Part shown: positions 1 to 45,433 of the stretch, piece by piece
Layout: every line of letters begins with the position of its first letter
Numbering within the stretch: position 1 is the first letter of the stretch
Source of the DNA: Syntrophales bacterium
Lineage (GTDB): Bacteria; Desulfobacterota; Syntrophia; Syntrophales; UBA8958
NCBI GenBank assembly: GCA_023231165.1
Contig: JALNVY010000002.1
Coordinates: 1 to 45,433, forward strand
Reading direction: 5' to 3'
DNA: 45,433 nt
Notes under the pieces: generated by a model
What the model was told of the DNA's origin: nothing
Database searches by the model: none
Seen by the model: only the letters and a program-made list of their open reading frames with translations
Translations under genes and position numbers: made by a program

Positions 1-243
1 TGGTAACGGTGACATCTAAAATCAGCTTGACGGATGTAGAACTTTATGACAATAGAAAACACAACATAACATATCAACATCAATAAGAAAATCAGATTTT
101 GTTACGTATAGCTTCCTGAAATGTTGTTTTTTCCAATCAGCCCGTTCCTGCACCATTTCAATCGCAAATCCTTAACATCTAATTGCCATTCAATAATGTT
201 TGAAGTATAAGGAACACAGATTTCTAAATAGGGAGGTATTTCT

Positions 244-1836
244 ATGCAAGCCATGCCTATAAGAATCTTCCTTGTTCTGTTTATCCTTGCATTAGTCTAC
301 CCATCATCATTGTTGGCGACTACGGAACAGCGCACCGCCTTGGTCATCGGCAACGGCGCCTACAGTTCCGGTCCTCTGAAGAACCCGGTTAACGATGCCA
401 CGGATATGGCGGCTTCTCTCCAAAAACTCGGCTTCACTGTTATCCTGAAAAGGAACGCCAATCTTGAGACGATGGAGGAAGTTATGGAGGATTTCGGGAA
501 CCGGCTGAAACGAGGTGGCGTGGGTCTGTTTTATTATGCCGGTCATGGGGTTCAGGTGAATGGCGTCAACTACCTCATCCCCGTAGGGGCGAAAATCAAC
601 AAGGAGACGGATGTCCGGTTCAAGGCCTTTGATGCCGGACGGATCCTCGCCGAGATGGAGAACGCCAACAATGGCCTGAACATCGTTCTGTTGGATGCCT
701 GTCGTGATAACCCCTTCGGCAAGAGCTTTCGCAGCGCCTCCCGAGGGTTGGCCATTGTAAGTTCTGCGCCAGCAGGCACATTTATTTCATATTCCACCGG
801 TCCTGGCCAGGTAGCAAGAGACGGCGAAGGTCGAAACAGCCCTTACACAAAAGCTCTTCTTCAATATGTCCAGGAACCGGGTTTGACTATTGAGGATGTC
901 TTTAAGGGTGTTCGCCAGAAGCTGCGCAAAGAGACCGGGCAGGTACCTTGGGAGTTGTCTTCACTGGAGGGAAAGTTCTTCTTTGTCCCCGGTGAGACCA
1001 GTAAAACAGCAGAAGTGGTAAAAGAGACAGCCGCCACTCCCGCAGTGGAATTAGATCCCCAGAGAAGGGAGATTGAAGCAGAAAGGGAAAGGTTGCAGAA
1101 GCAGAGGGACCTGCTCGAACAGAAGGAGGCATTAGCGAAAGAGAAGGAAGAACTGGCCGAAAGAGAGAGGAAACTTGCGATAGCTGTACAACCCTCAGTA
1201 TCGGCGCATCAAATAAAAGAACTTGATGATAACTTTAGAAAGTTAGAAGAAGCAACGCAGGAATTTAAAATGTTGGAACACAAGTTTGATCCACGGACCC
1301 GCGAGATGATGCGGAAAGAACTGGAGTTACAGCGGGAGCTGCTTGTAGAACAGAGGAAGCGACTCGCCGTTGTGGATACGCGTCCCTTTACCACTATAGC
1401 GAAAGAGATCGGGAGAGATGGTCGTTTCATTGCCTATGACAACGGGACCGTTCTGGATACAAGGACAAGCCTGATGTGGGCGGCGAAGGATAACGGTTCA
1501 AATATCAACTGGCATGATGCCAAGAATTATTGCGAAAATTACCGTGGCGGTGGATATTCGGACTGGCGGATGCCGACGCAGGATGAACTGGCGGGGTTGC
1601 ATGACAAAAGCGTTGGATACACACCCGCATGCGCCGCAAGCGGTAATAATGACAAGGTGCAGTTGACTAATTTAATAACTATGAGTTGTTGGGCAGGGTG
1701 GGCTTCTGAAACGCGCAGGTCCGGGGCAGAATCACACGCTGCCGACTTCTATTTCGTCGATGGCGGCTACCGACGCTGGCTTTACCAGTCCGACGTCAAC
1801 CTCACCCGGGCCCTCCCGGTGCGTTCTGGCAAATAG
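244..1836 (+). CDS. Secreted caspase-family (peptidase C14) protein with coiled-coil middle and C-terminal DUF1566/Lcl-type domain
   Basis: 530-aa ORF with GGAGG 8 nt upstream of the ATG. Hydrophobic signal-like N-terminus (IFLVLFILALVYPSSLLA). Caspase hallmarks ALVIGNGAY, YYAGHG (His context) and LLDACRDNPF (Cys context). E/K/R-rich heptad-like stretch at aa ~270-380. C-terminal LMWAAKDNG..NW..AKNYC..GYSDWRMPTQDEL pattern typical of DUF1566. Confidence 0.8.
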   Translation: MQAMPIRIFLVLFILALVYPSSLLATTEQRTALVIGNGAYSSGPLKNPVNDATDMAASLQKLGFTVILKRNANLETMEEVMEDFGNRLKRGGVGLFYYAGHGVQVNGVNYLIPVGAKINKETDVRFKAFDAGRILAEMENANNGLNIVLLDACRDNPFGKSFRSASRGLAIVSSAPAGTFISYSTGPGQVARDGEGRNSPYTKALLQYVQEPGLTIEDVFKGVRQKLRKETGQVPWELSSLEGKFFFVPGETSKTAEVVKETAATPAVELDPQRREIEAERERLQKQRDLLEQKEALAKEKEELAERERKLAIAVQPSVSAHQIKELDDNFRKLEEATQEFKMLEHKFDPRTREMMRKELELQRELLVEQRKRLAVVDTRPFTTIAKEIGRDGRFIAYDNGTVLDTRTSLMWAAKDNGSNINWHDAKNYCENYRGGGYSDWRMPTQDELAGLHDKSVGYTPACAASGNNDKVQLTNLITMSCWAGWASETRRSGAESHAADFYFVDGGYRRWLYQSDVNLTRALPVRSGK

Positions 1837-1880
1837 ATTATTTGGTCATTTGGTTCTTTGATTATTTTCTTTTATCGGGT

Positions 1881-1910
1881 GCAGGGCGGAGCCTTGCGCC
1901 TTTCTTTTGT
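1881..1910 (+). terminator. Possible intrinsic terminator after the caspase-family gene
   Basis: Hairpin GCAGGGC-gga-GCCTTGC (one G-T pair) 45 nt after the stop, followed by the T-rich tract TTTCTTTTGT. Confidence 0.35.
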
Positions 1911-2072
1911 TAATCAGCAATTTTGTTATCAAGTGGTCATCGTTTAGTTGTAGATGACAGCAGTTTTTGGCATACGCCTGTTTTCCTTGGAAAAGTCTCG
2001 CTGATTACCGAAAGAAAGCCGTATGCAGGGCTCGCGAAAAATCATGTTAGATCATTCCTCCCTTCCGTGACG

Positions 2073-2255
2073 CTAGCACCATCCATCCAAAGGGTCGACG
2101 GGTTTCGCCTCCTGGATCATGACGCAGTCCGGGTGCCGATAGAACCACTGACCGCCCCCCTTGCATGTTGATATGATCACGTGAACGGGTTGCCCGCAGG
2201 ACCTGCAAGCGAAGGATTTGAGGTCGCGTAGCCCTTCCTCTTGCTTGACTGCCAT
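2073..2255 (-). CDS. Small CxxC...HPDC zinc-ribbon-like ORF overlapping the 3' end of topB in another frame (independent gene or frame-shifted TopB tail)
   Basis: 60-aa ORF MAVKQEEG..FACRSCGQPV..FYRHPDC. Its ATG lies inside the last CAQC zinc-ribbon codons of topB. No clear SD. Confidence 0.25.
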   Translation of the reverse strand: MAVKQEEGLRDLKSFACRSCGQPVHVIISTCKGGGQWFYRHPDCVMIQEAKPVDPLDGWC

Positions 2256-4366
2256 CTATTGCATTGAGCGCAGACCTTTCCACCGTTCCGGGTGGTTCGG
2301 ACTGGTCCCCGGCAGAATAGACAAATCTTCAGCGGTTTCCCTTCGGCATCTGAATCAAATGATACCTTGCATTCTGGCTTTGCGGAAGCGGCGCACTTCA
2401 CGTAGTAACGACCTGCCCAGTTGCGGAGACACAGGTTCGATCCGCACTTCGGGCAGGTTCCCACTACTGTGCCGAATACACGCCCGGTGGCGCCTTGTGA
2501 GGCCTTTTGTTTGATCTGTCCCACCAGTTCCGTCACGAAGGTCCGGATGCCGCTCATAAACTCATCCCGCTTGGCCTCGCCCCGGCGGATTCGCTCCAGG
2601 CGTGCTTCCCATTCGCCGGTCATCTGGGGGCTTTTCAGGGTCTCGGCCTTGATGGATTGGATCAACTCGATCCCCTTGGCCGTTGGCTGCAGGATGTTGC
2701 GTGTGCGCTCGACGAAATCGCGCTTCAGCAGCGTTTCGATGATGTTCGCCCGGGTGGCGGGTGTGCCCAGGCCGCAGTCCTTCATGGCGCCCTTCAGTTC
2801 TTCATCGTCCAGTTCCTTACCCGCGCTCTGCATAGCGCCCAGCAGGTCCCCTTCGGTCAGGCGCTTGGGGGGTGAGGTCTTGCCTGCCCTGGGAAAGAGA
2901 TCCTTCGTATCGACGGTTTCTTTCTTAACGACGGAAGGCAGCAAACCGGAGTCCTCGTCCTCTTCAGTCTCATCCTCTTCGGGGTTCTTTACCTTCGCCT
3001 TTTCTTTTTTCGGTCGGCCATGGGGTGGGTCAACGGCAGACCATCCCAACTCTTTCAAAACTGTGCCGGTGGTCTTGAAGGTCTCCTTCTCGATCTTCGT
3101 GATGATGGTGGTCTTGCCTTCGACACGGTCGGGGAAGTACGCGGCCAGGAAGCGGCGCGCGATCAGGTTGTACACCTTCAGGTGGTCACCCTGGATATTC
3201 TTTGCGGGGTTCTCCGTAGGTGTCAGCGCAGCGTGATCTTCCACCTCCTTGTCGTTCACGAAGCGCTTGTCAAGTTTCACTGGCCAGCGCTTCCGAAGCT
3301 CCCCGATGAAGGGTTGCAACTCTGCGAGTTGCCCCTGAGCGATGGCCTTGATCCAGCCCGCGGCTTTCTGGACGTCCGCTTCCGTCAGGTATCTGGAATT
3401 TGTGCGCGGGTAGCTGATGAGCTTGGATTCATAAAGCTCCTGCGCCACTTCCAGGGTGTGCTCTGCCGTGAACCCAAAGCGCTTGTTGGCCTCTTTCTGG
3501 AGATTGGTAAGGTCATACAGAAGCTCAGGCTTTTTCTTCTCCGTCCGGGAGGTGACCGAGGCAACGTTGCCGGGTAGGCCGGATAGCTTGTTCGCAATGG
3601 CCTTCGCATCCTCTTCGTGGTCGAACCGATCCTGATCCTTCCCATCCTGTTTGCGAAACCATTTGCCTCTGTAAGTACCACCCTTGGCTTGAAACGTAGC
3701 CCATAAGGTCCAGAAGTCCTTCGGTACGAAGTCCGTGATTTCCAGCTCGCGATTTACGAGGAGGGCCAACGTCGGTGTCTGCACGCGGCCGATAGAGTAA
3801 ACCCCGTCTCCTGCGGCTCGGCGCATGACCAGCGTCTGGGCTCGTGTGCAGTTGATGCCGACCAGCCAATCCGACTCCTGACGGCTACGCGCCGCATCCC
3901 GCAGTCCGCGGTAAGACTCACCCGGCTTCATCCGGGCATAGGCATCCCGGATGGCGTTATCCGTGAGGCTCGATGTCCAGAACCTCTGCACAGGCTTGGT
4001 GCATCCCGATAAGCGATAAACCAGATCAAAAATGAGCTCGCCTTCACGACCGGCGTCCGTCGCGTTCACGACATCCACCACATCGTCACGGGTCATGAGT
4101 TTTGCCACTACCTCGTATTGATCCCTGGTGGCCTCGATGGGGGAGTAAAGGAATGGTTCAGGGAAAAAAGGCACCGTGTCCAGCCGCCATACTTTGAGAT
4201 CGGGATTGTACCCTTCCGGACCCATAGCTTGCACTAGATGGCCAACACACCACGTAACGATGACATCAGCGCCCTGGATGAAGTTGCGCCCCGTCCCCTG
4301 AATGCCCAGGGCCGCCGCGATGGCACGGCCCATGCTGGGTTTTTCACTGATGATGATACGGGTCAT
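2177..4366 (-). CDS. topB: DNA topoisomerase III (type IA), plasmid/ICE-type
   Basis: 729 aa. N-terminal TOPRIM (IIISEKPSMGRAIAAAL, NATDAGREGE). Type IA active-site Tyr region ISYPRTNSRYL. C-terminal CxxC zinc ribbons (CPKCGS.., CLFCRG..CAQC). Confidence 0.9.
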   Translation of the reverse strand: MTRIIISEKPSMGRAIAAALGIQGTGRNFIQGADVIVTWCVGHLVQAMGPEGYNPDLKVWRLDTVPFFPEPFLYSPIEATRDQYEVVAKLMTRDDVVDVVNATDAGREGELIFDLVYRLSGCTKPVQRFWTSSLTDNAIRDAYARMKPGESYRGLRDAARSRQESDWLVGINCTRAQTLVMRRAAGDGVYSIGRVQTPTLALLVNRELEITDFVPKDFWTLWATFQAKGGTYRGKWFRKQDGKDQDRFDHEEDAKAIANKLSGLPGNVASVTSRTEKKKPELLYDLTNLQKEANKRFGFTAEHTLEVAQELYESKLISYPRTNSRYLTEADVQKAAGWIKAIAQGQLAELQPFIGELRKRWPVKLDKRFVNDKEVEDHAALTPTENPAKNIQGDHLKVYNLIARRFLAAYFPDRVEGKTTIITKIEKETFKTTGTVLKELGWSAVDPPHGRPKKEKAKVKNPEEDETEEDEDSGLLPSVVKKETVDTKDLFPRAGKTSPPKRLTEGDLLGAMQSAGKELDDEELKGAMKDCGLGTPATRANIIETLLKRDFVERTRNILQPTAKGIELIQSIKAETLKSPQMTGEWEARLERIRRGEAKRDEFMSGIRTFVTELVGQIKQKASQGATGRVFGTVVGTCPKCGSNLCLRNWAGRYYVKCAASAKPECKVSFDSDAEGKPLKICLFCRGPVRTTRNGGKVCAQCNRWQSSKRKGYATSNPSLAGPAGNPFT

Positions 4367-4652
4367 CTAGTTTCTTCTTTGATTTTGATAAGATCGACCG
4401 GGTTTCTTACGAAATGGCGATACGTGAGCCTCATTAATGGCTCGCTAAATGTCGAAAGGGAAATCCTTGCAGAGTAGGGCAGGGTGCTTGGTGTCGCCAA
4501 GATGATCATTTTATTCTTCACTCATTCAAGGATAGCAGGATCGCCAAGAAATATCAATATGGAAGTCTAAACCACTATTTCATGGTATCCTCCACTTGAA
4601 GAAAGTCGGCAAATGCGATCAGATCGTAGAGTTGAACAGGTGGACAGACAGA

Positions 4653-5219
4653 TCAAGATGACGTCCTATCAGACAGTAGCATGTTGTATCGTTCGCTCTG
4701 ACGGGTCGTCCGCTTGTACCTGGGTTTTTGCGTTGTTGCCTGGTTTTTTCGTTTCTGCGACGTACCAGTTTTTGCTATTCGCTGCATCAACCTGTGTTTT
4801 ATCCGTTGCATGTCTCGTACGTAAAGTCCGACCATCCTTTCGTCTTGCTTCGTGATCAGTGCATACTCGTATGCCATTTGTCTCGGCGCAATCTCCATAT
4901 CCGTGTTAATTAGCCTGCTCTCTGCCCACTTCTCCATCTTCGGACCCGCATATAGAACCTTCGCCAGATTTCTTAACAGATCAATAGCCATATCCTTTTT
5001 GCGGAGAGTGTTTGCCACCGTATTCAACCAGTACACAGTCAACTCAGATTGCGCGCTGACATCCATGCCAGCAATATGCGCCATCAAAGATTTCAATAAC
5101 CGATGCCGATCAAGATCCGTCAGGAACATGTGGCGGTTTTCTCCTTTAGGGACACATAGCCAGTCGATAGTTTGTTCTATCCGTGCCAGGAATTTTCTCT
5201 TGTATTCGTCGTTTTGCAT
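4653..5219 (-). CDS. Hypothetical protein with basic C-terminal tail
   Basis: 188-aa ORF with GAGGAA 7 nt upstream of the ATG. Co-directional with topB. No recognisable motif. Confidence 0.55.
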   Translation of the reverse strand: MQNDEYKRKFLARIEQTIDWLCVPKGENRHMFLTDLDRHRLLKSLMAHIAGMDVSAQSELTVYWLNTVANTLRKKDMAIDLLRNLAKVLYAGPKMEKWAESRLINTDMEIAPRQMAYEYALITKQDERMVGLYVRDMQRIKHRLMQRIAKTGTSQKRKNQATTQKPRYKRTTRQSERYNMLLSDRTSS

Positions 5220-5652
5220 TTTTATTTCCTCAATGATCTCCTTGATTCTTTGTTTAGAGTATCTTTTTCCGGTTCACGTTCTTGTTAAACATTGGCCAGA
5301 TGAGACATCCCCTGCTTGCCCAACATAGACCCGTTTGGACTTCCGGGGGAATCCGAGTCTCGCTCGGGGGAAAACCGTCATTAGCGCTCCCTTTTTTGGC
5401 TTATACATAAGTATATTCTTCCTCTCTAATCAGCATATTACTAATGTAAGCGCAAAAAATCCTTCCCGCCATTGCCGGTCAATATTCAATATTTAACAGA
5501 CAAACAGGAAAGGATAGGAAGTGGACTATTCAATTGATGCTCTGGGATACAAAAGATATGTCATGCCCTTGGACAATCAAGAGCATGTCGGAGCAAGGTG
5601 TGGGATCACCTCAAGAAACCCATATTTCGTTGTGGATGTGCTTTCGCGGACC

Positions 5653-5694
5653 CACGGTCTACTTAAAAATACTATTTGATTGAATACTACTTCC
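5653..5694 (-). promoter_or_regulatory. Partial third copy of the promoter-like part of the ssb/primase leader element (GGAAGTAGTA-N10-TAGTATTTT)
   Basis: The reverse complement GGAAGTAGTATTCAATCAAATAGTATTTTTAAGTAGACCGTG aligns with the 5' 42 nt of elements at 11374-11494 and 29171-29292. It lies 20 nt outside the IS3 end and faces orf 4653-5219/topB. Confidence 0.4.
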
Positions 5695-5782
5695 GGGCAG
5701 GGGAACGGGAAGACAGAGGTGGTCGGGGTTGTTTGGACAGGAGACAGGTTTTTATAAGTGGGAAATTGCCCTTGGTTCATGA

Positions 5783-6613
5783 TCATGCCGCAGCCTGTCT
5801 CTGCGATTGTGTCCCGAAGTAAACCATAGCAGGTGTCTTCCTGTCAAAGTTATTATGCCATCTCTTTTCGTTGTAGAATTTGAAGTAGCTGGCAAGTCCG
5901 CTTTTCACCTCCGTCATTGAAGAATATGCCTTCAGATAAATGTCCTCGTACTTAACGCTTTTCCATAACCGTTCGATAAAAACGTTGTCCATCCATCGGC
6001 CCTTCCCATCCATACTGATGGCAATATCGTTTGATCGAAGGGTATTCGTAAATGCTTCTGCTGTGAACTGACTGCCTTGATCCGTGTTGAATATATCCGG
6101 ACAACCATATTTTGCGATAGCTTCTTCCAGGGCATCGGTACAGAATGCACCGTCCAGAGTATTGGAAAGCCGCCAGGAAAGAACCATCCGGCTCGCCCAG
6201 TCCATGATCGCTACGAGGTAGCAAAACCCTCTTGCCATGGGAATGTAGGTGATGTCGGCCGCCCACACATGATTCTCCCTGCTGATCTCGAAACCCTTGA
6301 GAAGATAAGGGTACTTCAAATGTCCAGGATGTGCCAACGACAGCCTCGGCTTTACGTAGAGCGCTTCAATGCCCATCCGGCGCATCAAACGACGTACTCG
6401 GTCACGTCCGATATCATAACCCTTGGCCCACAGCTCATCGCGGATCTTCCGGCTGCCATAGAACGGATAGGCAAGATGAATCTCATCAATCTGACGCATC
6501 AACTCCATATCCATTGCACTGATGGGAACTGGAGTATAGTAAAAACCGGATCGGGAAAGGTTCAGAATCGCACATTGCCGTTTCACTGGAAGTTCGTCTG
6601 TCCTGTCGATCAT
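5783..6613 (-). CDS. IS3-family transposase OrfB (DDE/rve integrase core)
   Basis: 276 aa. DDE context WAADITYI, FNTDQGSQFT, ERLWKSVKYE. The ATG overlaps the OrfA stop (ATGA). Confidence 0.9.
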   Translation of the reverse strand: MIDRTDELPVKRQCAILNLSRSGFYYTPVPISAMDMELMRQIDEIHLAYPFYGSRKIRDELWAKGYDIGRDRVRRLMRRMGIEALYVKPRLSLAHPGHLKYPYLLKGFEISRENHVWAADITYIPMARGFCYLVAIMDWASRMVLSWRLSNTLDGAFCTDALEEAIAKYGCPDIFNTDQGSQFTAEAFTNTLRSNDIAISMDGKGRWMDNVFIERLWKSVKYEDIYLKAYSSMTEVKSGLASYFKFYNEKRWHNNFDRKTPAMVYFGTQSQRQAAA

Positions 6614-6954
6614 CTCTTTGCGCTCGCATCGCCGATGCGACCGAGCGCGCTTGATAAAAAATCATTTTCCATCGAAAGTTGTCCAATTTTGGCATGAAGA
6701 TCTTTCACGACCGGCCCTTGATCTGGTTTCCGCTCCTTGCAGTATATTTCCTCTGCATGCGCCAAAAGCTGCTTCTTCCACTCTGTAATCTGATTCGGAT
6801 GAACTTGGTAACGCTCGGCAAGCTCAACGATCGTCTGATCCCCCTTCTGAGCCTCCAAGGCCACCTTGGCCTTGAACGCCGGTGCATGATTCCGTCTTGG
6901 TCTTTTGCTCATTTGCTGATCCTCCTGGGATTCATTATAGAGCAATCCTCCCAC
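6610..6954 (-). CDS. IS3-family transposase OrfA (HTH)
   Basis: 114 aa. RRNHAPAFKAKVALEAQKGDQTIVELAERYQVHPNQITEWKKQ is a typical IS3 OrfA HTH/leucine-zipper region. Confidence 0.9.
   Translation of the reverse strand: MGGLLYNESQEDQQMSKRPRRNHAPAFKAKVALEAQKGDQTIVELAERYQVHPNQITEWKKQLLAHAEEIYCKERKPDQGPVVKDLHAKIGQLSMENDFLSSALGRIGDASAKR
6655..6661 (-). other. Putative programmed -1 frameshift heptamer T_TTT_TTA producing an OrfAB fusion
   Basis: On the minus strand, GAT TTT TTA in the OrfA frame. The -1 frame has a TGA just upstream and is open from TTT TTT ATC through the OrfB ATG. This is the classic IS3 arrangement. Confidence 0.55.
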
Positions 6955-7136
6955 TTATGCACCTGTCCAGTTTTGCCAGACCCGCTCTGACGATAATTAC
7001 TTCTTTTCAGGCCGGAAGCAAAGAGTTCAATGTGTGCGAAAGAGATTCAAGGAGACGCGATGTGCATGAAAGAGGCTCATTTTCGGTGCTTATGATGCAC
7101 TTTTGATCACTATCCCTGCCTATTTAGCACCACCCG

Positions 7137-7167
7137 GGAAGTAGTATCGTATCGAAGGATATATAAT
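7137..7167 (+). promoter_or_regulatory. Promoter-like region for the partition operon (GGAAGTAGTA box plus TATAAT)
   Basis: GGAAGTAGTA at 7137-7146 and TATAAT at 7162-7167, 30 nt upstream of the parM-like ATG. AGGAGG SD at 7185-7190. Confidence 0.4.
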
Positions 7168-7196
7168 CCCAAAATCACGTTCACAGGAGGATTTGC

Positions 7197-8144
7197 ATGG
7201 ACAATGTAATTGGAATCGACATCGGTTACGGACAAACGAAAACTTTTACCTCAGCAGGTGCTAAGGGATTCCCGACGACTGTTACTTCAATGGTGCCAGA
7301 GGAAACCTTCGGGAAGATCAGACCCATCGAAATCAACGGCGAGAAATTCCTTGTAGGGGACGATGCCATATCGAAGTGGGTAATCGACACCCGGACAACA
7401 GGTTTCTTAGGGTCAAATGCCTGGCTTGCTCCGCTCGGCCTCTCACTCATTCTCAACGGTTTGGATCCTGTTGATGTCAAAGAGGGACATATCGTTCTTG
7501 GTATCCCGCCGGGAGAGTATACAAAAGATGAGGCCCGGAAGATCATCAATCTGGTTAGATCATCAACGATTTCTCAAAATGGGCAAATCTATGATTTACG
7601 TGGTGCGGATGTATCTGTCATACCGCAGGGTGCTGGAATATATTTCGCCTACCTTTCCGGCGGTCTGGACGGCACGGCAAGGGATAAAAACATAGCTGTT
7701 GTCGATATAGGACACTACACAATCGATATGGTGTTTTTCGCAAAGGGAAAATACATCGAGGATGCAACGAACAGCATTCCGATGGGGGTGTCGCTACTGC
7801 TGGATGATATATGTGCAGTTTTTAAAAGGCAGCATAAGTGGTCCATCAACCACCAAACAGCGGGAAAACTGCTCGCCAACGGAGAGATCACCATCCTCCA
7901 AGATGTATACCGGTTGGAGCAGATGCCAACGATTCTTCAAGCATATACAGACAAGGTAGCGTCCCTTATCGACAGGTTCTTCGAGGGCCTGCCGGAAAAA
8001 CCAGACATCGGCATTGCAGGCGGCGGCGGGGTGCTGGCCCTGAAAGGCAATATCAAGCTCCGACACAAGTTTTATATCATACCAGATCCTGTTGCCGCCA
8101 ATGCCAGAGGTTACTACCATTACGGCTTGCAGAGGAAAGCATAA
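7197..8144 (+). CDS. parM: ParM/StbA-type actin-like plasmid segregation ATPase
   Basis: 315 aa. Actin-fold motifs GIDIGYGQTK (phosphate 1), VVDIGHYTIDM (phosphate 2), GIAGGGG (adenosine). Confidence 0.8.
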   Translation: MDNVIGIDIGYGQTKTFTSAGAKGFPTTVTSMVPEETFGKIRPIEINGEKFLVGDDAISKWVIDTRTTGFLGSNAWLAPLGLSLILNGLDPVDVKEGHIVLGIPPGEYTKDEARKIINLVRSSTISQNGQIYDLRGADVSVIPQGAGIYFAYLSGGLDGTARDKNIAVVDIGHYTIDMVFFAKGKYIEDATNSIPMGVSLLLDDICAVFKRQHKWSINHQTAGKLLANGEITILQDVYRLEQMPTILQAYTDKVASLIDRFFEGLPEKPDIGIAGGGGVLALKGNIKLRHKFYIIPDPVAANARGYYHYGLQRKA

Positions 8145-8431
8145 TGAAACGATATACCTTCAGGATCGACGAGAAAGAAGACCGCGACATTACCGATCTC
8201 CTGGACAGTATCCCAAAGCCGCTCAGGGGAATGTATATAAAGTTCGCCTTGCGGCTGGGTATTAACCGGGAAAAAGACAAGGATATATTGGCTCTACCGA
8301 ATCTCTGTGAACCCTATTTCCGATTTGAGCTGGTCAAGGAGGGGCTAAGACATTTGATCAAGGCGCAGGGTCAACCCCAAACCCTGGCCACTCCTGTAAA
8401 TGAACTACAGGCATTTGGGACAGAGGATTGA
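8144..8431 (+). CDS. Small protein in the ParR position (putative centromere-binding adaptor)
   Basis: 95-aa ORF whose ATG overlaps the parM-like stop (TAATG). The call rests on position only, with no diagnostic motif. Confidence 0.5.
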   Translation: MKRYTFRIDEKEDRDITDLLDSIPKPLRGMYIKFALRLGINREKDKDILALPNLCEPYFRFELVKEGLRHLIKAQGQPQTLATPVNELQAFGTED

Positions 8432-8485
8432 CGGAAGGCGGTGGCGAATTAACCTGACAGCGGTTGATTACTATCAATCCAGACG

Positions 8486-8521
8486 AAAAAAAAGGGAGAG
8501 GCCGAAGCCTCTCCCTTTTTT
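8486..8521. terminator. Bidirectional intrinsic terminator between convergent operons
   Basis: A8-GGGAGAGGC-cgaa-GCCTCTCCC-T6: a perfect 9-bp stem flanked by A and T runs. Confidence 0.7.
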
Positions 8522-8903
8522 AATATACGGTATACTGGTCCATAAAAGACCGGAATTGCTCGATGATGTTAGGATCTAACCTGTCCATGATGAGCCGGTA
8601 TTTTTCTTTCCCGCAATGCGGGGCCTTTTCCTGTCCCGACATCCAGAGGCAATGTTTGACCATGTCATTACGGACATCGGGGACATTGTGGCGTTTGCAC
8701 TCCAGGCGCCCCCTGTAAAAATGGCCATCCTCATAACAGATGGTGTAGAATACCTTATGGTATCCATGACCATCTGCTGGAAATGTGTTCCACTGCCACT
8801 GTAGCCAGGCAGACGCCGCTTCCCTGTCGGGGAATGTCCTTGTGACACAAAGTTTAGTGGGGCCTTCCGCTCTTTCGATGGTAACATTTTTAACGGGGAT
8901 CAT
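8520..8903 (-). CDS. Hypothetical protein (Cys/His/Trp-rich)
   Basis: Start moved to the internal ATG 8903 (MIPVKNV..), which has GGGGAGG 7 nt upstream. 127 aa. Confidence 0.6.
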   Translation of the reverse strand: MIPVKNVTIERAEGPTKLCVTRTFPDREAASAWLQWQWNTFPADGHGYHKVFYTICYEDGHFYRGRLECKRHNVPDVRNDMVKHCLWMSGQEKAPHCGKEKYRLIMDRLDPNIIEQFRSFMDQYTVY

Positions 8904-9027
8904 GTTGTACCTCCCCTTGCTGTATCTCACCATCAGTGTATCCTTCCGCAACAAGCTTGGCAATATGGTCACGATCAGTATCGTTCAACGGAATTGTCGC
9001 TTCTATGTGCCACCATCCTCGCTTCAT
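8890..9027 (-). CDS. 45-aa coupled small ORF (below the ORF-track cutoff)
   Basis: ATG overlaps the upstream stop (ATGA at 9024-9027), with GGAGG 7 nt upstream. Sequence MKRGWWHIEATIPLNDTDRDHIAKLVAEGYTDGEIQQGEVQHDPR. Confidence 0.35.
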   Translation of the reverse strand: MKRGWWHIEATIPLNDTDRDHIAKLVAEGYTDGEIQQGEVQHDPR

Positions 9028-9251
9028 GCGGTACCTCCGTCCCGGACCTGAATGAAGCTATTCTCGTCCTCCAATTCCAACAAATCGATTACCTTCATCG
9101 GTTCACTGTTGTTGGGATCCTCCATGCAGATTACTTCAAAGATCAATGCCTCAGAGCTTGGGTCGCGCTGAATCTTTAATGCGTCATGCGCTGCGTCAAC
9201 TGCATTCTCGGCGTCAATGTCTATCGTCCAGATCACTCGGTATGTCTTCAT
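9024..9251 (-). CDS. Small acidic hypothetical protein
   Basis: Start taken at MKTYRV (9251), overlapping the upstream stop (ATGA). 75 aa, visibly D/E-rich. Confidence 0.55.
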   Translation of the reverse strand: MKTYRVIWTIDIDAENAVDAAHDALKIQRDPSSEALIFEVICMEDPNNSEPMKVIDLLELEDENSFIQVRDGGTA

Positions 9252-9703
9252 GCCGCACCTCTGTCCTGAACTTGCCGGAAACAATTATCAATATACTCCG
9301 GGTCAACGTCTGCATCGAAATTCCGTACCAGGCACTTGTTACCGTTAATCAGGGAAATTTCATCATCGCAAGCACCCTCGACATCGAAATCCAGAACCAG
9401 AACTTCAACTGGGACGTCTGACGAAACTCCCGTAATTAGGCCACCCTCTAAGCCGATCTGGATGCCCACCGGGCGCTTGGACCTATGCCCTCCAAACTCT
9501 GCTGGATATTCCTTGTCGCAAGCGTCACACCTGTACCCGGTTTCTTCGTAACCTTCGTGCATCTCGATATTGCCGGCATTATCGTAATCACAAGTCACAA
9601 TGCCTTCGCTGTCCTCCGCAATGACCACTCCGCTCTGCGACGTTTCAACCATCGCAAACTCAGTGAACTCCGCGTGTCCACACTCGCAGGTCTTAAACTT
9701 CAT
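9248..9703 (-). CDS. Acidic Cys-containing hypothetical protein
   Basis: 151 aa. CxC..(n)..CDxC pattern (TCECGH ... YRCDACD). ATGA overlap with the upstream gene. Confidence 0.6.
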   Translation of the reverse strand: MKFKTCECGHAEFTEFAMVETSQSGVVIAEDSEGIVTCDYDNAGNIEMHEGYEETGYRCDACDKEYPAEFGGHRSKRPVGIQIGLEGGLITGVSSDVPVEVLVLDFDVEGACDDEISLINGNKCLVRNFDADVDPEYIDNCFRQVQDRGAA

Positions 9704-10332
9704 GTCATAACCTCCTTCTCGGTCTTGATGATTCCCGCTATTTCTTTTACGGCTGCATCTTGTGTCTCACCATCAGCAGTAGCGAAGTAGTAATCACCCC
9801 TGTATCTCAGGCCATTCAGAAGGAAAATGGCCTTTCCGTCCGGACTGATCTGCGTTCCGCCTATCTGATTGCCGCCCGACACGGTGAAAGTGCCGACCGC
9901 AATCGGCATGCCGTCATCATCGCCTTCCGACCATTTGGCGTCCAGACCTTCGCTCTTCGCTATGGCGTCGATATTCAAGACGCTTTCCTTTGGGCTGTAA
10001 CCTTCGTTGTGGTCTTCATCCTGTTGTGTGACGAATGCGGCGAATCCCGCCGTTGCATCCAACTCGTATTTTCCCTGATGATTTTTCTCAGCGGTGTAAT
10101 GCGTGTATGCCGTGCGATCGCACGCATGGAATTCGATACCCAGGGCGTCGCAGAGATGCCGTAAATCGGTCAGCATGTCCGTGATGCAAGCCTCCGTGTC
10201 CTCCACTACACACTCGTAACCGGCGCGCAGAGCGCGTTTGGCAATGACGAGTCGGTATAGTCGCGGATCTTTGTCGGGAAGATTCTCCGGGGTTTCTCCC
10301 ATTTTATAATCTGGTATTTCTTCGATATTCAT
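9700..10332 (-). CDS. Acidic hypothetical protein
   Basis: 210 aa, D/E-rich. AAGGAGA SD upstream. First of the ATGA-coupled chain. Confidence 0.6.
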   Translation of the reverse strand: MNIEEIPDYKMGETPENLPDKDPRLYRLVIAKRALRAGYECVVEDTEACITDMLTDLRHLCDALGIEFHACDRTAYTHYTAEKNHQGKYELDATAGFAAFVTQQDEDHNEGYSPKESVLNIDAIAKSEGLDAKWSEGDDDGMPIAVGTFTVSGGNQIGGTQISPDGKAIFLLNGLRYRGDYYFATADGETQDAAVKEIAGIIKTEKEVMT

Positions 10333-10413
10333 CGTTGTTATCTCCTTTCTCAGGTAAAAAAAAGGCCCCCGGAACGATGCAAATGCAATTTATTCCGGGA
10401 GTCTTTAAGTGTT

Positions 10414-10602
10414 TTAGATGGAGTGGGAGGCCTTCGAACGAGTATCCGCGAAAGCCATCTCCACCGTGATTGGGGTATAGAGCTCGATACAGCCTTCGTC
10501 GATAATGAAGGTGGTATCGCACGATTCACACCGTAGTCTGTCAACGAGGCAGGTCAAATGCGACTGCTGGTCTTCTCCACATTTGGGACATTGATACTTC
10601 AT
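10414..10602 (-). CDS. Small zinc-ribbon protein
   Basis: Start at MKYQCPKCGE (10602) with AAGGAGA SD. Two CxxC pairs (CPKC, CESC). 62 aa. Confidence 0.55.
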   Translation of the reverse strand: MKYQCPKCGEDQQSHLTCLVDRLRCESCDTTFIIDEGCIELYTPITVEMAFADTRSKASHSI

Positions 10603-10630
10603 GTCTATTCTCCTTTCGGGAATCGGACGG

Positions 10631-10783
10631 TTACACATCCACATTGTCGATCTTAATGCAGGACATTCGAGTTATCCTGGACAGGACACTCGCTAGTTCA
10701 TGCACTTCGCTTTCCATTGCCAGGAAGGTCCTGACCCACGTTCCCTTGCCGGGAATTTGAAAAAAAAACCGAAAATATTTCAT
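10631..10783 (-). CDS. 50-aa small ORF (below the ORF-track cutoff)
   Basis: GAAAGGAGA SD 7 nt upstream of the ATG. Sequence MKYFRFFFQIPGKGTWVRTFLAMESEVHELASVLSRITRMSCIKIDNVDV. Confidence 0.35.
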   Translation of the reverse strand: MKYFRFFFQIPGKGTWVRTFLAMESEVHELASVLSRITRMSCIKIDNVDV

Positions 10784-10934
10784 GACCGTTTCTCCTTTCT
10801 ATGCTGTCATAAGTCTTGATTATCAAAATAGTGCAGTGACTTATGGCAGCGGCTTGGGGTAATAAAATGCCGCCCGTGCCTCTTGGGAGAGGTCGGTACG
10901 GCTGTTTACGTGGTCACTGCGGGCAAACTCTGTG

Positions 10935-11348
10935 CTAGAACGGGACGTCATCATCCGGTATGCTGTCATCCGGGAATGCTGTCATCCCAGGATGTTGCGC
11001 TCCGGGGTCGTCATCAGACTGCTGCTTTTTTTCGAGGAGCTTCATCTCGGACAGGATGGCTTCGGTTTTATACCGTTTCACGCCTTCCTTGTCCTCCCAT
11101 GACCGAGTTCTCAGCCGGCCCTCGACAAAGACCAGGCGGCCCTTTACCAGGTACTGACCGGCGATTTCTGCCAGTTTGTTCCAGCAGACGCACGACAACC
11201 ATTCGGTCTCCTTGATCTTGTTGCCAGACTTGTCCTTGCGGATATAGTCGGAAGCAACCTGAAAACTTGTGACCTGTGCTCCGTCCGGCGTGTACCGTAC
11301 TTCGGGATCAGCGCCGAGCCTTCCAATAAACTGAACTTTGTTTAACAT
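10935..11348 (-). CDS. ssb: Single-stranded DNA-binding protein
   Basis: Start at MLNKVQFIGRLGADPEVRYTPDG (AAGGAGA SD). OB-fold N-domain and an acidic C-terminal tip DDSIPDDDVPF. The 22 upstream codons of the track ORF are translated leader repeat. Confidence 0.9.
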   Translation of the reverse strand: MLNKVQFIGRLGADPEVRYTPDGAQVTSFQVASDYIRKDKSGNKIKETEWLSCVCWNKLAEIAGQYLVKGRLVFVEGRLRTRSWEDKEGVKRYKTEAILSEMKLLEKKQQSDDDPGAQHPGMTAFPDDSIPDDDVPF

Positions 11349-11373
11349 TGTACATCTCCTTTCTTGGGGGTTA

Positions 11374-11494
11374 GGTAATTTGTCAGTCCTTCGCAGGACG
11401 AAAAAAAACCGCATCTGTACCGTTGTAAAGCGGCTCAGCCATGCGGCTATGTTCGTGACCTACTGAAAATACTAATTACCTAGGTACTACTTCC
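11374..11494 (-). repeat. Leader element copy A (promoter-like box, 30-nt invariant block, terminator-like hairpin, GNRA mini-hairpin) upstream of ssb
   Basis: About 85% identical over ~122 nt to 29171-29292, with 30 nt identical (11435-11464 = 29233-29262). It starts at the stop codon of the upstream membrane-protein gene. Confidence 0.7.
11401..11447 (-). terminator. Intrinsic-terminator-like hairpin plus U8 inside leader copy A
   Basis: Minus-sense GCCGCAU-gg-CUG-a-GCCG-cuuuacaa-CGGU-a-CAG-AUGCGGU followed by UUUUUUUU. It lies between the promoter-like box and the ssb SD. Confidence 0.5.
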
Positions 11495-12212
11495 ATTCAT
11501 TTTCCTGATTCATGAGTTTTGTGGTTTTTCTTGCTCCCAGGAAAATTCCTGCGACAGGTATGGTGACCAAGAGGGACGTCGTGAAGGCCACAAAATAAGC
11601 CGAGATCAGAAATACCGGCCTGAAATCTTGTAACCACTGATACAGCTTGTTCAAGCTGTAGTACTGTATTAACCATCTCATCTTGAGCAACCAAACGGCA
11701 AGATTGTGAGGTTCAAGCACTACGAAGTAAATGAAGTGGAAGGCCAGAAAAGCAATTACCAGCTTGAGTATCGCACCCGCTACCAGCCCCATGATCAGGT
11801 TCTTGATTGCGGCCTTTGAAATTTCGCCTATGTAGTATTTGCCTAAAACGGCGAAGAAGAAGGCATAACCGACAGTAAAACCAATCGCGATCAAAAAGGC
11901 GAAGCATTTATCGTAGAAGGTCGGATCATAGGAGCCAAATATGGGTAGGTATCTCTCGATTACTCCAATGGCTATAGGTGTCAGGAATGCGGAAACAAGA
12001 CCGCTAATGAATGCTCCCTTGAAGCCCACTTCGAAAAAGGCCAGCTTGCCGGCAAGCGTGAAAAAATCAACGGGGATGGTGCTGCCGGACCTTTCAACCA
12101 CGTAATACTGTTGTATCTCCGAAATCGCATCCAGCAATCCCTTTGGCTTGCCCGGCGTGGGCTGAGAGCCAAGAAATACATCACCTCTTTGAGAATCCTT
12201 ATTTAATGACAT
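11487..12212 (-). CDS. Polytopic membrane protein, unknown function
   Basis: 241 aa. About 55-aa soluble N-terminus followed by 5-6 hydrophobic segments. GGAGG SD. Confidence 0.65.
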   Translation of the reverse strand: MSLNKDSQRGDVFLGSQPTPGKPKGLLDAISEIQQYYVVERSGSTIPVDFFTLAGKLAFFEVGFKGAFISGLVSAFLTPIAIGVIERYLPIFGSYDPTFYDKCFAFLIAIGFTVGYAFFFAVLGKYYIGEISKAAIKNLIMGLVAGAILKLVIAFLAFHFIYFVVLEPHNLAVWLLKMRWLIQYYSLNKLYQWLQDFRPVFLISAYFVAFTTSLLVTIPVAGIFLGARKTTKLMNQENEWK

Positions 12213-12223
12213 AGTTCAACCTC

Positions 12224-12499
12224 CTAACTTGCCCACCAGAACATCATTCCAATCACTCCACCCAGATAGGTGAGTACAACCGACATGGCAAAGAATAAGA
12301 TTCCTAAGCTGAACAGCCGCCTGTAAACTCCAAACCAGAAGGCCAGGATAAGAAATGACGCCGCAAACAGTCTTGCCCAAAAACCGCTTAGGATCGTGTT
12401 AAACATCATTGCCCAGAAACCCGAATATTCTGCCTGAGAGGCATGTGCGAGCGGGTTTAGCGCTTCCAAAAATCCTGATATTGAAAGAAATTCGATCAC
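12224..12499 (-). CDS. Small two-hydrophobic-segment membrane protein (pilin-like organisation, speculative)
   Basis: 91 aa. GTG start overlaps the upstream stop, with AGGAGGGAG SD. AHA/SQ signal-peptidase-like site, then two hydrophobic helices separated by YRR. Confidence 0.55.
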   Translation of the reverse strand: MIEFLSISGFLEALNPLAHASQAEYSGFWAMMFNTILSGFWARLFAASFLILAFWFGVYRRLFSLGILFFAMSVVLTYLGGVIGMMFWWAS

Positions 12500-13812
12500 C
12501 CTTTTCTCCCTCCTTCCTTTGGTTTGACACTCTTTATAGAATAAAAAGACCCGTCCTTGTTCCTTTCCAGCTCCGAGGGCATGCCAAATGCCTCTATCTT
12601 CAGTGGAACGAGGAGTTTTGACTGAGGATAACCTTGCGTTGTTAATATTTCGTAAAGCCTGACGAAGTCTTCTTTATTAGGAAGCTCTGAGCTCACTGCT
12701 TCGATCTCTCTTAGACTTGTAACGATTTTCTTGAGTGCATATTCAATATCCCTGTCCCTGATAACAGATAAATCCGCTATCTTTTGCAATTTTGCATATT
12801 CTCTCGCGGTCTCCTGGAGGAACATCTTATCGAAGTAAACGTTCCCCCCATAAGAAAATGCTTTCCAGGCTTTTCCCGTCTGAGGGGCGTTTATCTGTGG
12901 TTTAAGGAGTTTCAGAAACTCCTTCGGGTCGAACCAATCTCGCCATTCTTTCATTTGTAAGCCATATACCGCGGCTATTTCCGTTTCCCTCGCCTTGCCG
13001 TCAGCAGACTGCAAACAAGCAGTGAACTGTTCTGATGACTTACCCTGATGATGGTCCTTAATTGCTTGCAGTACTATGTCTATCCCCTTGGGCATCTGAC
13101 CCTCGAAGATGGAGGCAACCTTTTCCGCGCTTATGATGGGGTGATCATGTTTGGAGTAGGTGTCGCCTACTCTCAGCGACGGGAGCTTACCCAGGTCATG
13201 GCCCAGGGCAGCCACAATCATGCTGGGTATAACGGACTCATGCCAGGACGACTTGATTAGCTCAATCCCAAACATTGCCACCTTGAAGCTGTGCGCCCGG
13301 AGCGTCACTTGTGATAGAGCAGCTTTCACACTGTTTATGTCGTTATCCGCTTTGTCTGTGCCCACTTGAACAATTGAGGGACAGCCGCCCTGGTCATCGA
13401 GAATCTTGATGATCTGGTATATGCCATCGAGCGTGTTTACGTGTTTGCACATGTTCTCGTAGGGTTTTACTGCGTTGCGTATGAACTCTGTTGCTTCATT
13501 ACTCCAATCGCTGTTTTTGTCGAAGGGAGTGGGAGCCCCAGTGGCTCCGATTTTCGGCAGTTCGGGCTTGTCCGGTCCACCAGTAAGGACGTCCGGCAGC
13601 GGCGGCGTTTCGGAAGGCGAGGTGTTTGGAGAGGCAGCCGGTGGTGTGCCCATACTTTCCACCGTGACAACTACGGACGGTGTTTGCGCTTTTTGATAGC
13701 TGTTGTTGTATTTTAGCCAGATGTTGCTCAGTTCCTTAAGCGGCACCACAATTTCCTCTTGGGGGGCGCTTAAACTCTCATTATGCCACCAATTCTTGAT
13801 CGTTTTTAGCAT
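12496..13812 (-). CDS. HD-domain phosphohydrolase-superfamily protein with Pro-rich N-terminal region
   Basis: 438 aa. LRAHSFKVA ... ALGHDLGK ... KHDHP ... IKDHHQ matches the H..HD..D metal-ligand pattern. Confidence 0.7.
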   Translation of the reverse strand: MLKTIKNWWHNESLSAPQEEIVVPLKELSNIWLKYNNSYQKAQTPSVVVTVESMGTPPAASPNTSPSETPPLPDVLTGGPDKPELPKIGATGAPTPFDKNSDWSNEATEFIRNAVKPYENMCKHVNTLDGIYQIIKILDDQGGCPSIVQVGTDKADNDINSVKAALSQVTLRAHSFKVAMFGIELIKSSWHESVIPSMIVAALGHDLGKLPSLRVGDTYSKHDHPIISAEKVASIFEGQMPKGIDIVLQAIKDHHQGKSSEQFTACLQSADGKARETEIAAVYGLQMKEWRDWFDPKEFLKLLKPQINAPQTGKAWKAFSYGGNVYFDKMFLQETAREYAKLQKIADLSVIRDRDIEYALKKIVTSLREIEAVSSELPNKEDFVRLYEILTTQGYPQSKLLVPLKIEAFGMPSELERNKDGSFYSIKSVKPKEGGRKG

Positions 13813-14311
13813 GATCTCCTTCCTCAGTAGCTTTTATGATGCGAGACAGCTTGCTGATTACAACTTCCTGGTGCCGGGGGGTAAGGTCGTAGATGGAATC
13901 TTTGCCGGGCACCTTCTCTCCATTATTTCCCGTAAAAGTCGTCAACTCCCGCAGCAATTCCTGCTGAGACTTACCTTTGATATTCGATCCTTTCTTCAGC
14001 AGGCTCAGCAGCTTCTTGTCCTGTTCGCTGTTGACCGTAAATGGCACGGTGTCGCTGTCCATGAGGGAGAACAGATTTGCAGCGACGAATTCGGTGCAGG
14101 GCAGGTGAAGTAAAAGGCGTATGCCTTTGCGGAGTCCCATGGACTTGATGACGCCCGTCGTCTCCATTTTGCCGATCGTGAAGTGCCCGGGCTTGTCTTG
14201 GATGGATGCGAATATCTCCGATAGTGCGCTATCCTTTTCAGCGCAGAGCAATTGCACGGATATACTGTCCTTAAGCACGGTATAATTTACTATTCTTGCT
14301 TCAATCTTCAT
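13781..14311 (-). CDS. Hypothetical protein
   Basis: 176 aa. AAAGGGA SD. Overlaps both neighbours, so it appears to be an operon member. Confidence 0.6.
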   Translation of the reverse strand: MKIEARIVNYTVLKDSISVQLLCAEKDSALSEIFASIQDKPGHFTIGKMETTGVIKSMGLRKGIRLLLHLPCTEFVAANLFSLMDSDTVPFTVNSEQDKKLLSLLKKGSNIKGKSQQELLRELTTFTGNNGEKVPGKDSIYDLTPRHQEVVISKLSRIIKATEEGDHAKNDQELVA

Positions 14312-14762
14312 GGCTTATCCCTTTTACGTCATCAACTGGTACGCGGACGGCAACCATTCTCCCATAGATGCTGAGATCGACCAAAGTGTCGTTACCAATC
14401 ATAGCCCGCACAATGCCGATAAAGCCGCTGTATTCGCCTCGCACCATCTGAACCATCATTCCATCTGCGATTATATGTTTCACAACGCCGGTCATCAGCC
14501 CTTTGACCTGTTCTGACGTAGCCTCCGTTACACCCAGTATGTATGGTATATTCTGTATTCCCTGGGGTGGCAGGATTGTCTCACAAACAAGAAAACCGCT
14601 AAATGAAGGTGGAATACTACAGTCAACACCCTGTGTATGCTGATCATGTTCAGTTAAGTCCATTCTGAGTAAATCACGCAAAGAAGGTTGAGGGCGGCGT
14701 TTCGCAAGGAGGGCCTTGACTATCTTCTCCTTACCGCTTGTAACCGAGATTATGTAGGGCAT
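14301..14762 (-). CDS. NusG/RfaH-family paralog (NGN plus KOW), putative operon-specific antiterminator
   Basis: Start taken at MPYIISVTSGKEKIV (NGN-like, compare WYVV..SG.E). FSGFLVCE (compare FPGYVLV). C-terminal KOW-like MVQMVRGEYSGFIGIVRAM..DLSIYGRMVAVRVPVDDV. Confidence 0.6.
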   Translation of the reverse strand: MPYIISVTSGKEKIVKALLAKRRPQPSLRDLLRMDLTEHDQHTQGVDCSIPPSFSGFLVCETILPPQGIQNIPYILGVTEATSEQVKGLMTGVVKHIIADGMMVQMVRGEYSGFIGIVRAMIGNDTLVDLSIYGRMVAVRVPVDDVKGISHED

Positions 14763-14798
14763 GTTCGGTATTTCGTCCTTTGAGGGTATTTGTCTTGA

Positions 14799-14833
14799 TA
14801 TTACTTCTCTCAGGACAGGGACTGGAAGTAATA
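14799..14833. promoter_or_regulatory. Inverted pair of RGAAGTAATA boxes in the divergent intergenic region
   Basis: TATTACTTCT (14799-14808) and GGAAGTAATA (14824-14833) face outward towards the NusG-like gene and the plus-strand operon. The right box extends to the palindrome GAAGTA-A-TACTTC. Confidence 0.4.
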
Positions 14834-14859
14834 CTTCAGAAAAGGAACAAGGAGGGCAC

Positions 14860-15042
14860 ATGAACACAATATGTTTTGATTTGAGCAGAGAAGAGTTCGA
14901 AATTGAGTGGGGACGACTGATCGATAAAAGAAAAATGTTCCTTCATCGTATAGAAAAAAATAGGTCTTCTAAAGGACTAATGGCTATCAATCTAAATGTG
15001 GATGGCGTGCGGGCCGTTATCAATAATAATTATGACAAATAA
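14860..15042 (+). CDS. Small hypothetical protein
   Basis: 60 aa from the ATG at 14860 with AAGGAGGG SD. The track ORF start at 14761 has no SD and overlaps the NusG-like gene. Confidence 0.4.
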   Translation: MNTICFDLSREEFEIEWGRLIDKRKMFLHRIEKNRSSKGLMAINLNVDGVRAVINNNYDK

Positions 15043-15082
15043 GCTATGATTATCGAGAACATACAAGAGAAAGGTAAAGCTA

Positions 15083-15589
15083 ATGCTTAATGTGAAATTG
15101 GTTAATTCAGTCATTTCTCACACAAACAGGAAATACCTTCTGAACGGATTGCTGAACGGAACGAATCGCTGGTTCTACGATGTCATGTCCCAGTTACAGC
15201 CCCATTTGGAAGTGGAAGCGACCAGAGAGATGCTTTGCGCAGCCCTTGAGAATTATCTTGAGACGCTTCACCGGGTTTACAGAAGGGCAGGGATGACATT
15301 GCAGACGTATTCCGAATTTTACCACGAAAACGACGATACTACCAAAGTCGCTATGATTTACTTGCTGAAAACACTGAAAACGCTGTGCGGCAATTTCTAT
15401 CTCGCTGCGATCCTCGCTCTGTGGGTAGAGCTTGAGCGGAGTGAGGATGCTTACGGGGAATATGTGCGAATGTGTACCGGGCAGGAAAACGACGGCAAGG
15501 CGGCGGAGGTCAATCCGTTCCTCCTGTACAACTTTGTTTGTTCCACGTTTGCTGCCGTTCATGAAGCTGGACTGCAAGCGGCTGCATAG
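15083..15589 (+). CDS. Hypothetical protein
   Basis: 168-aa ORF with GAGAAAGG SD. No motif recognised. Confidence 0.6.
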   Translation: MLNVKLVNSVISHTNRKYLLNGLLNGTNRWFYDVMSQLQPHLEVEATREMLCAALENYLETLHRVYRRAGMTLQTYSEFYHENDDTTKVAMIYLLKTLKTLCGNFYLAAILALWVELERSEDAYGEYVRMCTGQENDGKAAEVNPFLLYNFVCSTFAAVHEAGLQAAA

Positions 15590-15607
15590 TCAGCTTCTGA
15601 TCACTGG

Positions 15608-16081
15608 ATGAAATGGATCAGCCATCAAATCTGCACCTTCGCAGGCACATACGCGATATCCGACAATCTGCCCCTGAGTTTTGCCGTATCTGCATTTTCC
15701 TGTCTGCCGGACGCCATCGAGTTCGGGCCGGGAAAGTACATCTTCCGAAAGCATCGTGGGATTTCGCACAACCCCCTATTCTGGCTTAGTATCCTTGTAA
15801 TATCCTGTCTCTGCTCTTATCTCCCCCTGATTCAGCAGACGGAGGACTTCTTAGGTAAGTGGAGTGGCTTTTCAACGATGTGCGTACTTATTCCCGCTAC
15901 CGGAGCGTTCTTCCATCTTGCTGAGGATGCGATGTCGAAATCGGGGATCCCGATCTGGAAGGGAAAGATGATTGCAGTCCCTCTATACAAAACCGGGACG
16001 GTAGGAGAATTTATGGTTGTTCTGGCGATATTTATCCTCTGCCTGATCCCGATCGTGGTCTCTTACTATTTGTTTTCCTAA
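15608..16081 (+). CDS. YdjM-like membrane-bound metal-dependent hydrolase (DUF457)
   Basis: 157 aa. CLPDAIEF, KHRGISHNP and HLAEDAMSKSGIPIW parallel E. coli YdjM LLPDIDHP, GHRGFTHS and HILADMLTPAGVPLLW. Confidence 0.65.
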   Translation: MKWISHQICTFAGTYAISDNLPLSFAVSAFSCLPDAIEFGPGKYIFRKHRGISHNPLFWLSILVISCLCSYLPLIQQTEDFLGKWSGFSTMCVLIPATGAFFHLAEDAMSKSGIPIWKGKMIAVPLYKTGTVGEFMVVLAIFILCLIPIVVSYYLFS

Positions 16082-16329
16082 GCCGCTACCTGCGGTGTGT
16101 TTTACGAAATCTTCAACGAGGGAATAAAATACAACTACTAAGGCGTCGGCTATCTCCGGAGCAACAACTTTCTCGGGACAAAAAAAGAAACAGGGGTACT
16201 CAGGATGCGAGAATTGGTTAGTAAATTGGTGCGTCTCAGCCTGGAAGAACAGGAAAGCGCAGAGGTGGCAGAGGCGGTAGCTAAGATCAGAGAACAAATC
16301 AGGATATATGTCCGGGGGCGATAGGAACG

Positions 16330-16707
16330 TCAAGCCTCGATGAATCTTTCAATCGGTGCACCAAGCAGTAACGATAGCTTCCTGGCCATTTTCAAGCTTA
16401 TAGATCTACGCCGGTGCTCCATATTGGAAATATGCTGACGGGGAGTTCCGCCAAGGGCCTCGCTTAATTGGAGTTGCGTCAGCCCCTTATTCTCACGATA
16501 AATACGCAGATATATGCCCGGCGTCATCTTTTCCTTGACGCCTTTATACCATTGCGTCTCGAAGACATCAACAAGCTCATTCTTGTCATCCTCGACAAGG
16601 CTAAGGTCCTGCCCATACTCTTCCTTTAAGACATCCATCAGCTTCGGCGGAATCGCCGCGCCCATGACGCTGATCTCAATATGGGGCGTTTTCACGACTA
16701 CCTGCAT
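16330..16707 (-). CDS. XRE-family HTH regulator with an N-terminal extra domain
   Basis: 125 aa. C-terminal NKGLTQLQLSEALGGTPRQHISNMEHRRRSISLKMARKLSLLLG is a canonical HTH_3 pattern. Confidence 0.75.
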   Translation of the reverse strand: MQVVVKTPHIEISVMGAAIPPKLMDVLKEEYGQDLSLVEDDKNELVDVFETQWYKGVKEKMTPGIYLRIYRENKGLTQLQLSEALGGTPRQHISNMEHRRRSISLKMARKLSLLLGAPIERFIEA

Positions 16708-16896
16708 AATACACCTCTAAAGATCGTGGGCTTTCTCCGTGACTTGTCGTAATGTAATCAATTATAGGTTACTTATCAAGGGCAAATTATACCGCTGCCG
16801 CTGCTGTTTCTTTATTAACCCGCAATAATCTTTTAGGATCTCCTGGTAAATCTCCGTTATCTGTGATGCTGGGATTAAAGTATGTAAACGAATAAG

Positions 16897-16911
16897 ATTC
16901 GTATTACGAAT
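16897..16911. promoter_or_regulatory. Candidate operator palindrome ATTCGTA-T-TACGAAT
   Basis: Perfect 7-1-7 inverted repeat in the 307-nt divergent region between the XRE gene and 17015-17569. Confidence 0.4.
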
Positions 16912-17014
16912 AAATAATGGAAAAAAGTTCATGACAACAAAGCAAAATACATGTATAGGAAGTTCAACGGATAAAATATTACGGTTAAAAAGTTAGAAAG
17001 GAGGTGAAACAAGA

Positions 17015-17569
17015 GTGTCGTGTACTGTCGGAAAGAAAAAATGGCGTCGGGAACCCGAATTTGAACGACAGTTCCAGGACGGAAGGAAGCACATTACGTG
17101 CCCCAAGTGTAAGGCCTCCCTTGGGGATGTCTGGGAAGAAAAAGGGCACTGGAAATGGCGTGCGGTATCCAATTTCCGACGCCAGTTCCTGGATGACAGG
17201 CGGCATTTGACCTGTCCCAGATGTTCTCTCCTCCTTGGAGAGGTGTACTGGCTGCCCCCTACCACATGGGATTGGATCAGACATGTCTTCAGCGGCAACA
17301 TGGGCTGGAAGGGCAGGGCGCTTGTATCGCTAATAGCCGGTGTTGTGGTTGCACTGGCGCTTACCATTAGCGTCGTCACTGATCCCCAGGTCGGATACTG
17401 CACCCAAAGAATGGATCTCTCTTTCAGAAATATGTGCGGTAGCGGAGATAAGTCTTTATGGTATTTGTGGATGTTTGGCCTGCCCGTCTCGCTGCTGACG
17501 TATCTGATTATTAGGCCGTGTGCGATGGATAGATGGGGACATTTCCCCTGGTGGTTATATGAGAAGTGA
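17015..17569 (+). CDS. Membrane-anchored protein with duplicated half-zinc-ribbon repeat
   Basis: GTG start with AAGGAGGTG SD. Repeats WRREPEFERQFQDGRKHITCPKCKASLGDVW and WRAVSNFRRQFLDDRRHLTCPRCSLLLGEVYW, then two hydrophobic helices. Confidence 0.6.
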   Translation: MSCTVGKKKWRREPEFERQFQDGRKHITCPKCKASLGDVWEEKGHWKWRAVSNFRRQFLDDRRHLTCPRCSLLLGEVYWLPPTTWDWIRHVFSGNMGWKGRALVSLIAGVVVALALTISVVTDPQVGYCTQRMDLSFRNMCGSGDKSLWYLWMFGLPVSLLTYLIIRPCAMDRWGHFPWWLYEK

Positions 17570-17602
17570 AGGCCGTATCCTTTGGGAGAGCGACCTTTTT
17601 TA

Positions 17603-17932
17603 TCACGCGGCGACGGTCTTCAATGCTCCTTCTAAATAGGCTATCAGCTTACCCATAGCCATATCGTCTATCTCGACAAATCCCTGCACAACCCCTGATA
17701 CGTCGGTCTTTTCGCTTTCTGCCAGATATATTTTCCTTGTCTTCTCTATGCAATCGAAGTCATCAACAGAAAGCAGTATAAGATGTGCCTCCCCCACCCG
17801 CAAGAAGCAGGAGTCGTCTATCTTGACCACCTGAAGGGTTGCATTTTCATAGTCCACATCTTTTTCATAAATAACCAGCAATCCGTTCTCAAGAATTATC
17901 TGTTTGTAAGGCAGTATCCAGTTATTCCCCAT
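17603..17932 (-). CDS. Hypothetical soluble protein downstream of traG
   Basis: 109 aa with GGAGG SD 8 nt upstream. No TM segment and no motif. Confidence 0.6.
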   Translation of the reverse strand: MGNNWILPYKQIILENGLLVIYEKDVDYENATLQVVKIDDSCFLRVGEAHLILLSVDDFDCIEKTRKIYLAESEKTDVSGVVQGFVEIDDMAMGKLIAYLEGALKTVAA

Positions 17933-17975
17933 TAAATTGCCTCCTATTCTCCTTTAATTGCTCAATGTGTTTAGC

Positions 17976-20900
17976 CTATCTCTTTAATGTGCGCAGCCGC
18001 ATGAGTACTGAAGTGACTTCTCCGAATATAGCAAGACCGGTTTCTCCTGCCACTACTGTTCCCTCAGCCTTTTTCTTATCCATTCCTCCTGCCTTAAGCC
18101 CCTCCCTCACGATATGAGATGGCATTCCATCGGTATCCACGCCCGTCTTGTAATTTAGGCGATCATCGTTCCTGTTGCGAACCATCCCCAAGTCACTGCT
18201 TGCGTGCAGAACGGCTCCATCCTTCACGCTCAGAGTGGAAGTTGTCACACCGTCAACGGTTTGTGTCTGCGATGTGATAACATTCTTGTAAGCCCCCGCA
18301 ACAACAGCGCCCGTCATCGGGTTGAGTTGTCTTTCCTTATATCCTTCATGTCCTGCCATCCTTTCGTTAATGACATTGGCGCGTTCTTCTATATAGCCGC
18401 TCTTGACGGACGTCTGATTATTAACTGTTACTGAATGCCCAAAGATATGTTGGTCGGAATCATCGTGTACGTGCGACGTGCCGGTAAGGGTTTTGTGGGT
18501 CCTATCGTCAAGACTCGACGTGCCGGCAAGAGTTTTGTGGGAATCATCGTGTAAACTCGAATCGCCGGTACGAACCCGTGTTCCGGTATCAGTAGATTGA
18601 ACATCCTTTACATTTCTTTCTGCCCCTTGGGTAGCCTGGAGCGACGTTATACGCATACCGTCGGCACTCTTGGCTTTGACTGTATCGCCTACCTTGACAC
18701 GGGTTTCGATCCCCATGTTCTTGAGCTGTTCGTTCAGGGCACTGACATTGTTTTCCCTAACGCCTATATCGACGCCTTGCGCTGACGTCAGCCCTTTATA
18801 ATACTCCGCCCTGCCTTCGCGAGTGTTCATGTCATGACCCGCAAGTTGTCCCATATTGTAAGTTTCCAACGCAGCATAACCATGTTGCAGCTCACCCAGG
18901 GTCATTGCCTCCGCAGCTTTGTTGAACCCCATATCCTTCAAATAGTTTTGTGCACCGAGGTTCTTGGCGGCTTCATACATTTTTCCCGCTTCTACGTTGC
19001 CTGCCAGCGCACTTTCCCATGATCCCCCGGTTACTTTTGCTCGCTCCGTGGCAGCGGCGATGGCGCCGCCCATTTCGCCCTTAGCGCCTGCTGCCGTGGC
19101 ATCATATAGCGTTCTCATGCTCCCGCCTGCGCCGTTTAATTTCCCGCTCTGCGCCGCCATGTTTCCGAATTCATTAATCGCCGCTGTATTTCCAGCCGCT
19201 CCAATATAGCCTTCTGGTCCTCCGGTCAAAGGTATTAGCTCATTCAGCGCCTTTGTTCTCGCCATGTTGCCCATCAGTTGCGCCTGGTATCCCGCCTGGC
19301 TCGATAAGGCCGTGCTTCCCGCCAGGGTCGTGTTTCCCATGCTCATGTTTCCCATGTTCAGGTTACCCATGCCCGCGACCTGCGATCCTGTACTTGTAGC
19401 AGTCGCAGGCGCCGCGCCTCCTCCAACTGCCTGAATGGCTGATGTCATTGCGTAGGCGCCGCCAGAAATGAGGCCCCAGGCTATCGCCGGAACCACAGGA
19501 GAAAGCGAACCGACATAACCCAGAGTAAGCTCAAGCTGATCCGCTACGAGATCCATCGTTTTCAGGGAAGGCGACTTTACGTTTTCCGTAAGGAAAATGT
19601 TGTTCATTACCCGCACAACTTCCTGATCAGCGTAAAGGTTTATAATGACGTAAATCGGTACCCACAGTTGGAGCCAGAGTGCGATTTTGCCATAAAATAT
19701 TACGGCAGACAGCCCGCCAAGCACGAAGAAGAGCGGCAGTAGGGCGGACATGCCGTATATGAGGCCCTCCACAATTGCCCGTGTGGTATGAACTATCGTG
19801 TTGAAAAACTTCGCCGCAGTAAGCCATCCGGAGGTCGTTGCCCGCCTTGATGCCGTCATAGCGGAAGATGTTGGGCTGCCCATGTAGGCGAGATATGTGT
19901 CCACAGAATCCCGTAAGAGGTTCGCAGCGGCAATTGTCTTGAGTATCGTATTGCTGTCTACTGAGCTGTCCGCAAAATATCTTGCCATTACCGCCGATGT
20001 CAGCGCTCCGGTGCCAAGGTTCAGGGCATTTCCCGCCCCGGAAATACTGGATAACCCGGCATTTCCCGATAGTTTCATCTCAATGTCTTTTCTCCATTCC
20101 GGCAAGTAGGAGTTCCATGCCGAGTCTATTTCGTCTATGGCGACGGCGCAGGACGCATACCCCGCATCGTTCGGTGCAAGGATCACCATATTCGGGTCTC
20201 TGTATAAACTGCTTTTGAGATGAGTCATGAGGTCTTCGGTCGTGAATAGCTCGTCCAGACGTGATGTTTTCTCACCTGCGTTGCCGTCAAGAGATGCATA
20301 GTTGGGAAAAACGCATTTGATGTAGTATTCCCGAAGCGACTTCGTAACGAGATGGGCGGACGAAGGCAGACCCGTAGTGCTACTGTTGGGGGGGTATATG
20401 TTCATAAGAGCATCGGTATATTTCGCGCCGAGTGCAATACCGCCGTTCCTGAACTGCAAAGAATCGGGCAGGCTGAACACCGTCTCGAACTCCTTTCCTA
20501 TCGTATCACCGATCGTAGACATCATGTGTGGGATAAACGCGCTCGGAAATGGCACGTTGCCCACTACCTGTGTCTGTGAGGGGTCCACCCGGTCAATGAT
20601 CGACACCGTAGCACTTGGACTCAGGAAGAGGCCGACCGCAACAAAGGCCGTTAATGCGATGGATAGGATCGTGGTAAAGCCCTCGCCTCTATATATGTCC
20701 TTGTTGCCGCCCATCATTCCCATACCGCTGGCACCCAAAAAGGACGACATCGAAATCATTACGCCATACATCAAGGCAAGTAGCAGTCCGATCTTGACCA
20801 GGCTGTGAACGAATCCGCCGCTTGTTATCATGGCGATGCCGTTGAAGATGGTAGCCAGAAAGTCCCCGGAACCATAGGCATAAACCTCGAAAGTACGGCC

Positions 20901-21017
20901 CGTGTCAAACCCGGTAGACTGTGCAAAGGCGGGTGCCGGCGCCAGTAATAGAAGAAAGAGGGTCAGTAAAATTGTCGATGCTATTTTATTGTCGTTATTA
21001 TGAGCCTGATTTGCCAT
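17976..21017 (-). CDS. traG: F-type conjugative mating-pair stabilisation/pilus assembly protein TraG
   Basis: 1013 aa. Signal-like N-terminus and a polytopic TraG_N-like region (aa ~1-560), then a long Gly/Ala/Asn-rich periplasmic C-terminal part. Follows traH as in the F-like order traF-traH-traG. Confidence 0.8.
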   Translation of the reverse strand: MANQAHNNDNKIASTILLTLFLLLLAPAPAFAQSTGFDTGRTFEVYAYGSGDFLATIFNGIAMITSGGFVHSLVKIGLLLALMYGVMISMSSFLGASGMGMMGGNKDIYRGEGFTTILSIALTAFVAVGLFLSPSATVSIIDRVDPSQTQVVGNVPFPSAFIPHMMSTIGDTIGKEFETVFSLPDSLQFRNGGIALGAKYTDALMNIYPPNSSTTGLPSSAHLVTKSLREYYIKCVFPNYASLDGNAGEKTSRLDELFTTEDLMTHLKSSLYRDPNMVILAPNDAGYASCAVAIDEIDSAWNSYLPEWRKDIEMKLSGNAGLSSISGAGNALNLGTGALTSAVMARYFADSSVDSNTILKTIAAANLLRDSVDTYLAYMGSPTSSAMTASRRATTSGWLTAAKFFNTIVHTTRAIVEGLIYGMSALLPLFFVLGGLSAVIFYGKIALWLQLWVPIYVIINLYADQEVVRVMNNIFLTENVKSPSLKTMDLVADQLELTLGYVGSLSPVVPAIAWGLISGGAYAMTSAIQAVGGGAAPATATSTGSQVAGMGNLNMGNMSMGNTTLAGSTALSSQAGYQAQLMGNMARTKALNELIPLTGGPEGYIGAAGNTAAINEFGNMAAQSGKLNGAGGSMRTLYDATAAGAKGEMGGAIAAATERAKVTGGSWESALAGNVEAGKMYEAAKNLGAQNYLKDMGFNKAAEAMTLGELQHGYAALETYNMGQLAGHDMNTREGRAEYYKGLTSAQGVDIGVRENNVSALNEQLKNMGIETRVKVGDTVKAKSADGMRITSLQATQGAERNVKDVQSTDTGTRVRTGDSSLHDDSHKTLAGTSSLDDRTHKTLTGTSHVHDDSDQHIFGHSVTVNNQTSVKSGYIEERANVINERMAGHEGYKERQLNPMTGAVVAGAYKNVITSQTQTVDGVTTSTLSVKDGAVLHASSDLGMVRNRNDDRLNYKTGVDTDGMPSHIVREGLKAGGMDKKKAEGTVVAGETGLAIFGEVTSVLMRLRTLKR
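18458..18580 (-). repeat. About 42-bp in-frame tandem repeat (about 3 copies) in the traG 3' region
   Basis: The DNA units ..CGACGTGCCGGTAAGGGTTTTGTGGG.. are repeated. They encode SSLHDDSHKTLAGT / SSLDDRTHKTLTGT / SHVHDDSDQ. Confidence 0.5.
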
Positions 21018-22395
21018 AGTTCAGCGCCTGATTTATTTTATGGGAAGCATTTGCCGCGACTTTCGCATCTATGCTTGCCATGAAGCTAAGCATAACAGCT
21101 TGCATTTCGAGGCCCTTCGTATATTTCTCAAATAACTCCTGCCTTTCCGCTCGAACCAGCTTTATCTGCTCGGCTATATCCGCATAGTTCTTTCCGCACA
21201 ATGTACCTATCTGGCTTTGACCCCCTTCAAATATCTTGATGTAGTTTTCAATCATTTGCCAAGCCATCATCGCGCCCGCCACATCCGAAGTAAGGTCGAT
21301 GAGTGAATTGGCAAGCTGCTCGGAATACATGAGCGAATTACGAAGCATATACGCCACAGGGGGAATAGGTATAGCGTTTACGAACTCCTGTTCGTCAGAG
21401 GTGAGTGCTGATTTGGACTTGTATTTTGCAAGAATCGACGCCATTTTATCGCGGGTGAGCTTGGCGAATCCGCTGATTGTCGTGCTTTCCGTCGTCACAT
21501 CTTCGCATTTCTCTCCATCTCCAAACCCTCCGGTACCACACTTGACCAACCTTACAGATCCGCCTTGTACAAGGTCCGCAAGCGTCAGGGTAGGAGTCTG
21601 ATAAGAGCAAGAACTCGTCTCATTGTCTGATTTTGTGTACCATGTTCCAAGTACCGAAACTATCTGCTGCTTTTGGGAGTCGCTGAGACCAAACCATTTC
21701 AACGCCTGGACGGTTGCAGCGCCTTGTTTTGCTCCCGTTGTTTTGTTTGCATTTGCATCCGCCGTGTCCTCATCGGAAACCCCTTTGATCTGTTGTCTGA
21801 CATTGGCTTCGTTACCGGAGGCACATTCAAGCCAGCCGGTCACAGGATCGCCGCCGCCCTTCTTCTGCTTGCACGCTTCCAGATCCCACAAACCTGCTCC
21901 GCTTCCGGCAGAGTTGACCAGGGCCTTCGCAGCCATGCAGGAGTCCATATTGAACTTATTAAGCATGTCCATCTTCTCCCGCAGCCACTTGATTACGCTA
22001 TTGCATGTGGGGCAGACAGCCTCAAGACCGAGAGAAAAGGCATAACCGAGGGCGTTCTGACCTATCGACTGCATGAACTGCACAAACTGGTCAGCGTTTA
22101 TGAAAGAAAACGATCCTCCGAAAATATCGATCCCGCCACAACCCGCCTTGATGCTGGGCGCTTTGATTGAAAAAGGTTGTAAGGTGTCTTGCGGCACTCG
22201 CGCCGACAGAGATCCGCCGACGATGAATCCTCTGGTCTGGGCGTCATAAGCGCCAGGCGAGGTGACGTTTACCCTCCCTCCCCATCGTGTAAACATCTCG
22301 TTGAGCGAGGCGTTCAGGTCAGCATTTGCAAGCGATGCAGGGCTAATTATCAGGCTAATTAGAAGCAGACATGCCCATGTTCTCTGTAATGGCAT
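20998..22395 (-). CDS. traH: F-type conjugative transfer protein TraH
   Basis: Start moved to MPLQRTWACLLLISLIISPASLA (signal peptide, AAGGAGG SD). GGIDIFGGSFSFINADQFVQFMQSIGQNALGYAFSLGLEAVCPTC is characteristic of TraH. Confidence 0.85.
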   Translation of the reverse strand: MPLQRTWACLLLISLIISPASLANADLNASLNEMFTRWGGRVNVTSPGAYDAQTRGFIVGGSLSARVPQDTLQPFSIKAPSIKAGCGGIDIFGGSFSFINADQFVQFMQSIGQNALGYAFSLGLEAVCPTCNSVIKWLREKMDMLNKFNMDSCMAAKALVNSAGSGAGLWDLEACKQKKGGGDPVTGWLECASGNEANVRQQIKGVSDEDTADANANKTTGAKQGAATVQALKWFGLSDSQKQQIVSVLGTWYTKSDNETSSCSYQTPTLTLADLVQGGSVRLVKCGTGGFGDGEKCEDVTTESTTISGFAKLTRDKMASILAKYKSKSALTSDEQEFVNAIPIPPVAYMLRNSLMYSEQLANSLIDLTSDVAGAMMAWQMIENYIKIFEGGQSQIGTLCGKNYADIAEQIKLVRAERQELFEKYTKGLEMQAVMLSFMASIDAKVAANASHKINQALNYGKSGS

Positions 22396-23110
22396 AACGA
22401 TAGATCCTCCTTTCAAGCTCCGATAACGGCATATAGCCTGTACCAATTTGCTCGAACCTGTCCGTACCGGGATACGCAAGGTACCACGATGGAACCGTCT
22501 CGACGCCAAGCTTCGCAGCTATCCCGTTATCCGGTCTTGTATTCTCGAACTCCGGCAAGGGCGTGTCAATTGTTACAGGCAATACGACGAAGCCGTCATA
22601 CTTTCGCCTGAATTCCGAGACGACTGCCGCAGAGCGGCGGCAACTGTCACAGCCGGCACTGTAAATGAAAAACAGCCCTGCCTGCGTTCCAAGCCGTGCC
22701 ACGGCATTTTGTATGTCCTCGTTGACCTGCTCGGTTCCGGTAGTCATATATAAGTCGGGATACTTCATAAGCATACGTTGCCAGACGTAGGCGAACTTCT
22801 GGGACATATCCATCGAATTCTTCTGGAATCTCATATAATTTGAGACATTTCCTTCGGTCGGATTCACAAGGGCGTCGCTGAGAAGTCTTTCGCCCTCTTT
22901 TTTGAGAAGCTCGGACGAAAGAGAATCGGTCTTGTTGTCCGGCATGAACGCAGAGGGATTACTATCATAATCAGGTTCCGGTTCAGGATCATGGTAGAAA
23001 AACCACCCTTCGTCATGATTTTCCCACCATTTGGCAGCCACTGTGTCTGAGGTGAACACGGCAAAAACGAGGAATGCAAGCATGAGCGCAGGAATTATTC
23101 TGCTATTCAT
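22355..23110 (-). CDS. traF: F-type TraF-like thioredoxin-fold pilus-assembly protein (retains CxxC)
   Basis: 251 aa with a signal peptide. GWFFYHD, NYMRFQKNS.., GLFFIYSAGCDSCRR..VLPVTID and KLGVETVPSWYL run parallel to F TraF GWQWYNE, KYFRLQNYW, GIMFFYRG..VIPVSVDG and RLGVKYFPAMML. Confidence 0.85.
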   Translation of the reverse strand: MNSRIIPALMLAFLVFAVFTSDTVAAKWWENHDEGWFFYHDPEPEPDYDSNPSAFMPDNKTDSLSSELLKKEGERLLSDALVNPTEGNVSNYMRFQKNSMDMSQKFAYVWQRMLMKYPDLYMTTGTEQVNEDIQNAVARLGTQAGLFFIYSAGCDSCRRSAAVVSEFRRKYDGFVVLPVTIDTPLPEFENTRPDNGIAAKLGVETVPSWYLAYPGTDRFEQIGTGYMPLSELERRIYRYAITENMGMSASN

Positions 23111-23561
23111 AGATTTTCTGGGACTTGGCAGTCTTTAATGTGTTTGCAAGCGCATCGGTCGCGTCCGTCGCGTCACCAGCGAGATGGATATCCTTCAAAA
23201 GGACAAGCTTCTTTCCTCCGCTGCCGAGGCGGGTTATTCCCTGGTCAAGATGAATAAGGAATTGCGACAGATCCTTGTCTGCTGCGGCGATTGTCTCATC
23301 GGTGGGGCTTTTCTTGTAATTTTCAATCAACTCCTTTTTTTTGCCCTCCACAATGCTCTTCACGTCAACCACATACACATCAACGGCGTTAGCTTGAGCG
23401 AACAACCAGCCGCTTGCCGCGCCTGCAGCAAGAGAAGCGACAAGGCAAATGGCCAGATAAATGATGCCCGTCCGATGCGCCGGGGAGGCAGGTTTCGGGA
23501 GGGCAGCCTCAGCAACAAGTGGGGACTGCGATACGTCTTTGTTGTGTTCCATCTTTTCCAT
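23103..23561 (-). CDS. TrbI(F-type)-like inner-membrane-anchored protein
   Basis: 152 aa with one N-terminal TM. VDVYVVDVKSIVEG..., KKLVLLKDIHLAGDATDATDAL resembles F TrbI VTVAFNMKQTVDAF..., AVILVSPAVVQGAPDITREI. Confidence 0.55.
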   Translation of the reverse strand: MEKMEHNKDVSQSPLVAEAALPKPASPAHRTGIIYLAICLVASLAAGAASGWLFAQANAVDVYVVDVKSIVEGKKKELIENYKKSPTDETIAAADKDLSQFLIHLDQGITRLGSGGKKLVLLKDIHLAGDATDATDALANTLKTAKSQKIYE

Positions 23562-23597
23562 TCGATTCCTCCTGTGATCATATTACTTCCAAGGGCC

Positions 23598-23634
23598 AAA
23601 AAAAAACGCCCGGTTCGGAAACCAGGCGTTTTTT
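23598..23634. terminator. Bidirectional intrinsic terminator separating the vWA cluster from the tra block
   Basis: A9-CGCCCGGT-tcggaa-ACCAGGCG-T6 (one mismatch), 4 nt after the vWA gene stop. Confidence 0.65.
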
Positions 23635-23637
23635 AGT

Positions 23638-25554
23638 TCAGGCGGCCCTCCTTTTTTTCAGAAGGGTGTATTTTAACAGACCGTGCAGAGCGTTCGGCAA
23701 CTGCTCAATCTTGGAGATGATCGTCACACTCTCATTGTCGATCCAGGAGGATGTATATTCGAGTGCATGTCCGGAATCACTCAGAAGAACAACATAAAGC
23801 TCAATTCCATGCAACCGCAAAAGAGCAACCGCTTTTTTCGCCTGATCGTCGTCGTTAGGATCGCCATCGGTAAATAGAATGGCGATCCTTCTTGTTTCCA
23901 GGCGGTGAGTCAACATCATCCCTGCCCAGAGAGCAGCCTCGGCCATAGGAGTTCCGCCGTCGGCGTTAATATTAAAGAACTGCTCGGGTCTGCAACGCTC
24001 CTCAAACTCTTTAGCCAGCAAAATGTCGGAGTATGTGTTCCGGTCCTCGCCAGGAAATAGACCAATACAGTGGGTTATTCCCGGAAGGCTTTCCAAGCTG
24101 CGAGATGTAACATACGCAGACTGAACTGCCAGGGAGATGTCTTCTTTCATGGAACCGGATCGGTCAACCAGCAATGCGATTGCCGTATTGACCTTCTCAC
24201 GCTCTCGTCGGGTTAAGAAAACTCTGTTGTCTGGAGTCTGGGTGCCGACCAGGTGGATTGATCGAGAGTCGATCCGGCTTCCCACCATCGACGGATATTT
24301 CTGTTTGAGGCCGATCGCCTGAAACAGACCCGACAACTGGGTCTTCATCTTTGCGGTTTTCCGGCTCTCTTGCGCAAGCAGAGCCTTGAACGCCTCAAAC
24401 ATACCTCTCTGGTGGTAGAGGTTGGGTAAAGATTGTTTTGTGGTTTTTGGTACGTACGCTACCGCGTCGTCGCCTTTTTCCGCAATCTCCTTCACCAGCT
24501 TTTCCTCAAGGGCATCCTTGAGCATTGCGCCCAGGTCAGTTACATCCTCGTCAGGGGGCGGGGTATCCGCCAAACCTTGGAGGTTTTTTAATTGCTGCCG
24601 GATATCAGAGCCAGACGGTGAAGCGTCTCCCTTTCCGTCGTCTCCGCCTTCGTTACCATCCTCATCTTTGTCACTGTCAAACGTGGACTGGGATGACTCT
24701 TCGTCTCCATCTTTATCCTTGTCCATGTCGTTATTCTCAGACTGAGACTCAGAAGGTTCTCCGTCTCCATCTACTTCGGAGTTTCTATCTTCGGCCTTGT
24801 CGGACATAGACTGGGAAGGCTCTTTGTCCGCATCTTCATTCTTGTTCTTGCCGTCCTTATCGGACTGAGATTCAGAAGGTTCTCCATCTCCAACTTCGTC
24901 CTTGTCCTCCTTTTTGTCTTCCGGTTTTTTCGAAGAAGAGGGAAGGGGAGGAGGTGAGGCGACAAGCTGTTTCAGCTTTTCCGCTACGTCTCGGCAATCC
25001 AGAGTGGACCGGCAATCCTTCACCGTGTCCACAATTGCGGCGAATTCGTCACAAAAGGTATCGCCAAACGCAGTGCGGCACGACGCTTCTATGACGATTT
25101 CACGCTTCGCCAAGGCTTGTTGACGAAGAATCCGCGTCCGGGCGCGGGCAGCGGCCCAGACTTGCAGATTTCCTATTAAATGGTCTGTTATTGGGAAACC
25201 GCCCTGCTTAACCACGGCTTCCAGCAACTTCGCAGTGTTGATGACGACACCGGGGTACTTCTCCCCCTGCTGACGCTCTATGCGAACGTCTTCAAGGAGA
25301 TTTAGCCAGCAGTTGCCGCCCACCTCGATGCCGAAGTCTGTCAAGGCGATATGGGCCGCCTCGTGGTCGATATACCCGCGAGCAAGAACCATCGCCTCCT
25401 CGTCGTCTTCCGGCAGGGATGGGATAGTGATGTTCCTCCCGTCTGTGAAGGCGTTGCTGCCTCCGATATTCAACATTATGCCCCGCCTTTCAGCCAGGGC
25501 TTGCATGGCGATCCGAAGACCGCCGATCGACTTTGAAATTCTATTCTTATTCAT
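23638..25554 (-). CDS. vWA-domain protein with N-terminal HExxH module and acidic repeat linker (CobT/DUF2201-like partner of the AAA+)
   Basis: Start at MNKNRISK (GGAGGAG SD). HEAAH at the N-terminal domain. D/E/S/K-rich linker with repeated GDGEPSESQS. C-terminal MIDAS VDRSGSM..GGTPM..FTDGDPND. Confidence 0.8.
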   Translation of the reverse strand: MNKNRISKSIGGLRIAMQALAERRGIMLNIGGSNAFTDGRNITIPSLPEDDEEAMVLARGYIDHEAAHIALTDFGIEVGGNCWLNLLEDVRIERQQGEKYPGVVINTAKLLEAVVKQGGFPITDHLIGNLQVWAAARARTRILRQQALAKREIVIEASCRTAFGDTFCDEFAAIVDTVKDCRSTLDCRDVAEKLKQLVASPPPLPSSSKKPEDKKEDKDEVGDGEPSESQSDKDGKNKNEDADKEPSQSMSDKAEDRNSEVDGDGEPSESQSENNDMDKDKDGDEESSQSTFDSDKDEDGNEGGDDGKGDASPSGSDIRQQLKNLQGLADTPPPDEDVTDLGAMLKDALEEKLVKEIAEKGDDAVAYVPKTTKQSLPNLYHQRGMFEAFKALLAQESRKTAKMKTQLSGLFQAIGLKQKYPSMVGSRIDSRSIHLVGTQTPDNRVFLTRREREKVNTAIALLVDRSGSMKEDISLAVQSAYVTSRSLESLPGITHCIGLFPGEDRNTYSDILLAKEFEERCRPEQFFNINADGGTPMAEAALWAGMMLTHRLETRRIAILFTDGDPNDDDQAKKAVALLRLHGIELYVVLLSDSGHALEYTSSWIDNESVTIISKIEQLPNALHGLLKYTLLKKRRAA

Positions 25555-25572
25555 TTGCTCTCCTCCAAGAAA

Positions 25573-25594
25573 AACGCCCCCTTCCGGAGGCGTT
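25573..25594 (-). terminator. Intra-operon hairpin plus T-tract between the DUF3150-like and vWA genes
   Basis: Minus-sense AACGCC-u-CC-ggaa-GG-g-GGCGUU, followed by UUUUCUU and then directly the GGAGGAG SD of the vWA gene. Confidence 0.45.
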
Positions 25595-25607
25595 TCGGTA
25601 ATTGACG

Positions 25608-26594
25608 TTAGAACCACTCTGCTGGACTTGCAGCCTCAAATGGTTTTTTAGAGAAGGCAGGAACGATAATCTCCTGCAGCGCTTCCGATTCAGATTCGAG
25701 CGCCAGTGCTTCCTGGTCTACTTCATGAGGGAACAGCGTTCCATCGACGGTTGCCTTGTCCTCGTCTGTCAGAACAGCGGGGGGCTTGGCGTCTGGAATG
25801 TCCCCCAAGACGGCCAGGATCCCACATGCCTCGGCAAGCTGCCGCCCCTTGATTGCTCCCTTGGGGGGCATGCCCGCCAGGGTCTCTTTGATACCCTCGA
25901 CCAGATCGTTCAGTTCCGGTTCTAAGAAAACCAGCCCCTCGATCTTGCGTATCATCGCCTGGATGGGGCGAAGAGCCTTCTGGGTGACTTCCTGTTGGCC
26001 ATGGTATGAACGTTTCCAGGTATCCTTTGCCATGACTTGGATTTCATGCCTAAGCTGCCCGGCCAGTCCTGTTACTTCCTTCTGTAGCCCCTCTTGATGT
26101 TTCTCAACAGGTGTTACGTTAAACACCTGTGTTGAAAAGCAGAGGGACTTCCTTACGTGCTCAGGTTCAGCTTGGGCATTTGCAATGACCGATTCCCACC
26201 CCGGATTTGCATCAATCCAGGATTGGACGGCTTCGCTGTAGCTTGCCAGGAATTCTTCTTTCTTGGCCTCAAACTCGATCTTCAGGCCGTCAAGCTTGAC
26301 CATCAAGTCAGCCACTTTATCGACGGGAATAGCGTACCCACCAAGGAAGCGGGTTCCCACGAAGAGAGCCTCCCTTGCCGCACTTTGCCGGATGGCCATG
26401 AAGACCGCGAGCTTTTCGGGGTCCATGACCAACTTCGATCCCAGCTTTGCCAACGATTCGGGGGGCAGTTCGCTCCCCTCCATCAGCTTTAAATCTTCCG
26501 GGCGCAACTTTTTCCGGCCCGACCATACGTGGATGTCAAGTGTCAACACCTGGACATTATCAAGAATGTTAAGAGTGTTGTTCATTGTATTCAT
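25608..26594 (-). CDS. Conserved hypothetical protein (DUF3150-like from memory), ends in SPAEWF
   Basis: Start at MNTMNNTLNILDNVQVLTLDIHVWSGRKKLRPEDL (AAGGAGA SD). 328 aa. The family name is recollection only. Confidence 0.65.
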   Translation of the reverse strand: MNTMNNTLNILDNVQVLTLDIHVWSGRKKLRPEDLKLMEGSELPPESLAKLGSKLVMDPEKLAVFMAIRQSAAREALFVGTRFLGGYAIPVDKVADLMVKLDGLKIEFEAKKEEFLASYSEAVQSWIDANPGWESVIANAQAEPEHVRKSLCFSTQVFNVTPVEKHQEGLQKEVTGLAGQLRHEIQVMAKDTWKRSYHGQQEVTQKALRPIQAMIRKIEGLVFLEPELNDLVEGIKETLAGMPPKGAIKGRQLAEACGILAVLGDIPDAKPPAVLTDEDKATVDGTLFPHEVDQEALALESESEALQEIIVPAFSKKPFEAASPAEWF

Positions 26595-26657
26595 GTCGTG
26601 ATCTCCTTTTAGGTAATGTTCTAAGGACGGCCAGAATTTCGGCAACCCTTATTGTTG

Positions 26658-27113
26658 TTAGAACCACTCATCGGGTGAATCCTTTTCGGTGGAACCCTTT
26701 GATGGACTGTTCATCCAGGCATCGACCGCCTGTGCGATGGTCAGTCTGTTGACCCCTTTTTTAGAAGGTTCGGTTTGTATGGGAGGCTTGGGAGAAGGGG
26801 GAGGGGGAAGGGGTTGCTGCTGCCTTCCTGTCCTCAACGAGCTGGAGTTTGACCAACCGTTTTCCGGAATCCATTCCCGAACCACCTGATAGCCCTTTGC
26901 GATTTTCTTATTCACCATCTCAGCAAGGACTCTTTCGGGAAACGATCGTTTTAAATCAACCCTCTTACTCTGGTTGATCTGGGATATCTTTCCCCAGTGT
27001 ACATTTACGGTACTGAAAGTTCGGAATCCAACCCAGGCCTTGCCGCCGGAAACCGACGGCGCCTGAAGCCAGACACCATATTCACACCCGGGAGGGGGAG
27101 TTGGTGTTGACAT
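26658..27113 (-). CDS. WGR-domain-like protein with Pro-rich C-terminal part, ends in SPDEWF
   Basis: ATG 27113 with AAAGGGGG SD. VNVHWGKISQ...RSFPERVLAEMVNKKIAKGYQVV fits the WGR pattern (WGRiG ... KGY). Confidence 0.65.
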   Translation of the reverse strand: MSTPTPPPGCEYGVWLQAPSVSGGKAWVGFRTFSTVNVHWGKISQINQSKRVDLKRSFPERVLAEMVNKKIAKGYQVVREWIPENGWSNSSSLRTGRQQQPLPPPPSPKPPIQTEPSKKGVNRLTIAQAVDAWMNSPSKGSTEKDSPDEWF

Positions 27114-27128
27114 GTGAGCCACCCCCTT

Positions 27129-28055
27129 TCATCCATTTCCGAACACGCGTTGCACCAATTCGTGCAGGGCATTCCGTGATGTTTCCTCCGCACGAAATCC
27201 GATAGCCCGATCAAGGGCATAAACCAAAGGATCAATCCCCGGCTTTGCCTTGTAAAACCGTGCAAGATGCGCCCATCGAATAAGGGACCTGGTGCAGAAC
27301 ACCACCTCGATCTCGCCGCTGGTGTAGAGGTCCCGAACCATGCCCGAGACCTTAACCATATTATCGGCAATGATGGGAGGCATGTCGGGACATGCCTGCG
27401 ACAGCACCTGCTTTTCTTCCTCCGGTGTCGGATAGCCAACCTGCACCATCATGAAACGCCCCATGCTGGCGGCGTTCTGGCGCTTTGTTGCCTGATAAAT
27501 TCCGGTATCATCACCGTTTCCGGCGGTGTTGCCTGCGACGACTATACGGGTACCGTTCATGAGCGGGTCAAGCGTTTCTCCCGTTTCCGGGATCATGATT
27601 GATCGCCCCTCAAGTATCCCATTCAAGCCGGTGAATGTTCCGGGGTCGAGGGTGTCAATCTCGTCCAGAAGTATCCAGGCCCCTTCAGGGTCTTTCAGGC
27701 CGGCGACCAAAGGGCCGTCTGTCCACTCCATCTGACCGTTCTTAACAACGAAACGGCCAAATAATTCCGGGATTTCCATTCTTTCGTGACACGAAACCAC
27801 ATAGAGGGGAATTCCGAGGCGGGATGCTGTCTGCTCGATGATCGACGATTTACCTGATCCAGTTGGACCGGTCAGATAAAGGGGGTCGTTTCCTGCTGCT
27901 CCTTTTACCCAGGCGAGCATGTCGGACAGTAGCTCCCTGCGAAAGATATACTCCGGCTTCTGTCGGGGAATAAGGTTGTGCTGTGTATCCCGGACATCGA
28001 CGGTGACTGTGGCAGGTGCATTAATGCCAAACACTTCAGAAATAGATTTCTGCAT
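27129..28055 (-). CDS. AAA+ ATPase of the CobS/MoxR/CbbQ (AAA_5) type
   Basis: Start at MQKSISEVF (AAGGAGG SD). Walker A LTGPTGSGKSS, Walker B WILLDEIDTL, RIVVAGNT sensor region. 308 aa. Confidence 0.85.
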   Translation of the reverse strand: MQKSISEVFGINAPATVTVDVRDTQHNLIPRQKPEYIFRRELLSDMLAWVKGAAGNDPLYLTGPTGSGKSSIIEQTASRLGIPLYVVSCHERMEIPELFGRFVVKNGQMEWTDGPLVAGLKDPEGAWILLDEIDTLDPGTFTGLNGILEGRSIMIPETGETLDPLMNGTRIVVAGNTAGNGDDTGIYQATKRQNAASMGRFMMVQVGYPTPEEEKQVLSQACPDMPPIIADNMVKVSGMVRDLYTSGEIEVVFCTRSLIRWAHLARFYKAKPGIDPLVYALDRAIGFRAEETSRNALHELVQRVFGNG

Positions 28056-28111
28056 GATACTTTCCTCCTTAATAGGTAATTTATTGGATTTATTATTGTG
28101 GTTGGTGAGTT

Positions 28112-29140
28112 CTATTGCGCCCGCGCCGCCCTTGCGGGTTGGCGGGTAATGAGCTTGTGCATGTCTTTCACGCCCGCTTTTACGTGGTGATCGAGGGCGA
28201 TCACTCTGTCGCAATAGCGAGCCGAGATTTTCATTGCTATCTTCTGCGCTGCCCGGCCAGGTTCGTCATTGTCCAAAGCGAACAATATCTCGCGGGGCTT
28301 GAGCATCGAGAGGACATCTCCGATTTTTTCGGCGTTTCCAACCCCGTTCAACGAACACAGGGTGAGAGTGTCGTCGTTCAGGATGATTTCTGAGGCCAGG
28401 GCGTCCAGAATGGACTCCGCGACCATGATACGGGAAGACTGTCGGCGCAACACCCAGAGAGTCTTGTGACCAAGGGTCTTCCTGGCTGTGCCACCGATTT
28501 CCCGGCACTCCAAGCCCTTCAGGTTGTCGGCGTGGGTGATCGGTATTGCCACATAGCTCTTTTTTTCTTTGAAATGGGTGTACATGACACACGCCATTTC
28601 ATCGTAAAGCCTGACTCCCTGTTCTTCAAAATACCGCCTGATGGTAGCGCGGTCTCCTGATGTCATAAGGGTCATTCTTTCTTTGTGGAGATTCCGCACC
28701 CACTCCACCTTGTCGGAGTCGTGAGAATTGGATTTCTGCGGTGGAGGCATGTATGTCGTGTAGGATAAGCTGTTGTTCAATTTTCTCACGCCATCAAGAA
28801 AGCCGACACCGTAAAAAAGCTCTACGAACTTGATTGCATCCCCCGATTCACCTGACCCCCAATCCTTCCATGTCCAGCGGCCCTTATAATAAGACACGCT
28901 GAACGAAGGATTATTTTCTGCTCTCAGGGGCGACGAAAATATTGCCTTCTCGCTTACGTGCCAAGTTGCTTTGTAGCCGAGAGACTCTATCAGGGCGATG
29001 AGGTTCACCCGTCGGGCGGCCTCAATGTCCCTATCCGTAACACGATGTGACCGGCTGGATTGCCGGGTTGGAGGCTGTGTTATTCGTTTCCACAGCCTGG
29101 TAATAAGTCCCATCAATCCTCCGCTCCTTTCAGTAGTCAT
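28112..29140 (-). CDS. Toprim-domain primase-like protein with a degenerate (Cys-less) CHC2 finger
   Basis: Start at MTTERSGG (AAGGAGAAGGAGG SD). SPLRAENNPSFSV..WKDWGSGESGDAIKFV parallels DnaG CPFH.EKTPSF..CFGCG.GGD.I.F with all ligands replaced. C-terminal Toprim (VAESILDAL, FALDNDEPGRAA). Confidence 0.7.
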   Translation of the reverse strand: MTTERSGGLMGLITRLWKRITQPPTRQSSRSHRVTDRDIEAARRVNLIALIESLGYKATWHVSEKAIFSSPLRAENNPSFSVSYYKGRWTWKDWGSGESGDAIKFVELFYGVGFLDGVRKLNNSLSYTTYMPPPQKSNSHDSDKVEWVRNLHKERMTLMTSGDRATIRRYFEEQGVRLYDEMACVMYTHFKEKKSYVAIPITHADNLKGLECREIGGTARKTLGHKTLWVLRRQSSRIMVAESILDALASEIILNDDTLTLCSLNGVGNAEKIGDVLSMLKPREILFALDNDEPGRAAQKIAMKISARYCDRVIALDHHVKAGVKDMHKLITRQPARAARAQ

Positions 29141-29170
29141 TTTGTTGCCTCCTTCTCCTTTGATTTCATC

Positions 29171-29292
29171 GGTAATTGCGTCAGCCCTTCGCAGGACGTA
29201 AAAAAGCCGCACCTGTCCCGTTGTAAAGCGGTTCAGCCATGCGGCTATGTTCGTGACCTACTAAAAATACTAACTGTCTAAGTAATACTTCT
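29171..29292 (-). repeat. Leader element copy B upstream of the primase-like gene, in the divergent region with the T4CP-like gene
   Basis: About 85% identical to 11374-11494. Same order: AGAAGTATTA box, TAGTATTTT, 30-nt invariant block, hairpin plus U-tract, GNRA mini-hairpin. Confidence 0.7.
29199..29245 (-). terminator. Intrinsic-terminator-like hairpin plus U6 inside leader copy B
   Basis: Minus-sense GCCGCAU..(same internal structure)..GUGCGGC followed by UUUUUUA. Confidence 0.45.
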
Positions 29293-29329
29293 AATAGAAC
29301 AGAAAAATGAAGCAGAAGGAGGGAATATT

Positions 29330-30679
29330 GTGTCCTTGGAGAAATTGCGGGAAATAAATGAAAAAGGAAAGCTCATGGAAAACGACGGCTTGACGCATCT
29401 CGGCAGAGGAGTCAATATGAATGACATATTGAAAGATATTGACATTGCCATTAATGACGCCGACAGAAGCGGTCACTTTGGGTGTTTCGGTACAACACGG
29501 GTGGGAAAGACGAGGCTTGTCGAAAACATAATCGAGCAGGACGTCCGCAAGGGCTACAATGTTGTCGTCATCGACCCCAAAGGAGATGCAGAACTGTTTT
29601 CCAAGATTGTCCAGGTAGCAGCGGAATCCGGGCGGCTTGAAGAAGTGATGATGCTTACACCTATTTTCCCAGACCTCTCTATCATGCTTGACCCTCTGGC
29701 CTATTACTACATGGAAGACGAGCTGGTAGAACATATTATCTCCGGCATCAAGGCGAAGGAAGATTATTTTATCGCCATTGCCCAGGAAGTCTCCCAAGTC
29801 GTGATCTCCGGACTTGCACTACAAGCAAAGTGCAAGAAAGAAAAATTGATCATCAACTTTCTGGACGTAAAAGTGAGAAGCGACTGGACCAATCTCAAGA
29901 AATTCAGGGAAACTCTTCAGTTTCTATCCGGCAGCGAGGATCTTGTAGTGAGCATTGACCAAATACTAAGTTCCCCGCCTGACTTTTTCTCGAAGGTATC
30001 GTCATCGCTACGAACCACCCTCTCCGCCCTGACCACGGGTTCAACAGGACAGATTATCGGGAAAAGTCTAGTCAACGAGTTCGTTAAACGCATTGAGGAG
30101 GGCAGGGGGGTGATTCTGTTTTGTAATACGGGATCCATGCTTTCCAGACGAACGGCGCATATCATCGGCAGGGTGTTGGTTTCTATGATACAAAGTATGT
30201 TAGGTCGTGTTTTCGCATCAGGAAGAAAGCTCAATCCGCCCTTGTGTCTCCATGTGGACGAGGGACACAACATTCTCTATAAAGGGATCCAGGAGCTTTT
30301 CAACAAAGGCGGCGGGGCTAACGTCTGGATACATTTTTACACGCAGAGCATTGCTCAGATAGAAGAAGAAATAGGCCCGGAGGGGACAAGAAGCATCGTC
30401 GATAACATAAATAGCTGGCTGTACATGCTTGTGAACCATCCTGATACAGCCAAATACGTGGAAGATTCCTCGCCAATGAAAAGAAAATACCAGCCTATTC
30501 TATCTTTCGGAGGTGGTATCTCTGTCAGGGAAATGGAGGAGAAGCAGATTCTTGCCACACAAATACTTCAATTGCCCAAAAGATACTTCTATCTGCGATC
30601 TTACGGCAAACTCTACAAGGGATGTACGATGGATGTGTCTCCCAAATATGTGAGCGTGACGCTACCGGCCATCAATTGA
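29330..30679 (+). CDS. Type IV coupling protein-like P-loop ATPase (TraD/TrwB/VirD4 nucleotide-binding domain) without a TM region
   Basis: GTG start with AGGAGGG SD. Walker A GTTRVGKT, VVVIDPKGDAELFSKI (compare TrwB IVDPNGDMLSKF), Walker B LCLHVDEGH, FYTQSIAQIEEEIG. The N-terminus is hydrophilic. Confidence 0.7.
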   Translation: MSLEKLREINEKGKLMENDGLTHLGRGVNMNDILKDIDIAINDADRSGHFGCFGTTRVGKTRLVENIIEQDVRKGYNVVVIDPKGDAELFSKIVQVAAESGRLEEVMMLTPIFPDLSIMLDPLAYYYMEDELVEHIISGIKAKEDYFIAIAQEVSQVVISGLALQAKCKKEKLIINFLDVKVRSDWTNLKKFRETLQFLSGSEDLVVSIDQILSSPPDFFSKVSSSLRTTLSALTTGSTGQIIGKSLVNEFVKRIEEGRGVILFCNTGSMLSRRTAHIIGRVLVSMIQSMLGRVFASGRKLNPPLCLHVDEGHNILYKGIQELFNKGGGANVWIHFYTQSIAQIEEEIGPEGTRSIVDNINSWLYMLVNHPDTAKYVEDSSPMKRKYQPILSFGGGISVREMEEKQILATQILQLPKRYFYLRSYGKLYKGCTMDVSPKYVSVTLPAIN

Positions 30680-30976
30680 TTATTTCACTGGCAAGATTCA
30701 GGAGGGGAAGGTACGTATAATTTATTGAAAGCGATAATATGGGAAAATGTGTTTCTGAAGTAGCTTTGAACCCGTAATGAACAAGAGCGATCGAATAGCG
30801 ACAGTTCATGAAAAGCCCTCGTGATCTGGCAAAAAAATACTATTTGAAATAGTGAGAAAAGCCTTCGGGCAACATAATCATTGTCCACAATCTTACTTTC
30901 TTAAGGAGAAAGAGTATTTTCCCTGTCGTCCGTTTTTCATATCTGTCACTGATAGTTCAGCTCCGGCTCGACACAA

Positions 30977-31714
30977 CTACTGTTTTGCTACAAAAGATCT
31001 TAAGTCATTCTTGATGTAGTATTTTGCGCCAACTTTCGTTAAAAGAGCTTCCACATCGTAAAGGAATTCGGTCCAGTTCACGGCTCGTTCGTATTCTTTC
31101 ATGTGGTTTAACTTGCCAACCTTCCAAAAAGCCACATAGGGATGGGCCATGTGAATCACCTCAAGGGCTTGAACGGGATCGATCACCGGTTCCAAGCTGA
31201 CCCATGTAAAGAGGCCTTCTTTGTGAGCGGCCTTCAAGACGGCCATCCGTTCATCAACGGTCGAAGCGCCCGGTTCCCAAATTTTGCGCGTGGCATCATC
31301 GGAAAAACACAGTGTAACGCCTAACTGCGTGCTAGCCTCCTTCATCAGCCCCAGGTCTTCCTGAATCAAGTCTGCACATCCTTTCGTCAACACCTGGCTG
31401 TTCAGCCGATGTCTTGCGATAATTCTCAACGCCCGATGTGTCAACCGTTCAACCCGTTCAAGCGGTTGATACGGATCGCTCGAGAAACAAAATAGTATTC
31501 GCCGCTTATCACCACGAAGCTTCTCAGCGTCTTTATCGAGATTCTTCAGCACATCCGGCCGCGGTTCTGCTTTTGCGTGCCACTTTTCTCCCGTTGTGCG
31601 CATGCACGACGGCGCATAGCAATAACGGCATCCGTGCGTACAGCCACGATAAAGATTGCAGGCTAATTCGGAGTACTCCCGTGCCCGTCCTTTTGGTTCA
31701 TAAACAACATTCAT
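30977..31714 (-). CDS. Radical SAM protein of the spore-photoproduct-lyase-like / DNA repair photolyase (COG1533) type
   Basis: Start at MNVVYEPKG (AAGGAG SD). CNLYRGCTHGCRYCYAP is CxxxCxxC in the NxYxGCxHxCxYCYA context of that family. 245 aa. Confidence 0.8.
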   Translation of the reverse strand: MNVVYEPKGRAREYSELACNLYRGCTHGCRYCYAPSCMRTTGEKWHAKAEPRPDVLKNLDKDAEKLRGDKRRILFCFSSDPYQPLERVERLTHRALRIIARHRLNSQVLTKGCADLIQEDLGLMKEASTQLGVTLCFSDDATRKIWEPGASTVDERMAVLKAAHKEGLFTWVSLEPVIDPVQALEVIHMAHPYVAFWKVGKLNHMKEYERAVNWTEFLYDVEALLTKVGAKYYIKNDLRSFVAKQ

Positions 31715-31725
31715 GGGGGAACTCC

Positions 31726-32805
31726 TTAAAAGTGTTTGATTGGTTCCGCATTCGGCTTTGTCCAAGCGCCATAGGAAATGCGAAAAACTTGATGAGGCAG
31801 CTTTTCTTCTTTAACCATTTTGTTCATCGCTGCCTTTGCATGGGATCCTAATACGCCGCACTGCAAGGAGAAGATGTATACCTCCTTGTTTGTCAGGATG
31901 CGGTGTTCCAAAACTTCTATCTCCAGATCTTTTTCGAATACAGTAATTTTTGTCGGCTTATCGTATTCAGAGAAAAGGGATGGCGCATTGGGATCAATGC
32001 CGTCATTATCGATATCAAAATTTGCATCACCGCCTTTTCTCCATGCGATGTGCAGGAACTTATCGATACCACGGGGATGATGGGAGCCAAAAACAAGACC
32101 ATAGACATTCGGACCTTTTTGAATGGAAAATGATCCGCGATAATAGGTATGACCTTCCGGTATCCAGCGGCGATAGGCATCTGCGACTATGCGATGCACA
32201 TTCTTTCCATTCATCGGCACAAAATCAGCATCCGTCACGGGGACATATTTACGGATTTCCTGAATATTTTTGAATCTATTGACCATGCCGGAGGAGATAA
32301 AAAAGATGACATCCGTCAGGGAAAGGCGTACGATGGTTTTAAAGATGTCCTCTGTGATTTGCTGCACGCCATTTTGGTCGAGGAACAGAAGATTGGCTGT
32401 TTTCCCGCGCATCAATGGTTCCCATTGTTCAAAGACTGAATGAAAATCACTTTGTTTAATGGTAAATTCGACCTGCGGTAAGGCAATTCTCTGTTCGTCG
32501 ATACATGAAGATAGATCCTGATATTTATCCGCAGCACATTCATTGAAATAGGCCCGGATTTTCTTTGTTCGATTGCCATGATGATTCAAGGCCTTGCGGA
32601 TCTCCTCGCATGTGATGAGGGGACTGCCCGGATTCCCTTCCGTATCGTTTCCAGGCCCGGCAAAAAAATCAAAAATCTGCAATGTCTCTACAGAAGGCAA
32701 ATTGATGAAGACCGGCAACCACTCACGCAGGTACTCCCGATAGAGATCCAGCTTGTCTTGTGTACCTTCGTCATAGGGCTTTTGATGAAGATCACGTCTG
32801 GGCAT
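31726..32805 (-). CDS. TcmP-like 'three-Cys-motif partner' protein (assignment from memory); Rossmann-like DFFAGPG motif
   Basis: 359 aa. N-terminal HQKPYDEGTQDKLDLYREYLREWL and IFDFFAGPGND. 11 nt upstream of the radical SAM gene. Confidence 0.6.
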   Translation of the reverse strand: MPRRDLHQKPYDEGTQDKLDLYREYLREWLPVFINLPSVETLQIFDFFAGPGNDTEGNPGSPLITCEEIRKALNHHGNRTKKIRAYFNECAADKYQDLSSCIDEQRIALPQVEFTIKQSDFHSVFEQWEPLMRGKTANLLFLDQNGVQQITEDIFKTIVRLSLTDVIFFISSGMVNRFKNIQEIRKYVPVTDADFVPMNGKNVHRIVADAYRRWIPEGHTYYRGSFSIQKGPNVYGLVFGSHHPRGIDKFLHIAWRKGGDANFDIDNDGIDPNAPSLFSEYDKPTKITVFEKDLEIEVLEHRILTNKEVYIFSLQCGVLGSHAKAAMNKMVKEEKLPHQVFRISYGAWTKPNAEPIKHF

Positions 32806-32890
32806 GTCTGCCGTCCTTTCTATTATTGGCGTTCCATTCGTTCATATGCAGCGATCCCAAAACAATTGTCCCCGATGTGTGGGACCATAT

Positions 32891-35800
32891 TTATTGATCT
32901 ATTCTCTCCTCCTCAGCGCCGTTCTTGCCCAGGCCCATGCGGTATTTGATGTCGTAATTGATGATGAAGTCCAACTCCTCGTGGGTAAAGCCGTAATGTT
33001 CGGCCAGGAGCTTGTCGATCTCGTCGATGATGGGTTTGGATTTCATCGCATTGAGTTCATCATATTCAATGACATGTCCCTCTTTTGTGACGATTTTCTT
33101 TCTATTACTATTTGTCCTCAAGTCGTAAGACAACCTTTCTTCGAGGTCTTTCCATTCAGTATTGCCTATACTATCAGGAATAGGGAACCATTTTACAAAG
33201 CTATCATTAACATGTTCACAATCGGCAAGCGAACTATAGAAAAGATAAAATAGGGATGAATTTAATAGATTGACTGCGAATGATTTTTTGTCTTCATTTC
33301 GAAAAGATATGGTCCTGCCGTGTGCAGGAGCTATTTCTTGATCATTTTTCTTGAAATAAGGGTAACCAGAACAGGCCTTAATCCAATATCTGCATGCTTC
33401 CTGGTAATAAACGAGCGCGGTTGAATACTTTGAAATATGGTCTGAAAGAGAAATGCTATTCTTGAGAACATTTCTAAAGATCATCAACGCTGTGTTATTA
33501 CCAATTTTTGCAATTCTATGCTTATTCACATGAACATTATGTTCACATATTTGAACGCAATCTATGGCATGGGTTCTTTCTTGAGTATAAAATCGGCAAA
33601 TTCTGGAACTAAATATTCCAGATTTGATGGTTGGGATAGACAAAATAATTGCAACAGGCATTTCTACACCATCAAACATAGATTCTGGACGTCGCGGGAA
33701 TGACGCGACAATAACTGAACTTCGCTTGATCAGCATATCCTGCAACGAAGCCATATTCTCGGATGTTATAGATGTCAATTGAACGATGAGGCTGACATTT
33801 GCAGAATTCGTTGCTATTTGGAAAGATCGGTCAAAAACATAAGCAAAAAGGTTTTTGCTATCGAAAGTCTTATAATTATTAGCGATTAATTTGTAGCCAT
33901 GTTTAGCTTCGGAATATACTACGTATGGTGGATTTCCGATAATCACATCAAACCCGCCGTGGCCGTGAACAATCTCGTAAAATTCGGCAAACCAGTGGAA
34001 GGGCCGGTGGGTGGTCCTCCAGTCTGAAAACTTTACTTTGGCGTAATGCTGTTTGTGCAGGAGCACATCCAGGGCATGGGTTAGCTTTTCCAACCGTGCG
34101 TTCAGGTTGTCTTTGGCGGTTCTGAAATCCCCATAGACCGTGCTTCCGGTAAGTTGGATCTCCTTGTATCGCGTAAAGGCCCGCGCCACGATACCACACT
34201 TCTCTTCAATTTTCTCGACGTCATCGTCGAAATCCAGCATACTCGACTTATTGCCGAAAAACGCCTCTTTGATCTGGGCTTCCGTCGCATACCCGATCAG
34301 CGTGTTCCCGACGCGAATATTGAAATCCACATCGGGCAATGGTTCCAGTCCCAGATTGGGTTTGCGGTAGTCAGCGTCGACTGTGGCCGCAAGCTTGAGG
34401 AAGAGGCGCAGCTTGGCGATTTCCACGGCCTCGTTCATAATGTCCACGCCGTAGAGGTTGTTCAGAATGATGGATTTGTAGATAAAGTAGGCCTGATTGG
34501 GGTGCTGTTCATTCTGGACTTGTGCCAGGGTTTCCCGGAAGAACTTGTATTTATGGCCGAAGGTCTTTTTCTCGACCGCATTGGCCCGGTCCTCGTCCTC
34601 CACATAGGCCCGCATCCGGAGTAGACAGGTCTCGTAAAGGGGTTCCAGAATGTTCATCGCCGCAAAGAGAAAGGCCCCCGATCCACAGGTCGGATCGAGG
34701 ATGGTCGCCTTGCAGAGGGCCTTGTAGAAGTGACGGATAAAGTCGGGGTCGGCGATGTTTTCCAGGAGGTCTTGGGCAAACTGGCGGATGTTCAGGTTAC
34801 AGGTGATGAAGTCGTTGATGTTTGTTATGTCGCCGTCGGTGATTTTCCGGCTAAGATCGGCGCACCGTTTGCGGCGCTCGATAAGCTCGCGATAGATCTC
34901 TGTAGGGAGCCCGATGTCCGAAGGGGCCGATTTGTTCCAATCCTTACGCAGATCGCATAGGTAAGGACCCGTGCCGTCCACGACCCGCTCTGCTAATTCA
35001 GGGTCAAAACCTTTCTTTATTTCCGGGGGTAGATCGTCAAACAATTTCTCTGTGTCGGGGACGCCTTTCTTGACAGCGTCATAGATGTAGTCGTTGCCGC
35101 TTTCCCGAACCATGCTCCAGACCGGCCCGTCGGCCTTGAAGCCGATTGGATGGCTGCGCTTCGTTTCATCGAAGAGAAAGGGGATGATGCAGTTCCTGCC
35201 GATATAGTCGGTGATGTCTTCTTTGGTGTAGTAGGCCCCCATCTGGGAGCGATCGTTGATGTATTTCTCAAAGATATAACCGATGACATCGGGATTGACG
35301 TCCTTTCCGGAAGATTCGGCGCGGGTGTCCAGATACCAATTGAACTCGTCGAAAAAGGCAAAAAGACGCTCAAAGGCCGTGTCGTCGATGTCAAGATCCC
35401 GGTTCAGTTTTTCAAGCTCGTGTTCGTCGAAGAGGCCGCCGTTCAGGTAAGGTACATTGCCGATTTCCACGGTCAGTTCCTTGCTATGCGCAGGCGAACC
35501 AAGGCCCTGGTGAAAGAGGACGAGCAAGAAGGCGCGGTAGAAGGAGTAGAATTTACCCTTTCCTTTTTGTTCCCCGCAGGCCTTGAGCTTGTCCTGAAGG
35601 TAGTTGCGGTTGTTGTCCAGAAAACCTTTCTTCTGGATGAAGTAGCAAAACATGAGGCGGTTGAGCATGAGCGAGGCGTACCATTCCCGGTCGCCCTGGG
35701 CTTGTATCCCCTTGATGAATCCGAGAAACGCGGTGTGCTCCTTCTTGAAGCCCTCGTAGAATTTTTTTGTGACCTTTTCGTTATTCTGTTGGAAATTCTT

Positions 35801-36262
35801 AGCTACGCGGCCCGTCACATCCACAATGGTGATCCTGTCTTCCTCGTCTAAGGTAAAAAACAGGCCGCTTGCCCGCTGATAGAGAAGCTCCGGGCTCTGT
35901 TCTTTCTTGTAGCGGGTTTCCGTGACTTTGGTGGGTTTTCCCGTCTGACGGACGGCCAACTGCCAGACCTGTTCGGTTTGGGCCGTATCGATGTAGATAA
36001 TCAGATGTTCCTGAAATAGTTTGGTCACACTTTGTTCGACCTTCTTGCGCATAGCGTAATCGGGAATCCTGCCTTGCGCATCCGGCTCGCACAAAAGAAT
36101 TTTAAAGCCGCTTTTTTCCACGACCGATTCGAGTACGAATGTGGATTCGTCCACGGCGATGGGTTGTTTGATCCGGTCGTTGTTCCAGCCCATGTCGATG
36201 AAGAGCTCTTTGAATCTGAAGGCTTTGATGTAGGCACTGAAAGCATCTTTGGAAAGGTTCAT
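32891..36262 (-). CDS. Large gamma-class N6-adenine DNA methyltransferase (Eco57I/type IIG-like architecture)
   Basis: 1123 aa. Motif I ILDPTCGSGAFLF, motif IV VIIGNPPYV. The long C-terminal specificity-like region ends HEELDFIINYDIKYRMG. Start overlaps the helicase stop (ATGA). Confidence 0.9.
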   Translation of the reverse strand: MNLSKDAFSAYIKAFRFKELFIDMGWNNDRIKQPIAVDESTFVLESVVEKSGFKILLCEPDAQGRIPDYAMRKKVEQSVTKLFQEHLIIYIDTAQTEQVWQLAVRQTGKPTKVTETRYKKEQSPELLYQRASGLFFTLDEEDRITIVDVTGRVAKNFQQNNEKVTKKFYEGFKKEHTAFLGFIKGIQAQGDREWYASLMLNRLMFCYFIQKKGFLDNNRNYLQDKLKACGEQKGKGKFYSFYRAFLLVLFHQGLGSPAHSKELTVEIGNVPYLNGGLFDEHELEKLNRDLDIDDTAFERLFAFFDEFNWYLDTRAESSGKDVNPDVIGYIFEKYINDRSQMGAYYTKEDITDYIGRNCIIPFLFDETKRSHPIGFKADGPVWSMVRESGNDYIYDAVKKGVPDTEKLFDDLPPEIKKGFDPELAERVVDGTGPYLCDLRKDWNKSAPSDIGLPTEIYRELIERRKRCADLSRKITDGDITNINDFITCNLNIRQFAQDLLENIADPDFIRHFYKALCKATILDPTCGSGAFLFAAMNILEPLYETCLLRMRAYVEDEDRANAVEKKTFGHKYKFFRETLAQVQNEQHPNQAYFIYKSIILNNLYGVDIMNEAVEIAKLRLFLKLAATVDADYRKPNLGLEPLPDVDFNIRVGNTLIGYATEAQIKEAFFGNKSSMLDFDDDVEKIEEKCGIVARAFTRYKEIQLTGSTVYGDFRTAKDNLNARLEKLTHALDVLLHKQHYAKVKFSDWRTTHRPFHWFAEFYEIVHGHGGFDVIIGNPPYVVYSEAKHGYKLIANNYKTFDSKNLFAYVFDRSFQIATNSANVSLIVQLTSITSENMASLQDMLIKRSSVIVASFPRRPESMFDGVEMPVAIILSIPTIKSGIFSSRICRFYTQERTHAIDCVQICEHNVHVNKHRIAKIGNNTALMIFRNVLKNSISLSDHISKYSTALVYYQEACRYWIKACSGYPYFKKNDQEIAPAHGRTISFRNEDKKSFAVNLLNSSLFYLFYSSLADCEHVNDSFVKWFPIPDSIGNTEWKDLEERLSYDLRTNSNRKKIVTKEGHVIEYDELNAMKSKPIIDEIDKLLAEHYGFTHEELDFIINYDIKYRMGLGKNGAEEERIDQ

Positions 36263-39200
36263 TCGGCATGCTCCGTTTTGAGGCCAAGCGAGCAGATGAT
36301 CTGAGGATCGCGGATTTCCGGCTCATCGTCGCTGGTAATGCAAAGCTTGGCTTCTTCTCTCAAGGATGTCACTAGTTCCGCCAGTTGCTCGTCCGAAACA
36401 CCGGCCTTAAGTTGGCGGCTCAAGGTGTCGCGGGCGAATTCTTTGAGGGGGTATTTATAGATGTCATCTACGGCCCGTTTGAGGGGCTCCGTCATAAACA
36501 ATGTGCCGTCGTATTCCTTGCAAAATCGGTCCAGACGCATGTACACGCGATATTTGACCCCTGTTTTCTTCCCCAGCGTTCCGCCTTGATTCTTCTCTTC
36601 TTCCCGAATTAACGCCATGCTCGACTTGACGATATCATGATGATTTTCCAGCCGTTCAACGGGCGGTGTATGGGTATGGCATTCCGCAACTTTCAGGATA
36701 GCCAGTTGGGATTGGGTAATCAACTGCCCTTTGGCATCCATCCAGGTCAACACGTCATTGTCTTCTACAGTACGGGTATAGACGATCACGCCGTCTTTGC
36801 CGGGAAAAGCGGTAGTGGCCTTTGTGGAATAGACGACATTCGGCATGTCGGGAATCAGTTTGGTGAGCGCCGGGTTTGCATCCGTGGCGTTTTTCCAGAT
36901 CTGATAGGCATAGGAGGCCAGGTCCACTTCATTGTCGTCATCCTCGTCCAGAATGCCCGACTTCTCACTGTAAAGATCGTGGATGCTTACAGGATCGCCG
37001 TCAAAGAACACCTCATCGGAACCGACCACCTCGGCGTTTTCCGTGATCCGGCGCTGGAGTCTGCCGCGAAGCCGGATAATCCGCTCAATGCCGTCGGCGG
37101 GCAGGAATGAATAGCAGAGAATTTCCTGAGACTTCTGACCGATACGATCCACACGACCCGCTCTCTGGATCAAACGGATGATCGCCCAAGGCAGGTCGAA
37201 GTTGACGACGATATGGCCGTCCTGCAAATTCTGCCCCTCGCTGAGGACATCAGTGGTAATTAGAACGCGCAGATCTTGACCTGTTCGGGTGATTTCATGT
37301 TTTTCATTGCTTTCAGGGCTGAACCGATGGGCGAGTGCGGTCGGGTTGTCATTGTCGCCGGTGACGCATTCGATCTTCGTTACACCCATTGCCTTCATGT
37401 GGATGGTCAGATATTCCGCCGTGTCTGCATATTGGGTGAAGACGAGCACCTTTTCGTCCCGGTGCTTCTCTTCAAGGAGTCGATGAAGGGATAGTAACTT
37501 CTGATCTTTTGCCGGGTCCCATGGACCGGCCATTTTCAGGATCTTGATGATTTCCCAACCGTCGCTAATCAGTTCTTTCATTAGGTCCTTGGCAAACAGG
37601 GCGGAACGAATCCACTCAAATCGGTTCTTATGCGCCCCTGCGAATAGTTCGTAGACTTCCTTACCCTTTTTCAGATATGCGCTTTCATCCATGAGAACCT
37701 GAAAACCGGGATCGTCGTCGTCCGTATCCTGATCTTCCAGAAAGTCATCCAGATTATCTATGATGTTCTTCCCGATCGGTAGAGGGAGATTGTTCTCGAT
37801 GGCATGGATGAAGACAAAATTCCGAAGAACATGCCGTGCCAGGGACAACTGGAAGGCGAAACCGGAGCTCTCTAGGCGTTTGAAGAGGTTTGTACGGCAA
37901 AACCCCATGAGCCGCTTGCCCGCCCGTGAAAGGTTGGCGATGATTCTTTCTTCTTCAGCGCTTGTCTTGTCTACCGGCTTGGGGTCCAGGTAATTGGCAA
38001 GGCCATATCTGGGCAGATCGAGATGGTTAATCCGGTTCACCACACCATCGGAATAGAGCCGGGCGTATTGGTCATTGGTGTCTTTCTCGTCGAAGGCAAA
38101 CACCACCTTTCTGGGGATGCGGTCCGGAAAATAGGAACGCTTGCCGTTTTTGAAGGTGAGAAACCGCCGCCCTGTTTCGGAGTCCAGTGAAGAATAGTGT
38201 GTGCGAACAAAACTTCTCGTTCTCCGGACCAGATACAGGCGCATCAATTCACGCCAGTCATCGGCATGATTGCTTTTTTCAAAGGCCTTGACACTGCGGA
38301 TGAATGTTTCCGTGTGTCTGGCGAGGAATTGAACCTGCCCCCCGATGGTGTTGATGTAATGCTCGGGAGAAATCCCAAGGTCTTTGTCGTCGGAAAGGAA
38401 CAAGCGTAGCTGGTTGGAAAGATCGGTGTATGACTTGTTGTATGGTGTTGCCGAAAGTAAAACCACCTTGCTTTCATTCTCCTCAAGGTAGTTTTTTATC
38501 GCCCGATAACGGCTTCCCTGATCATTTCTGAGGTTGTGGCTTTCGTCGATGACGACCAACCGGTAGCGCCGCAGGTTGGGCAGGGTGGACTGAACCATGC
38601 TCTGGGAAATAACCTTGGCGCGCAGTTGGTACTTGTGGGCGTAACCTTCCCACATATCCTTCAGGTTCTTAGGGCAGATGATTAAGGTCTCGAAATAGAA
38701 ATCTTCTTCACAAAGTTTGGCAATGGCGGTTGCGATGATGGTTTTGCCCAAACCGACCACATCACCGATCATCACCCCATCTCGTTTATTCAAGTGATGA
38801 ACCGCGACGAGTACCGCTTTTTTCTGAAAATCCAGAAGTTCGTCCTGGAATATTTTCGGCAGTTTGAATTCGCTAATGCCAGCTCTGGCCTCTTGTGACA
38901 AGTGATAAGCCATTTTCAGGTAGATATGATAGGGTGAAACCGGCTTTTCCGCAGCCCAGCTTGTATCGATGATTTCAATCAGTTCCTGGGTTATATCGAG
39001 ACACCAGCGGTCATTCCAGCGGTCATCAAACCATCTTGCCAGTTTATTTGCTGCATCTTGTTCCAGCACATCGACATTCAATTCTCCCTGTTTAGAAAGC
39101 CCAGCAAGGGTGAGGTTACTGCTGCCGACAAACCCGACTACGGGAACGCGGGCATCTTCACTATAAGCAAGGTATAGTTTGGCATGCAACGGATGTCTTG

Positions 39201-39621
39201 AATGGAGTTTGACAACCGTCTTTCCTTCACTCATCTGCTTGCTGAGATGTCGAAGCGCGGCTTCATCCGCGCTGGAAGGTATGCCGATTGTCAATTGTTC
39301 TCGAAAATCACGGGCGAGCTTCTTTTTGATCTTCACGACTTCAGATTGGTCGATAGTGTCCGATTTGATATCGCGATATTGTTCCCTCACACTTTCAACG
39401 GGATTTTTCTGCATGCCCACCAGAAGTCGGCAGTACCGTTGCACTTGATCCTTGCTTTCAACAATCCAGTCACCTGGGAGACACTCGATTTCAGTATGGA
39501 TTTCTTTCCACCCACGCAGATTAAAGTAACCAACACAAAAGTCGGCCCGTGAGGAGAGTTTTAAGGTTTCTTTTAAACCATCGGTCAGCACTTTGGTTAT
39601 ATTATCATAGATCGTCGGCAC
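36259..39621 (-). CDS. PLD-family nuclease domain fused to an SNF2-type helicase
   Basis: 1120 aa. GTG start with AGGAGAG SD. N-terminal HAKLYL..GFVGSSNLT (HxK..GSxN). Helicase motifs GDVVGLGKT, VVIDESHNLRN, LLSATPYN, TDVLSEGQNLQ, LIQRAGRVDRIGQ. Confidence 0.9.
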   Translation of the reverse strand: MPTIYDNITKVLTDGLKETLKLSSRADFCVGYFNLRGWKEIHTEIECLPGDWIVESKDQVQRYCRLLVGMQKNPVESVREQYRDIKSDTIDQSEVVKIKKKLARDFREQLTIGIPSSADEAALRHLSKQMSEGKTVVKLHSRHPLHAKLYLAYSEDARVPVVGFVGSSNLTLAGLSKQGELNVDVLEQDAANKLARWFDDRWNDRWCLDITQELIEIIDTSWAAEKPVSPYHIYLKMAYHLSQEARAGISEFKLPKIFQDELLDFQKKAVLVAVHHLNKRDGVMIGDVVGLGKTIIATAIAKLCEEDFYFETLIICPKNLKDMWEGYAHKYQLRAKVISQSMVQSTLPNLRRYRLVVIDESHNLRNDQGSRYRAIKNYLEENESKVVLLSATPYNKSYTDLSNQLRLFLSDDKDLGISPEHYINTIGGQVQFLARHTETFIRSVKAFEKSNHADDWRELMRLYLVRRTRSFVRTHYSSLDSETGRRFLTFKNGKRSYFPDRIPRKVVFAFDEKDTNDQYARLYSDGVVNRINHLDLPRYGLANYLDPKPVDKTSAEEERIIANLSRAGKRLMGFCRTNLFKRLESSGFAFQLSLARHVLRNFVFIHAIENNLPLPIGKNIIDNLDDFLEDQDTDDDDPGFQVLMDESAYLKKGKEVYELFAGAHKNRFEWIRSALFAKDLMKELISDGWEIIKILKMAGPWDPAKDQKLLSLHRLLEEKHRDEKVLVFTQYADTAEYLTIHMKAMGVTKIECVTGDNDNPTALAHRFSPESNEKHEITRTGQDLRVLITTDVLSEGQNLQDGHIVVNFDLPWAIIRLIQRAGRVDRIGQKSQEILCYSFLPADGIERIIRLRGRLQRRITENAEVVGSDEVFFDGDPVSIHDLYSEKSGILDEDDDNEVDLASYAYQIWKNATDANPALTKLIPDMPNVVYSTKATTAFPGKDGVIVYTRTVEDNDVLTWMDAKGQLITQSQLAILKVAECHTHTPPVERLENHHDIVKSSMALIREEEKNQGGTLGKKTGVKYRVYMRLDRFCKEYDGTLFMTEPLKRAVDDIYKYPLKEFARDTLSRQLKAGVSDEQLAELVTSLREEAKLCITSDDEPEIRDPQIICSLGLKTEHAE

Positions 39622-39990
39622 TTTATTACTCTCCTGTCTGCATTTTGGTTTTCATAAAGGTGTATTCAATACTTTACATAGCATAATTAATGGGAAAATA
39701 ATATTGGTGATTATGTAATGGACTACGGTATGATACTCGCTATTGATAAGTTGTAATTTAGGAAGAACAGCCGGATTCTGGATGAGCGCATAATGGTTGC
39801 CAAAGCATCGCATGTTTCGGTCCGTATTCATTCAACATAATGTAATGAAGATCCGATGTAAGCATTAGGCATTTTAAGCGATTGGCTGCAATTCATAAAA
39901 AATGAGCTGCACAACTTCGCATTCTTGACACACTCATCTAAAAATATATATCCGCAAAACTTTCTATTGTGCGAGGAGAAGAAAAACAAG

Positions 39991-41037
39991 TCAACGTTTA
40001 AATGGCTTGGCCTTGTTAAATTTTGGAATGATCAGCGCATAGGTGTCACCCCAGTAATTTTTTGCTTTGACGGAGATTTTTTGTTTCGTTAAAATGTCCC
40101 CACTGCTGGTCTCCCACCAAGACAAATCTTCCATAGCGTCGGCAGACTCAGCTTTGCCGCTGTGAACGGTATAAATTACCGAATGCTCAGGTACACGCAT
40201 ATTTTCATGAATTAAGATACCCTGCTCCTTTGCTGCCTCGTTCGGAGTGACTTTTATGGCACGTAAAACTGGAATCGGAAGCGTACTGAAATCAAAGCTA
40301 TGTTGAGCCGCTAGTTGTCTGCTTTCTGATTTCTTTAGCCCCTTTTTACACAGTACCAACAAACATGGTTCCGGCCATGCTTTAACAATGCCGATGAGAG
40401 AGGCCAAATTACTCGCCTCTGGACACAGAGTTTGCCTCAGGGTTTCGATTTGTTCAAAGGAAATTTCTCCCTTGATGAGCGGCTTTACAAAAGGATTATA
40501 GAATCCGAATTTTCCGGCAATGAGATCGATTACGACTTCCTCGGGGTCTTTATTAGAAAGATGCACGGTTCTCATAAAACATAAGCGTGACTGATCCGTG
40601 AGAATAAGTAGGTGAGCCACCTCATGCCATTTTGTAAAATATGCCCTTGCAGCATTACTCCCCCTGCAATCAATTATGGAAACAAATTCAGGTTCCCAAG
40701 GTTCTCTCTTTGATCTGCGGTATGTTATACCTAGCACTTCATCAGAAAATTCATGATCGATGGTTGCGAATATCTTTTCCCCCTGCTTTAAATATTTTGC
40801 TTTAATGGCAGCAAGATCGTCGTCGCTGTGAATTTCCTCGAAAGATGTATCAAGCTTACCGGCTACCCAGCATAGAAAATCAGACAACGAAGGGCAGTCA
40901 ATAGCTTCCTTCAGAAATTTCTTGATTCGTTTTTCACAAAAGTTCAGGATATCTGAGACAGGATTATTACTTGATCTGATACCTAAATCTTTGGCTAATC
41001 TCCAAATTTTTGTTGACTGATTTAATCTCGTGGCCAC
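39991..41037 (-). CDS. ImmA/IrrE-family (DUF955) zinc metallopeptidase with extra N- and C-terminal domains (CapP-like)
   Basis: 348 aa. The GTG start directly follows the XRE stop (TAAGTG). YFTKWHEVAHLLI is the HExxH motif. Confidence 0.75.
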   Translation of the reverse strand: MATRLNQSTKIWRLAKDLGIRSSNNPVSDILNFCEKRIKKFLKEAIDCPSLSDFLCWVAGKLDTSFEEIHSDDDLAAIKAKYLKQGEKIFATIDHEFSDEVLGITYRRSKREPWEPEFVSIIDCRGSNAARAYFTKWHEVAHLLILTDQSRLCFMRTVHLSNKDPEEVVIDLIAGKFGFYNPFVKPLIKGEISFEQIETLRQTLCPEASNLASLIGIVKAWPEPCLLVLCKKGLKKSESRQLAAQHSFDFSTLPIPVLRAIKVTPNEAAKEQGILIHENMRVPEHSVIYTVHSGKAESADAMEDLSWWETSSGDILTKQKISVKAKNYWGDTYALIIPKFNKAKPFKR

Positions 41038-41442
41038 TTATTTAAATGCCTCCTTTATGGCTTCATGGAATTTTTTCCAACCATCAACCGTCAACTCCTT
41101 GCGATATTTCGTGCCCCTTCTGGCAACGACTGAGTTGAACGTACTTAACAGATCGAGCGTAGCGCTATAGCTAAGCCCCAATTCTTCTGCCGCCTCGGAT
41201 AATTCCTGGGGAATGATAATTTGATCAGTTTTTGCGTTCTCCGTAACTCTTCCCGCGAGTAAATAATCAACAGAAGCCCCTAACTCATTGGCGAGTCTCA
41301 ATATGCCCTGTGAGCCAATGTTCGTTTTATCATTCTCGACATCACTTAAAAAACCTTTGCTCATCCCAGCCTTCTTGGCGAGTTCTTCCTGAGTCAGGTT
41401 TCTTTTTTCTCTAATTTCCCGGATTCTCTTACCTGTGGTCAA
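41038..41442 (-). CDS. XRE-family HTH repressor (CapH/ImmR-like)
   Basis: TTG start at 41442 with GGAGGAG SD 7 nt upstream. GKRIREIREKRNLTQEELAKKAGMSKGFLSDVENDKTNIGSQGILRLANELGASVDYLL. The upstream 72 codons of the track ORF run through the promoter region. Confidence 0.8.
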   Translation of the reverse strand: MTTGKRIREIREKRNLTQEELAKKAGMSKGFLSDVENDKTNIGSQGILRLANELGASVDYLLAGRVTENAKTDQIIIPQELSEAAEELGLSYSATLDLLSTFNSVVARRGTKYRKELTVDGWKKFHEAIKEAFK

Positions 41443-41504
41443 TTTTTCTCTCCTCCAACCATGTAGCGTGTTAGTTCTGTATACAAGAACATGGTAACGA
41501 AATG

Positions 41505-41548
41505 CAAGAAATATATTTCTTGACAGATCAAAAATAGTTCGATATACA
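41505..41548. promoter_or_regulatory. 18-bp perfect palindromic operator overlapping divergent promoters
   Basis: CAAGAAATATATTTCTTG (41505-41522). Plus-strand TTGACA (41520-41525)-17 nt-TATACA (41543-41548). Minus-strand TTGCAT-18-TATACA starts at the other palindrome edge. Confidence 0.55.
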
Positions 41549-41597
41549 GTATCAAACATCGCGTATAGCGAAATAATAAAGACGGAGGAAATTTTAC

Positions 41598-41780
41598 ATG
41601 GCAAAAAACGCTCCTTACGGAGACGGCCACAGGCACGGTCAGGTAACAGACCGTTCACAGACGTATAACCCCAAGAATGATCGCTGGACCAAAAGGGACA
41701 CAGATACTGGAAGGTTTATCGATCAGAAAGCTGATGAAAATCCATTTAAAGGTGTCCGAAAAGAAAAACAGGAGGAATAA
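41598..41780 (+). CDS. Small basic hypothetical protein, first gene of the Ubl operon
   Basis: 60 aa with GGAGGAA SD. Sequence ..NPKNDRWTKRDTDTGRFIDQK... Confidence 0.5.
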   Translation: MAKNAPYGDGHRHGQVTDRSQTYNPKNDRWTKRDTDTGRFIDQKADENPFKGVRKEKQEE

Positions 41781-41785
41781 CTCAA

Positions 41786-42067
41786 ATGAAAGAAGCACAT
41801 GAAAACCATCATGAAAACCAGGGCCATATTAAAAAGTACACCATTATCGTAAATGGCCGTGAGAAAACGGTGACTAAGAAAGAATTGTCATTTGCTGAGA
41901 TTGTCGCTTTGGCTTTTGAAAATCCTCCGACGGGTGAGAATATCATTTTCACCATCACATACAGGCGGGGTGAGGGCAATAAGCCCGAAGGAACCATAAT
42001 CGATGGGGAAACAGTTAAGATAAAAGAGGGAATGATCTTCAATGTCACAGCAACTGATAAATCGTAG
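41786..42067 (+). CDS. Ubiquitin-like beta-grasp protein of the 'multiubiquitin' type (single domain)
   Basis: 93 aa with AGGAGGAA SD. YTIIVNGREKTVTKKELSFAEIVALAF...IIFTITYRRG...IIDGETVKIKEGMIFNV. The C-terminus is ...TATDKS, with no Gly-Gly. Confidence 0.7.
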   Translation: MKEAHENHHENQGHIKKYTIIVNGREKTVTKKELSFAEIVALAFENPPTGENIIFTITYRRGEGNKPEGTIIDGETVKIKEGMIFNVTATDKS

Positions 42068-43238
42068 TAATGATTTAAAGCGTCTTCGAGATGAGGGTTA
42101 CGACGTAGTGGTTAAGGTTAACCACCTGCTGGTCAAGAATGTGCCGTATGTAAATTCCAATAAGGAGATCAAGTTTGGAGTTCTCGTTTCGGACTTGAGT
42201 TTGGCGGGTGATGTGACAATAACTCCCCGCAATCATGTTGCCTATTTCGCCGGAGAGCACCCCTGTAACAGGGATGGCTCAGAGTTGGCGAAAATCAAGC
42301 ATCAGAGCCAGCGACAGGAGCTTGATCGTGATCTTGTCATTGACCATTCATTTTCGAGCAAACCTGTTACGGGTGCTTACAAGGACTATCATGACAAGAT
42401 GACCACTTACGTAGCCATCATTTCTAGCCCCGCTCAGTCGATTGACCCCAGCGTCACAGCAATAACTTTTCCAGTTATTGAATCTGACCGAGAAGAATCT
42501 GTGTTTAAATATATCGATACGGCATCAAGTAGAGCTGAGATCAATGTTGTGACCAGGAAGTTAGAAGGCGGGGCGATCGGCATTGTGGGCCTGGGTGGTA
42601 CAGGCTCCTATGTGCTAGACTTGGTGGCCAAAACTCCCGTGAGAGAAATCCGCCTCTTTGACGGAGATAAATTTTCTCAACACAATGCGTTTAGATCGCC
42701 GGGCGCTCCATCGATTGAGGAGCTGAAGAAAGAAACCAAGAAGGTGGTCTACTTCCAGGACATCTATTCAAAAATGCATCGAAATATCATTGTCAATGGC
42801 GACTACATAGAGGCAGCGAACGTCAATCAATTAGAGGGACTAGATTTTGTATTCCTTTGCCTGGACAGCGGCGAGCCGAAAGGACTTATTGTAGAGAAAA
42901 TGGAAGCTCTTGGCATACCCTTCATTGATGTCGGCATGGGTGTGGAGCTCGTCGATAACGCCCTGCTCGGAATTCTCAGGGTCACGACCAGCACAGACGG
43001 AAAACGTGGTCACGTGAAGCAAAGGGCCTCTTTCTCTGATGGCGGAGACAACAAGGAATATTCCCGAAACATTCAGATTGCAGATCTTAACGCTCTGAAT
43101 GCGGCCTTGGCTGTCATCAAGTGGAAAAAGCTATGCGGGTTTTACAAAGATCTCGAAAATGAGCATCACTGTACGTATACTATAGATGGCAATATTCTGA
43201 CCAATGAGGAGCAATGTGAAGCGCAAAATATCGCTTAA
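42042..43238 (+). CDS. E2-like N-terminal domain fused to a ThiF/E1-type adenylyltransferase
   Basis: 398 aa. E1 Rossmann motif IGIVGLGGTGSYVLDLVAKTPVREIRLFDGDKFSQHNAFR. N-terminal ~150 aa carries an EHPCNRDG loop. 26-nt overlap with the Ubl gene. Confidence 0.8.
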   Translation: MSQQLINRSNDLKRLRDEGYDVVVKVNHLLVKNVPYVNSNKEIKFGVLVSDLSLAGDVTITPRNHVAYFAGEHPCNRDGSELAKIKHQSQRQELDRDLVIDHSFSSKPVTGAYKDYHDKMTTYVAIISSPAQSIDPSVTAITFPVIESDREESVFKYIDTASSRAEINVVTRKLEGGAIGIVGLGGTGSYVLDLVAKTPVREIRLFDGDKFSQHNAFRSPGAPSIEELKKETKKVVYFQDIYSKMHRNIIVNGDYIEAANVNQLEGLDFVFLCLDSGEPKGLIVEKMEALGIPFIDVGMGVELVDNALLGILRVTTSTDGKRGHVKQRASFSDGGDNKEYSRNIQIADLNALNAALAVIKWKKLCGFYKDLENEHHCTYTIDGNILTNEEQCEAQNIA

Positions 43239-43662
43239 ACATGAATTTGTCGAATATATTCCCGATAAACTGAAGGACGGGACTGTTTACGTGTCGATAG
43301 CTTTCTCAACGGTGGTGCACAAATGCTGCTGTGGATGTGGGAACGAGGTTATCACCCCGCTTTCTCCAACTGATTGGAAGCTAATCTTCGACGGCCAGTC
43401 TATTTCTCTCTATCCGTCTATTGGAAACTGGAATTTCGCGTGCCGGTCCCACTACTGGATTGAATGCAATATTGTCAAGTGGGCTCCGCAATGGTCACAA
43501 GAGAAGATTAAAGCCGGCAGAACCAATGATGCTTTCGTCAAAGAAAAATACTTCGGCGGAACCATTGGCAAGATCGTTCATGAAAAGATTGCTGATGCAC
43601 GGATAACAAAAGGCAAACCGAAAGAGAGCTTTTGGCAGACCATCAAGAAATGGTTGTCTTAA
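43204..43662 (+). CDS. Cys/His-rich small protein (DUF6527-like from memory), putative zinc-binding partner
   Basis: 152 aa. HKCCCGCGNEVITPLSP...NFACRSHYWIE. 35-nt overlap with the E1 gene. Confidence 0.65.
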   Translation: MRSNVKRKISLKHEFVEYIPDKLKDGTVYVSIAFSTVVHKCCCGCGNEVITPLSPTDWKLIFDGQSISLYPSIGNWNFACRSHYWIECNIVKWAPQWSQEKIKAGRTNDAFVKEKYFGGTIGKIVHEKIADARITKGKPKESFWQTIKKWLS

Positions 43663-43748
43663 TTGTGTTGGAGCCTTATCTCCTCTATCGAACTTCTATC
43701 CTGTTCGTAAATCATGAAATGAAAAGTCTTTCGCATGGTAGGAGTCAA

Positions 43749-44672
43749 CTATAAGGTTTTCTGTATGATCCAGTTTGAAAGTCCTGCTGCTACTGCAAGC
43801 TGTGAAATCTTTTCGATAGTTAATATCTGAGCCTTATCTGGAATTTTCCAGGTAGAAATGTCGCCGCGAGGGCTATGAACAACAAAAAACATTTCATGGT
43901 ATTGGTCTAACGTTTCGAAAATATCACAGTACTCTTTAAATGTCTTTGTGTCCGCCTGCGATTTAATCTGAACAAATGCCTTCTTACCAGACACAGGCAA
44001 GAACAGATCTAAATCAATAGATTTTTCTGTTCCGCCTACGGCAGAAACTCGCTGCCAGCCGGAACGGGTAAAAATCAAATCACAAAGCAGCTCGAAATCC
44101 TTCCAGCCAAGTGAGCGAATCATTTCTTCTAGTGATTTTTCGAGTGAAGACAAGCACTGCTTCGCGTTTAGCACTTCAGGTGCAATCTCTCCGTTGATTC
44201 TCCTTATTAAGTATTCCTCTTCTTCGACAGAACAAATCGTACCTCGGAATCCTTTTGTCTTTGTGAGCTTCCCGCTCAAATTCTCAATCAAAAGTTCTTC
44301 ATCCATGATACTCTTGCTCTTCCATTTTCCAACGACGCAACGTGACCGCGTCCCGTCCGCTAATAATCTTACCTCGGGATATGCGAAGCACCAGTAAAGA
44401 CGACGACGATAAAATGTAATCCAAAGTGTATCTTGGCCCAAAGTATAGAAATCCTTTATCTGGTTTGTTATTCCTGTAGCCTTGCTTTTGGTCTTCTTTT
44501 GAGCCCAATAAGCACGCAAGACAGCCCAATTCCTTTTTAGGCATTCCTCATGATGGGGATTAATGAACCCAAGTCGAATGAAAGGATTCGCTCCTTCAAT
44601 ACAGTCGGGCTCCCACCGGCCTTTGCTGCCAAGCTTGATAAAGCGAACGGACTTTGGTTTTATTTTTTGCAT
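43749..44672 (-). CDS. Mrr-type (PD-(D/E)xK) restriction endonuclease-like protein with an uncharacterised N-terminal domain
   Basis: 307 aa. C-terminal WKDFELLCDLIFTRSGWQRVSAVGGTEKSIDLDLFL..KKAFVQIKSQ fits the Mrr catalytic core (FE..L..G...D.D...VQxK). Confidence 0.65.
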   Translation of the reverse strand: MQKIKPKSVRFIKLGSKGRWEPDCIEGANPFIRLGFINPHHEECLKRNWAVLRAYWAQKKTKSKATGITNQIKDFYTLGQDTLWITFYRRRLYWCFAYPEVRLLADGTRSRCVVGKWKSKSIMDEELLIENLSGKLTKTKGFRGTICSVEEEEYLIRRINGEIAPEVLNAKQCLSSLEKSLEEMIRSLGWKDFELLCDLIFTRSGWQRVSAVGGTEKSIDLDLFLPVSGKKAFVQIKSQADTKTFKEYCDIFETLDQYHEMFFVVHSPRGDISTWKIPDKAQILTIEKISQLAVAAGLSNWIIQKTL

Positions 44673-44941
44673 TTCGCTTAACCCCTCTTAGAAGGACTCT
44701 TAAAAATTTCTTTGTTGTTGATCATTGTGGAATGAAATCTATACTTGCCTATGTGCTAAGTCAACTCTTGATTACAGTACCGAGCGGATCTGCTCCAAAA
44801 GGGAGAACTTCGCTTTCAGATGTATGCGCACTTTCGAATGGGATTCATTGGCTGCCCGAATTTACCTATGTGAGGACTTGTATTGTATGCCGTGGAAAAC
44901 GTATGACTTATCGGTTAAAGTCCGATCATGGGAGTTCGGTA

Positions 44942-45433
44942 GTTCGCCCATGTAGCTTGAGGGAGGTGTTAAGGGTAACCTGAAACGCTAAGTTCCCTGA
45001 CAAAGGCTCCTTAAGGGAGTCGAGCAAAGCTGCGGGTCGCAGCGCAAGCGAACCCAGACGTAGCCTCGAAATTCACAATGGAGTTGTCGACCCCGTAATA
45101 CAAGGGGGAAGACCGGAGCATCTATCCTGACGAAAACTACCAGAACCGATAGATGGGCTTCCGGGGTAACAGGGGTGACACGCAGTGGCAGCCATGCGAC
45201 AATAAACACGGGAGACCCTTGTCGATGCCCTACAGGAGGGCAACCGGTAGATATAAGGAAACGAAACTCTACGGGGTCGGCAGGGGAGTCGGAGTTGCCC
45301 ATATTACCGCTTGTATCCCAAGGACAGCATAACCTTGGGAGAGGGAAGGGGCAATACTTTTATCACGTTTCAGAAGAAGTAAAGGAAAGGGGATTGCACG
45401 GAAGTGCTGAAAACTCCAGATAACATCCGGGAA
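44942..45433 (+). mobile_element. 5' part of a probable group II intron (ribozyme domains I-III plus start of the RT ORF), truncated by the window end
   Basis: GC-rich, stem-rich non-coding stretch. GTTCGCCCATGTAG..GGGAGGTGTTAAG resembles the canonical 5' GUGCGCCCAGAUAGGGUGUUAAG. An ORF with an RT-like N-terminus starts about 460 nt downstream. The 5' boundary is uncertain. Confidence 0.5.
45404..45433 (+). CDS. N-terminus of a probable intron-encoded reverse transcriptase (partial)
   Basis: GTG start 10 nt after AAGGAAAGGGG and preceded by an in-frame TAA. Encodes MLKTPDNIRE, compare the ..L.(S/T)P.NL..A.. N-termini of group II IEPs. Runs off the window. Confidence 0.4.
   Translation, partial: MLKTPDNIRE

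Follow-up and report, generated by a model that had tools for sequence, protein, structure and literature searches.

A short non-coding cassette recurs, always in the orientation of the downstream genes, before three operons of a conjugative element, those of ssb, of the primase-like gene and of a 188-aa gene with topB, and comparison of its copies supports a shared regulatory role. The best explanation as a whole, which we hold with about even confidence, is that the cassette is cis-regulatory and belongs to a family of F-type conjugative elements. The mechanism that we propose, weighing the case for and against it as nearly balanced, combines an element-specific promoter with a promoter-proximal intrinsic terminator that the polymerase would pass with the aid of a NusG paralog encoded by the element itself. 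The analysis started from a single window, the whole 45,433-nt stretch of Syntrophales DNA presented above, and was extended to relatives in genomes and metagenomes.

Results

Copies of the cassette and their common architecture

A repeat search of the window aligned copy A (11382-11493) with copy B (29180-29291) at 89% identity over 112 nt, ungapped, close to the hand estimate of about 85% in an earlier note on this DNA. The identical 30-nt block described there, AGTAGGTCACGAACATAGCCGCATGGCTGA, was recovered at 11435-11464 and 29233-29262, as were the GAAGTAnTA box, TAGTATTTT, a hairpin followed by U8 or U6, a mini-hairpin (GTCCTGCGAAGGAC in one copy, GTCCTGCGAAGGGC in the other) and the SD. 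The spacer of 11 nt between the two boxes had been misjudged: the N11 pattern gave no matches, while N10 gave three versus 0.04 expected. The odd N-terminal extensions of two reading frames are indeed the repeat in translation (MRFFFVLRR.. and, with a GTG start, VRLFYVLRR..). A recent segmental duplication that includes coding DNA does not account for the similarity, which ends at the edges of the element, the flanks of A and B being unrelated. The third copy that had been noticed exists, but is not a mere 42-nt fragment, since it heads a leader of its own; this leader runs for about 240 nt after the boxes, differs from that of copies A and B and is 82% conserved in one relative (L010). Copy B and the coupling-protein gene (GTG 29330) are divergent, and the 190-bp intergenic region between them leaves only 37 bp between box1 and the start codon of that gene. 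Coordinates are given in Table 1.

The earlier note had also suggested a search for further copies. These were gathered by exact-pattern scans of GTDB genomes and JGI metagenomes and from sequences upstream of primase and NusG-like homologs, which yielded 24 distinct copies, carried by conjugative elements of Syntrophales/Syntrophus type and of Nitrospirota type. All copies are intergenic and oriented as the downstream gene, and the cassette is kept at orthologous sites in relatives. Their common order is box1 (GGAAGTAnTAY), N10, box2 (TAGTATTTT), (G)TAGG..CGAA, a hairpin with U5-8, a small hairpin (P3), AUUACC and the SD. The AGTAGG-T-CACGAAC segment is invariant in the alignable copies, and TAGG..CGAA is retained in the Nitrospirota-type ones; the segment may be where transcription starts or pauses, or a site of recruitment. 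Of the 24 folded copies, 20 have ATTACC ahead of the SD, long-form copies included, and one more has AAAACC there; the box is absent in L026, L028 and L033.

Table 1. Positions of cassette parts and related sites in the window; functional names denote predictions.
Feature	Position	Strand	Details
Cassette copy A	11374-11495	minus	repeat family D1; covariance model R1, 134 bits; upstream of ssb
Copy A, box1	11484-11494	minus	GGAAGTAGTAC; includes -10-like TAGTAC
Copy A, box2	11466-11474	minus	TAGTATTTT; second -10-like hexamer, TAGTAT
Copy A, conserved AGTAGG-T-CACGAAC segment	11451-11464	minus	between boxes and terminator
Copy A, terminator	hairpin 11408-11448; U8 11401-11408	minus	dG -15.4 kcal/mol; gap 0
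Copy A, P3 small hairpin	11386-11399	minus	GUCCU-GCGA-AGGAC
Copy A, ATTACC box	11374-11379	minus	SD AAGGAG next, 11356-11361
ssb, gene after copy A	ATG 11348	minus	PF00436, E 1e-34
Cassette copy B	29171-29293	minus	upstream of primase-like operon, ATG 29140
Copy B, box1	29282-29292	minus	AGAAGTATTAC
Copy B, box2	29264-29272	minus	TAGTATTTT
Copy B, terminator	hairpin 29206-29245; U6 29200-29205	minus	dG -18.7 kcal/mol; gap 0
Copy B, P3 small hairpin	29184-29197	minus	GUCCU-GCGA-AGGGC; one U.G pair
Copy B, ATTACC box	29171-29176	minus	
Copy C	5450-5695	minus	covariance model R1, 24.8 bits
Copy C, promoter-like part	5658-5694	minus	GGAAGTAGTAT-N9-TAGTATTTT-TA-AGTAGA
Copy C, box1; box2; AGTAGA	5684-5694; 5666-5674; 5658-5663	minus	
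Copy C, leader end	hairpin 5459-5515, then U6	minus	reaching 5450
Genes after copy C	188-aa gene, ATG 5219	minus	followed by topoisomerase III/topB (PF01131)
NusG/Spt5-family paralog, 153 aa	14301-14762	minus	first gene of operon ending at copy A
Putative promoter region of NusG-paralog gene	14794-14837	minus	direct box1 GAAGTAATAT, 14798-14807; no terminator
Inverted box1	14824-14834		upstream of NusG-paralog gene, facing divergent 93-aa gene
Box1-only site	23568-23590	minus	7 nt before SD of TrbI-TraF-TraH-TraG transfer operon (Pfam)
Box1-only site	7136-7147	plus	upstream of ParM-like (ALP_N) gene (Pfam)

No Rfam family matched the cassette at gathering or E-value thresholds, and the element regions gave only noise (at most 16 bits). 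The sole gathering-score match of Rfam in the window was a group II intron at 44908-45047. Comparison of the element by blastn (word size 11) with the 72,556 plasmids of PLSDB, IncF/IncI plasmids included, gave no match at E 0.01; a scan of IMG/VR gave a single match, by chance, within an AT-rich coding region. No RNA run was found to contain the sequence, and coverage of the element in four lake metatranscriptomes was zero; groundwater and landfill are the sites known to harbour the element.

Box1 marks operon starts in the window

The motif GAAGTAnTAY occurs eight times in the window, at seven sites, versus 0.3 occurrences expected, and every site lies just upstream of an operon start, those of transfer genes included. 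This enrichment points to box1 as a promoter or operator signature that belongs to the element itself. It does not mark early genes specifically, as had been supposed, since the TrbI-TraF-TraH-TraG, ParM-like, coupling-protein and NusG-paralog units are preceded by it as well. Distant NusG-paralog genes have box1 exactly 8 nt ahead of their ATG, and in other operons its distance to the SD is 7-14 nt; in copy B, box1 and the next two bases form a palindrome, AAGTAnTACTT (29280-29290), that can be read on the plus strand toward the coupling-protein gene. Each cassette contains two -10-like hexamers, TAnTAY and TAGTAT. A scan with the sigma-70 consensus did not call the boxes, and the cassette has no conserved or canonical -35; the putative promoter role of box1 and box2, and with it the putative start site of the transcript, is read from their position. 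RNAfold proposed a hairpin between box1 and box2, which substitutions in L015, in the Nitrospirota copies and in others disrupt without compensation, and the boxes were treated as DNA motifs.

The same distribution could reflect an operator or activator site of a DNA-binding protein encoded by the element, the terminator being leaky and constitutive and no antiterminator being involved. Control would then be by zygotic induction, as with Reg576 of p576, and the hairpin and U-tract would insulate and damp expression. The partly palindromic form of box1 (AAGTAnTACTT), its presence at seven operon starts and its arrangement as inverted pairs in the NusG-like and L026 intergenic regions all speak for this reading, as do the two XRE-type HTH genes of the window and the fact that the upstream operon ends at the copy A terminator. 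In p576, moreover, the establishment genes have common repeated operators that are bound by a repressor (PMC6294495). We nevertheless judge it somewhat unlikely. In all 24 copies a terminator with a strong stem and U6-8 follows the putative promoter, an arrangement that would be costly unless read-through were regulated, and GTAGG..CGAA, between box2 and the terminator, is conserved across phyla, which suggests that the polymerase responds to it during transcription. In addition, a NusG paralog is encoded immediately upstream, and no RHH or other repressor is tied to the motif.

A predicted terminator separates the boxes from the start codon

All 24 copies have the anatomy of an intrinsic terminator between the promoter-like boxes and the start codon, namely a GC-rich hairpin (dG -6.6 to -27.5 kcal/mol) followed by U5-8 with a gap of 0. 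The terminator lies 14-31 nt (14-18 in most copies) past the conserved AGG that follows box2. Its stems are wholly unlike between lineages (GCCGCAU.., GGCGCGA.., GCCACAG.., GUCGAU.., GGCUAUA..), and transcription would be expected to terminate there in vivo. Every copy also has the small hairpin P3, whose stems are again unrelated (GUCCU/AGGAC, GUUCA/UGAAC, CCGCC/GGCGG, CCUGCC/GGCAGG) and whose position is downstream of the terminator, not upstream. A long-range helix, AGGU/ACCU, between the 5′ end and the ATTACC box is possible in most copies, both of its sides being invariant. As to the parts of a classical attenuator or riboswitch, the folds offered no alternative pairing, and neither a leader ORF nor an Rfam aptamer match was found; most copies have about 15 nt ahead of the hairpin. 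A promoter after the terminator was considered (T-rich -35, P3 within the spacer, ATTACC region as -10) and rejected, as the A-11/T-7 pattern, which is essential, is missing from AATTAC and an invariant CC is untypical of promoters. Within the downstream operons terminator-like sites were not enriched (22 versus 19.7 expected), and processivity past the leader is not indicated.

The earlier note had left two options for the cassette, a promoter plus attenuator or a small-RNA gene. The former fits the anatomy, with the hairpin and U-tract between the boxes and the SD in every copy and no room for a separate promoter after the terminator. The latter would make the copies multicopy genes of a terminated RNA of about 60-85 nt, which would act in trans by base-pairing or by protein titration while downstream expression would be incidental read-through. 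Promoter-like boxes, a short transcribed region and a strong terminator are what a small-RNA gene would have, and the copies of the Syntrophales group have kept the apical loop ..GACAA/UACAACGG. We found no support beyond the terminator, however, and consider this option improbable. The distance to the SD and start codon is fixed and leaves no room for a second promoter, so that essential genes of the element would require read-through. It is the architecture that persists in distant copies, not the single-stranded 5′ part, with its would-be seed, nor the loop. A duplex scan of the window yielded no outstanding target, the scores staying within the extremes to be expected; the best z was -5 among 11,238 windows, on a non-coding strand.

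The pairing itself is conserved. In the 17 alignable copies 95.3% of helix cells are paired, a value reached by none of 500 shuffles, with slid controls at 36-52%, and changes on both sides were seen at five pairs. Nineteen cells are G.U or U.G, where the opposite strand would have C.A; wobble pairs are valid on the sense strand only, which places the conserved structure on the sense (RNA) strand. This bears on the kinship with the repeats of IncF/IncI plasmids to which the earlier note had pointed. A single-stranded promoter of the Frpo/ssi kind, in which the incoming strand folds and the host RNA polymerase transcribes early genes before the complement is made, is very improbable here: the 19 wobble cells would be C.A mismatches in the folded template strand, no arm rebuilds a duplex -35/-10 or forms a TTGACA/TATAAT pair, blastn detected no similarity among the PLSDB plasmids, box1 also heads transfer and partition genes, which are not early genes, and the template strand folds end to end into one long hairpin in copy A only (z = -2.7), by way of a GGTAAT in the spacer that other copies lack. 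What recalls such promoters is the company of the cassette, since ssb, the primase-like gene and topB, and in relatives RadC, SNF2 helicase and DUF4942, are of leading-region types and ssb of F-like plasmids has Frpo repeats ahead of it (PMC11541004); oriT and the relaxase lie outside the window, and its gene content (ssb, primase, topB) is only suggestive of a leading region.

The element encodes a NusG paralog upstream of the ssb cassette

The operon that ends at copy A begins with a gene for a 153-aa NusG/Spt5 (NGN+KOW) paralog, a protein distinct from housekeeping NusG whose gene accompanies the regulated locus. A profile built from 22 homologs matched NusG/Spt5 chains of the PDB over NGN and KOW (E 1e-10 to 1e-17), the AF2 model built with the alignment reached a pLDDT of 88 (38 for the single-sequence model), and the top Foldseek matches were all NusG/Spt5/RfaH. 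Pfam alone misses the protein. Its family is very small, with 27 representatives among 1.8 billion proteins. The gene order NusG-like, ~170 aa, HD protein, ~95 aa, ~245 aa, cassette, ssb is kept in L006/L017, L013 and L033-35 at 50-65% protein identity. Upstream of the NusG-like gene box1 is present and the terminator absent.

The earlier note did not link this protein to the cassette; we regard it as the most likely way past the terminator. As a candidate antiterminator, tied to the cassette by synteny, it would probably open the stop that the cassette imposes. Features that could recruit it are (G)TAGG..CGAA before the terminator and P3 after it; the enterobacterial ops consensus matched the window at chance level, and none of these matches lies within a leader. 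In the Nitrospirota-type loci the cassette is present and the NusG-like gene was not seen in the pieces of about 20 kb that were examined, so that the association of paralog and cassette is documented for the Syntrophales-type elements only.

Discussion

In the mechanism that we propose, transcription begun at the cassette, or arriving from the upstream operon, would mostly be halted at the hairpin and U-tract, giving a short RNA of about 60-85 nt, and the downstream operons would be expressed only when RNA polymerase reads through. Read-through would be required by ssb and the small genes with it, by the primase-like gene, MoxR ATPase, DUF3150 and CobT/VWA and, via the different leader of copy C, by topoisomerase III and the 188-aa gene before it. 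The factor involved would most likely be the NusG paralog of the element; its operon, which has the same putative box1 promoter but no terminator, runs directly into the ssb cassette. Such a system would resemble those of the specialised NusG proteins LoaP, RfaH/ActX and UpxY.

A narrower version, which we think unlikely to be right in its details, is a checkpoint of the lambda-Q type run by the NusG paralog. Box1 (GGAAG-TAnTAY) would be the true -10 region of an element-specific promoter and the TAGTAT of box2, at about +3 to +8, would retain sigma and pause the polymerase near the invariant GTAGG; the paralog would then replace sigma, and the polymerase would resist the terminator 15 nt further on. 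If so, one small protein would activate DNA-processing genes from several dispersed cassettes, in an element family that spans Desulfobacterota and Nitrospirota.

The control of establishment genes is understood in few model plasmids, through Frpo (IncF/IncI), Reg576 (p576) and ActX/PrfaH (IncX). The cassette described here would be a further design, found in uncultured anaerobes, in which a dispersed promoter and terminator are paired with previously unrecognised NusG paralogs, and would extend the small set of specialised NusG regulators by a compact example. With a short, multicopy and sharply delimited cassette and a candidate factor of only 153 aa, the proposal lends itself to direct tests in vitro or in a surrogate host. 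Operon starts and regulons of this element family can also be annotated in metagenomes by means of the box1 motif and the cassette model.

Comparison with known systems

At the lambdoid promoter PR′, on which Q acts, a -10-like pause element lies in the initially transcribed region and is followed by the terminator tR′. The cassette has the same fixed order of putative promoter, conserved promoter-proximal sequence and nearby intrinsic terminator, which would yield a short RNA unless the polymerase is modified, and its two -10-like hexamers, 15 bp apart, could correspond to a promoter and a sigma-dependent pause. It differs in that no Q-like gene was identified here and in its many copies per element.

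The Frpo/ssi sequences of IncF/IncI plasmids are also dispersed homologous non-coding repeats that precede ssb and other establishment genes (PMC11541004, PMC9849209). They measure about 300 nt, whereas the cassette has about 120 bp, shares no sequence similarity with them, carries its structure on the sense strand, contains a predicted terminator and lacks a mimic of a duplex -35/-10. Reg576 of p576 likewise co-regulates several establishment-gene promoters via a common short motif, but the motif there, a dual TTATCCC operator, is the target of an RHH repressor, and the leaders have no terminator (PMC6294495). Processive antitermination dedicated to the operons of conjugative elements is known from conAn, which unlike the system proposed here is bipartite, made of protein and RNA rather than a NusG paralog, and has only one site, where the conjugation operon begins, in Firmicutes (PMC8191782).

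Further parallels are found among the specialised NusG proteins RfaH/ActX, LoaP, UpxY and TaA, of which UpxY acts via opsX (PMC11685472) and plasmid PrfaH/ActX via an ops-like site (PMC11880322). As in the element studied here, the conjugative IncX elements encode the paralog ActX/PrfaH at the head of an operon (PMC11880322; reviewed in PMC7819879), and it acts via a signal that lies in the leader, beyond its own promoter (PMC11880322), to which we liken the system proposed here. The differences are that the ops sequence GGCGGTAGnnTG is absent here, that RfaH mainly counters Rho and polarity and not a promoter-proximal intrinsic terminator, that the KOW domain of our paralog is predicted by the AF2 model to be a beta-barrel, with no sign of a helical autoinhibited state, and that here there are several dispersed target cassettes as opposed to one target.

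The leader on which LoaP acts consists of an RNA hairpin and an intrinsic terminator (PMC12691694). Its UNCG hairpin lies upstream of the terminator, whereas the small hairpin described here lies downstream and its loop is not conserved; our paralog is a member of a distinct small family missed by Pfam; and the proposed system is hosted by Desulfobacterota and Nitrospirota and its locus is a conjugative element. What the cassette shares with the dfn and mln leaders of Bacillus velezensis is a NusG paralog encoded with the regulated locus, target leaders with a small hairpin and an intrinsic terminator, the terminator being the control point (here a putative one), and one leader element repeated before more than one operon (PMC12691694).

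A repeated cassette in a conjugative element

The window belongs to an F-type conjugative element. It encodes TrbI, TraF, TraH and TraG_N, a TraD/VirD4-like coupling protein, ssb, topoisomerase III and a primase-like Toprim/CHC2 protein followed by a MoxR-type AAA ATPase, DUF3150 and a CobT/VWA protein, together with a ParM-like actin, defence cargo and an IS3-family insertion. Its proteins have their closest homologs in Syntrophales and Syntrophus MAGs, and metagenomes with this DNA came from groundwater, landfill, lake and sediment. Feature positions, including several side observations, are listed in the table.

A repeat search of the window aligned 11382-11493 with 29180-29291 (both minus strand) gap-free over 112 nt at 89% identity, and the identical 30-nt block AGTAGGTCACGAACATAGCCGCATGGCTGA is present in both copies exactly where the earlier note had placed it. 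The unusual N-termini of the ORF track are, as the note had read them, translated repeat. The flanking DNA of copies A and B does not align, hence this is not a segmental duplication carrying coding DNA. The pattern GAAGTAnTA-N10-TAGTATTTT (box1, 10-nt spacer, not 11 nt as first counted, and box2) occurs three times in the window, against 0.04 predicted by shuffles. The third site opens copy C, which had been described as promoter-like only; box1, box2 and AGTAG are indeed shared, but the copy comprises a whole, different leader, 82% identical to that of relative L010 and ending in a hairpin and U6, with pairing kept through a U-A to U.G change. Promoter-like boxes, leader and hairpin with U-tract thus follow one another in all three window copies.

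Positions of the features discussed (window coordinates unless a related locus is named)
Feature	Position	Strand	Remark
Copy A	11374-11495	-	before ssb
Copy B	29171-29293	-	before primase-like operon
Copy C	5450-5695	-	before 188-aa gene and topB
Bipartite box (pattern scan)	5666-5693, 11466-11493, 29264-29291	-	box1 before copy C unit, ssb and primase operon
box1	7138	+	before ParM-like gene
box1	14798-14807	-	before NusG-like gene
box1	14825	+	before divergent 93-aa gene
box1	23580-23589	-	before TrbI-TraF-TraH-TraG
Copy C hairpin	5459-5515		followed by U6
AUUACC box	11374-11379, 29171-29176		
Operon	14762-11487	-	NusG-like, 176 aa, HD-domain protein, 91 aa, 241 aa
NusG-like gene	14301-14762	-	
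Partner gene	13781-14311	-	
93-aa gene	14761-15042	+	strong SD; divergent from NusG-like gene
Long-form insert, ~90 nt	L001:3764-3860	-	
Long-form insert, ~90 nt	L010:300-404, L018:4300-4385		
Sites with other leaders	L029:15665-15730, L029:14099-14171	-	Nitrospirota-type
Site with other leader	L004:6835-6931		Nitrospirota-type
IS3-family insertion	5783-6954	-	immediately upstream of copy C; orfA 6610-6954; orfB (rve, HTH_21) 5783-6613
Peptidase_C14 protein, caspase-like	244-1836	+	Lcl C-terminal domain; left end, beside topoisomerase III
TraG_N gene repeats	18450-18570		three 42-nt tandem units, in frame
CobT/VWA gene repeats	24664-24900		two ~120-nt tandem units, 76% identical, in frame
Group II intron domain D1-D4 (RF02003)	44908-45047	+	88.9 bits; window edge

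The cassette family and its RNA structure

In total, 24 distinct copies were collected from three sources: a search for the exact pattern in GTDB genomes (one per species), in which three contigs of a 'delta proteobacterium' MAG had full copies; a metagenome scan, giving ten more loci; and the regions upstream of homologs of the primase-like (49-70% identity) and NusG-like proteins. The covariance-model search suggested by the earlier note, with a model built from 17 copies, also recovered copies in Nitrospirota-type elements (29-53 bits); no Rfam family matched the cassette at gathering or permissive thresholds. These searches confirm the observation and extend it to a cross-phylum family. 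All copies are intergenic and oriented as the downstream gene, which in relatives is ssb, the primase operon, a DUF4942 gene, RadC-primase, SNF2 helicase, integrase-like genes, a homolog of window gene 9700-10332, or a 95-aa gene heading another operon. Nitrospirota-type elements also carry box1+box2 sites with other short leaders, one of them before an ssb-like start (MFNKIILIGNL..).

The order of parts is identical in every copy: box1 (GGAAGTAnTAY), a 9-10-nt spacer, box2 (TAGTATTTT or a close variant), 3-4 nt, (G)TAGG, 2-4 nt, CGAA, a terminator hairpin, U5-8 with zero gap, 1-10 nt, the small P3 hairpin, a few nt, A(U/A)UACC, 5-25 nt and the SD. In L019, L022 and L033 a further hairpin stands between GTAGG and the terminator, and long-form cassettes contain, between P3 and AUUACC, a conserved structured insert (..CCUGAACGUCAUCCUGCGGGAGGC..GGGUUGUGUUCACAGG..; about -42 to -47 kcal/mol), again without an Rfam match at the thresholds applied to the window. 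AUUACC, found in A, B and most related copies, can pair with the leader's 5′ AGGU, by up to 6 bp in Nitrospirota copies, and both sides are invariant; it also complements GGUAAU of the 16S 530 loop.

Terminator hairpins range from -6.6 to -27.5 kcal/mol. Stem sequences are unrelated between lineages, both in the terminator (e.g., GCCGCAU/AUGCGGC, GGCGCGA/UUGCGCC, GCCACAG/CUGUGGC, GUCGAUG/UAUCGGC, GGCUAUA/UAUAGCC) and in P3 (e.g., GUCCU/AGGAC, GUUCA/UGAAC, CCGCC/GGCGG, CCUGCC/GGCAGG). Among the 17 alignable copies, standard pairs filled 95.3% of cells, which none of 500 shuffles attained, and pairing fell to 36-52% when the partner was slid by 1-3 columns; double changes occurred at five pairs. 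Read from the opposite strand, the 19 G.U or U.G cells would turn into C.A mismatches, which places the selected structure on the sense strand, i.e., in RNA or non-template DNA.

Promoter-like boxes

GAAGTAnTAY, the general signature of the element, occurs eight times (seven sites) in 45 kb against 0.3 expected, always just upstream of transcription units. The earlier note's shared cassette of promoter plus attenuator was largely right: the hairpin and U-tract follow the boxes in all copies, and position suggests the promoter role, most strongly at copy B, which occupies a divergent intergenic region of 190 bp. Box1 forms a palindrome in many copies (AAGTAnTACTT), which at copy B faces the divergent coupling-protein gene too. 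Inverted pairs occur in L026 and at the NusG-like gene, where the ~100-bp region shared with the 93-aa gene may be a common control point.

Sites with box1 but no box2 lie 7-14 nt ahead of the SD in several genes and, on two distant contigs (L036, L037), exactly 8 nt upstream of the ATG in NusG-like genes. These positions fit TAnTAY as a -10 element giving short-leader or leaderless mRNAs, which would put box2 (TAGTAT) of the full cassette, as a -10-like sequence, at about +3 to +8. Alternatively, box2 may be the -10 element and box1 an upstream factor site; this does not suit the box1-only sites, where a -10 and a start site would not fit in ahead of the SD. Promoter scans found no conserved -35 in either reading.

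A NusG paralog next to the cassette

Pfam gave nothing at E 0.01 for the NusG-like product save a weak KOW5_SPT5 match (0.008), and an exhaustive HMMER search found only 27 representatives of its relatives among 1.8 billion proteins. A profile of 22 relatives matched PDB NusG and Spt5 chains (E 1e-10 to 1e-17) across the NGN and KOW parts, e.g., T. maritima NusG 8-176 and M. jannaschii Spt5 1-143. From the relatives' alignment, AlphaFold produced a model (pLDDT 88) that combines an alpha/beta N-domain with a C-terminal barrel of five strands, and its Foldseek matches were all NusG, Spt5 or RfaH (probability 1.00). Profile and model indicate a specialised NusG paralog of a previously unrecognised family.

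The gene is the first in a tightly packed operon whose end coincides with cassette A. This gene order, with cassette and ssb behind it, recurs in L006/L017, L013 and L033-35 (protein identity 50-65%). Its own upstream region has box1 and no hairpin with U-tract. In all relatives examined the paralog is followed by a conserved ~167-176-aa protein without a Pfam match, which could play a UpxZ-like modulating role, and then by the HD-domain protein. The pairing of the cassette with this family, new here, is suggested by synteny; in Nitrospirota-type elements, the contig pieces examined (~20 kb) had cassettes and no paralog.

Read-through of the terminator and its alternatives

We propose that polymerase starting at the cassette, or arriving from the upstream operon, would run into a strong intrinsic terminator after no more than a few tens of nucleotides. 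The cassette shows neither an alternative fold of the RNA nor a leader peptide or aptamer that could relieve this terminator, and it leaves no space for a promoter beyond it, so that a protein acting on polymerase is most likely required for read-through. The leading candidate is the NusG paralog encoded next door by the element, and (G)TAGG..CGAA, kept even where the remaining leader differs, and the P3 hairpin are candidate recruitment or pause signals, as DNA or RNA. The enterobacterial ops sequence is absent from the leaders, its matches staying at chance level.

A Reg576-like regulon (PMC6294495), under operator control and with a terminator that does no more than leak, would account for box1 and is the strongest rival, though an unlikely one, as the universal terminator and the conserved stretch after box2 are left unexplained. 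We doubt still more that the copies are a multicopy sRNA, the other option of the earlier note: although the anatomy fits, each copy is tied to the start codon of the gene behind it, conservation does not extend to the putative seed, and a scan of the window turned up no outstanding target. A Frpo-like single-strand promoter is very improbable, the gene set matching but sequence similarity, strand (conserved pairing is sense-side) and a conserved long hairpin all failing, so that the IncF/IncI parallel drawn earlier is functional at most.

Protein-dependent read-through of the cassette would resemble the action of LoaP on the dfn and mln leaders, which have a small hairpin and an intrinsic terminator (PMC12691694), and would be close to that of RfaH/ActX-PrfaH on plasmids (PMC11880322) and of UpxY/opsX (PMC11685472).

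Follow-up and report, generated by a model that had tools for sequence, protein, structure and literature searches.

Four co-directional genes on the minus strand of a Syntrophales bacterium contig, within the 45,433-nt stretch analysed here (hereafter the window), raise the question of whether they form one defence system, as the original prediction of a four-gene cassette held, or separate units that lie next to one another. We hold with moderate confidence that the locus consists of two separable two-gene modules, a restriction-modification (RM)-like system (module A, 32891-39621) and a facultative, RM-associated accessory pair (module B, 30977-32805), rather than an obligate four-gene system. 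Its features are as follows:

39622..39990, minus strand: AT-rich 369-nt intergenic region 5' of the helicase gene (sequence read; consensus matches)
36259..39621, minus strand: PLD/HKD-SNF2 gene, GTG start, 1120 aa; candidate restriction subunit of module A
32891..36262, minus strand: N6-adenine DNA methyltransferase gene, 1123 aa; Eco57I/MmeI/PglX-like, gamma-class
32868..32885, minus strand: weak terminator-like hairpin, GTCCCACACATCGGGGAC and then AATTGTTTTG, from a consensus scan; within the methyltransferase/TcmP gap
31726..32805, minus strand: TcmP (three-Cys-motif partner protein) gene, 359 aa
30977..31714, minus strand: radical SAM gene, 245 aa from ATG; minimal canonical enzyme

Re-reading the sequence confirmed all four proposed open reading frames at their coordinates, with their motifs and the ATGA overlap, as well as gaps of 85 nt (methyltransferase to TcmP) and 11 nt (TcmP to the radical SAM ATG). 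Strong profile matches, together with hundreds to thousands of full-length homologues for each (TcmP, 881; radical SAM protein, 3016; helicase, at least 8000, about 1120 aa long and spread over many phyla), indicate that the four are real genes and not chance reading frames. The mechanical radical SAM reading frame extends to a TTG start at 31765; homologues are 245 aa long, as from the ATG. Translational coupling of helicase and methyltransferase follows from their stop/start overlap at 36259-36262, and the radical SAM gene, with AAGGAG upstream of its ATG, is translationally coupled to TcmP. Upstream of the helicase, a GGAG lies 8 nt 5' of the GTG and promoter-like hexamers (consensus matches only) occur at 39803-39775 and 39757-39730; to judge from its sequence, this intergenic region likely holds the promoter and RBS for module A. 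The hairpin does no more than hint at a transcriptional boundary, because the consensus scan found no more terminator-like sites in the region than expected from shuffled sequence, and the TcmP/radical SAM pair may be co-transcribed with module A by read-through past it.

The first gene of module A had been described as a PLD module fused to an SNF2 helicase, and Pfam, PADLOC and motif evidence all agree. A PLD/HKD nuclease domain at about aa 100-205 (PLDc_2, 31 bits against a cut-off of 27; RE_NgoFVII, 28.6 against 23.8) carries a single HKD motif, HxK...GSxN, read as HPLHAKLY...VGSSNLT. It is fused to an SNF2/SF2 translocase in which SNF2-rel_dom and Helicase_C account for both RecA lobes and motifs I (GDVVGLGKT), II (VIDESHNLRN) and VI (QRAGRVDRIGQ) are all intact in the translation. 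The protein thus has the defining motifs of the HKD/PLD nuclease superfamily and of SNF2/SF2 translocases, and nuclease activity is predicted. It also matches PADLOC 'HKD+Snf2' (PDLC01075) at 8e-60, a partial match over residues 4-866 of 1120.

Its partner proved to be an adenine methyltransferase, as proposed, of the gamma-class N6-adenine type according to Pfam (Eco57I, 1.6e-25; also MmeI_Mtase), a full-length match to PADLOC REase_MTase_IIG (PDLC03628, 6e-280, 930 bits) and its motifs I (LDPTCGSGAFL) and IV (GNPPY). Across 39 orthologues, aa 800-1080 (approximately) are unconserved and hypervariable, a pattern that identifies this stretch, at the sequence level, as the target-recognition domain. 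In the same orthologues no conserved acidic nuclease residues were found in aa 1-190, the invariant N-terminal residues being L, F, G, W, P, R, H and Y, and Pfam gave no MmeI_N match. Within the methyltransferase gene, GC falls to 0.379 at 33001-34000.

These two genes travel together. Among 80 helicase relatives, 75 have a co-directional methyltransferase downstream, in 74 of them adjacent, and module A is a widespread, self-contained RM-like two-gene operon; the earlier view of helicase and methyltransferase as an RM-like unit is upheld in that form. The position directly 3' of the methyltransferase is a variable slot, taken in related operons by accessory genes of at least 23 alternative families, including YhcG nucleases, DprA-like proteins, Schlafen/AlbA_2, deaminases and Nmad2. 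In the helicase relatives at 82%, 78% and 75% identity it is filled, respectively, by YhcG plus a DprA-like gene, by Nmad2 and by an uncharacterised 336-aa gene.

Module A resembles several known systems. Its PLD, SNF2 and Eco57I-like methyltransferase domains recall DrmC, DrmD and DrmMI of class 1 DISARM, although PLD and SNF2 are here fused. Class 1 DISARM was rejected because the helicase reached 132.5 bits where the DrmD equivalog (NF038317) requires 610 and no DrmA-type or DUF1998 (DrmB) gene lies within 10 kb of the locus, whose flanking genes encode an XRE HTH protein, an ImmA-like protein, a T4 coupling protein and a primase; that the DISARM core is absent had been correctly predicted. 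The PADLOC-matched HKD+Snf2 system shares the N-terminal single HKD/PLD with an SNF2 motor and, adjoining it, a large N6-adenine methyltransferase of the gamma class whose specificity domain is variable, whereas module A has only two genes, with no separate S subunit and no DUF499, CxC-ABC, DndE partner or SRA reader. Type-2 BREX-related (Hma-like) systems likewise pair an HKD-Swi2/Snf2 helicase effector with a PglX-like N6 methyltransferase (Rakesh & Krishnan 2026, PMC12839542), a pairing that module A shares; however, the HmaA model covers only its helicase C-lobe, and membership was rejected since the defining DUF499 AAA+ ATPase and DUF3780 genes are missing from the window locus. BREX itself was rejected because the methyltransferase reached 68 bits with BREX_1_MTaseX (PglX), below its cut-off of 500, and neither PglZ nor BrxC is encoded nearby in the window locus. 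With MmeI-family Type IIL/IIG enzymes and BREX PglX the methyltransferase shares its core, a helical spacer and a swappable target-recognition domain; we found the core and the predicted C-terminal target-recognition domain of a single-chain Type IIG/IIL enzyme, but not an active PD-(D/E)XK nuclease domain fused at its N-terminal side, and this class was rejected.

In module B, the 31726-32805 product is TcmP-like, as had been suggested: it scores 129.4 bits against NCBIfam TIGR04474 (cut-off 53) and 375 bits (1e-112) against PADLOC PDC-M30A, with its partner gene 11 nt downstream. The translation contains DFFAGPG, and the invariant residues are D46-F48-G50-P51-G52, N88-E89 and D143-Q144-G146. 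Its AF2 model (pLDDT 83) points to a class I SAM-methyltransferase Rossmann fold. Foldseek matches were weak and generic, every top one being a SAM methyltransferase or an aminopropyltransferase (TM-score about 0.35; E about 1e-6). Since the usual position of catalytic motif IV reads LDQNG and not (D/N)PPY, the protein is not predicted to methylate a base amino group. The C-terminus is likely a winged helix-turn-helix, from a sub-threshold Pfam GMT-wHTH match at aa 271-336 (24.8 bits, cut-off 27).

The 30977-31714 product has the cluster motif CNLYRGCTHGCRYCYAP, a canonical CX3CX2C (CTHGCRYC), scores 47.2 bits against Pfam Radical_SAM (PF04055, cut-off 29.5) and is modelled (AF2, pLDDT 83) as a partial TIM barrel, features that place it in the radical SAM superfamily, with cluster binding and SAM cleavage predicted. 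The SPL-like character claimed for it holds at the level of neighbourhood: NCBIfam PA0069 and Rv2578c match only partially, Pfam DUF5131 scores 27.3 bits, below its cut-off of 28.9, and the best TM-score, 0.63-0.64, is to spore photoproduct lyase (SPL), with SuiB (0.59), PFL-AE and others also matching. RadicalSAM.org groups SPL and DUF5131 in one megacluster (PMC9477430), and sequence and model together put the protein within the neighbourhood containing both. SPL itself (COG1533 'DNA repair photolyase') was rejected, as the likeness is at fold level, with no family-level sequence match and the partial NCBIfam matches being to other COG1533-type families; identity is 9-12%, the protein has 245 aa to the roughly 340 aa of SPL, and a photoproduct substrate is without support. 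Even a profile search of the PDB gave no sequence match.

The pair is a unit in its own right. TcmP and its partner form a tight unit in about 30 loci, the radical SAM gene follows TcmP at 8-32 nt in 22 loci, and upstream sequence moves with the pair (that of L005 resembles L006, and that of L001 resembles L084). PADLOC candidate PDC-M30 (TcmP + DUF5131) shares with module B the TcmP component, the tight two-gene arrangement, a radical-SAM-superfamily partner and defence-island contexts, whereas its partner is DUF5131 with CX7CX2C. PDC-M30 proper was rejected for module B, since component A matches and component B does not (16 bits, E 1e-3; the DUF5131 protein of L049 scores 384 bits, 5e-116). 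The radical SAM type is the partner of TcmPs at least 42% identical to ours, and DUF5131 of those at most 41% identical, one exception being L021, with a TcmP 49% identical and no radical SAM match at its locus. Module B is thus an autonomous, horizontally mobile pair, a PDC-M30 variant with radical SAM replacing DUF5131. It does not need an RM partner, because loci L172, L011, L031, L012 and L029 have it amid housekeeping genes and lack a nearby RM gene.

How, then, are the two modules linked? The four-gene order of the window recurs at L174, L005, L060 and L088, and distant operons at L049 and L065 combine HKD-SNF2, methyltransferase, TcmP and DUF5131 in abutting genes, with TcmP 0-3 nt from the preceding gene. 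The nearest relatives of each module, however, sit in loci lacking the other, so the juxtaposition arose independently at least three times, as judged by pairwise identities and not by a full phylogeny, and the junction sequences are not homologous. TcmP and the radical SAM gene are present in only one of 44 assessable helicase/methyltransferase loci, and most pairs occur in other contexts with no HKD-SNF2 nearby. As regards obligate membership, synteny of the four genes is therefore largely lacking. The part of the cassette claim that stands is that the pair is recurrently operonic with RM methyltransferase genes. A gamma-class methyltransferase lies directly upstream of the pair, co-directional and 4-287 nt away, in six loci, whereas only one of 12 such matches lies more than 5 kb away; in at least eight loci, which differ in RM architecture, an N6-adenine methyltransferase gene is immediately adjacent and co-directional at 4-90 nt, and the association falls off steeply with distance. 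In other arrangements the pair comes after a Type I hsdRMS, precedes an N6_N4 methyltransferase, or comes after Mrr with one gene in between. TcmP pairs thus recur directly 3' of N6-adenine methyltransferase genes of several RM architectures far above chance, and a functional link with these enzymes is plausible.

An unlikely alternative is that the pair is a neutral, mobile hitch-hiker that gathers in variable regions and works outside defence, for example in tRNA/rRNA modification or SPL-like DNA repair, and that RM adjacency reflects only shared insertion hotspots. Pairs do occur between tctA and the trp operon (alone, between tctA and trpA), beside gyrB and beside GGDEF or molybdopterin enzymes, the 77 neighbouring proteins cover 115 Pfam families, tRNA methyltransferases such as Trm5a and TYW4 are among the Foldseek neighbours of TcmP, and the fold closest to the radical SAM protein is that of a repair enzyme. 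The tight methyltransferase adjacency with its distance decay argues against this, as do the three or more independent insertions at one position of one operon family; moreover, nearly every neighbour that recurs beyond two loci belongs to an RM or defence family, and in S. meliloti TcmP adjoins the Hna defence gene (PMC12445080). Less likely still, the pair may mark the DNA of the conjugative element or of its host to evade recipient restriction or nucleases, as anti-restriction cargo. The window and L084 are conjugative elements, both partner types have phage homologues (PHROG 13321 for the radical SAM protein, matched at 1e-24, and PHROG 2045 for DUF5131), and two SAM-using enzymes with a likely DNA-binding wHTH would suit a DNA-modifying pair; yet PHROGs contains no phage family for TcmP itself, many pairs lie at chromosomal loci that lack nearby mobility genes, and DNA modification by the pair is hypothetical. 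Least probable is an integrated machine of which TcmP and the radical SAM enzyme would be indispensable parts, for example with a second mark installed or removed by them and read by the nuclease, or with repair of self-inflicted damage: co-directional genes, short gaps, the recurrent order and the abutting TcmP of L049 and L065 speak for it, but the rarity of the pair in module A loci, the lack of a nearby HKD-SNF2 for most pairs, the unrelated genes in the slot of the closest helicase relatives, the discordant nearest relatives and the non-homologous junctions speak against it.

We therefore return to two modules, which are neighbours within the cargo portion of a conjugative element. From the gene structures, domain identities, modularity and recurrent associations described above we infer their biochemical activities and defence role. 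Module A would be an ATP-dependent, Type I/III/ISP-like RM system, in which the methyltransferase, with no nuclease of its own, reads its site through the variable target-recognition domain and methylates host DNA at adenine, while the SNF2 translocase with its single HKD motif cuts unmethylated DNA; one active site would require two such single motifs to come together as a dimer, probably as two motors meet. Module B fills the variable accessory slot directly 3' of the methyltransferase gene. TcmP and the radical SAM protein may form a complex in which TcmP binds SAM and targets the complex to DNA and the SPL/DUF5131-clade enzyme carries out radical chemistry on nucleic acid. A defence role for the pair follows only from guilt by association; in that role it would add an optional second layer beside N6-adenine RM systems, either an extra mark or a backup effector.

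The original prediction placed four open reading frames on the minus strand of this stretch; they lie where it put them, all the motifs it listed are present in the translations, and profile searches confirmed the domain assignments of all four proteins:

36259-39621 (-), helicase subunit: PLDc_2/RE_NgoFVII with SNF2-rel_dom/Helicase_C
32891-36262 (-), methyltransferase: Eco57I with MmeI_Mtase
31726-32805 (-), TcmP: TIGR04474 at 129 bits (cut-off 53)
30977-31714 (-), radical SAM protein: Radical_SAM at 47 bits (cut-off 29.5)

These genes form two translationally coupled pairs with intact catalytic and cofactor motifs and modular inheritance, and full-length homologues number in the hundreds to thousands for each protein. 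The helicase stop and methyltransferase start of the first pair (module A) share an ATGA (36259-36262), while TcmP and the radical SAM gene (module B) are preceded by gaps of 85 nt and, ahead of the radical SAM ATG (31714), of 11 nt with an AAGGAG. A weak terminator-like hairpin after the methyltransferase stop (32885-32868) hints that module B sits in a separate transcription unit. The original prediction had read all four genes as one restriction-modification (RM)-like system. Its domains and the RM-like character of the helicase and methyltransferase stand, but the single four-gene system does not, as module B is present in only one (L088) of the 44 helicase loci with at least 1 kb of sequence beyond the methyltransferase. 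The locus is thus neither a four-gene system of a new type nor a DISARM derivative. Module A is a fresh member of an already known sort of RM-like system, module B is a variant of a candidate pair already flagged in PADLOC (PDC-M30; A = TcmP, B = DUF5131), and the four genes together make up a composite that recurs but is facultative.

PADLOC assigned the helicase subunit to 'HKD+Snf2' (8e-60) and matched the methyltransferase over its full length to the REase_MTase_IIG model (6e-280). A helicase scan of metagenome contigs gave 80 loci at 55-75% identity, which were then searched by tblastn with all four window proteins. A homologous methyltransferase gene lay co-directionally downstream in 75 of these, adjacent in 74 of the 75; in the remaining five it was convergent (two) or cut off by the contig end (three). 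HKD-SNF2 plus methyltransferase is a very widespread two-gene family, for which our limited literature searches found no functional study; a PDB sequence search with the methyltransferase likewise returned nothing meaningful and no solved structure. The literature also gives HKD-SNF2 proteins the effector role in Type-2 BREX-related systems (PMC10853773; PMC12839542). The defining partners of the larger HKD-SNF2 systems (DUF499, DUF3780, DrmA/B, PglZ, BrxC) are absent from the window locus, and the module A proteins fall far short of those systems' curated equivalog cut-offs.

The methyltransferase N-terminus gave no MmeI_N match and contains no acidic residue invariant across 39 orthologues. 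Judged from its sequence, it shows no active nuclease, which leaves the single HKD domain, carried by the SNF2 motor, as the predicted nuclease. Residues of about 800-1080 are hypervariable among the 39 orthologues and coincide with a GC dip (0.379 at 33001-34000, against about 0.50-0.54 elsewhere in the two genes), a sequence signature of a swappable specificity domain; the dip over the target-recognition domain suggests a recently swapped specificity module. In such a system, the methyltransferase would mark host sites, unmarked sites would license ATP-driven translocation by the SNF2 motor, and the motor would have to bring two HKD domains together for cutting.

The position right downstream of the methyltransferase gene (hereafter the slot) is occupied by a co-directional gene within 200 nt in 30 loci. 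These genes belong to at least 23 unrelated families, including YhcG/DUF1016 nuclease, Schlafen AlbA_2, deaminase, Bro-N, DUF3644 and Nmad2, and a small DprA-like protein that was seen five times. Of the window's closest helicase relatives, the one at 82% identity has YhcG and a DprA-like gene there, and those at 78% and 75% have Nmad2 and an uncharacterised 336-aa gene, respectively. The DprA-like gene (DNA_processg_A, about 155-210 aa) is itself another mobile accessory of such operons and recurs in three positions, directly behind the methyltransferase, next to YhcG on its downstream side, or following the TcmP/radical SAM pair (L090, L092, L094, L132, L146, L174 3169-3672, L175 16822-17304, L170 8906-9373).

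A TcmP-profile scan of genome contigs yielded 79 loci. Where TcmP was at least 42% identical and enough sequence was available, a radical SAM homologue followed 8-32 nt after it in all 28-29 loci, the exception being one locus (L021) whose TcmP is 49% identical and which gave no radical SAM match. These homologues (57-82% identical) are conserved more than TcmP. TcmPs at 41% identity or less pair instead with a canonical DUF5131 (CX7CX2C), in either gene order; of the 50 TcmP loci without a radical SAM match, 19 have DUF5131 as the neighbour upstream. The PADLOC PDC-M30B model scores a true DUF5131 at 5e-116 but the window radical SAM protein at only 1e-3, and a close homologue of the latter gave no match. 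The window pair thus fails on component B and represents a partner-swapped PDC-M30 variant: one TcmP clade has exchanged DUF5131 for a canonical radical SAM enzyme. DUF5131 and spore photoproduct lyase (SPL) share one megacluster in RadicalSAM.org (PMC9477430). The earlier 'SPL-like' label is fair for the clade, though not as a statement of family.

In its structural model (pLDDT 83), TcmP folds as a class I SAM-methyltransferase Rossmann domain followed by a helical C-terminal region; as the latter scores 24.8 bits against Pfam GMT-wHTH, below the threshold of 27, we consider it only a likely winged helix. The SAM-binding motifs (DxFxGPG, NE) are invariant, with LDQNG at the motif IV position, as is an acidic loop, GGDANFDIDxDGID (DxDxDG-like; residues 258-271, window 31993-32034), which is modelled at low confidence and may be a metal-binding or partner-contact site. 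For the radical SAM protein, the model (pLDDT 83) shows a radical SAM barrel of minimal size; by TM-score (0.64) its best match is spore photoproduct lyase, with an identity of only 12%. No meaningful sequence-level PDB match was found for either protein. Phage families were found for the radical SAM and DUF5131 partners and none for TcmP. TcmP forms 2827 clusters at 50% identity, and the best 150 representatives, all of single-domain length (about 360 aa), included no fusions as Rosetta-stone hints. Literature searches for TcmP, DUF5131, PF22560 and PDC-M30 found no functional study.

How, then, did the two modules come together? The four-gene order recurs in L174 (the closest relative, cut off), L005, L060 (frameshifted) and L088, and the relatives of each module can be compared.

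Nearest relatives of TcmP and helicase at four-gene loci (identity)
TcmP, window: nearest L001 (75%); other four-gene loci 63-68%
TcmP, L005: nearest L006 (81%); other four-gene loci 63-70%
TcmP, L088: nearest L014 (83%); other four-gene loci 68-70%
Helicase, window: nearest L086/L087 (75%); other four-gene loci 54-70%
Helicase, L005: nearest L152 (68%); other four-gene loci 54%
Helicase, L088: nearest L089 (86%); other four-gene loci 54-70%

All of these nearest relatives are without the other module, and by pairwise identities the histories of modules A and B appear discordant. The methyltransferase/TcmP junctions are not homologous, and what lies ahead of TcmP in L005 matches the corresponding sequence of L006, a locus lacking a methyltransferase. 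Given discordant relatives and non-homologous junctions, the four-gene juxtaposition would have arisen at least three times. A conserved junction was rejected, the shared 'GGAAC' being the ribosome-binding region before TcmP in every context.

The company kept by TcmP is mixed, with 115 Pfam families across 77 proteins and with trp, gyrB and molybdoenzyme genes in the neighbourhood, and the pair can stand alone, with tctA on one side and trpA on the other. Nonetheless, its association with N6-adenine methyltransferase genes is not random. Apart from DUF5131, every family to which more than three of the neighbour proteins belong is an RM family, and no C5-cytosine methyltransferase family is among the top neighbour families. 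Twelve gamma-class methyltransferase genes occur in the 79 TcmP loci, seven within 1 kb and one beyond 5 kb; in six loci (L005, L018, L022, L032, L055, L065) such a gene lies right upstream, co-directional, at 4-287 nt. Some pairs come after a Type I hsdR-hsdM-hsdS operon or follow Mrr, and others precede a Type III mod-res pair, a lone N6_N4 methyltransferase or a complete MmeI-family enzyme. Two tight operons with abutting or overlapping genes (L049 1090-11853; L065 3021-11954) join a distant HKD-SNF2 (about 25% identity) and an Eco57I-like methyltransferase to TcmP and DUF5131. TcmP pairs have been captured recurrently behind N6-adenine methyltransferase genes. In S. meliloti, the Hna defence gene adjoins a TcmP gene (PMC12445080).

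Several of these loci have further features. The L049 operon also holds an SMC_N/mad3-like ATPase, and Leptospira ainazelensis is one host of the L049/L065 operons. L166 (7001-10798) and L167 encode TcmP, radical SAM and a 614-aa N6_N4 methyltransferase amid solute-binding-protein genes, with no recognisable nuclease beside them. The conjugative contig of L084 encodes a 6227-aa multi-domain protein (LPD1, N6_Mtase, helicase, RadC; 15076-16925, running off the locus) and a TcmP/radical SAM pair adjoining a Type III RM system.

The window itself belongs to a conjugative element, and a 72-kb JGI contig carries the same sequence; the closest relatives are metagenome-assembled genomes of Syntrophales and Smithella type. 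Besides a T4 coupling protein, the backbone comprises:

17976-29212 (-) and 2177-8144, conjugation and maintenance: TraG_N, TraH, TraF, primase, CbbQ-type AAA, DUF3150, CobT/VWA, topoisomerase III, IS3-family transposase, ParM-like actin

On one side the four genes are bordered by the coupling-protein gene, which is convergent with them; on the other stands an XRE/ImmA-like pair (39991-41658, -), made up of an XRE-type HTH gene (41038-41658) followed by a 348-aa ImmA/IrrE-like protein with a WHEVAHLL metallopeptidase motif. Such a regulator pair is typical of mobile elements; it was rejected as part of the system because elsewhere the two genes do not accompany the helicase gene. Against PLSDB, megablast with the cassette returned nothing beyond a 34-nt chance match, a search for flanking repeats marking insertion of pair or cassette gave only short chance matches, and a tRNA scan of the window found none. 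The window also has an operon at 41786-43662 (+) encoding Multiubiquitin (93 aa), DUF6791 plus ThiF E1-like (398 aa) and DUF6527 (152 aa), which resembles a bacterial cassette for ubiquitin-like conjugation and gave weak PADLOC 'E1-E2' matches. A 307-aa protein (43749-44672, -) with a weak Mrr_cat restriction-endonuclease match (1.7e-4) and no PADLOC match may be another restriction-like cargo gene, and a 530-aa caspase-like Peptidase_C14/Lcl_C fusion (244-1836, +; PADLOC 'caspase' 8e-12) may be a protease associated with defence on this element.

What module B might do can be sketched from its domains. TcmP would bind SAM, and DNA through its likely wHTH, and hand a nucleic-acid substrate over to its radical SAM partner. 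Placed in the slot that holds nucleases, Schlafen-like proteins or Nmad2 in related operons, the pair would provide a second, optional layer, in the form of an extra mark or of a backup effector. One rather unlikely extension is that TcmP pairs, with either radical SAM or DUF5131 partner, are a radical-chemistry module of a new type working with N6-adenine RM systems, which might place a second, non-methyl mark on DNA, or act as a backup effector that damages or marks DNA once the methyltransferase-nuclease layer is bypassed. If true, this would account for their repeated independent capture behind Type I, Type III, Type IIG/ISP-like and HKD-SNF2 methyltransferase genes.

Our analyses define a widespread HKD-SNF2 plus methyltransferase family whose accessory slot behind the methyltransferase gene is variable, and the modular result corrects a tempting over-reading of the locus as a four-gene system or DISARM derivative. 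They also sharpen the question of what TcmP does together with its partner, be it DUF5131 or radical SAM. The part worth experiments is the biochemistry of TcmP and its partner and their affinity for N6-adenine RM operons, the partner swap and repeated landing behind methyltransferase genes offering an experimental entry to what may be a layer of DNA modification or immunity based on radical SAM chemistry.

What the first reader, a model, noticed from the sequence alone, without database searches (positions are those of the whole stretch)
39991..43662. Ubiquitin-like conjugation operon (Ubl, E2-E1 fusion, Cys-rich partner, no deubiquitinase) wired to a protease-repressor switch
SEEN, the plus-strand operon 41598-43662 (reading frames overlap by 26 and 35 nt):
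- A 60-aa basic protein.
- A 93-aa protein with a single beta-grasp 'multiubiquitin'-type pattern. It ends ...TATDKS rather than Gly-Gly.
- A 398-aa protein with a ThiF/E1 Rossmann motif (GLGGTGS...RLFDGDKFSQHNAFR). A ~150-aa N-terminal domain precedes it, and its EHPCNRDG loop recalls the HPN..C loop of E2/UBC folds.
- A 152-aa Cys/His-rich protein (HKCCCGCG...ACRSHYW).

SEEN, the divergent regulators:
- An XRE HTH gene (TTG start, GGAGGAG SD) is immediately followed (TAAGTG) by an HEVAH metallopeptidase of the ImmA/IrrE type.
- A perfect 18-bp palindrome (41505-41522) overlaps the -35 boxes of both predicted divergent promoters.

ESTABLISHED:
- Bacterial E1/E2/Ubl operons (CBASS Cap2/Cap3, Bil) act in antiphage defence.
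- XRE plus IrrE-like peptidase pairs (CapH/CapP, ImmR/ImmA) derepress operons after DNA damage or ssDNA sensing.

INFERENCE:
- This is an inducible protein-conjugation system of the poorly characterised multiubiquitin / fused E2-E1 class.
- The lack of any JAB-type protease and of a Gly-Gly terminus suggests unusual maturation or chemistry.
- The Cys-rich protein could be an E3-like adaptor or the substrate.
Basis: partly seen in the sequence, partly recalled or inferred. Interest (0 to 1): 0.8.

Follow-up and report, generated by a model that had tools for sequence, protein, structure and literature searches.

The report
Known Bub ubiquitin-like operon, damage-inducible
This is a new copy of an already described bacterial ubiquitin-like protein-tagging system (Type II "Bub"), sitting on a conjugative element under a DNA-damage-type repressor/protease switch; it is ordinary for its kind, apart from a small conserved gene of unknown function wedged between the switch and the operon.

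Summary

**What it is.** The plus-strand genes are a Type II Bub operon (formerly "6E.2"; Ye et al. 2024, PMC11601596):
- BubA, a single beta-grasp Ubl.
- BubBD, an E2-E1 fusion.
- BubE, a DUF6527 protein.

The divergent pair is a CapH/DdrO-like XRE repressor plus an IrrE/CapP-like metallopeptidase. This pairing with 6e.2 operons was published in 2022.

**Three corrections.**
- The Cys-rich 152-aa protein is not an E3 or a substrate. It is BubE, the family's Ser-His peptidase with a C4 zinc site, so the operon does have a deconjugase.
- The E2 nucleophile is the invariant Ser105, not the Cys of the EHPC loop. That Cys is Phe in a distant homologue.
- The ...TDKS end of BubA is the family norm (80/80 related loci). 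The solved, biochemically active E. coli ZDHYS365 BubA ends the same way.

**What is new.** The 60-aa first cistron (PADLOC PDC-S38, phrog_12550) is not a Bub component; only 2 of 80 Bub loci carry it. It is a strongly conserved stand-alone gene that often sits next to XRE/M78 regulator pairs, upstream of varied defence cargo. Its function is unknown.

**Verdict:** new member of a known kind.

The parts
39991..41037 (-). IrrE/PprI/CapP-like zinc metallopeptidase, 348 aa. It has H138-E139-x-x-H142 and invariant E166/E167, a C-terminal GAF/PAS-like domain, and about 55 extra N-terminal residues relative to IrrE.
   Evidence: - Motifs invariant in 21 homologues.
- The family has 376 clusters, none with a Pfam annotation.
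- PADLOC capP 2.3e-4.
- AF2 model pLDDT 87, pTM 0.81.
- Foldseek PDB: the only hits at E <= 1e-3 are Deinococcus PprI/IrrE (8slm, 8sln, 3dti, 3dte; 1e-6 to 2e-5, about 325 aligned columns), followed by PAS/GAF domains.
41038..41442 (-). CapH/DdrO/ImmR-type XRE repressor, 134 aa, TTG start with a GGAGGAG Shine-Dalgarno. It has an N-terminal HTH and a C-terminal oligomerisation/cleavage domain.
   Evidence: - HTH_3 2e-15.
- PADLOC capH 4.6e-11.
- PDB sequence hits: ImmR 7t8i 3e-7; DdrO 6jq1/6rnx aligned over residues 4-114 at 1e-6; CapH NTD 7t5u 1e-6.
- Gene calls of 134 aa on three of the four identical contigs.
41505..41522 (.). Perfect 18-bp palindrome CAAGAAATATATTTCTTG, the presumed repressor operator.
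- It overlaps the -35 TTGACA (41520-41525) of the operon promoter, whose -10-like TATACA is at 41543-41548 (17-nt spacer).
- It also overlaps the -35-like TTGCAT (41507-41502) of the repressor promoter, whose -10-like TATACA is at 41483-41478 (18-nt spacer).
   Evidence: - Sequence.
- Unique in the window, against 0.235 expected per window.
- Outer half-sites CAAGA(A)/(T)TCTTG and the TTGACA are conserved in two loci with 72-84% identical repressors.
- No further copies in the window above chance.
- Promoter boxes are read from the sequence and were not returned by the consensus scan.
41598..41780 (+). First cistron: a 60-aa basic, hydrophilic protein of unknown function (PADLOC PDC-S38, phrog_12550). 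It ends 5 nt before bubA.
   Evidence: - PDC-S38 5e-32; phrog_12550 1e-19.
- 785 clusters at 90% identity and 1238 at 50%, all stand-alone.
- Differences by codon position 955/740/2917, indicating purifying selection.
- Present in 2/80 Bub loci.
- Next to a Peptidase_M78 ORF in about 25 of 64 deduplicated loci.
41786..42067 (+). [quoted passage not shown]
   Evidence: - Multi_ubiq 7.7e-23.
- PDB 9cd2 (E. coli ZDHYS365 Ubl3, third beta-grasp domain) 4.4e-14, with the same ...TDKS end.
- C-terminal Ser in 80/80 related loci.
42042..43238 (+). BubBD: an E2-like domain (DUF6791, residues about 1-140; S105, K107, H65) fused to a ThiF/E1 adenylation domain (GxGGxG 183-188, R218, crossover-loop Y340, no Cys in the loop).
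   Evidence: - Pfam DUF6791 and ThiF.
- NCBIfam NF004805 4e-183, above its cut-off.
- 53% identity to E. coli BubBD.
- Invariants in 84 relatives.
- Foldseek top hits are the Citrobacter BubCD E1 domain (9eav and others, about 4e-9), then UBA5, ThiF, MccB and Cap2.
43204..43662 (+). BubE: a DUF6527 Ser-His peptidase with a C4 zinc site (C41, C43, C45, C80; S72, H83) and a C-terminal amphipathic tail ...SFWQTIKKWLS. The alternative start is GTG at 43216.
   Evidence: - DUF6527 5.5e-24.
- Precomputed Pfam label 'BubE'.
- RefSeq names the E. coli homologue 'ubiquitination-like system serine protease family protein'.
- Residues conserved in 81 relatives.
- The tail is shared with the E. coli protein.

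Best explanation
[quoted passage not shown] It is carried as cargo in the defence region of an integrative conjugative element.

**Proposed working**
1. In the resting state a dimer of the 134-aa XRE repressor sits on the 18-bp palindrome. The palindrome overlaps the -35 boxes of both divergent promoters, so the repressor shuts off both its own operon and the Bub operon.
2. The 348-aa IrrE-like metallopeptidase senses single-stranded DNA, a by-product of DNA damage or phage replication. It cuts the repressor in its C-terminal domain, near V105-V-A-R-R-G110 by alignment with the DdrO cleavage site. The repressor then leaves the DNA.
3. One transcript is made: the 60-aa gene, then bubA, bubBD and bubE, the last three translationally coupled by 26- and 35-nt overlaps.
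4. A BubBD dimer adenylates the C-terminal Ser93 carboxylate of BubA (R218 and the Rossmann site). BubA passes to Tyr340 of the crossover loop as an oxyester, then to Ser105 of the E2 domain (helped by K107 and H65), and finally to lysines of target proteins.
5. BubE (zinc site C41/C43/C45/C80, dyad S72/H83) removes BubA from targets and limits the reaction.

**Basis of each step**
- Shown here: family membership and conservation of every named residue.
- Taken from published work on homologues: steps 2, 4 and 5.
- Inferred: the operator and promoter assignment, the cleavage site, and any biological role in antiphage defence, inter-element conflict or stress response.
For: **Domain content and order.**

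**BubBD**
- 53% identical to E. coli BubBD.
- S105, H65, R218 and Y340 are invariant in 84 relatives, and K107 is K in 81 and R in 3.
- The E1 domain's best structural matches are Citrobacter BubCD chains.

**BubA**
- Matches the solved ZDHYS365 Ubl at 4e-14 with the same C-terminus.
- C-terminal Ser in 80/80 loci.

**BubE**
- Zinc and dyad residues are conserved in 81 relatives.

**Core operon**
- bubA-bubBD-bubE is present in 80/80 genome loci from more than 20 phyla.

**Regulators**
- In 53 related Bub loci, 30 upstream ORFs are Peptidase_M78 and 28 are HTH_3.
- The repressor aligns full-length with DdrO.
- The peptidase model matches IrrE/PprI only.

**Operator**
- The palindrome is unique in the window and its half-sites are conserved.

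**Literature**
- Bub biochemistry: PMC11601596.
- CapH/CapP mechanism and its association with 6e.2 operons: bioRxiv 10.1101/2022.04.27.489752.
- ssDNA activation: 10.64898/2026.05.16.725639.
Against: - The UBC fold of the N-domain could not be confirmed independently. The AF2 model is mediocre (mean pLDDT 62; N-domain 68-89). The whole-chain fold search was dominated by E1. A 71-sequence N-domain profile found nothing in PDB sequences.
- The peptidase is missed by Pfam Peptidase_M78, and the PADLOC capP hit is weak. TM-scores to IrrE are only 0.28-0.43, with large rmsd.
- The two promoters have non-consensus -10 boxes and were not returned by the scan.
- No Bub operon has yet been shown to protect against phage (PMC11601596), so the biological purpose is open.
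- Nothing was tested experimentally for this locus.
Confidence: 0.85

Rival explanations
1. The system would be a conjugation pathway with no deconjugating protease. The Cys/His-rich 152-aa protein would act as an E3-like adaptor or as the substrate. The EHPC loop would supply a catalytic cysteine, and the non-Gly C-terminus would need unusual maturation.
For: - Cys75 is conserved in 83/84 BubBD relatives, next to invariant Pro74, just after the fourth beta-strand where E2s carry HPN.
- No JAB/JAMM domain is present in the operon.
- Ye et al. themselves listed a Ubl-transfer role (as in E2 enzymes) for BubE as an alternative before testing peptidase activity.
Against: - BubE homologues cleave BubA fusions and erase conjugates in cells, dependent on the Ser-His dyad. 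The dyad and zinc ligands are conserved here.
- Cys75 is Phe in the Ferribacterium homologue, whose operon is otherwise intact.
- Ser105 is invariant, and the equivalent Ser is required in E. coli BubBD.
- The C-terminal Ser lies directly before the stop codon in 80/80 loci and in the active E. coli BubA.
Confidence: 0.07
2. The XRE/peptidase pair would be the immunity switch of the conjugative element itself, ImmR/ImmA-like, controlling excision and transfer. On this view it lies next to the Bub operon only by chance.
For: - The window is an ICE-like element with TraG, TraH, a coupling protein and DUF3150.
- The best PDB sequence hit of the repressor is ICEBs1 ImmR.
- In L093 the same regulator pair sits next to a serine recombinase, in the int-immA-immR <-> xis arrangement.
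Against: - Roughly half of 53 related Bub loci in many phyla carry an HTH plus M78 pair immediately upstream.
- The pair is divergent from, and shares a 155-nt promoter region with, the Bub transcript.
- No other copy of the operator exists in the 45 kb window, including near the transfer genes.
- No integrase is adjacent in the window.
Confidence: 0.05
3. The operon would be a ThiF/ThiS- or MoeB/MoaD-like sulfur-carrier or small-molecule activation pathway, not a protein-conjugation system.
For: - By sequence, the closest non-Bub relatives of the E1 domain are TcdA, ThiF and UBA5.
- Some source annotations call homologues 'tRNA A37 threonylcarbamoyladenosine dehydratase'.
Against: - ThiF and TcdA NCBIfam scores are far below their cut-offs (27 against 275 bits).
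- The carrier lacks the Gly-Gly end typical of ThiS/MoaD sulfur carriers (established knowledge of those families; not checked with a tool here).
- An E2-like domain and a BubA-directed peptidase are fused or linked in 80/80 loci.
- Homologues form protein conjugates in vitro and in cells.
- The genomic context is a defence island rather than a biosynthetic cluster.
Confidence: 0.03

Closest known systems
Type II Bub (6E.2) operon of E. coli ZDHYS365 and the E. coli ES2 locus (Ye, Gong, Chambers & Corbett 2024, PMC11601596; PDB 9cd2)
   Same: - Same gene order bubA-bubBD-bubE, with no JAB peptidase.
- BubBD is 53% identical to the ES2 protein.
- Same F-S-x-K-P serine motif, adenylation Arg and crossover Tyr.
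- BubA ends ...TDKS, like ZDHYS365 BubA.
- BubE shares the HxCCCGCG...PS(I/V)GNW...CRSHY core and the ...WLS tail.
- It sits on a mobile element.
   Different: - BubA here has one beta-grasp domain (93 aa) instead of three.
- The locus has a divergent repressor/peptidase pair and an extra 60-aa first cistron. The E. coli ES2 locus shows neither.
- The host element is an ICE in an uncultured bacterium.
Type I Bub (6E.1) of Citrobacter sp. RHBSTW-00271 (PDB 9ea4, 9ea5, 9ea8, 9eae, 9eav)
   Same: - Its E1 adenylation domain is the best structural match of the window's E1 domain.
- Same tyrosine/serine oxyester logic and the same BubE family.
   Different: - Type I fuses Ubl to E2 (BubAB) and a JAB peptidase to E1 (BubCD). 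Its Ubl ends in Gly after processing, and His+Asp accompany the E2 serine.
- The window has a free Ubl, an E2-E1 fusion and no JAB. Lys+His accompany the serine, and the Ubl ends in Ser with no processing.
CapH/CapP regulators of CBASS and other defence operons (Lau et al. 2022 preprint; Calloji et al. 2026 preprint)
   Same: - An XRE repressor plus an HExxH peptidase with a GAF-like domain, encoded divergently from the regulated operon.
- Already reported next to 6e.2 ubiquitin-like operons and DUF3892 genes.
- PADLOC capH 4.6e-11.
   Different: - The peptidase belongs to a separate, unannotated family of about 340 aa: no Pfam M78 hit, capP only 2.3e-4, and about 55 extra N-terminal residues.
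- A Cys at H142+11, the position analogous to the cysteine switch, occurs only in the closest subclade.
Deinococcus DdrO/IrrE (PprI) radiation-response switch
   Same: - The only solved structures matching the peptidase model at E <= 1e-3.
- The repressor aligns with DdrO across both domains, including the region of the DdrO cleavage site.
   Different: - DdrO/IrrE controls a chromosomal DNA-repair regulon through the RDRM motif (from my own knowledge of that system; not checked with a tool here).
- Here there is a single local operator of different sequence, controlling a mobile-element cargo operon.
Bil (BilABCD) and CBASS Cap2/Cap3 conjugation systems
   Same: Bacterial E1/E2-based conjugation linked to defence islands. 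Cap2 is also an E2-E1 fusion, and weak PADLOC E1-E2 hits fall on the Rossmann region.
   Different: - Those systems use catalytic cysteines and JAB/JAMM peptidases.
- CBASS has no separate Ubl.
- The window proteins match the Cap2 models only at 1e-7 or weaker, and only over the nucleotide-binding region.

Membership tests
Type II Bub operon (6E.2) | Ubl (BubA) with at least one beta-grasp 'multiubiquitin' domain | tested here: met
   - Pfam Multi_ubiq 7.7e-23, residues 18-91.
- phmmer hit to the solved ZDHYS365 Ubl3 beta-grasp domain 3, 4.4e-14.
Type II Bub operon (6E.2) | E2-E1 fusion BubBD: an N-terminal BubB/DUF6791 domain plus a ThiF-type adenylation domain | tested here: met
   - DUF6791 2e-60 and ThiF 8e-12.
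- NF004805 609 bits against a cut-off of 352.
- 53% identity over 389 residues to E. coli BubBD.
- E1 fold matches BubCD, UBA5 and ThiF.
Type II Bub operon (6E.2) | The N-terminal domain adopts a (diverged) UBC/E2 fold | tested here: inconclusive
   - The AF2 N-domain (pLDDT 68-89) has helix, four strands, loop, beta-hairpin, long helix. That is compatible with UBC.
- The fold search returned only E1 matches, and the N-domain profile found no PDB sequence.
- Support therefore rests on Pfam and on the published AlphaFold 3 and mutagenesis data for a 53%-identical homologue.
Type II Bub operon (6E.2) | No Cys, but an invariant Tyr, in the E1 crossover loop; adenylation Arg present | tested here: met
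   - Y340 and R218 are identical in 84/84 relatives.
- Residues 300-345 of the window protein contain no Cys.
Type II Bub operon (6E.2) | Invariant E2 Ser accompanied by Lys and His | tested here: met
   - S105 84/84; K107 is K in 81 and R in 3; H65 84/84.
- Which Lys and His the paper means is inferred from conservation, not from its figure.
Type II Bub operon (6E.2) | BubE: DUF6527 with a C4 zinc site and a Ser-His dyad | tested here: met
   - DUF6527 5.5e-24.
- C41/C43/C45 are each identical in 80/81 relatives; C80, S72 and H83 are identical in 81/81.
Type II Bub operon (6E.2) | No JAB/JAMM peptidase in the operon | tested here: met
   No JAB hit for any of the operon proteins in Pfam, NCBIfam or PADLOC.
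Type II Bub operon (6E.2) | ATP-dependent BubA conjugation through oxyester intermediates; BubE deconjugation | not testable with these tools
   This is biochemistry. It has been shown only for the Citrobacter and E. coli homologues.
CapH/CapP (DdrO/IrrE, ImmR/ImmA) regulator pair | XRE HTH repressor with a C-terminal oligomerisation domain that carries the cleavage site | tested here: met
   - HTH_3 2e-15; capH 4.6e-11.
- Alignment to DdrO over residues 4-114 of 134.
- The cleavage site itself is only inferred.
CapH/CapP (DdrO/IrrE, ImmR/ImmA) regulator pair | HExxH...E zinc metallopeptidase domain followed by a linker and a GAF domain | tested here: met
   - H138, E139, H142 and E166/E167 are invariant.
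- The model at pLDDT 87 matches IrrE/PprI over about 325 columns at 1e-6, then PAS/GAF domains.
- Sequence-profile membership in Pfam Peptidase_M78 is not met, and PADLOC capP is weak.
CapH/CapP (DdrO/IrrE, ImmR/ImmA) regulator pair | Encoded upstream of, and divergent from, the regulated operon, sharing its promoter region with a conserved repressor site | tested here: met
   - Divergent arrangement with a 155-nt shared region.
- Unique palindrome overlapping -35.
- Half-sites conserved in L093 and L094.
CapH/CapP (DdrO/IrrE, ImmR/ImmA) regulator pair | Internal cysteine-switch loop (present in about one third of CapP proteins) | tested here: inconclusive
   C153 lies 11 residues after H142 (Thauera CapP: C113, 13 residues after H100). 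It is present only in homologues at or above about 69% identity; elsewhere the position is A, S, T, K, N or Y.
CapH/CapP (DdrO/IrrE, ImmR/ImmA) regulator pair | ssDNA-stimulated cleavage of the repressor and derepression after DNA damage | not testable with these tools
   Needs a cleavage assay and a reporter.

The most novel reading that the evidence does not exclude
The 60-aa first cistron (PDC-S38 / phrog_12550) may be an undescribed third component of CapH/CapP- and DdrO/IrrE-type damage-sensing cassettes.

- It is a strongly conserved, stand-alone, basic protein.
- It is the first gene expressed when the repressor is cut.
- It travels with the regulator pair in front of interchangeable defence cargo: Bub, CBASS, restriction-modification, DUF3892, and Tn7-like elements.
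- Possible roles: tuning or locking the switch (anti-repressor, ssDNA or RecA modulator), or acting as a small effector in its own right.

The papers on Bub and CapH/CapP that I read do not mention it.
Probability: 0.3. Interest if true: 0.55.

Novelty: new member of a known kind. Interest (0 to 1): 0.3.

Why it matters
The core finding matters little on its own. The operon class, its oxyester chemistry, its peptidase and its link to CapH/CapP regulators were published between 2022 and 2024, and RefSeq already names the proteins.

Its value is as a clean, compact example:
- It has a one-domain Ubl with a ready-made C-terminal Ser.
- It has an intact regulator pair with a perfect operator, and it sits on an ICE.
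- It could serve for the experiments the field still lacks, namely what Bub conjugates to and what it protects against.

Two by-products may be useful to specialists:
- The regulator peptidase belongs to an IrrE-like family of about 376 clusters that no profile library annotates. Regulated defence operons are therefore probably under-counted.
- A roughly 57-aa gene family (1238 clusters at 50% identity, in bacteria and phages) repeatedly sits between such regulator pairs and their defence cargo. It has no assigned function.

Tried and rejected
1. **UBC fold of the N-domain.** The whole-chain Foldseek search returned only E1 matches. A 71-sequence N-domain profile against PDB sequences gave nothing.
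2. **Cys75 of the EHPC loop as the catalytic residue.** Rejected: it is Phe in L086, while Ser105 is invariant.
3. **The 60-aa protein as a Bub subunit or substrate.** Rejected as a general component: 2/80 Bub loci carry it, and only 4-5 of 127 small-gene loci carry Bub.
4. **Function of the 60-aa protein.**
   - No Pfam, NCBIfam or PDB similarity.
   - PHROGs gives only an 'unknown function' family.
   - No informative domain fusions among the 150 listed best hits, all stand-alone proteins of 51-181 aa, out of 1238 representative clusters.
   - An excisionase-like role was considered because of the L093 arrangement, but recombinases are upstream neighbours in only 3 of 64 loci.
5. **The Mrr-like 307-aa gene (43749-44672) as part of the system.** Rejected: 0/80 Bub loci and 0/127 small-gene loci carry it.
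6. **Additional operator copies elsewhere on the element.** None above chance.
7. **Sequence-profile link of the peptidase to solved structures.** None. Only the fold comparison worked.
8. **Terminator or promoter consensus scans in the region.** Counts were at chance level and the proposed promoters were not listed.

Full report
**1. Observation**

  - a 60-aa ORF at 41598-41780;
  - a 93-aa ORF at 41786-42067 ending ...TATDKS;
  - a 398-aa ORF at 42042-43238;
  - a 152-aa ORF at 43204-43662;
  - on the other strand, a 348-aa HEVAH protein at 39991-41037 preceded by an XRE gene.
- The overlaps are 26 and 35 nt. The 26-nt overlap is dual coding: AAT GTC ACA GCA ACT GAT AAA TCG TAG encodes the end of the Ubl, and ATG TCA CAG CAA CTG ATA AAT CGT encodes the start of the next protein.
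- The XRE start is the TTG at 41442, giving 134 aa. Three of the four independent gene calls on identical contigs agree.
- The palindrome CAAGAAATATATTTCTTG at 41505-41522 is perfect.
  - It is the only perfect 18-mer palindrome in the window.
  - First-order Markov random sequences built from the window give 0.235 per 45 kb, so about 8e-4 for the 155-nt intergenic region.

**2. What the plus-strand genes are**

- Pfam assigns Multi_ubiq (7.7e-23) to the 93-aa protein, DUF6791 (2e-60) plus ThiF (8e-12) to the 398-aa protein, and DUF6527 (5.5e-24) to the 152-aa protein.
- A full-text search for DUF6527 led to Ye, Gong, Chambers and Corbett (bioRxiv 2024, PMC11601596). That paper renames the old "6E/DUF6527" operons Bub.
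  - It defines Type II Bub as BubA (Ubl), BubBD (E2-E1 fusion) and BubE (DUF6527), typically without a JAB peptidase.
  - It reports that both types work through a Ubl~Tyr oxyester on the E1 crossover loop and a Ubl~Ser oxyester on the E2.
  - It reports that BubE is a Ser-His dyad peptidase with a C4 zinc site that removes conjugates.
  - It reports that 31% of 544 Bub operons carry CapH+CapP, and that no phage protection has yet been found.
- RefSeq already annotates the E. coli homologues as "multiubiquitin domain-containing protein", "ThiF family adenylyltransferase" and "ubiquitination-like system serine protease family protein".

**3. Membership tests on the window proteins**

*BubBD*
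- It is 53% identical to E. coli BubBD over 389 residues.
- It scores 609 bits on NCBIfam NF004805, whose cut-off is 352.
- A scan of one genome per species returned 80 loci in more than 20 phyla. All 80 carry bubA, bubBD and bubE in the same order.
- In an alignment of 84 BubBD sequences:
  - invariant: Ser105 (in F-S-x-K-P), His65, Arg218 (NAFRSPG) and Tyr340;
  - Lys107 is K in 81 and R in 3;
  - Ser106, the neighbour, varies, so Ser105 is the counterpart of the published S106.
- Residues 300-345 contain no cysteine.
- The AF2 model is mediocre (mean pLDDT 62). Its E1 domain nevertheless finds Citrobacter BubCD first (about 4e-9), then UBA5, ThiF, MccB and Cap2.
- The E2 fold of the N-domain could not be confirmed independently. 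Its secondary-structure order is compatible with a UBC fold.

*BubA*
- It hits the crystal structure of the ZDHYS365 Ubl (9cd2) at 4.4e-14. That protein also ends ...TDKS.
- All 80 related BubA ORFs end in Ser directly before the stop codon, with consensus FNVTATDKS.

*BubE*
- It keeps C41, C43, C45, C80, S72 and H83. S72, C80 and H83 are conserved in all 81 relatives and the other three in 80.
- It shares the amphipathic C-terminal ...WLS tail with the E. coli protein.

**4.

- The "Cys-rich partner" is the deconjugating peptidase, so the operon is not protease-less.
- The EHPC loop does lie where E2s carry HPN. Pro74 is invariant and Cys75 is conserved in 83/84. However, Cys75 is Phe in the most distant homologue (Ferribacterium, L086), while Ser105 never varies.
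- The non-Gly end is the normal, unprocessed end in the 80 related loci examined and in the E. coli homologues.

**5. The regulators**

*Repressor*
- It matches PADLOC capH at 4.6e-11.
- In the PDB it matches ICEBs1 ImmR, the CapH N-domain and Deinococcus DdrO, the last over residues 4-114 of 134.
- The region around the DdrO scissile bond aligns with V105-V-A-R-R-G110.

*Peptidase*
- It belongs to a family of 376 clusters with no Pfam annotation at all.
- H138, E139, H142 and E166/E167 are invariant.
- Its AF2 model is good (pLDDT 87, pTM 0.81).
- The only PDB matches at E <= 1e-3 are Deinococcus PprI/IrrE over about 325 columns, followed by PAS/GAF domains.
- It is therefore an IrrE/CapP-type two-domain sensor peptidase, but a divergent one.

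*How typical the pairing is*
- Upstream of bubA in 53 related loci, 30 ORFs are Peptidase_M78 and 28 are HTH_3. A repressor/peptidase pair is thus the rule for this clade.
- The 2022 CapH/CapP preprint already lists a "6e.2" ubiquitin-related operon with CapH/CapP.

*Operator and promoters*
- The palindrome's right arm runs into TTGACA (41520-41525). A TATACA follows 17 nt downstream.
- On the other strand TTGCAT (41507-41502) is followed after 18 nt by another TATACA.
- In two loci with 72-84% identical repressors, the outer half-sites, the TTGACA and the GTTC..TATACAG elements are conserved.
- The consensus scan did not return these promoters, and no second operator exists in the window.

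**6. The 60-aa gene**

- It matches PADLOC PDC-S38 (5e-32) and phrog_12550 (unknown function), and nothing in Pfam, NCBIfam or the PDB.
- It is a real gene:
  - 785 clusters at 90% identity and 1238 at 50%; the listed members are stand-alone proteins of about 57 aa;
  - differences from 82 homologues fall 955/740/2917 on codon positions 1/2/3.
- It is not part of Bub. Only 2 of 80 Bub loci have it, and only 4-5 of 127 loci that have it carry Bub.
- Its neighbours, in 64 deduplicated loci with upstream sequence: 25 ORFs within 1.3 kb are Peptidase_M78 and 25 are HTH_3.
- Examples of the arrangement:
  - a fused HTH-M78 gene divergent from the small gene followed by Bub in Ferribacterium;
  - HTH, M78 and the small gene in a row in Geobacter;
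  - an M78 gene, then the small gene followed by Tn7-like tnsABCD.
- L093 and L094 carry close relatives of the window's repressor, peptidase and small gene but no Bub. L093 has DUF3892-type cargo between two serine recombinases.
- Downstream genes are varied defence cargo: Eco57I-type methylases, ResIII helicases, SMODS/DncV cyclases, TIR, HsdR and Bub.
- The small gene thus behaves as a frequent companion of the regulator cassette. Its function is unknown.

**7. Context**

- The window is a 72-kb metagenomic contig.
- It carries ICE transfer genes: TraG_N, TraH, a coupling protein, DUF3150 and CobT/VWA.
- It also carries a defence cargo block:
  - an Eco57I/MmeI-type methyltransferase;
  - an HKD-SNF2 helicase;
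  - the Bub locus;
  - an Mrr-like gene;
  - a group II intron.

**8. Verdict**

The only unexplored element is the small first cistron and its association with XRE/IrrE-like cassettes.

Noticed in passing
window 44908-45047 (+): Group II intron domains 1-4 (Rfam RF02003, 88.9 bits, E 2e-18). On the longer contig an RVT_1/GIIM reverse transcriptase follows (L002 13363-14685), then a RES-domain gene.
   Followed up: no
window 32891-39621 (-): Two 1120-aa-class genes overlap by 4 nt. One is an Eco57I/MmeI-type methyltransferase. The other is a PLD(HKD)-SNF2 helicase (PADLOC C3a139 'HKD+Snf2', 8e-60; also DrmD/BrxH-like hits). Together they are probably a separate defence system directly next to the Bub locus.
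   Followed up: partly
window 17976-30679: ICE-type transfer and maintenance genes: TraG_N, TraH, a TraD/T4SS coupling protein, DUF3150, CobT/VWA, an AAA_5 ATPase and a Toprim/DnaG-like primase. The Bub locus is therefore cargo of a conjugative element.
   Followed up: partly
window 43749-44672 (-): A 307-aa protein with a weak Mrr_cat nuclease hit (1.7e-4), convergent with bubE. It has no relatives in 80 Bub loci or 127 small-gene loci, so it is not part of either module.
   Followed up: partly
window 42042-42067 and L006-L085 (about 5001-5026): The 26-nt overlap between the BubA stop and the BubBD start is dual coding (…NVTATDKS* / MSQQLINR…). It is kept at the same length in nearly all 80 related loci. 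This may partly explain the extreme conservation of both termini.
   Followed up: partly
L093 1817-8066: Close relatives of the window's peptidase, repressor and 60-aa gene lie between two large serine recombinases, followed by small genes that include a DUF3892-type protein. The layout mirrors ICEBs1 int-immA-immR <-> xis.
   Followed up: partly
L090 2876-10174: In a Desulfovibrionaceae contig the 57-aa gene sits between an M78 peptidase gene cluster and a Tn7-like tnsA-tnsB-tnsC-tniQ/tnsD operon.
   Followed up: no
L171-L212 (IMG/VR contigs): The 57-aa gene occurs in 42 viral or prophage contigs, often within a few kb of a contig end. In one recurrent group it lies just upstream of a convergent gene of about 1079 aa.
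   Followed up: no
window 41473-41489 and 41537-41572: Further conserved elements lie in the shared promoter region: GTTC-N9-GAAC around the repressor -10, and TCGC-GTATA-GCGA in the operon leader. The second element keeps 3-4-bp complementary arms in two related loci, with changed arm bases in L094. These could be extra operators or an RNA hairpin.
   Followed up: partly
window 39991-41037 (-), residue C153: The peptidase has a Cys 11 residues after the second zinc histidine, roughly where CapP carries its cysteine-switch residue. It is present only in homologues at or above about 69% identity.
   Followed up: partly
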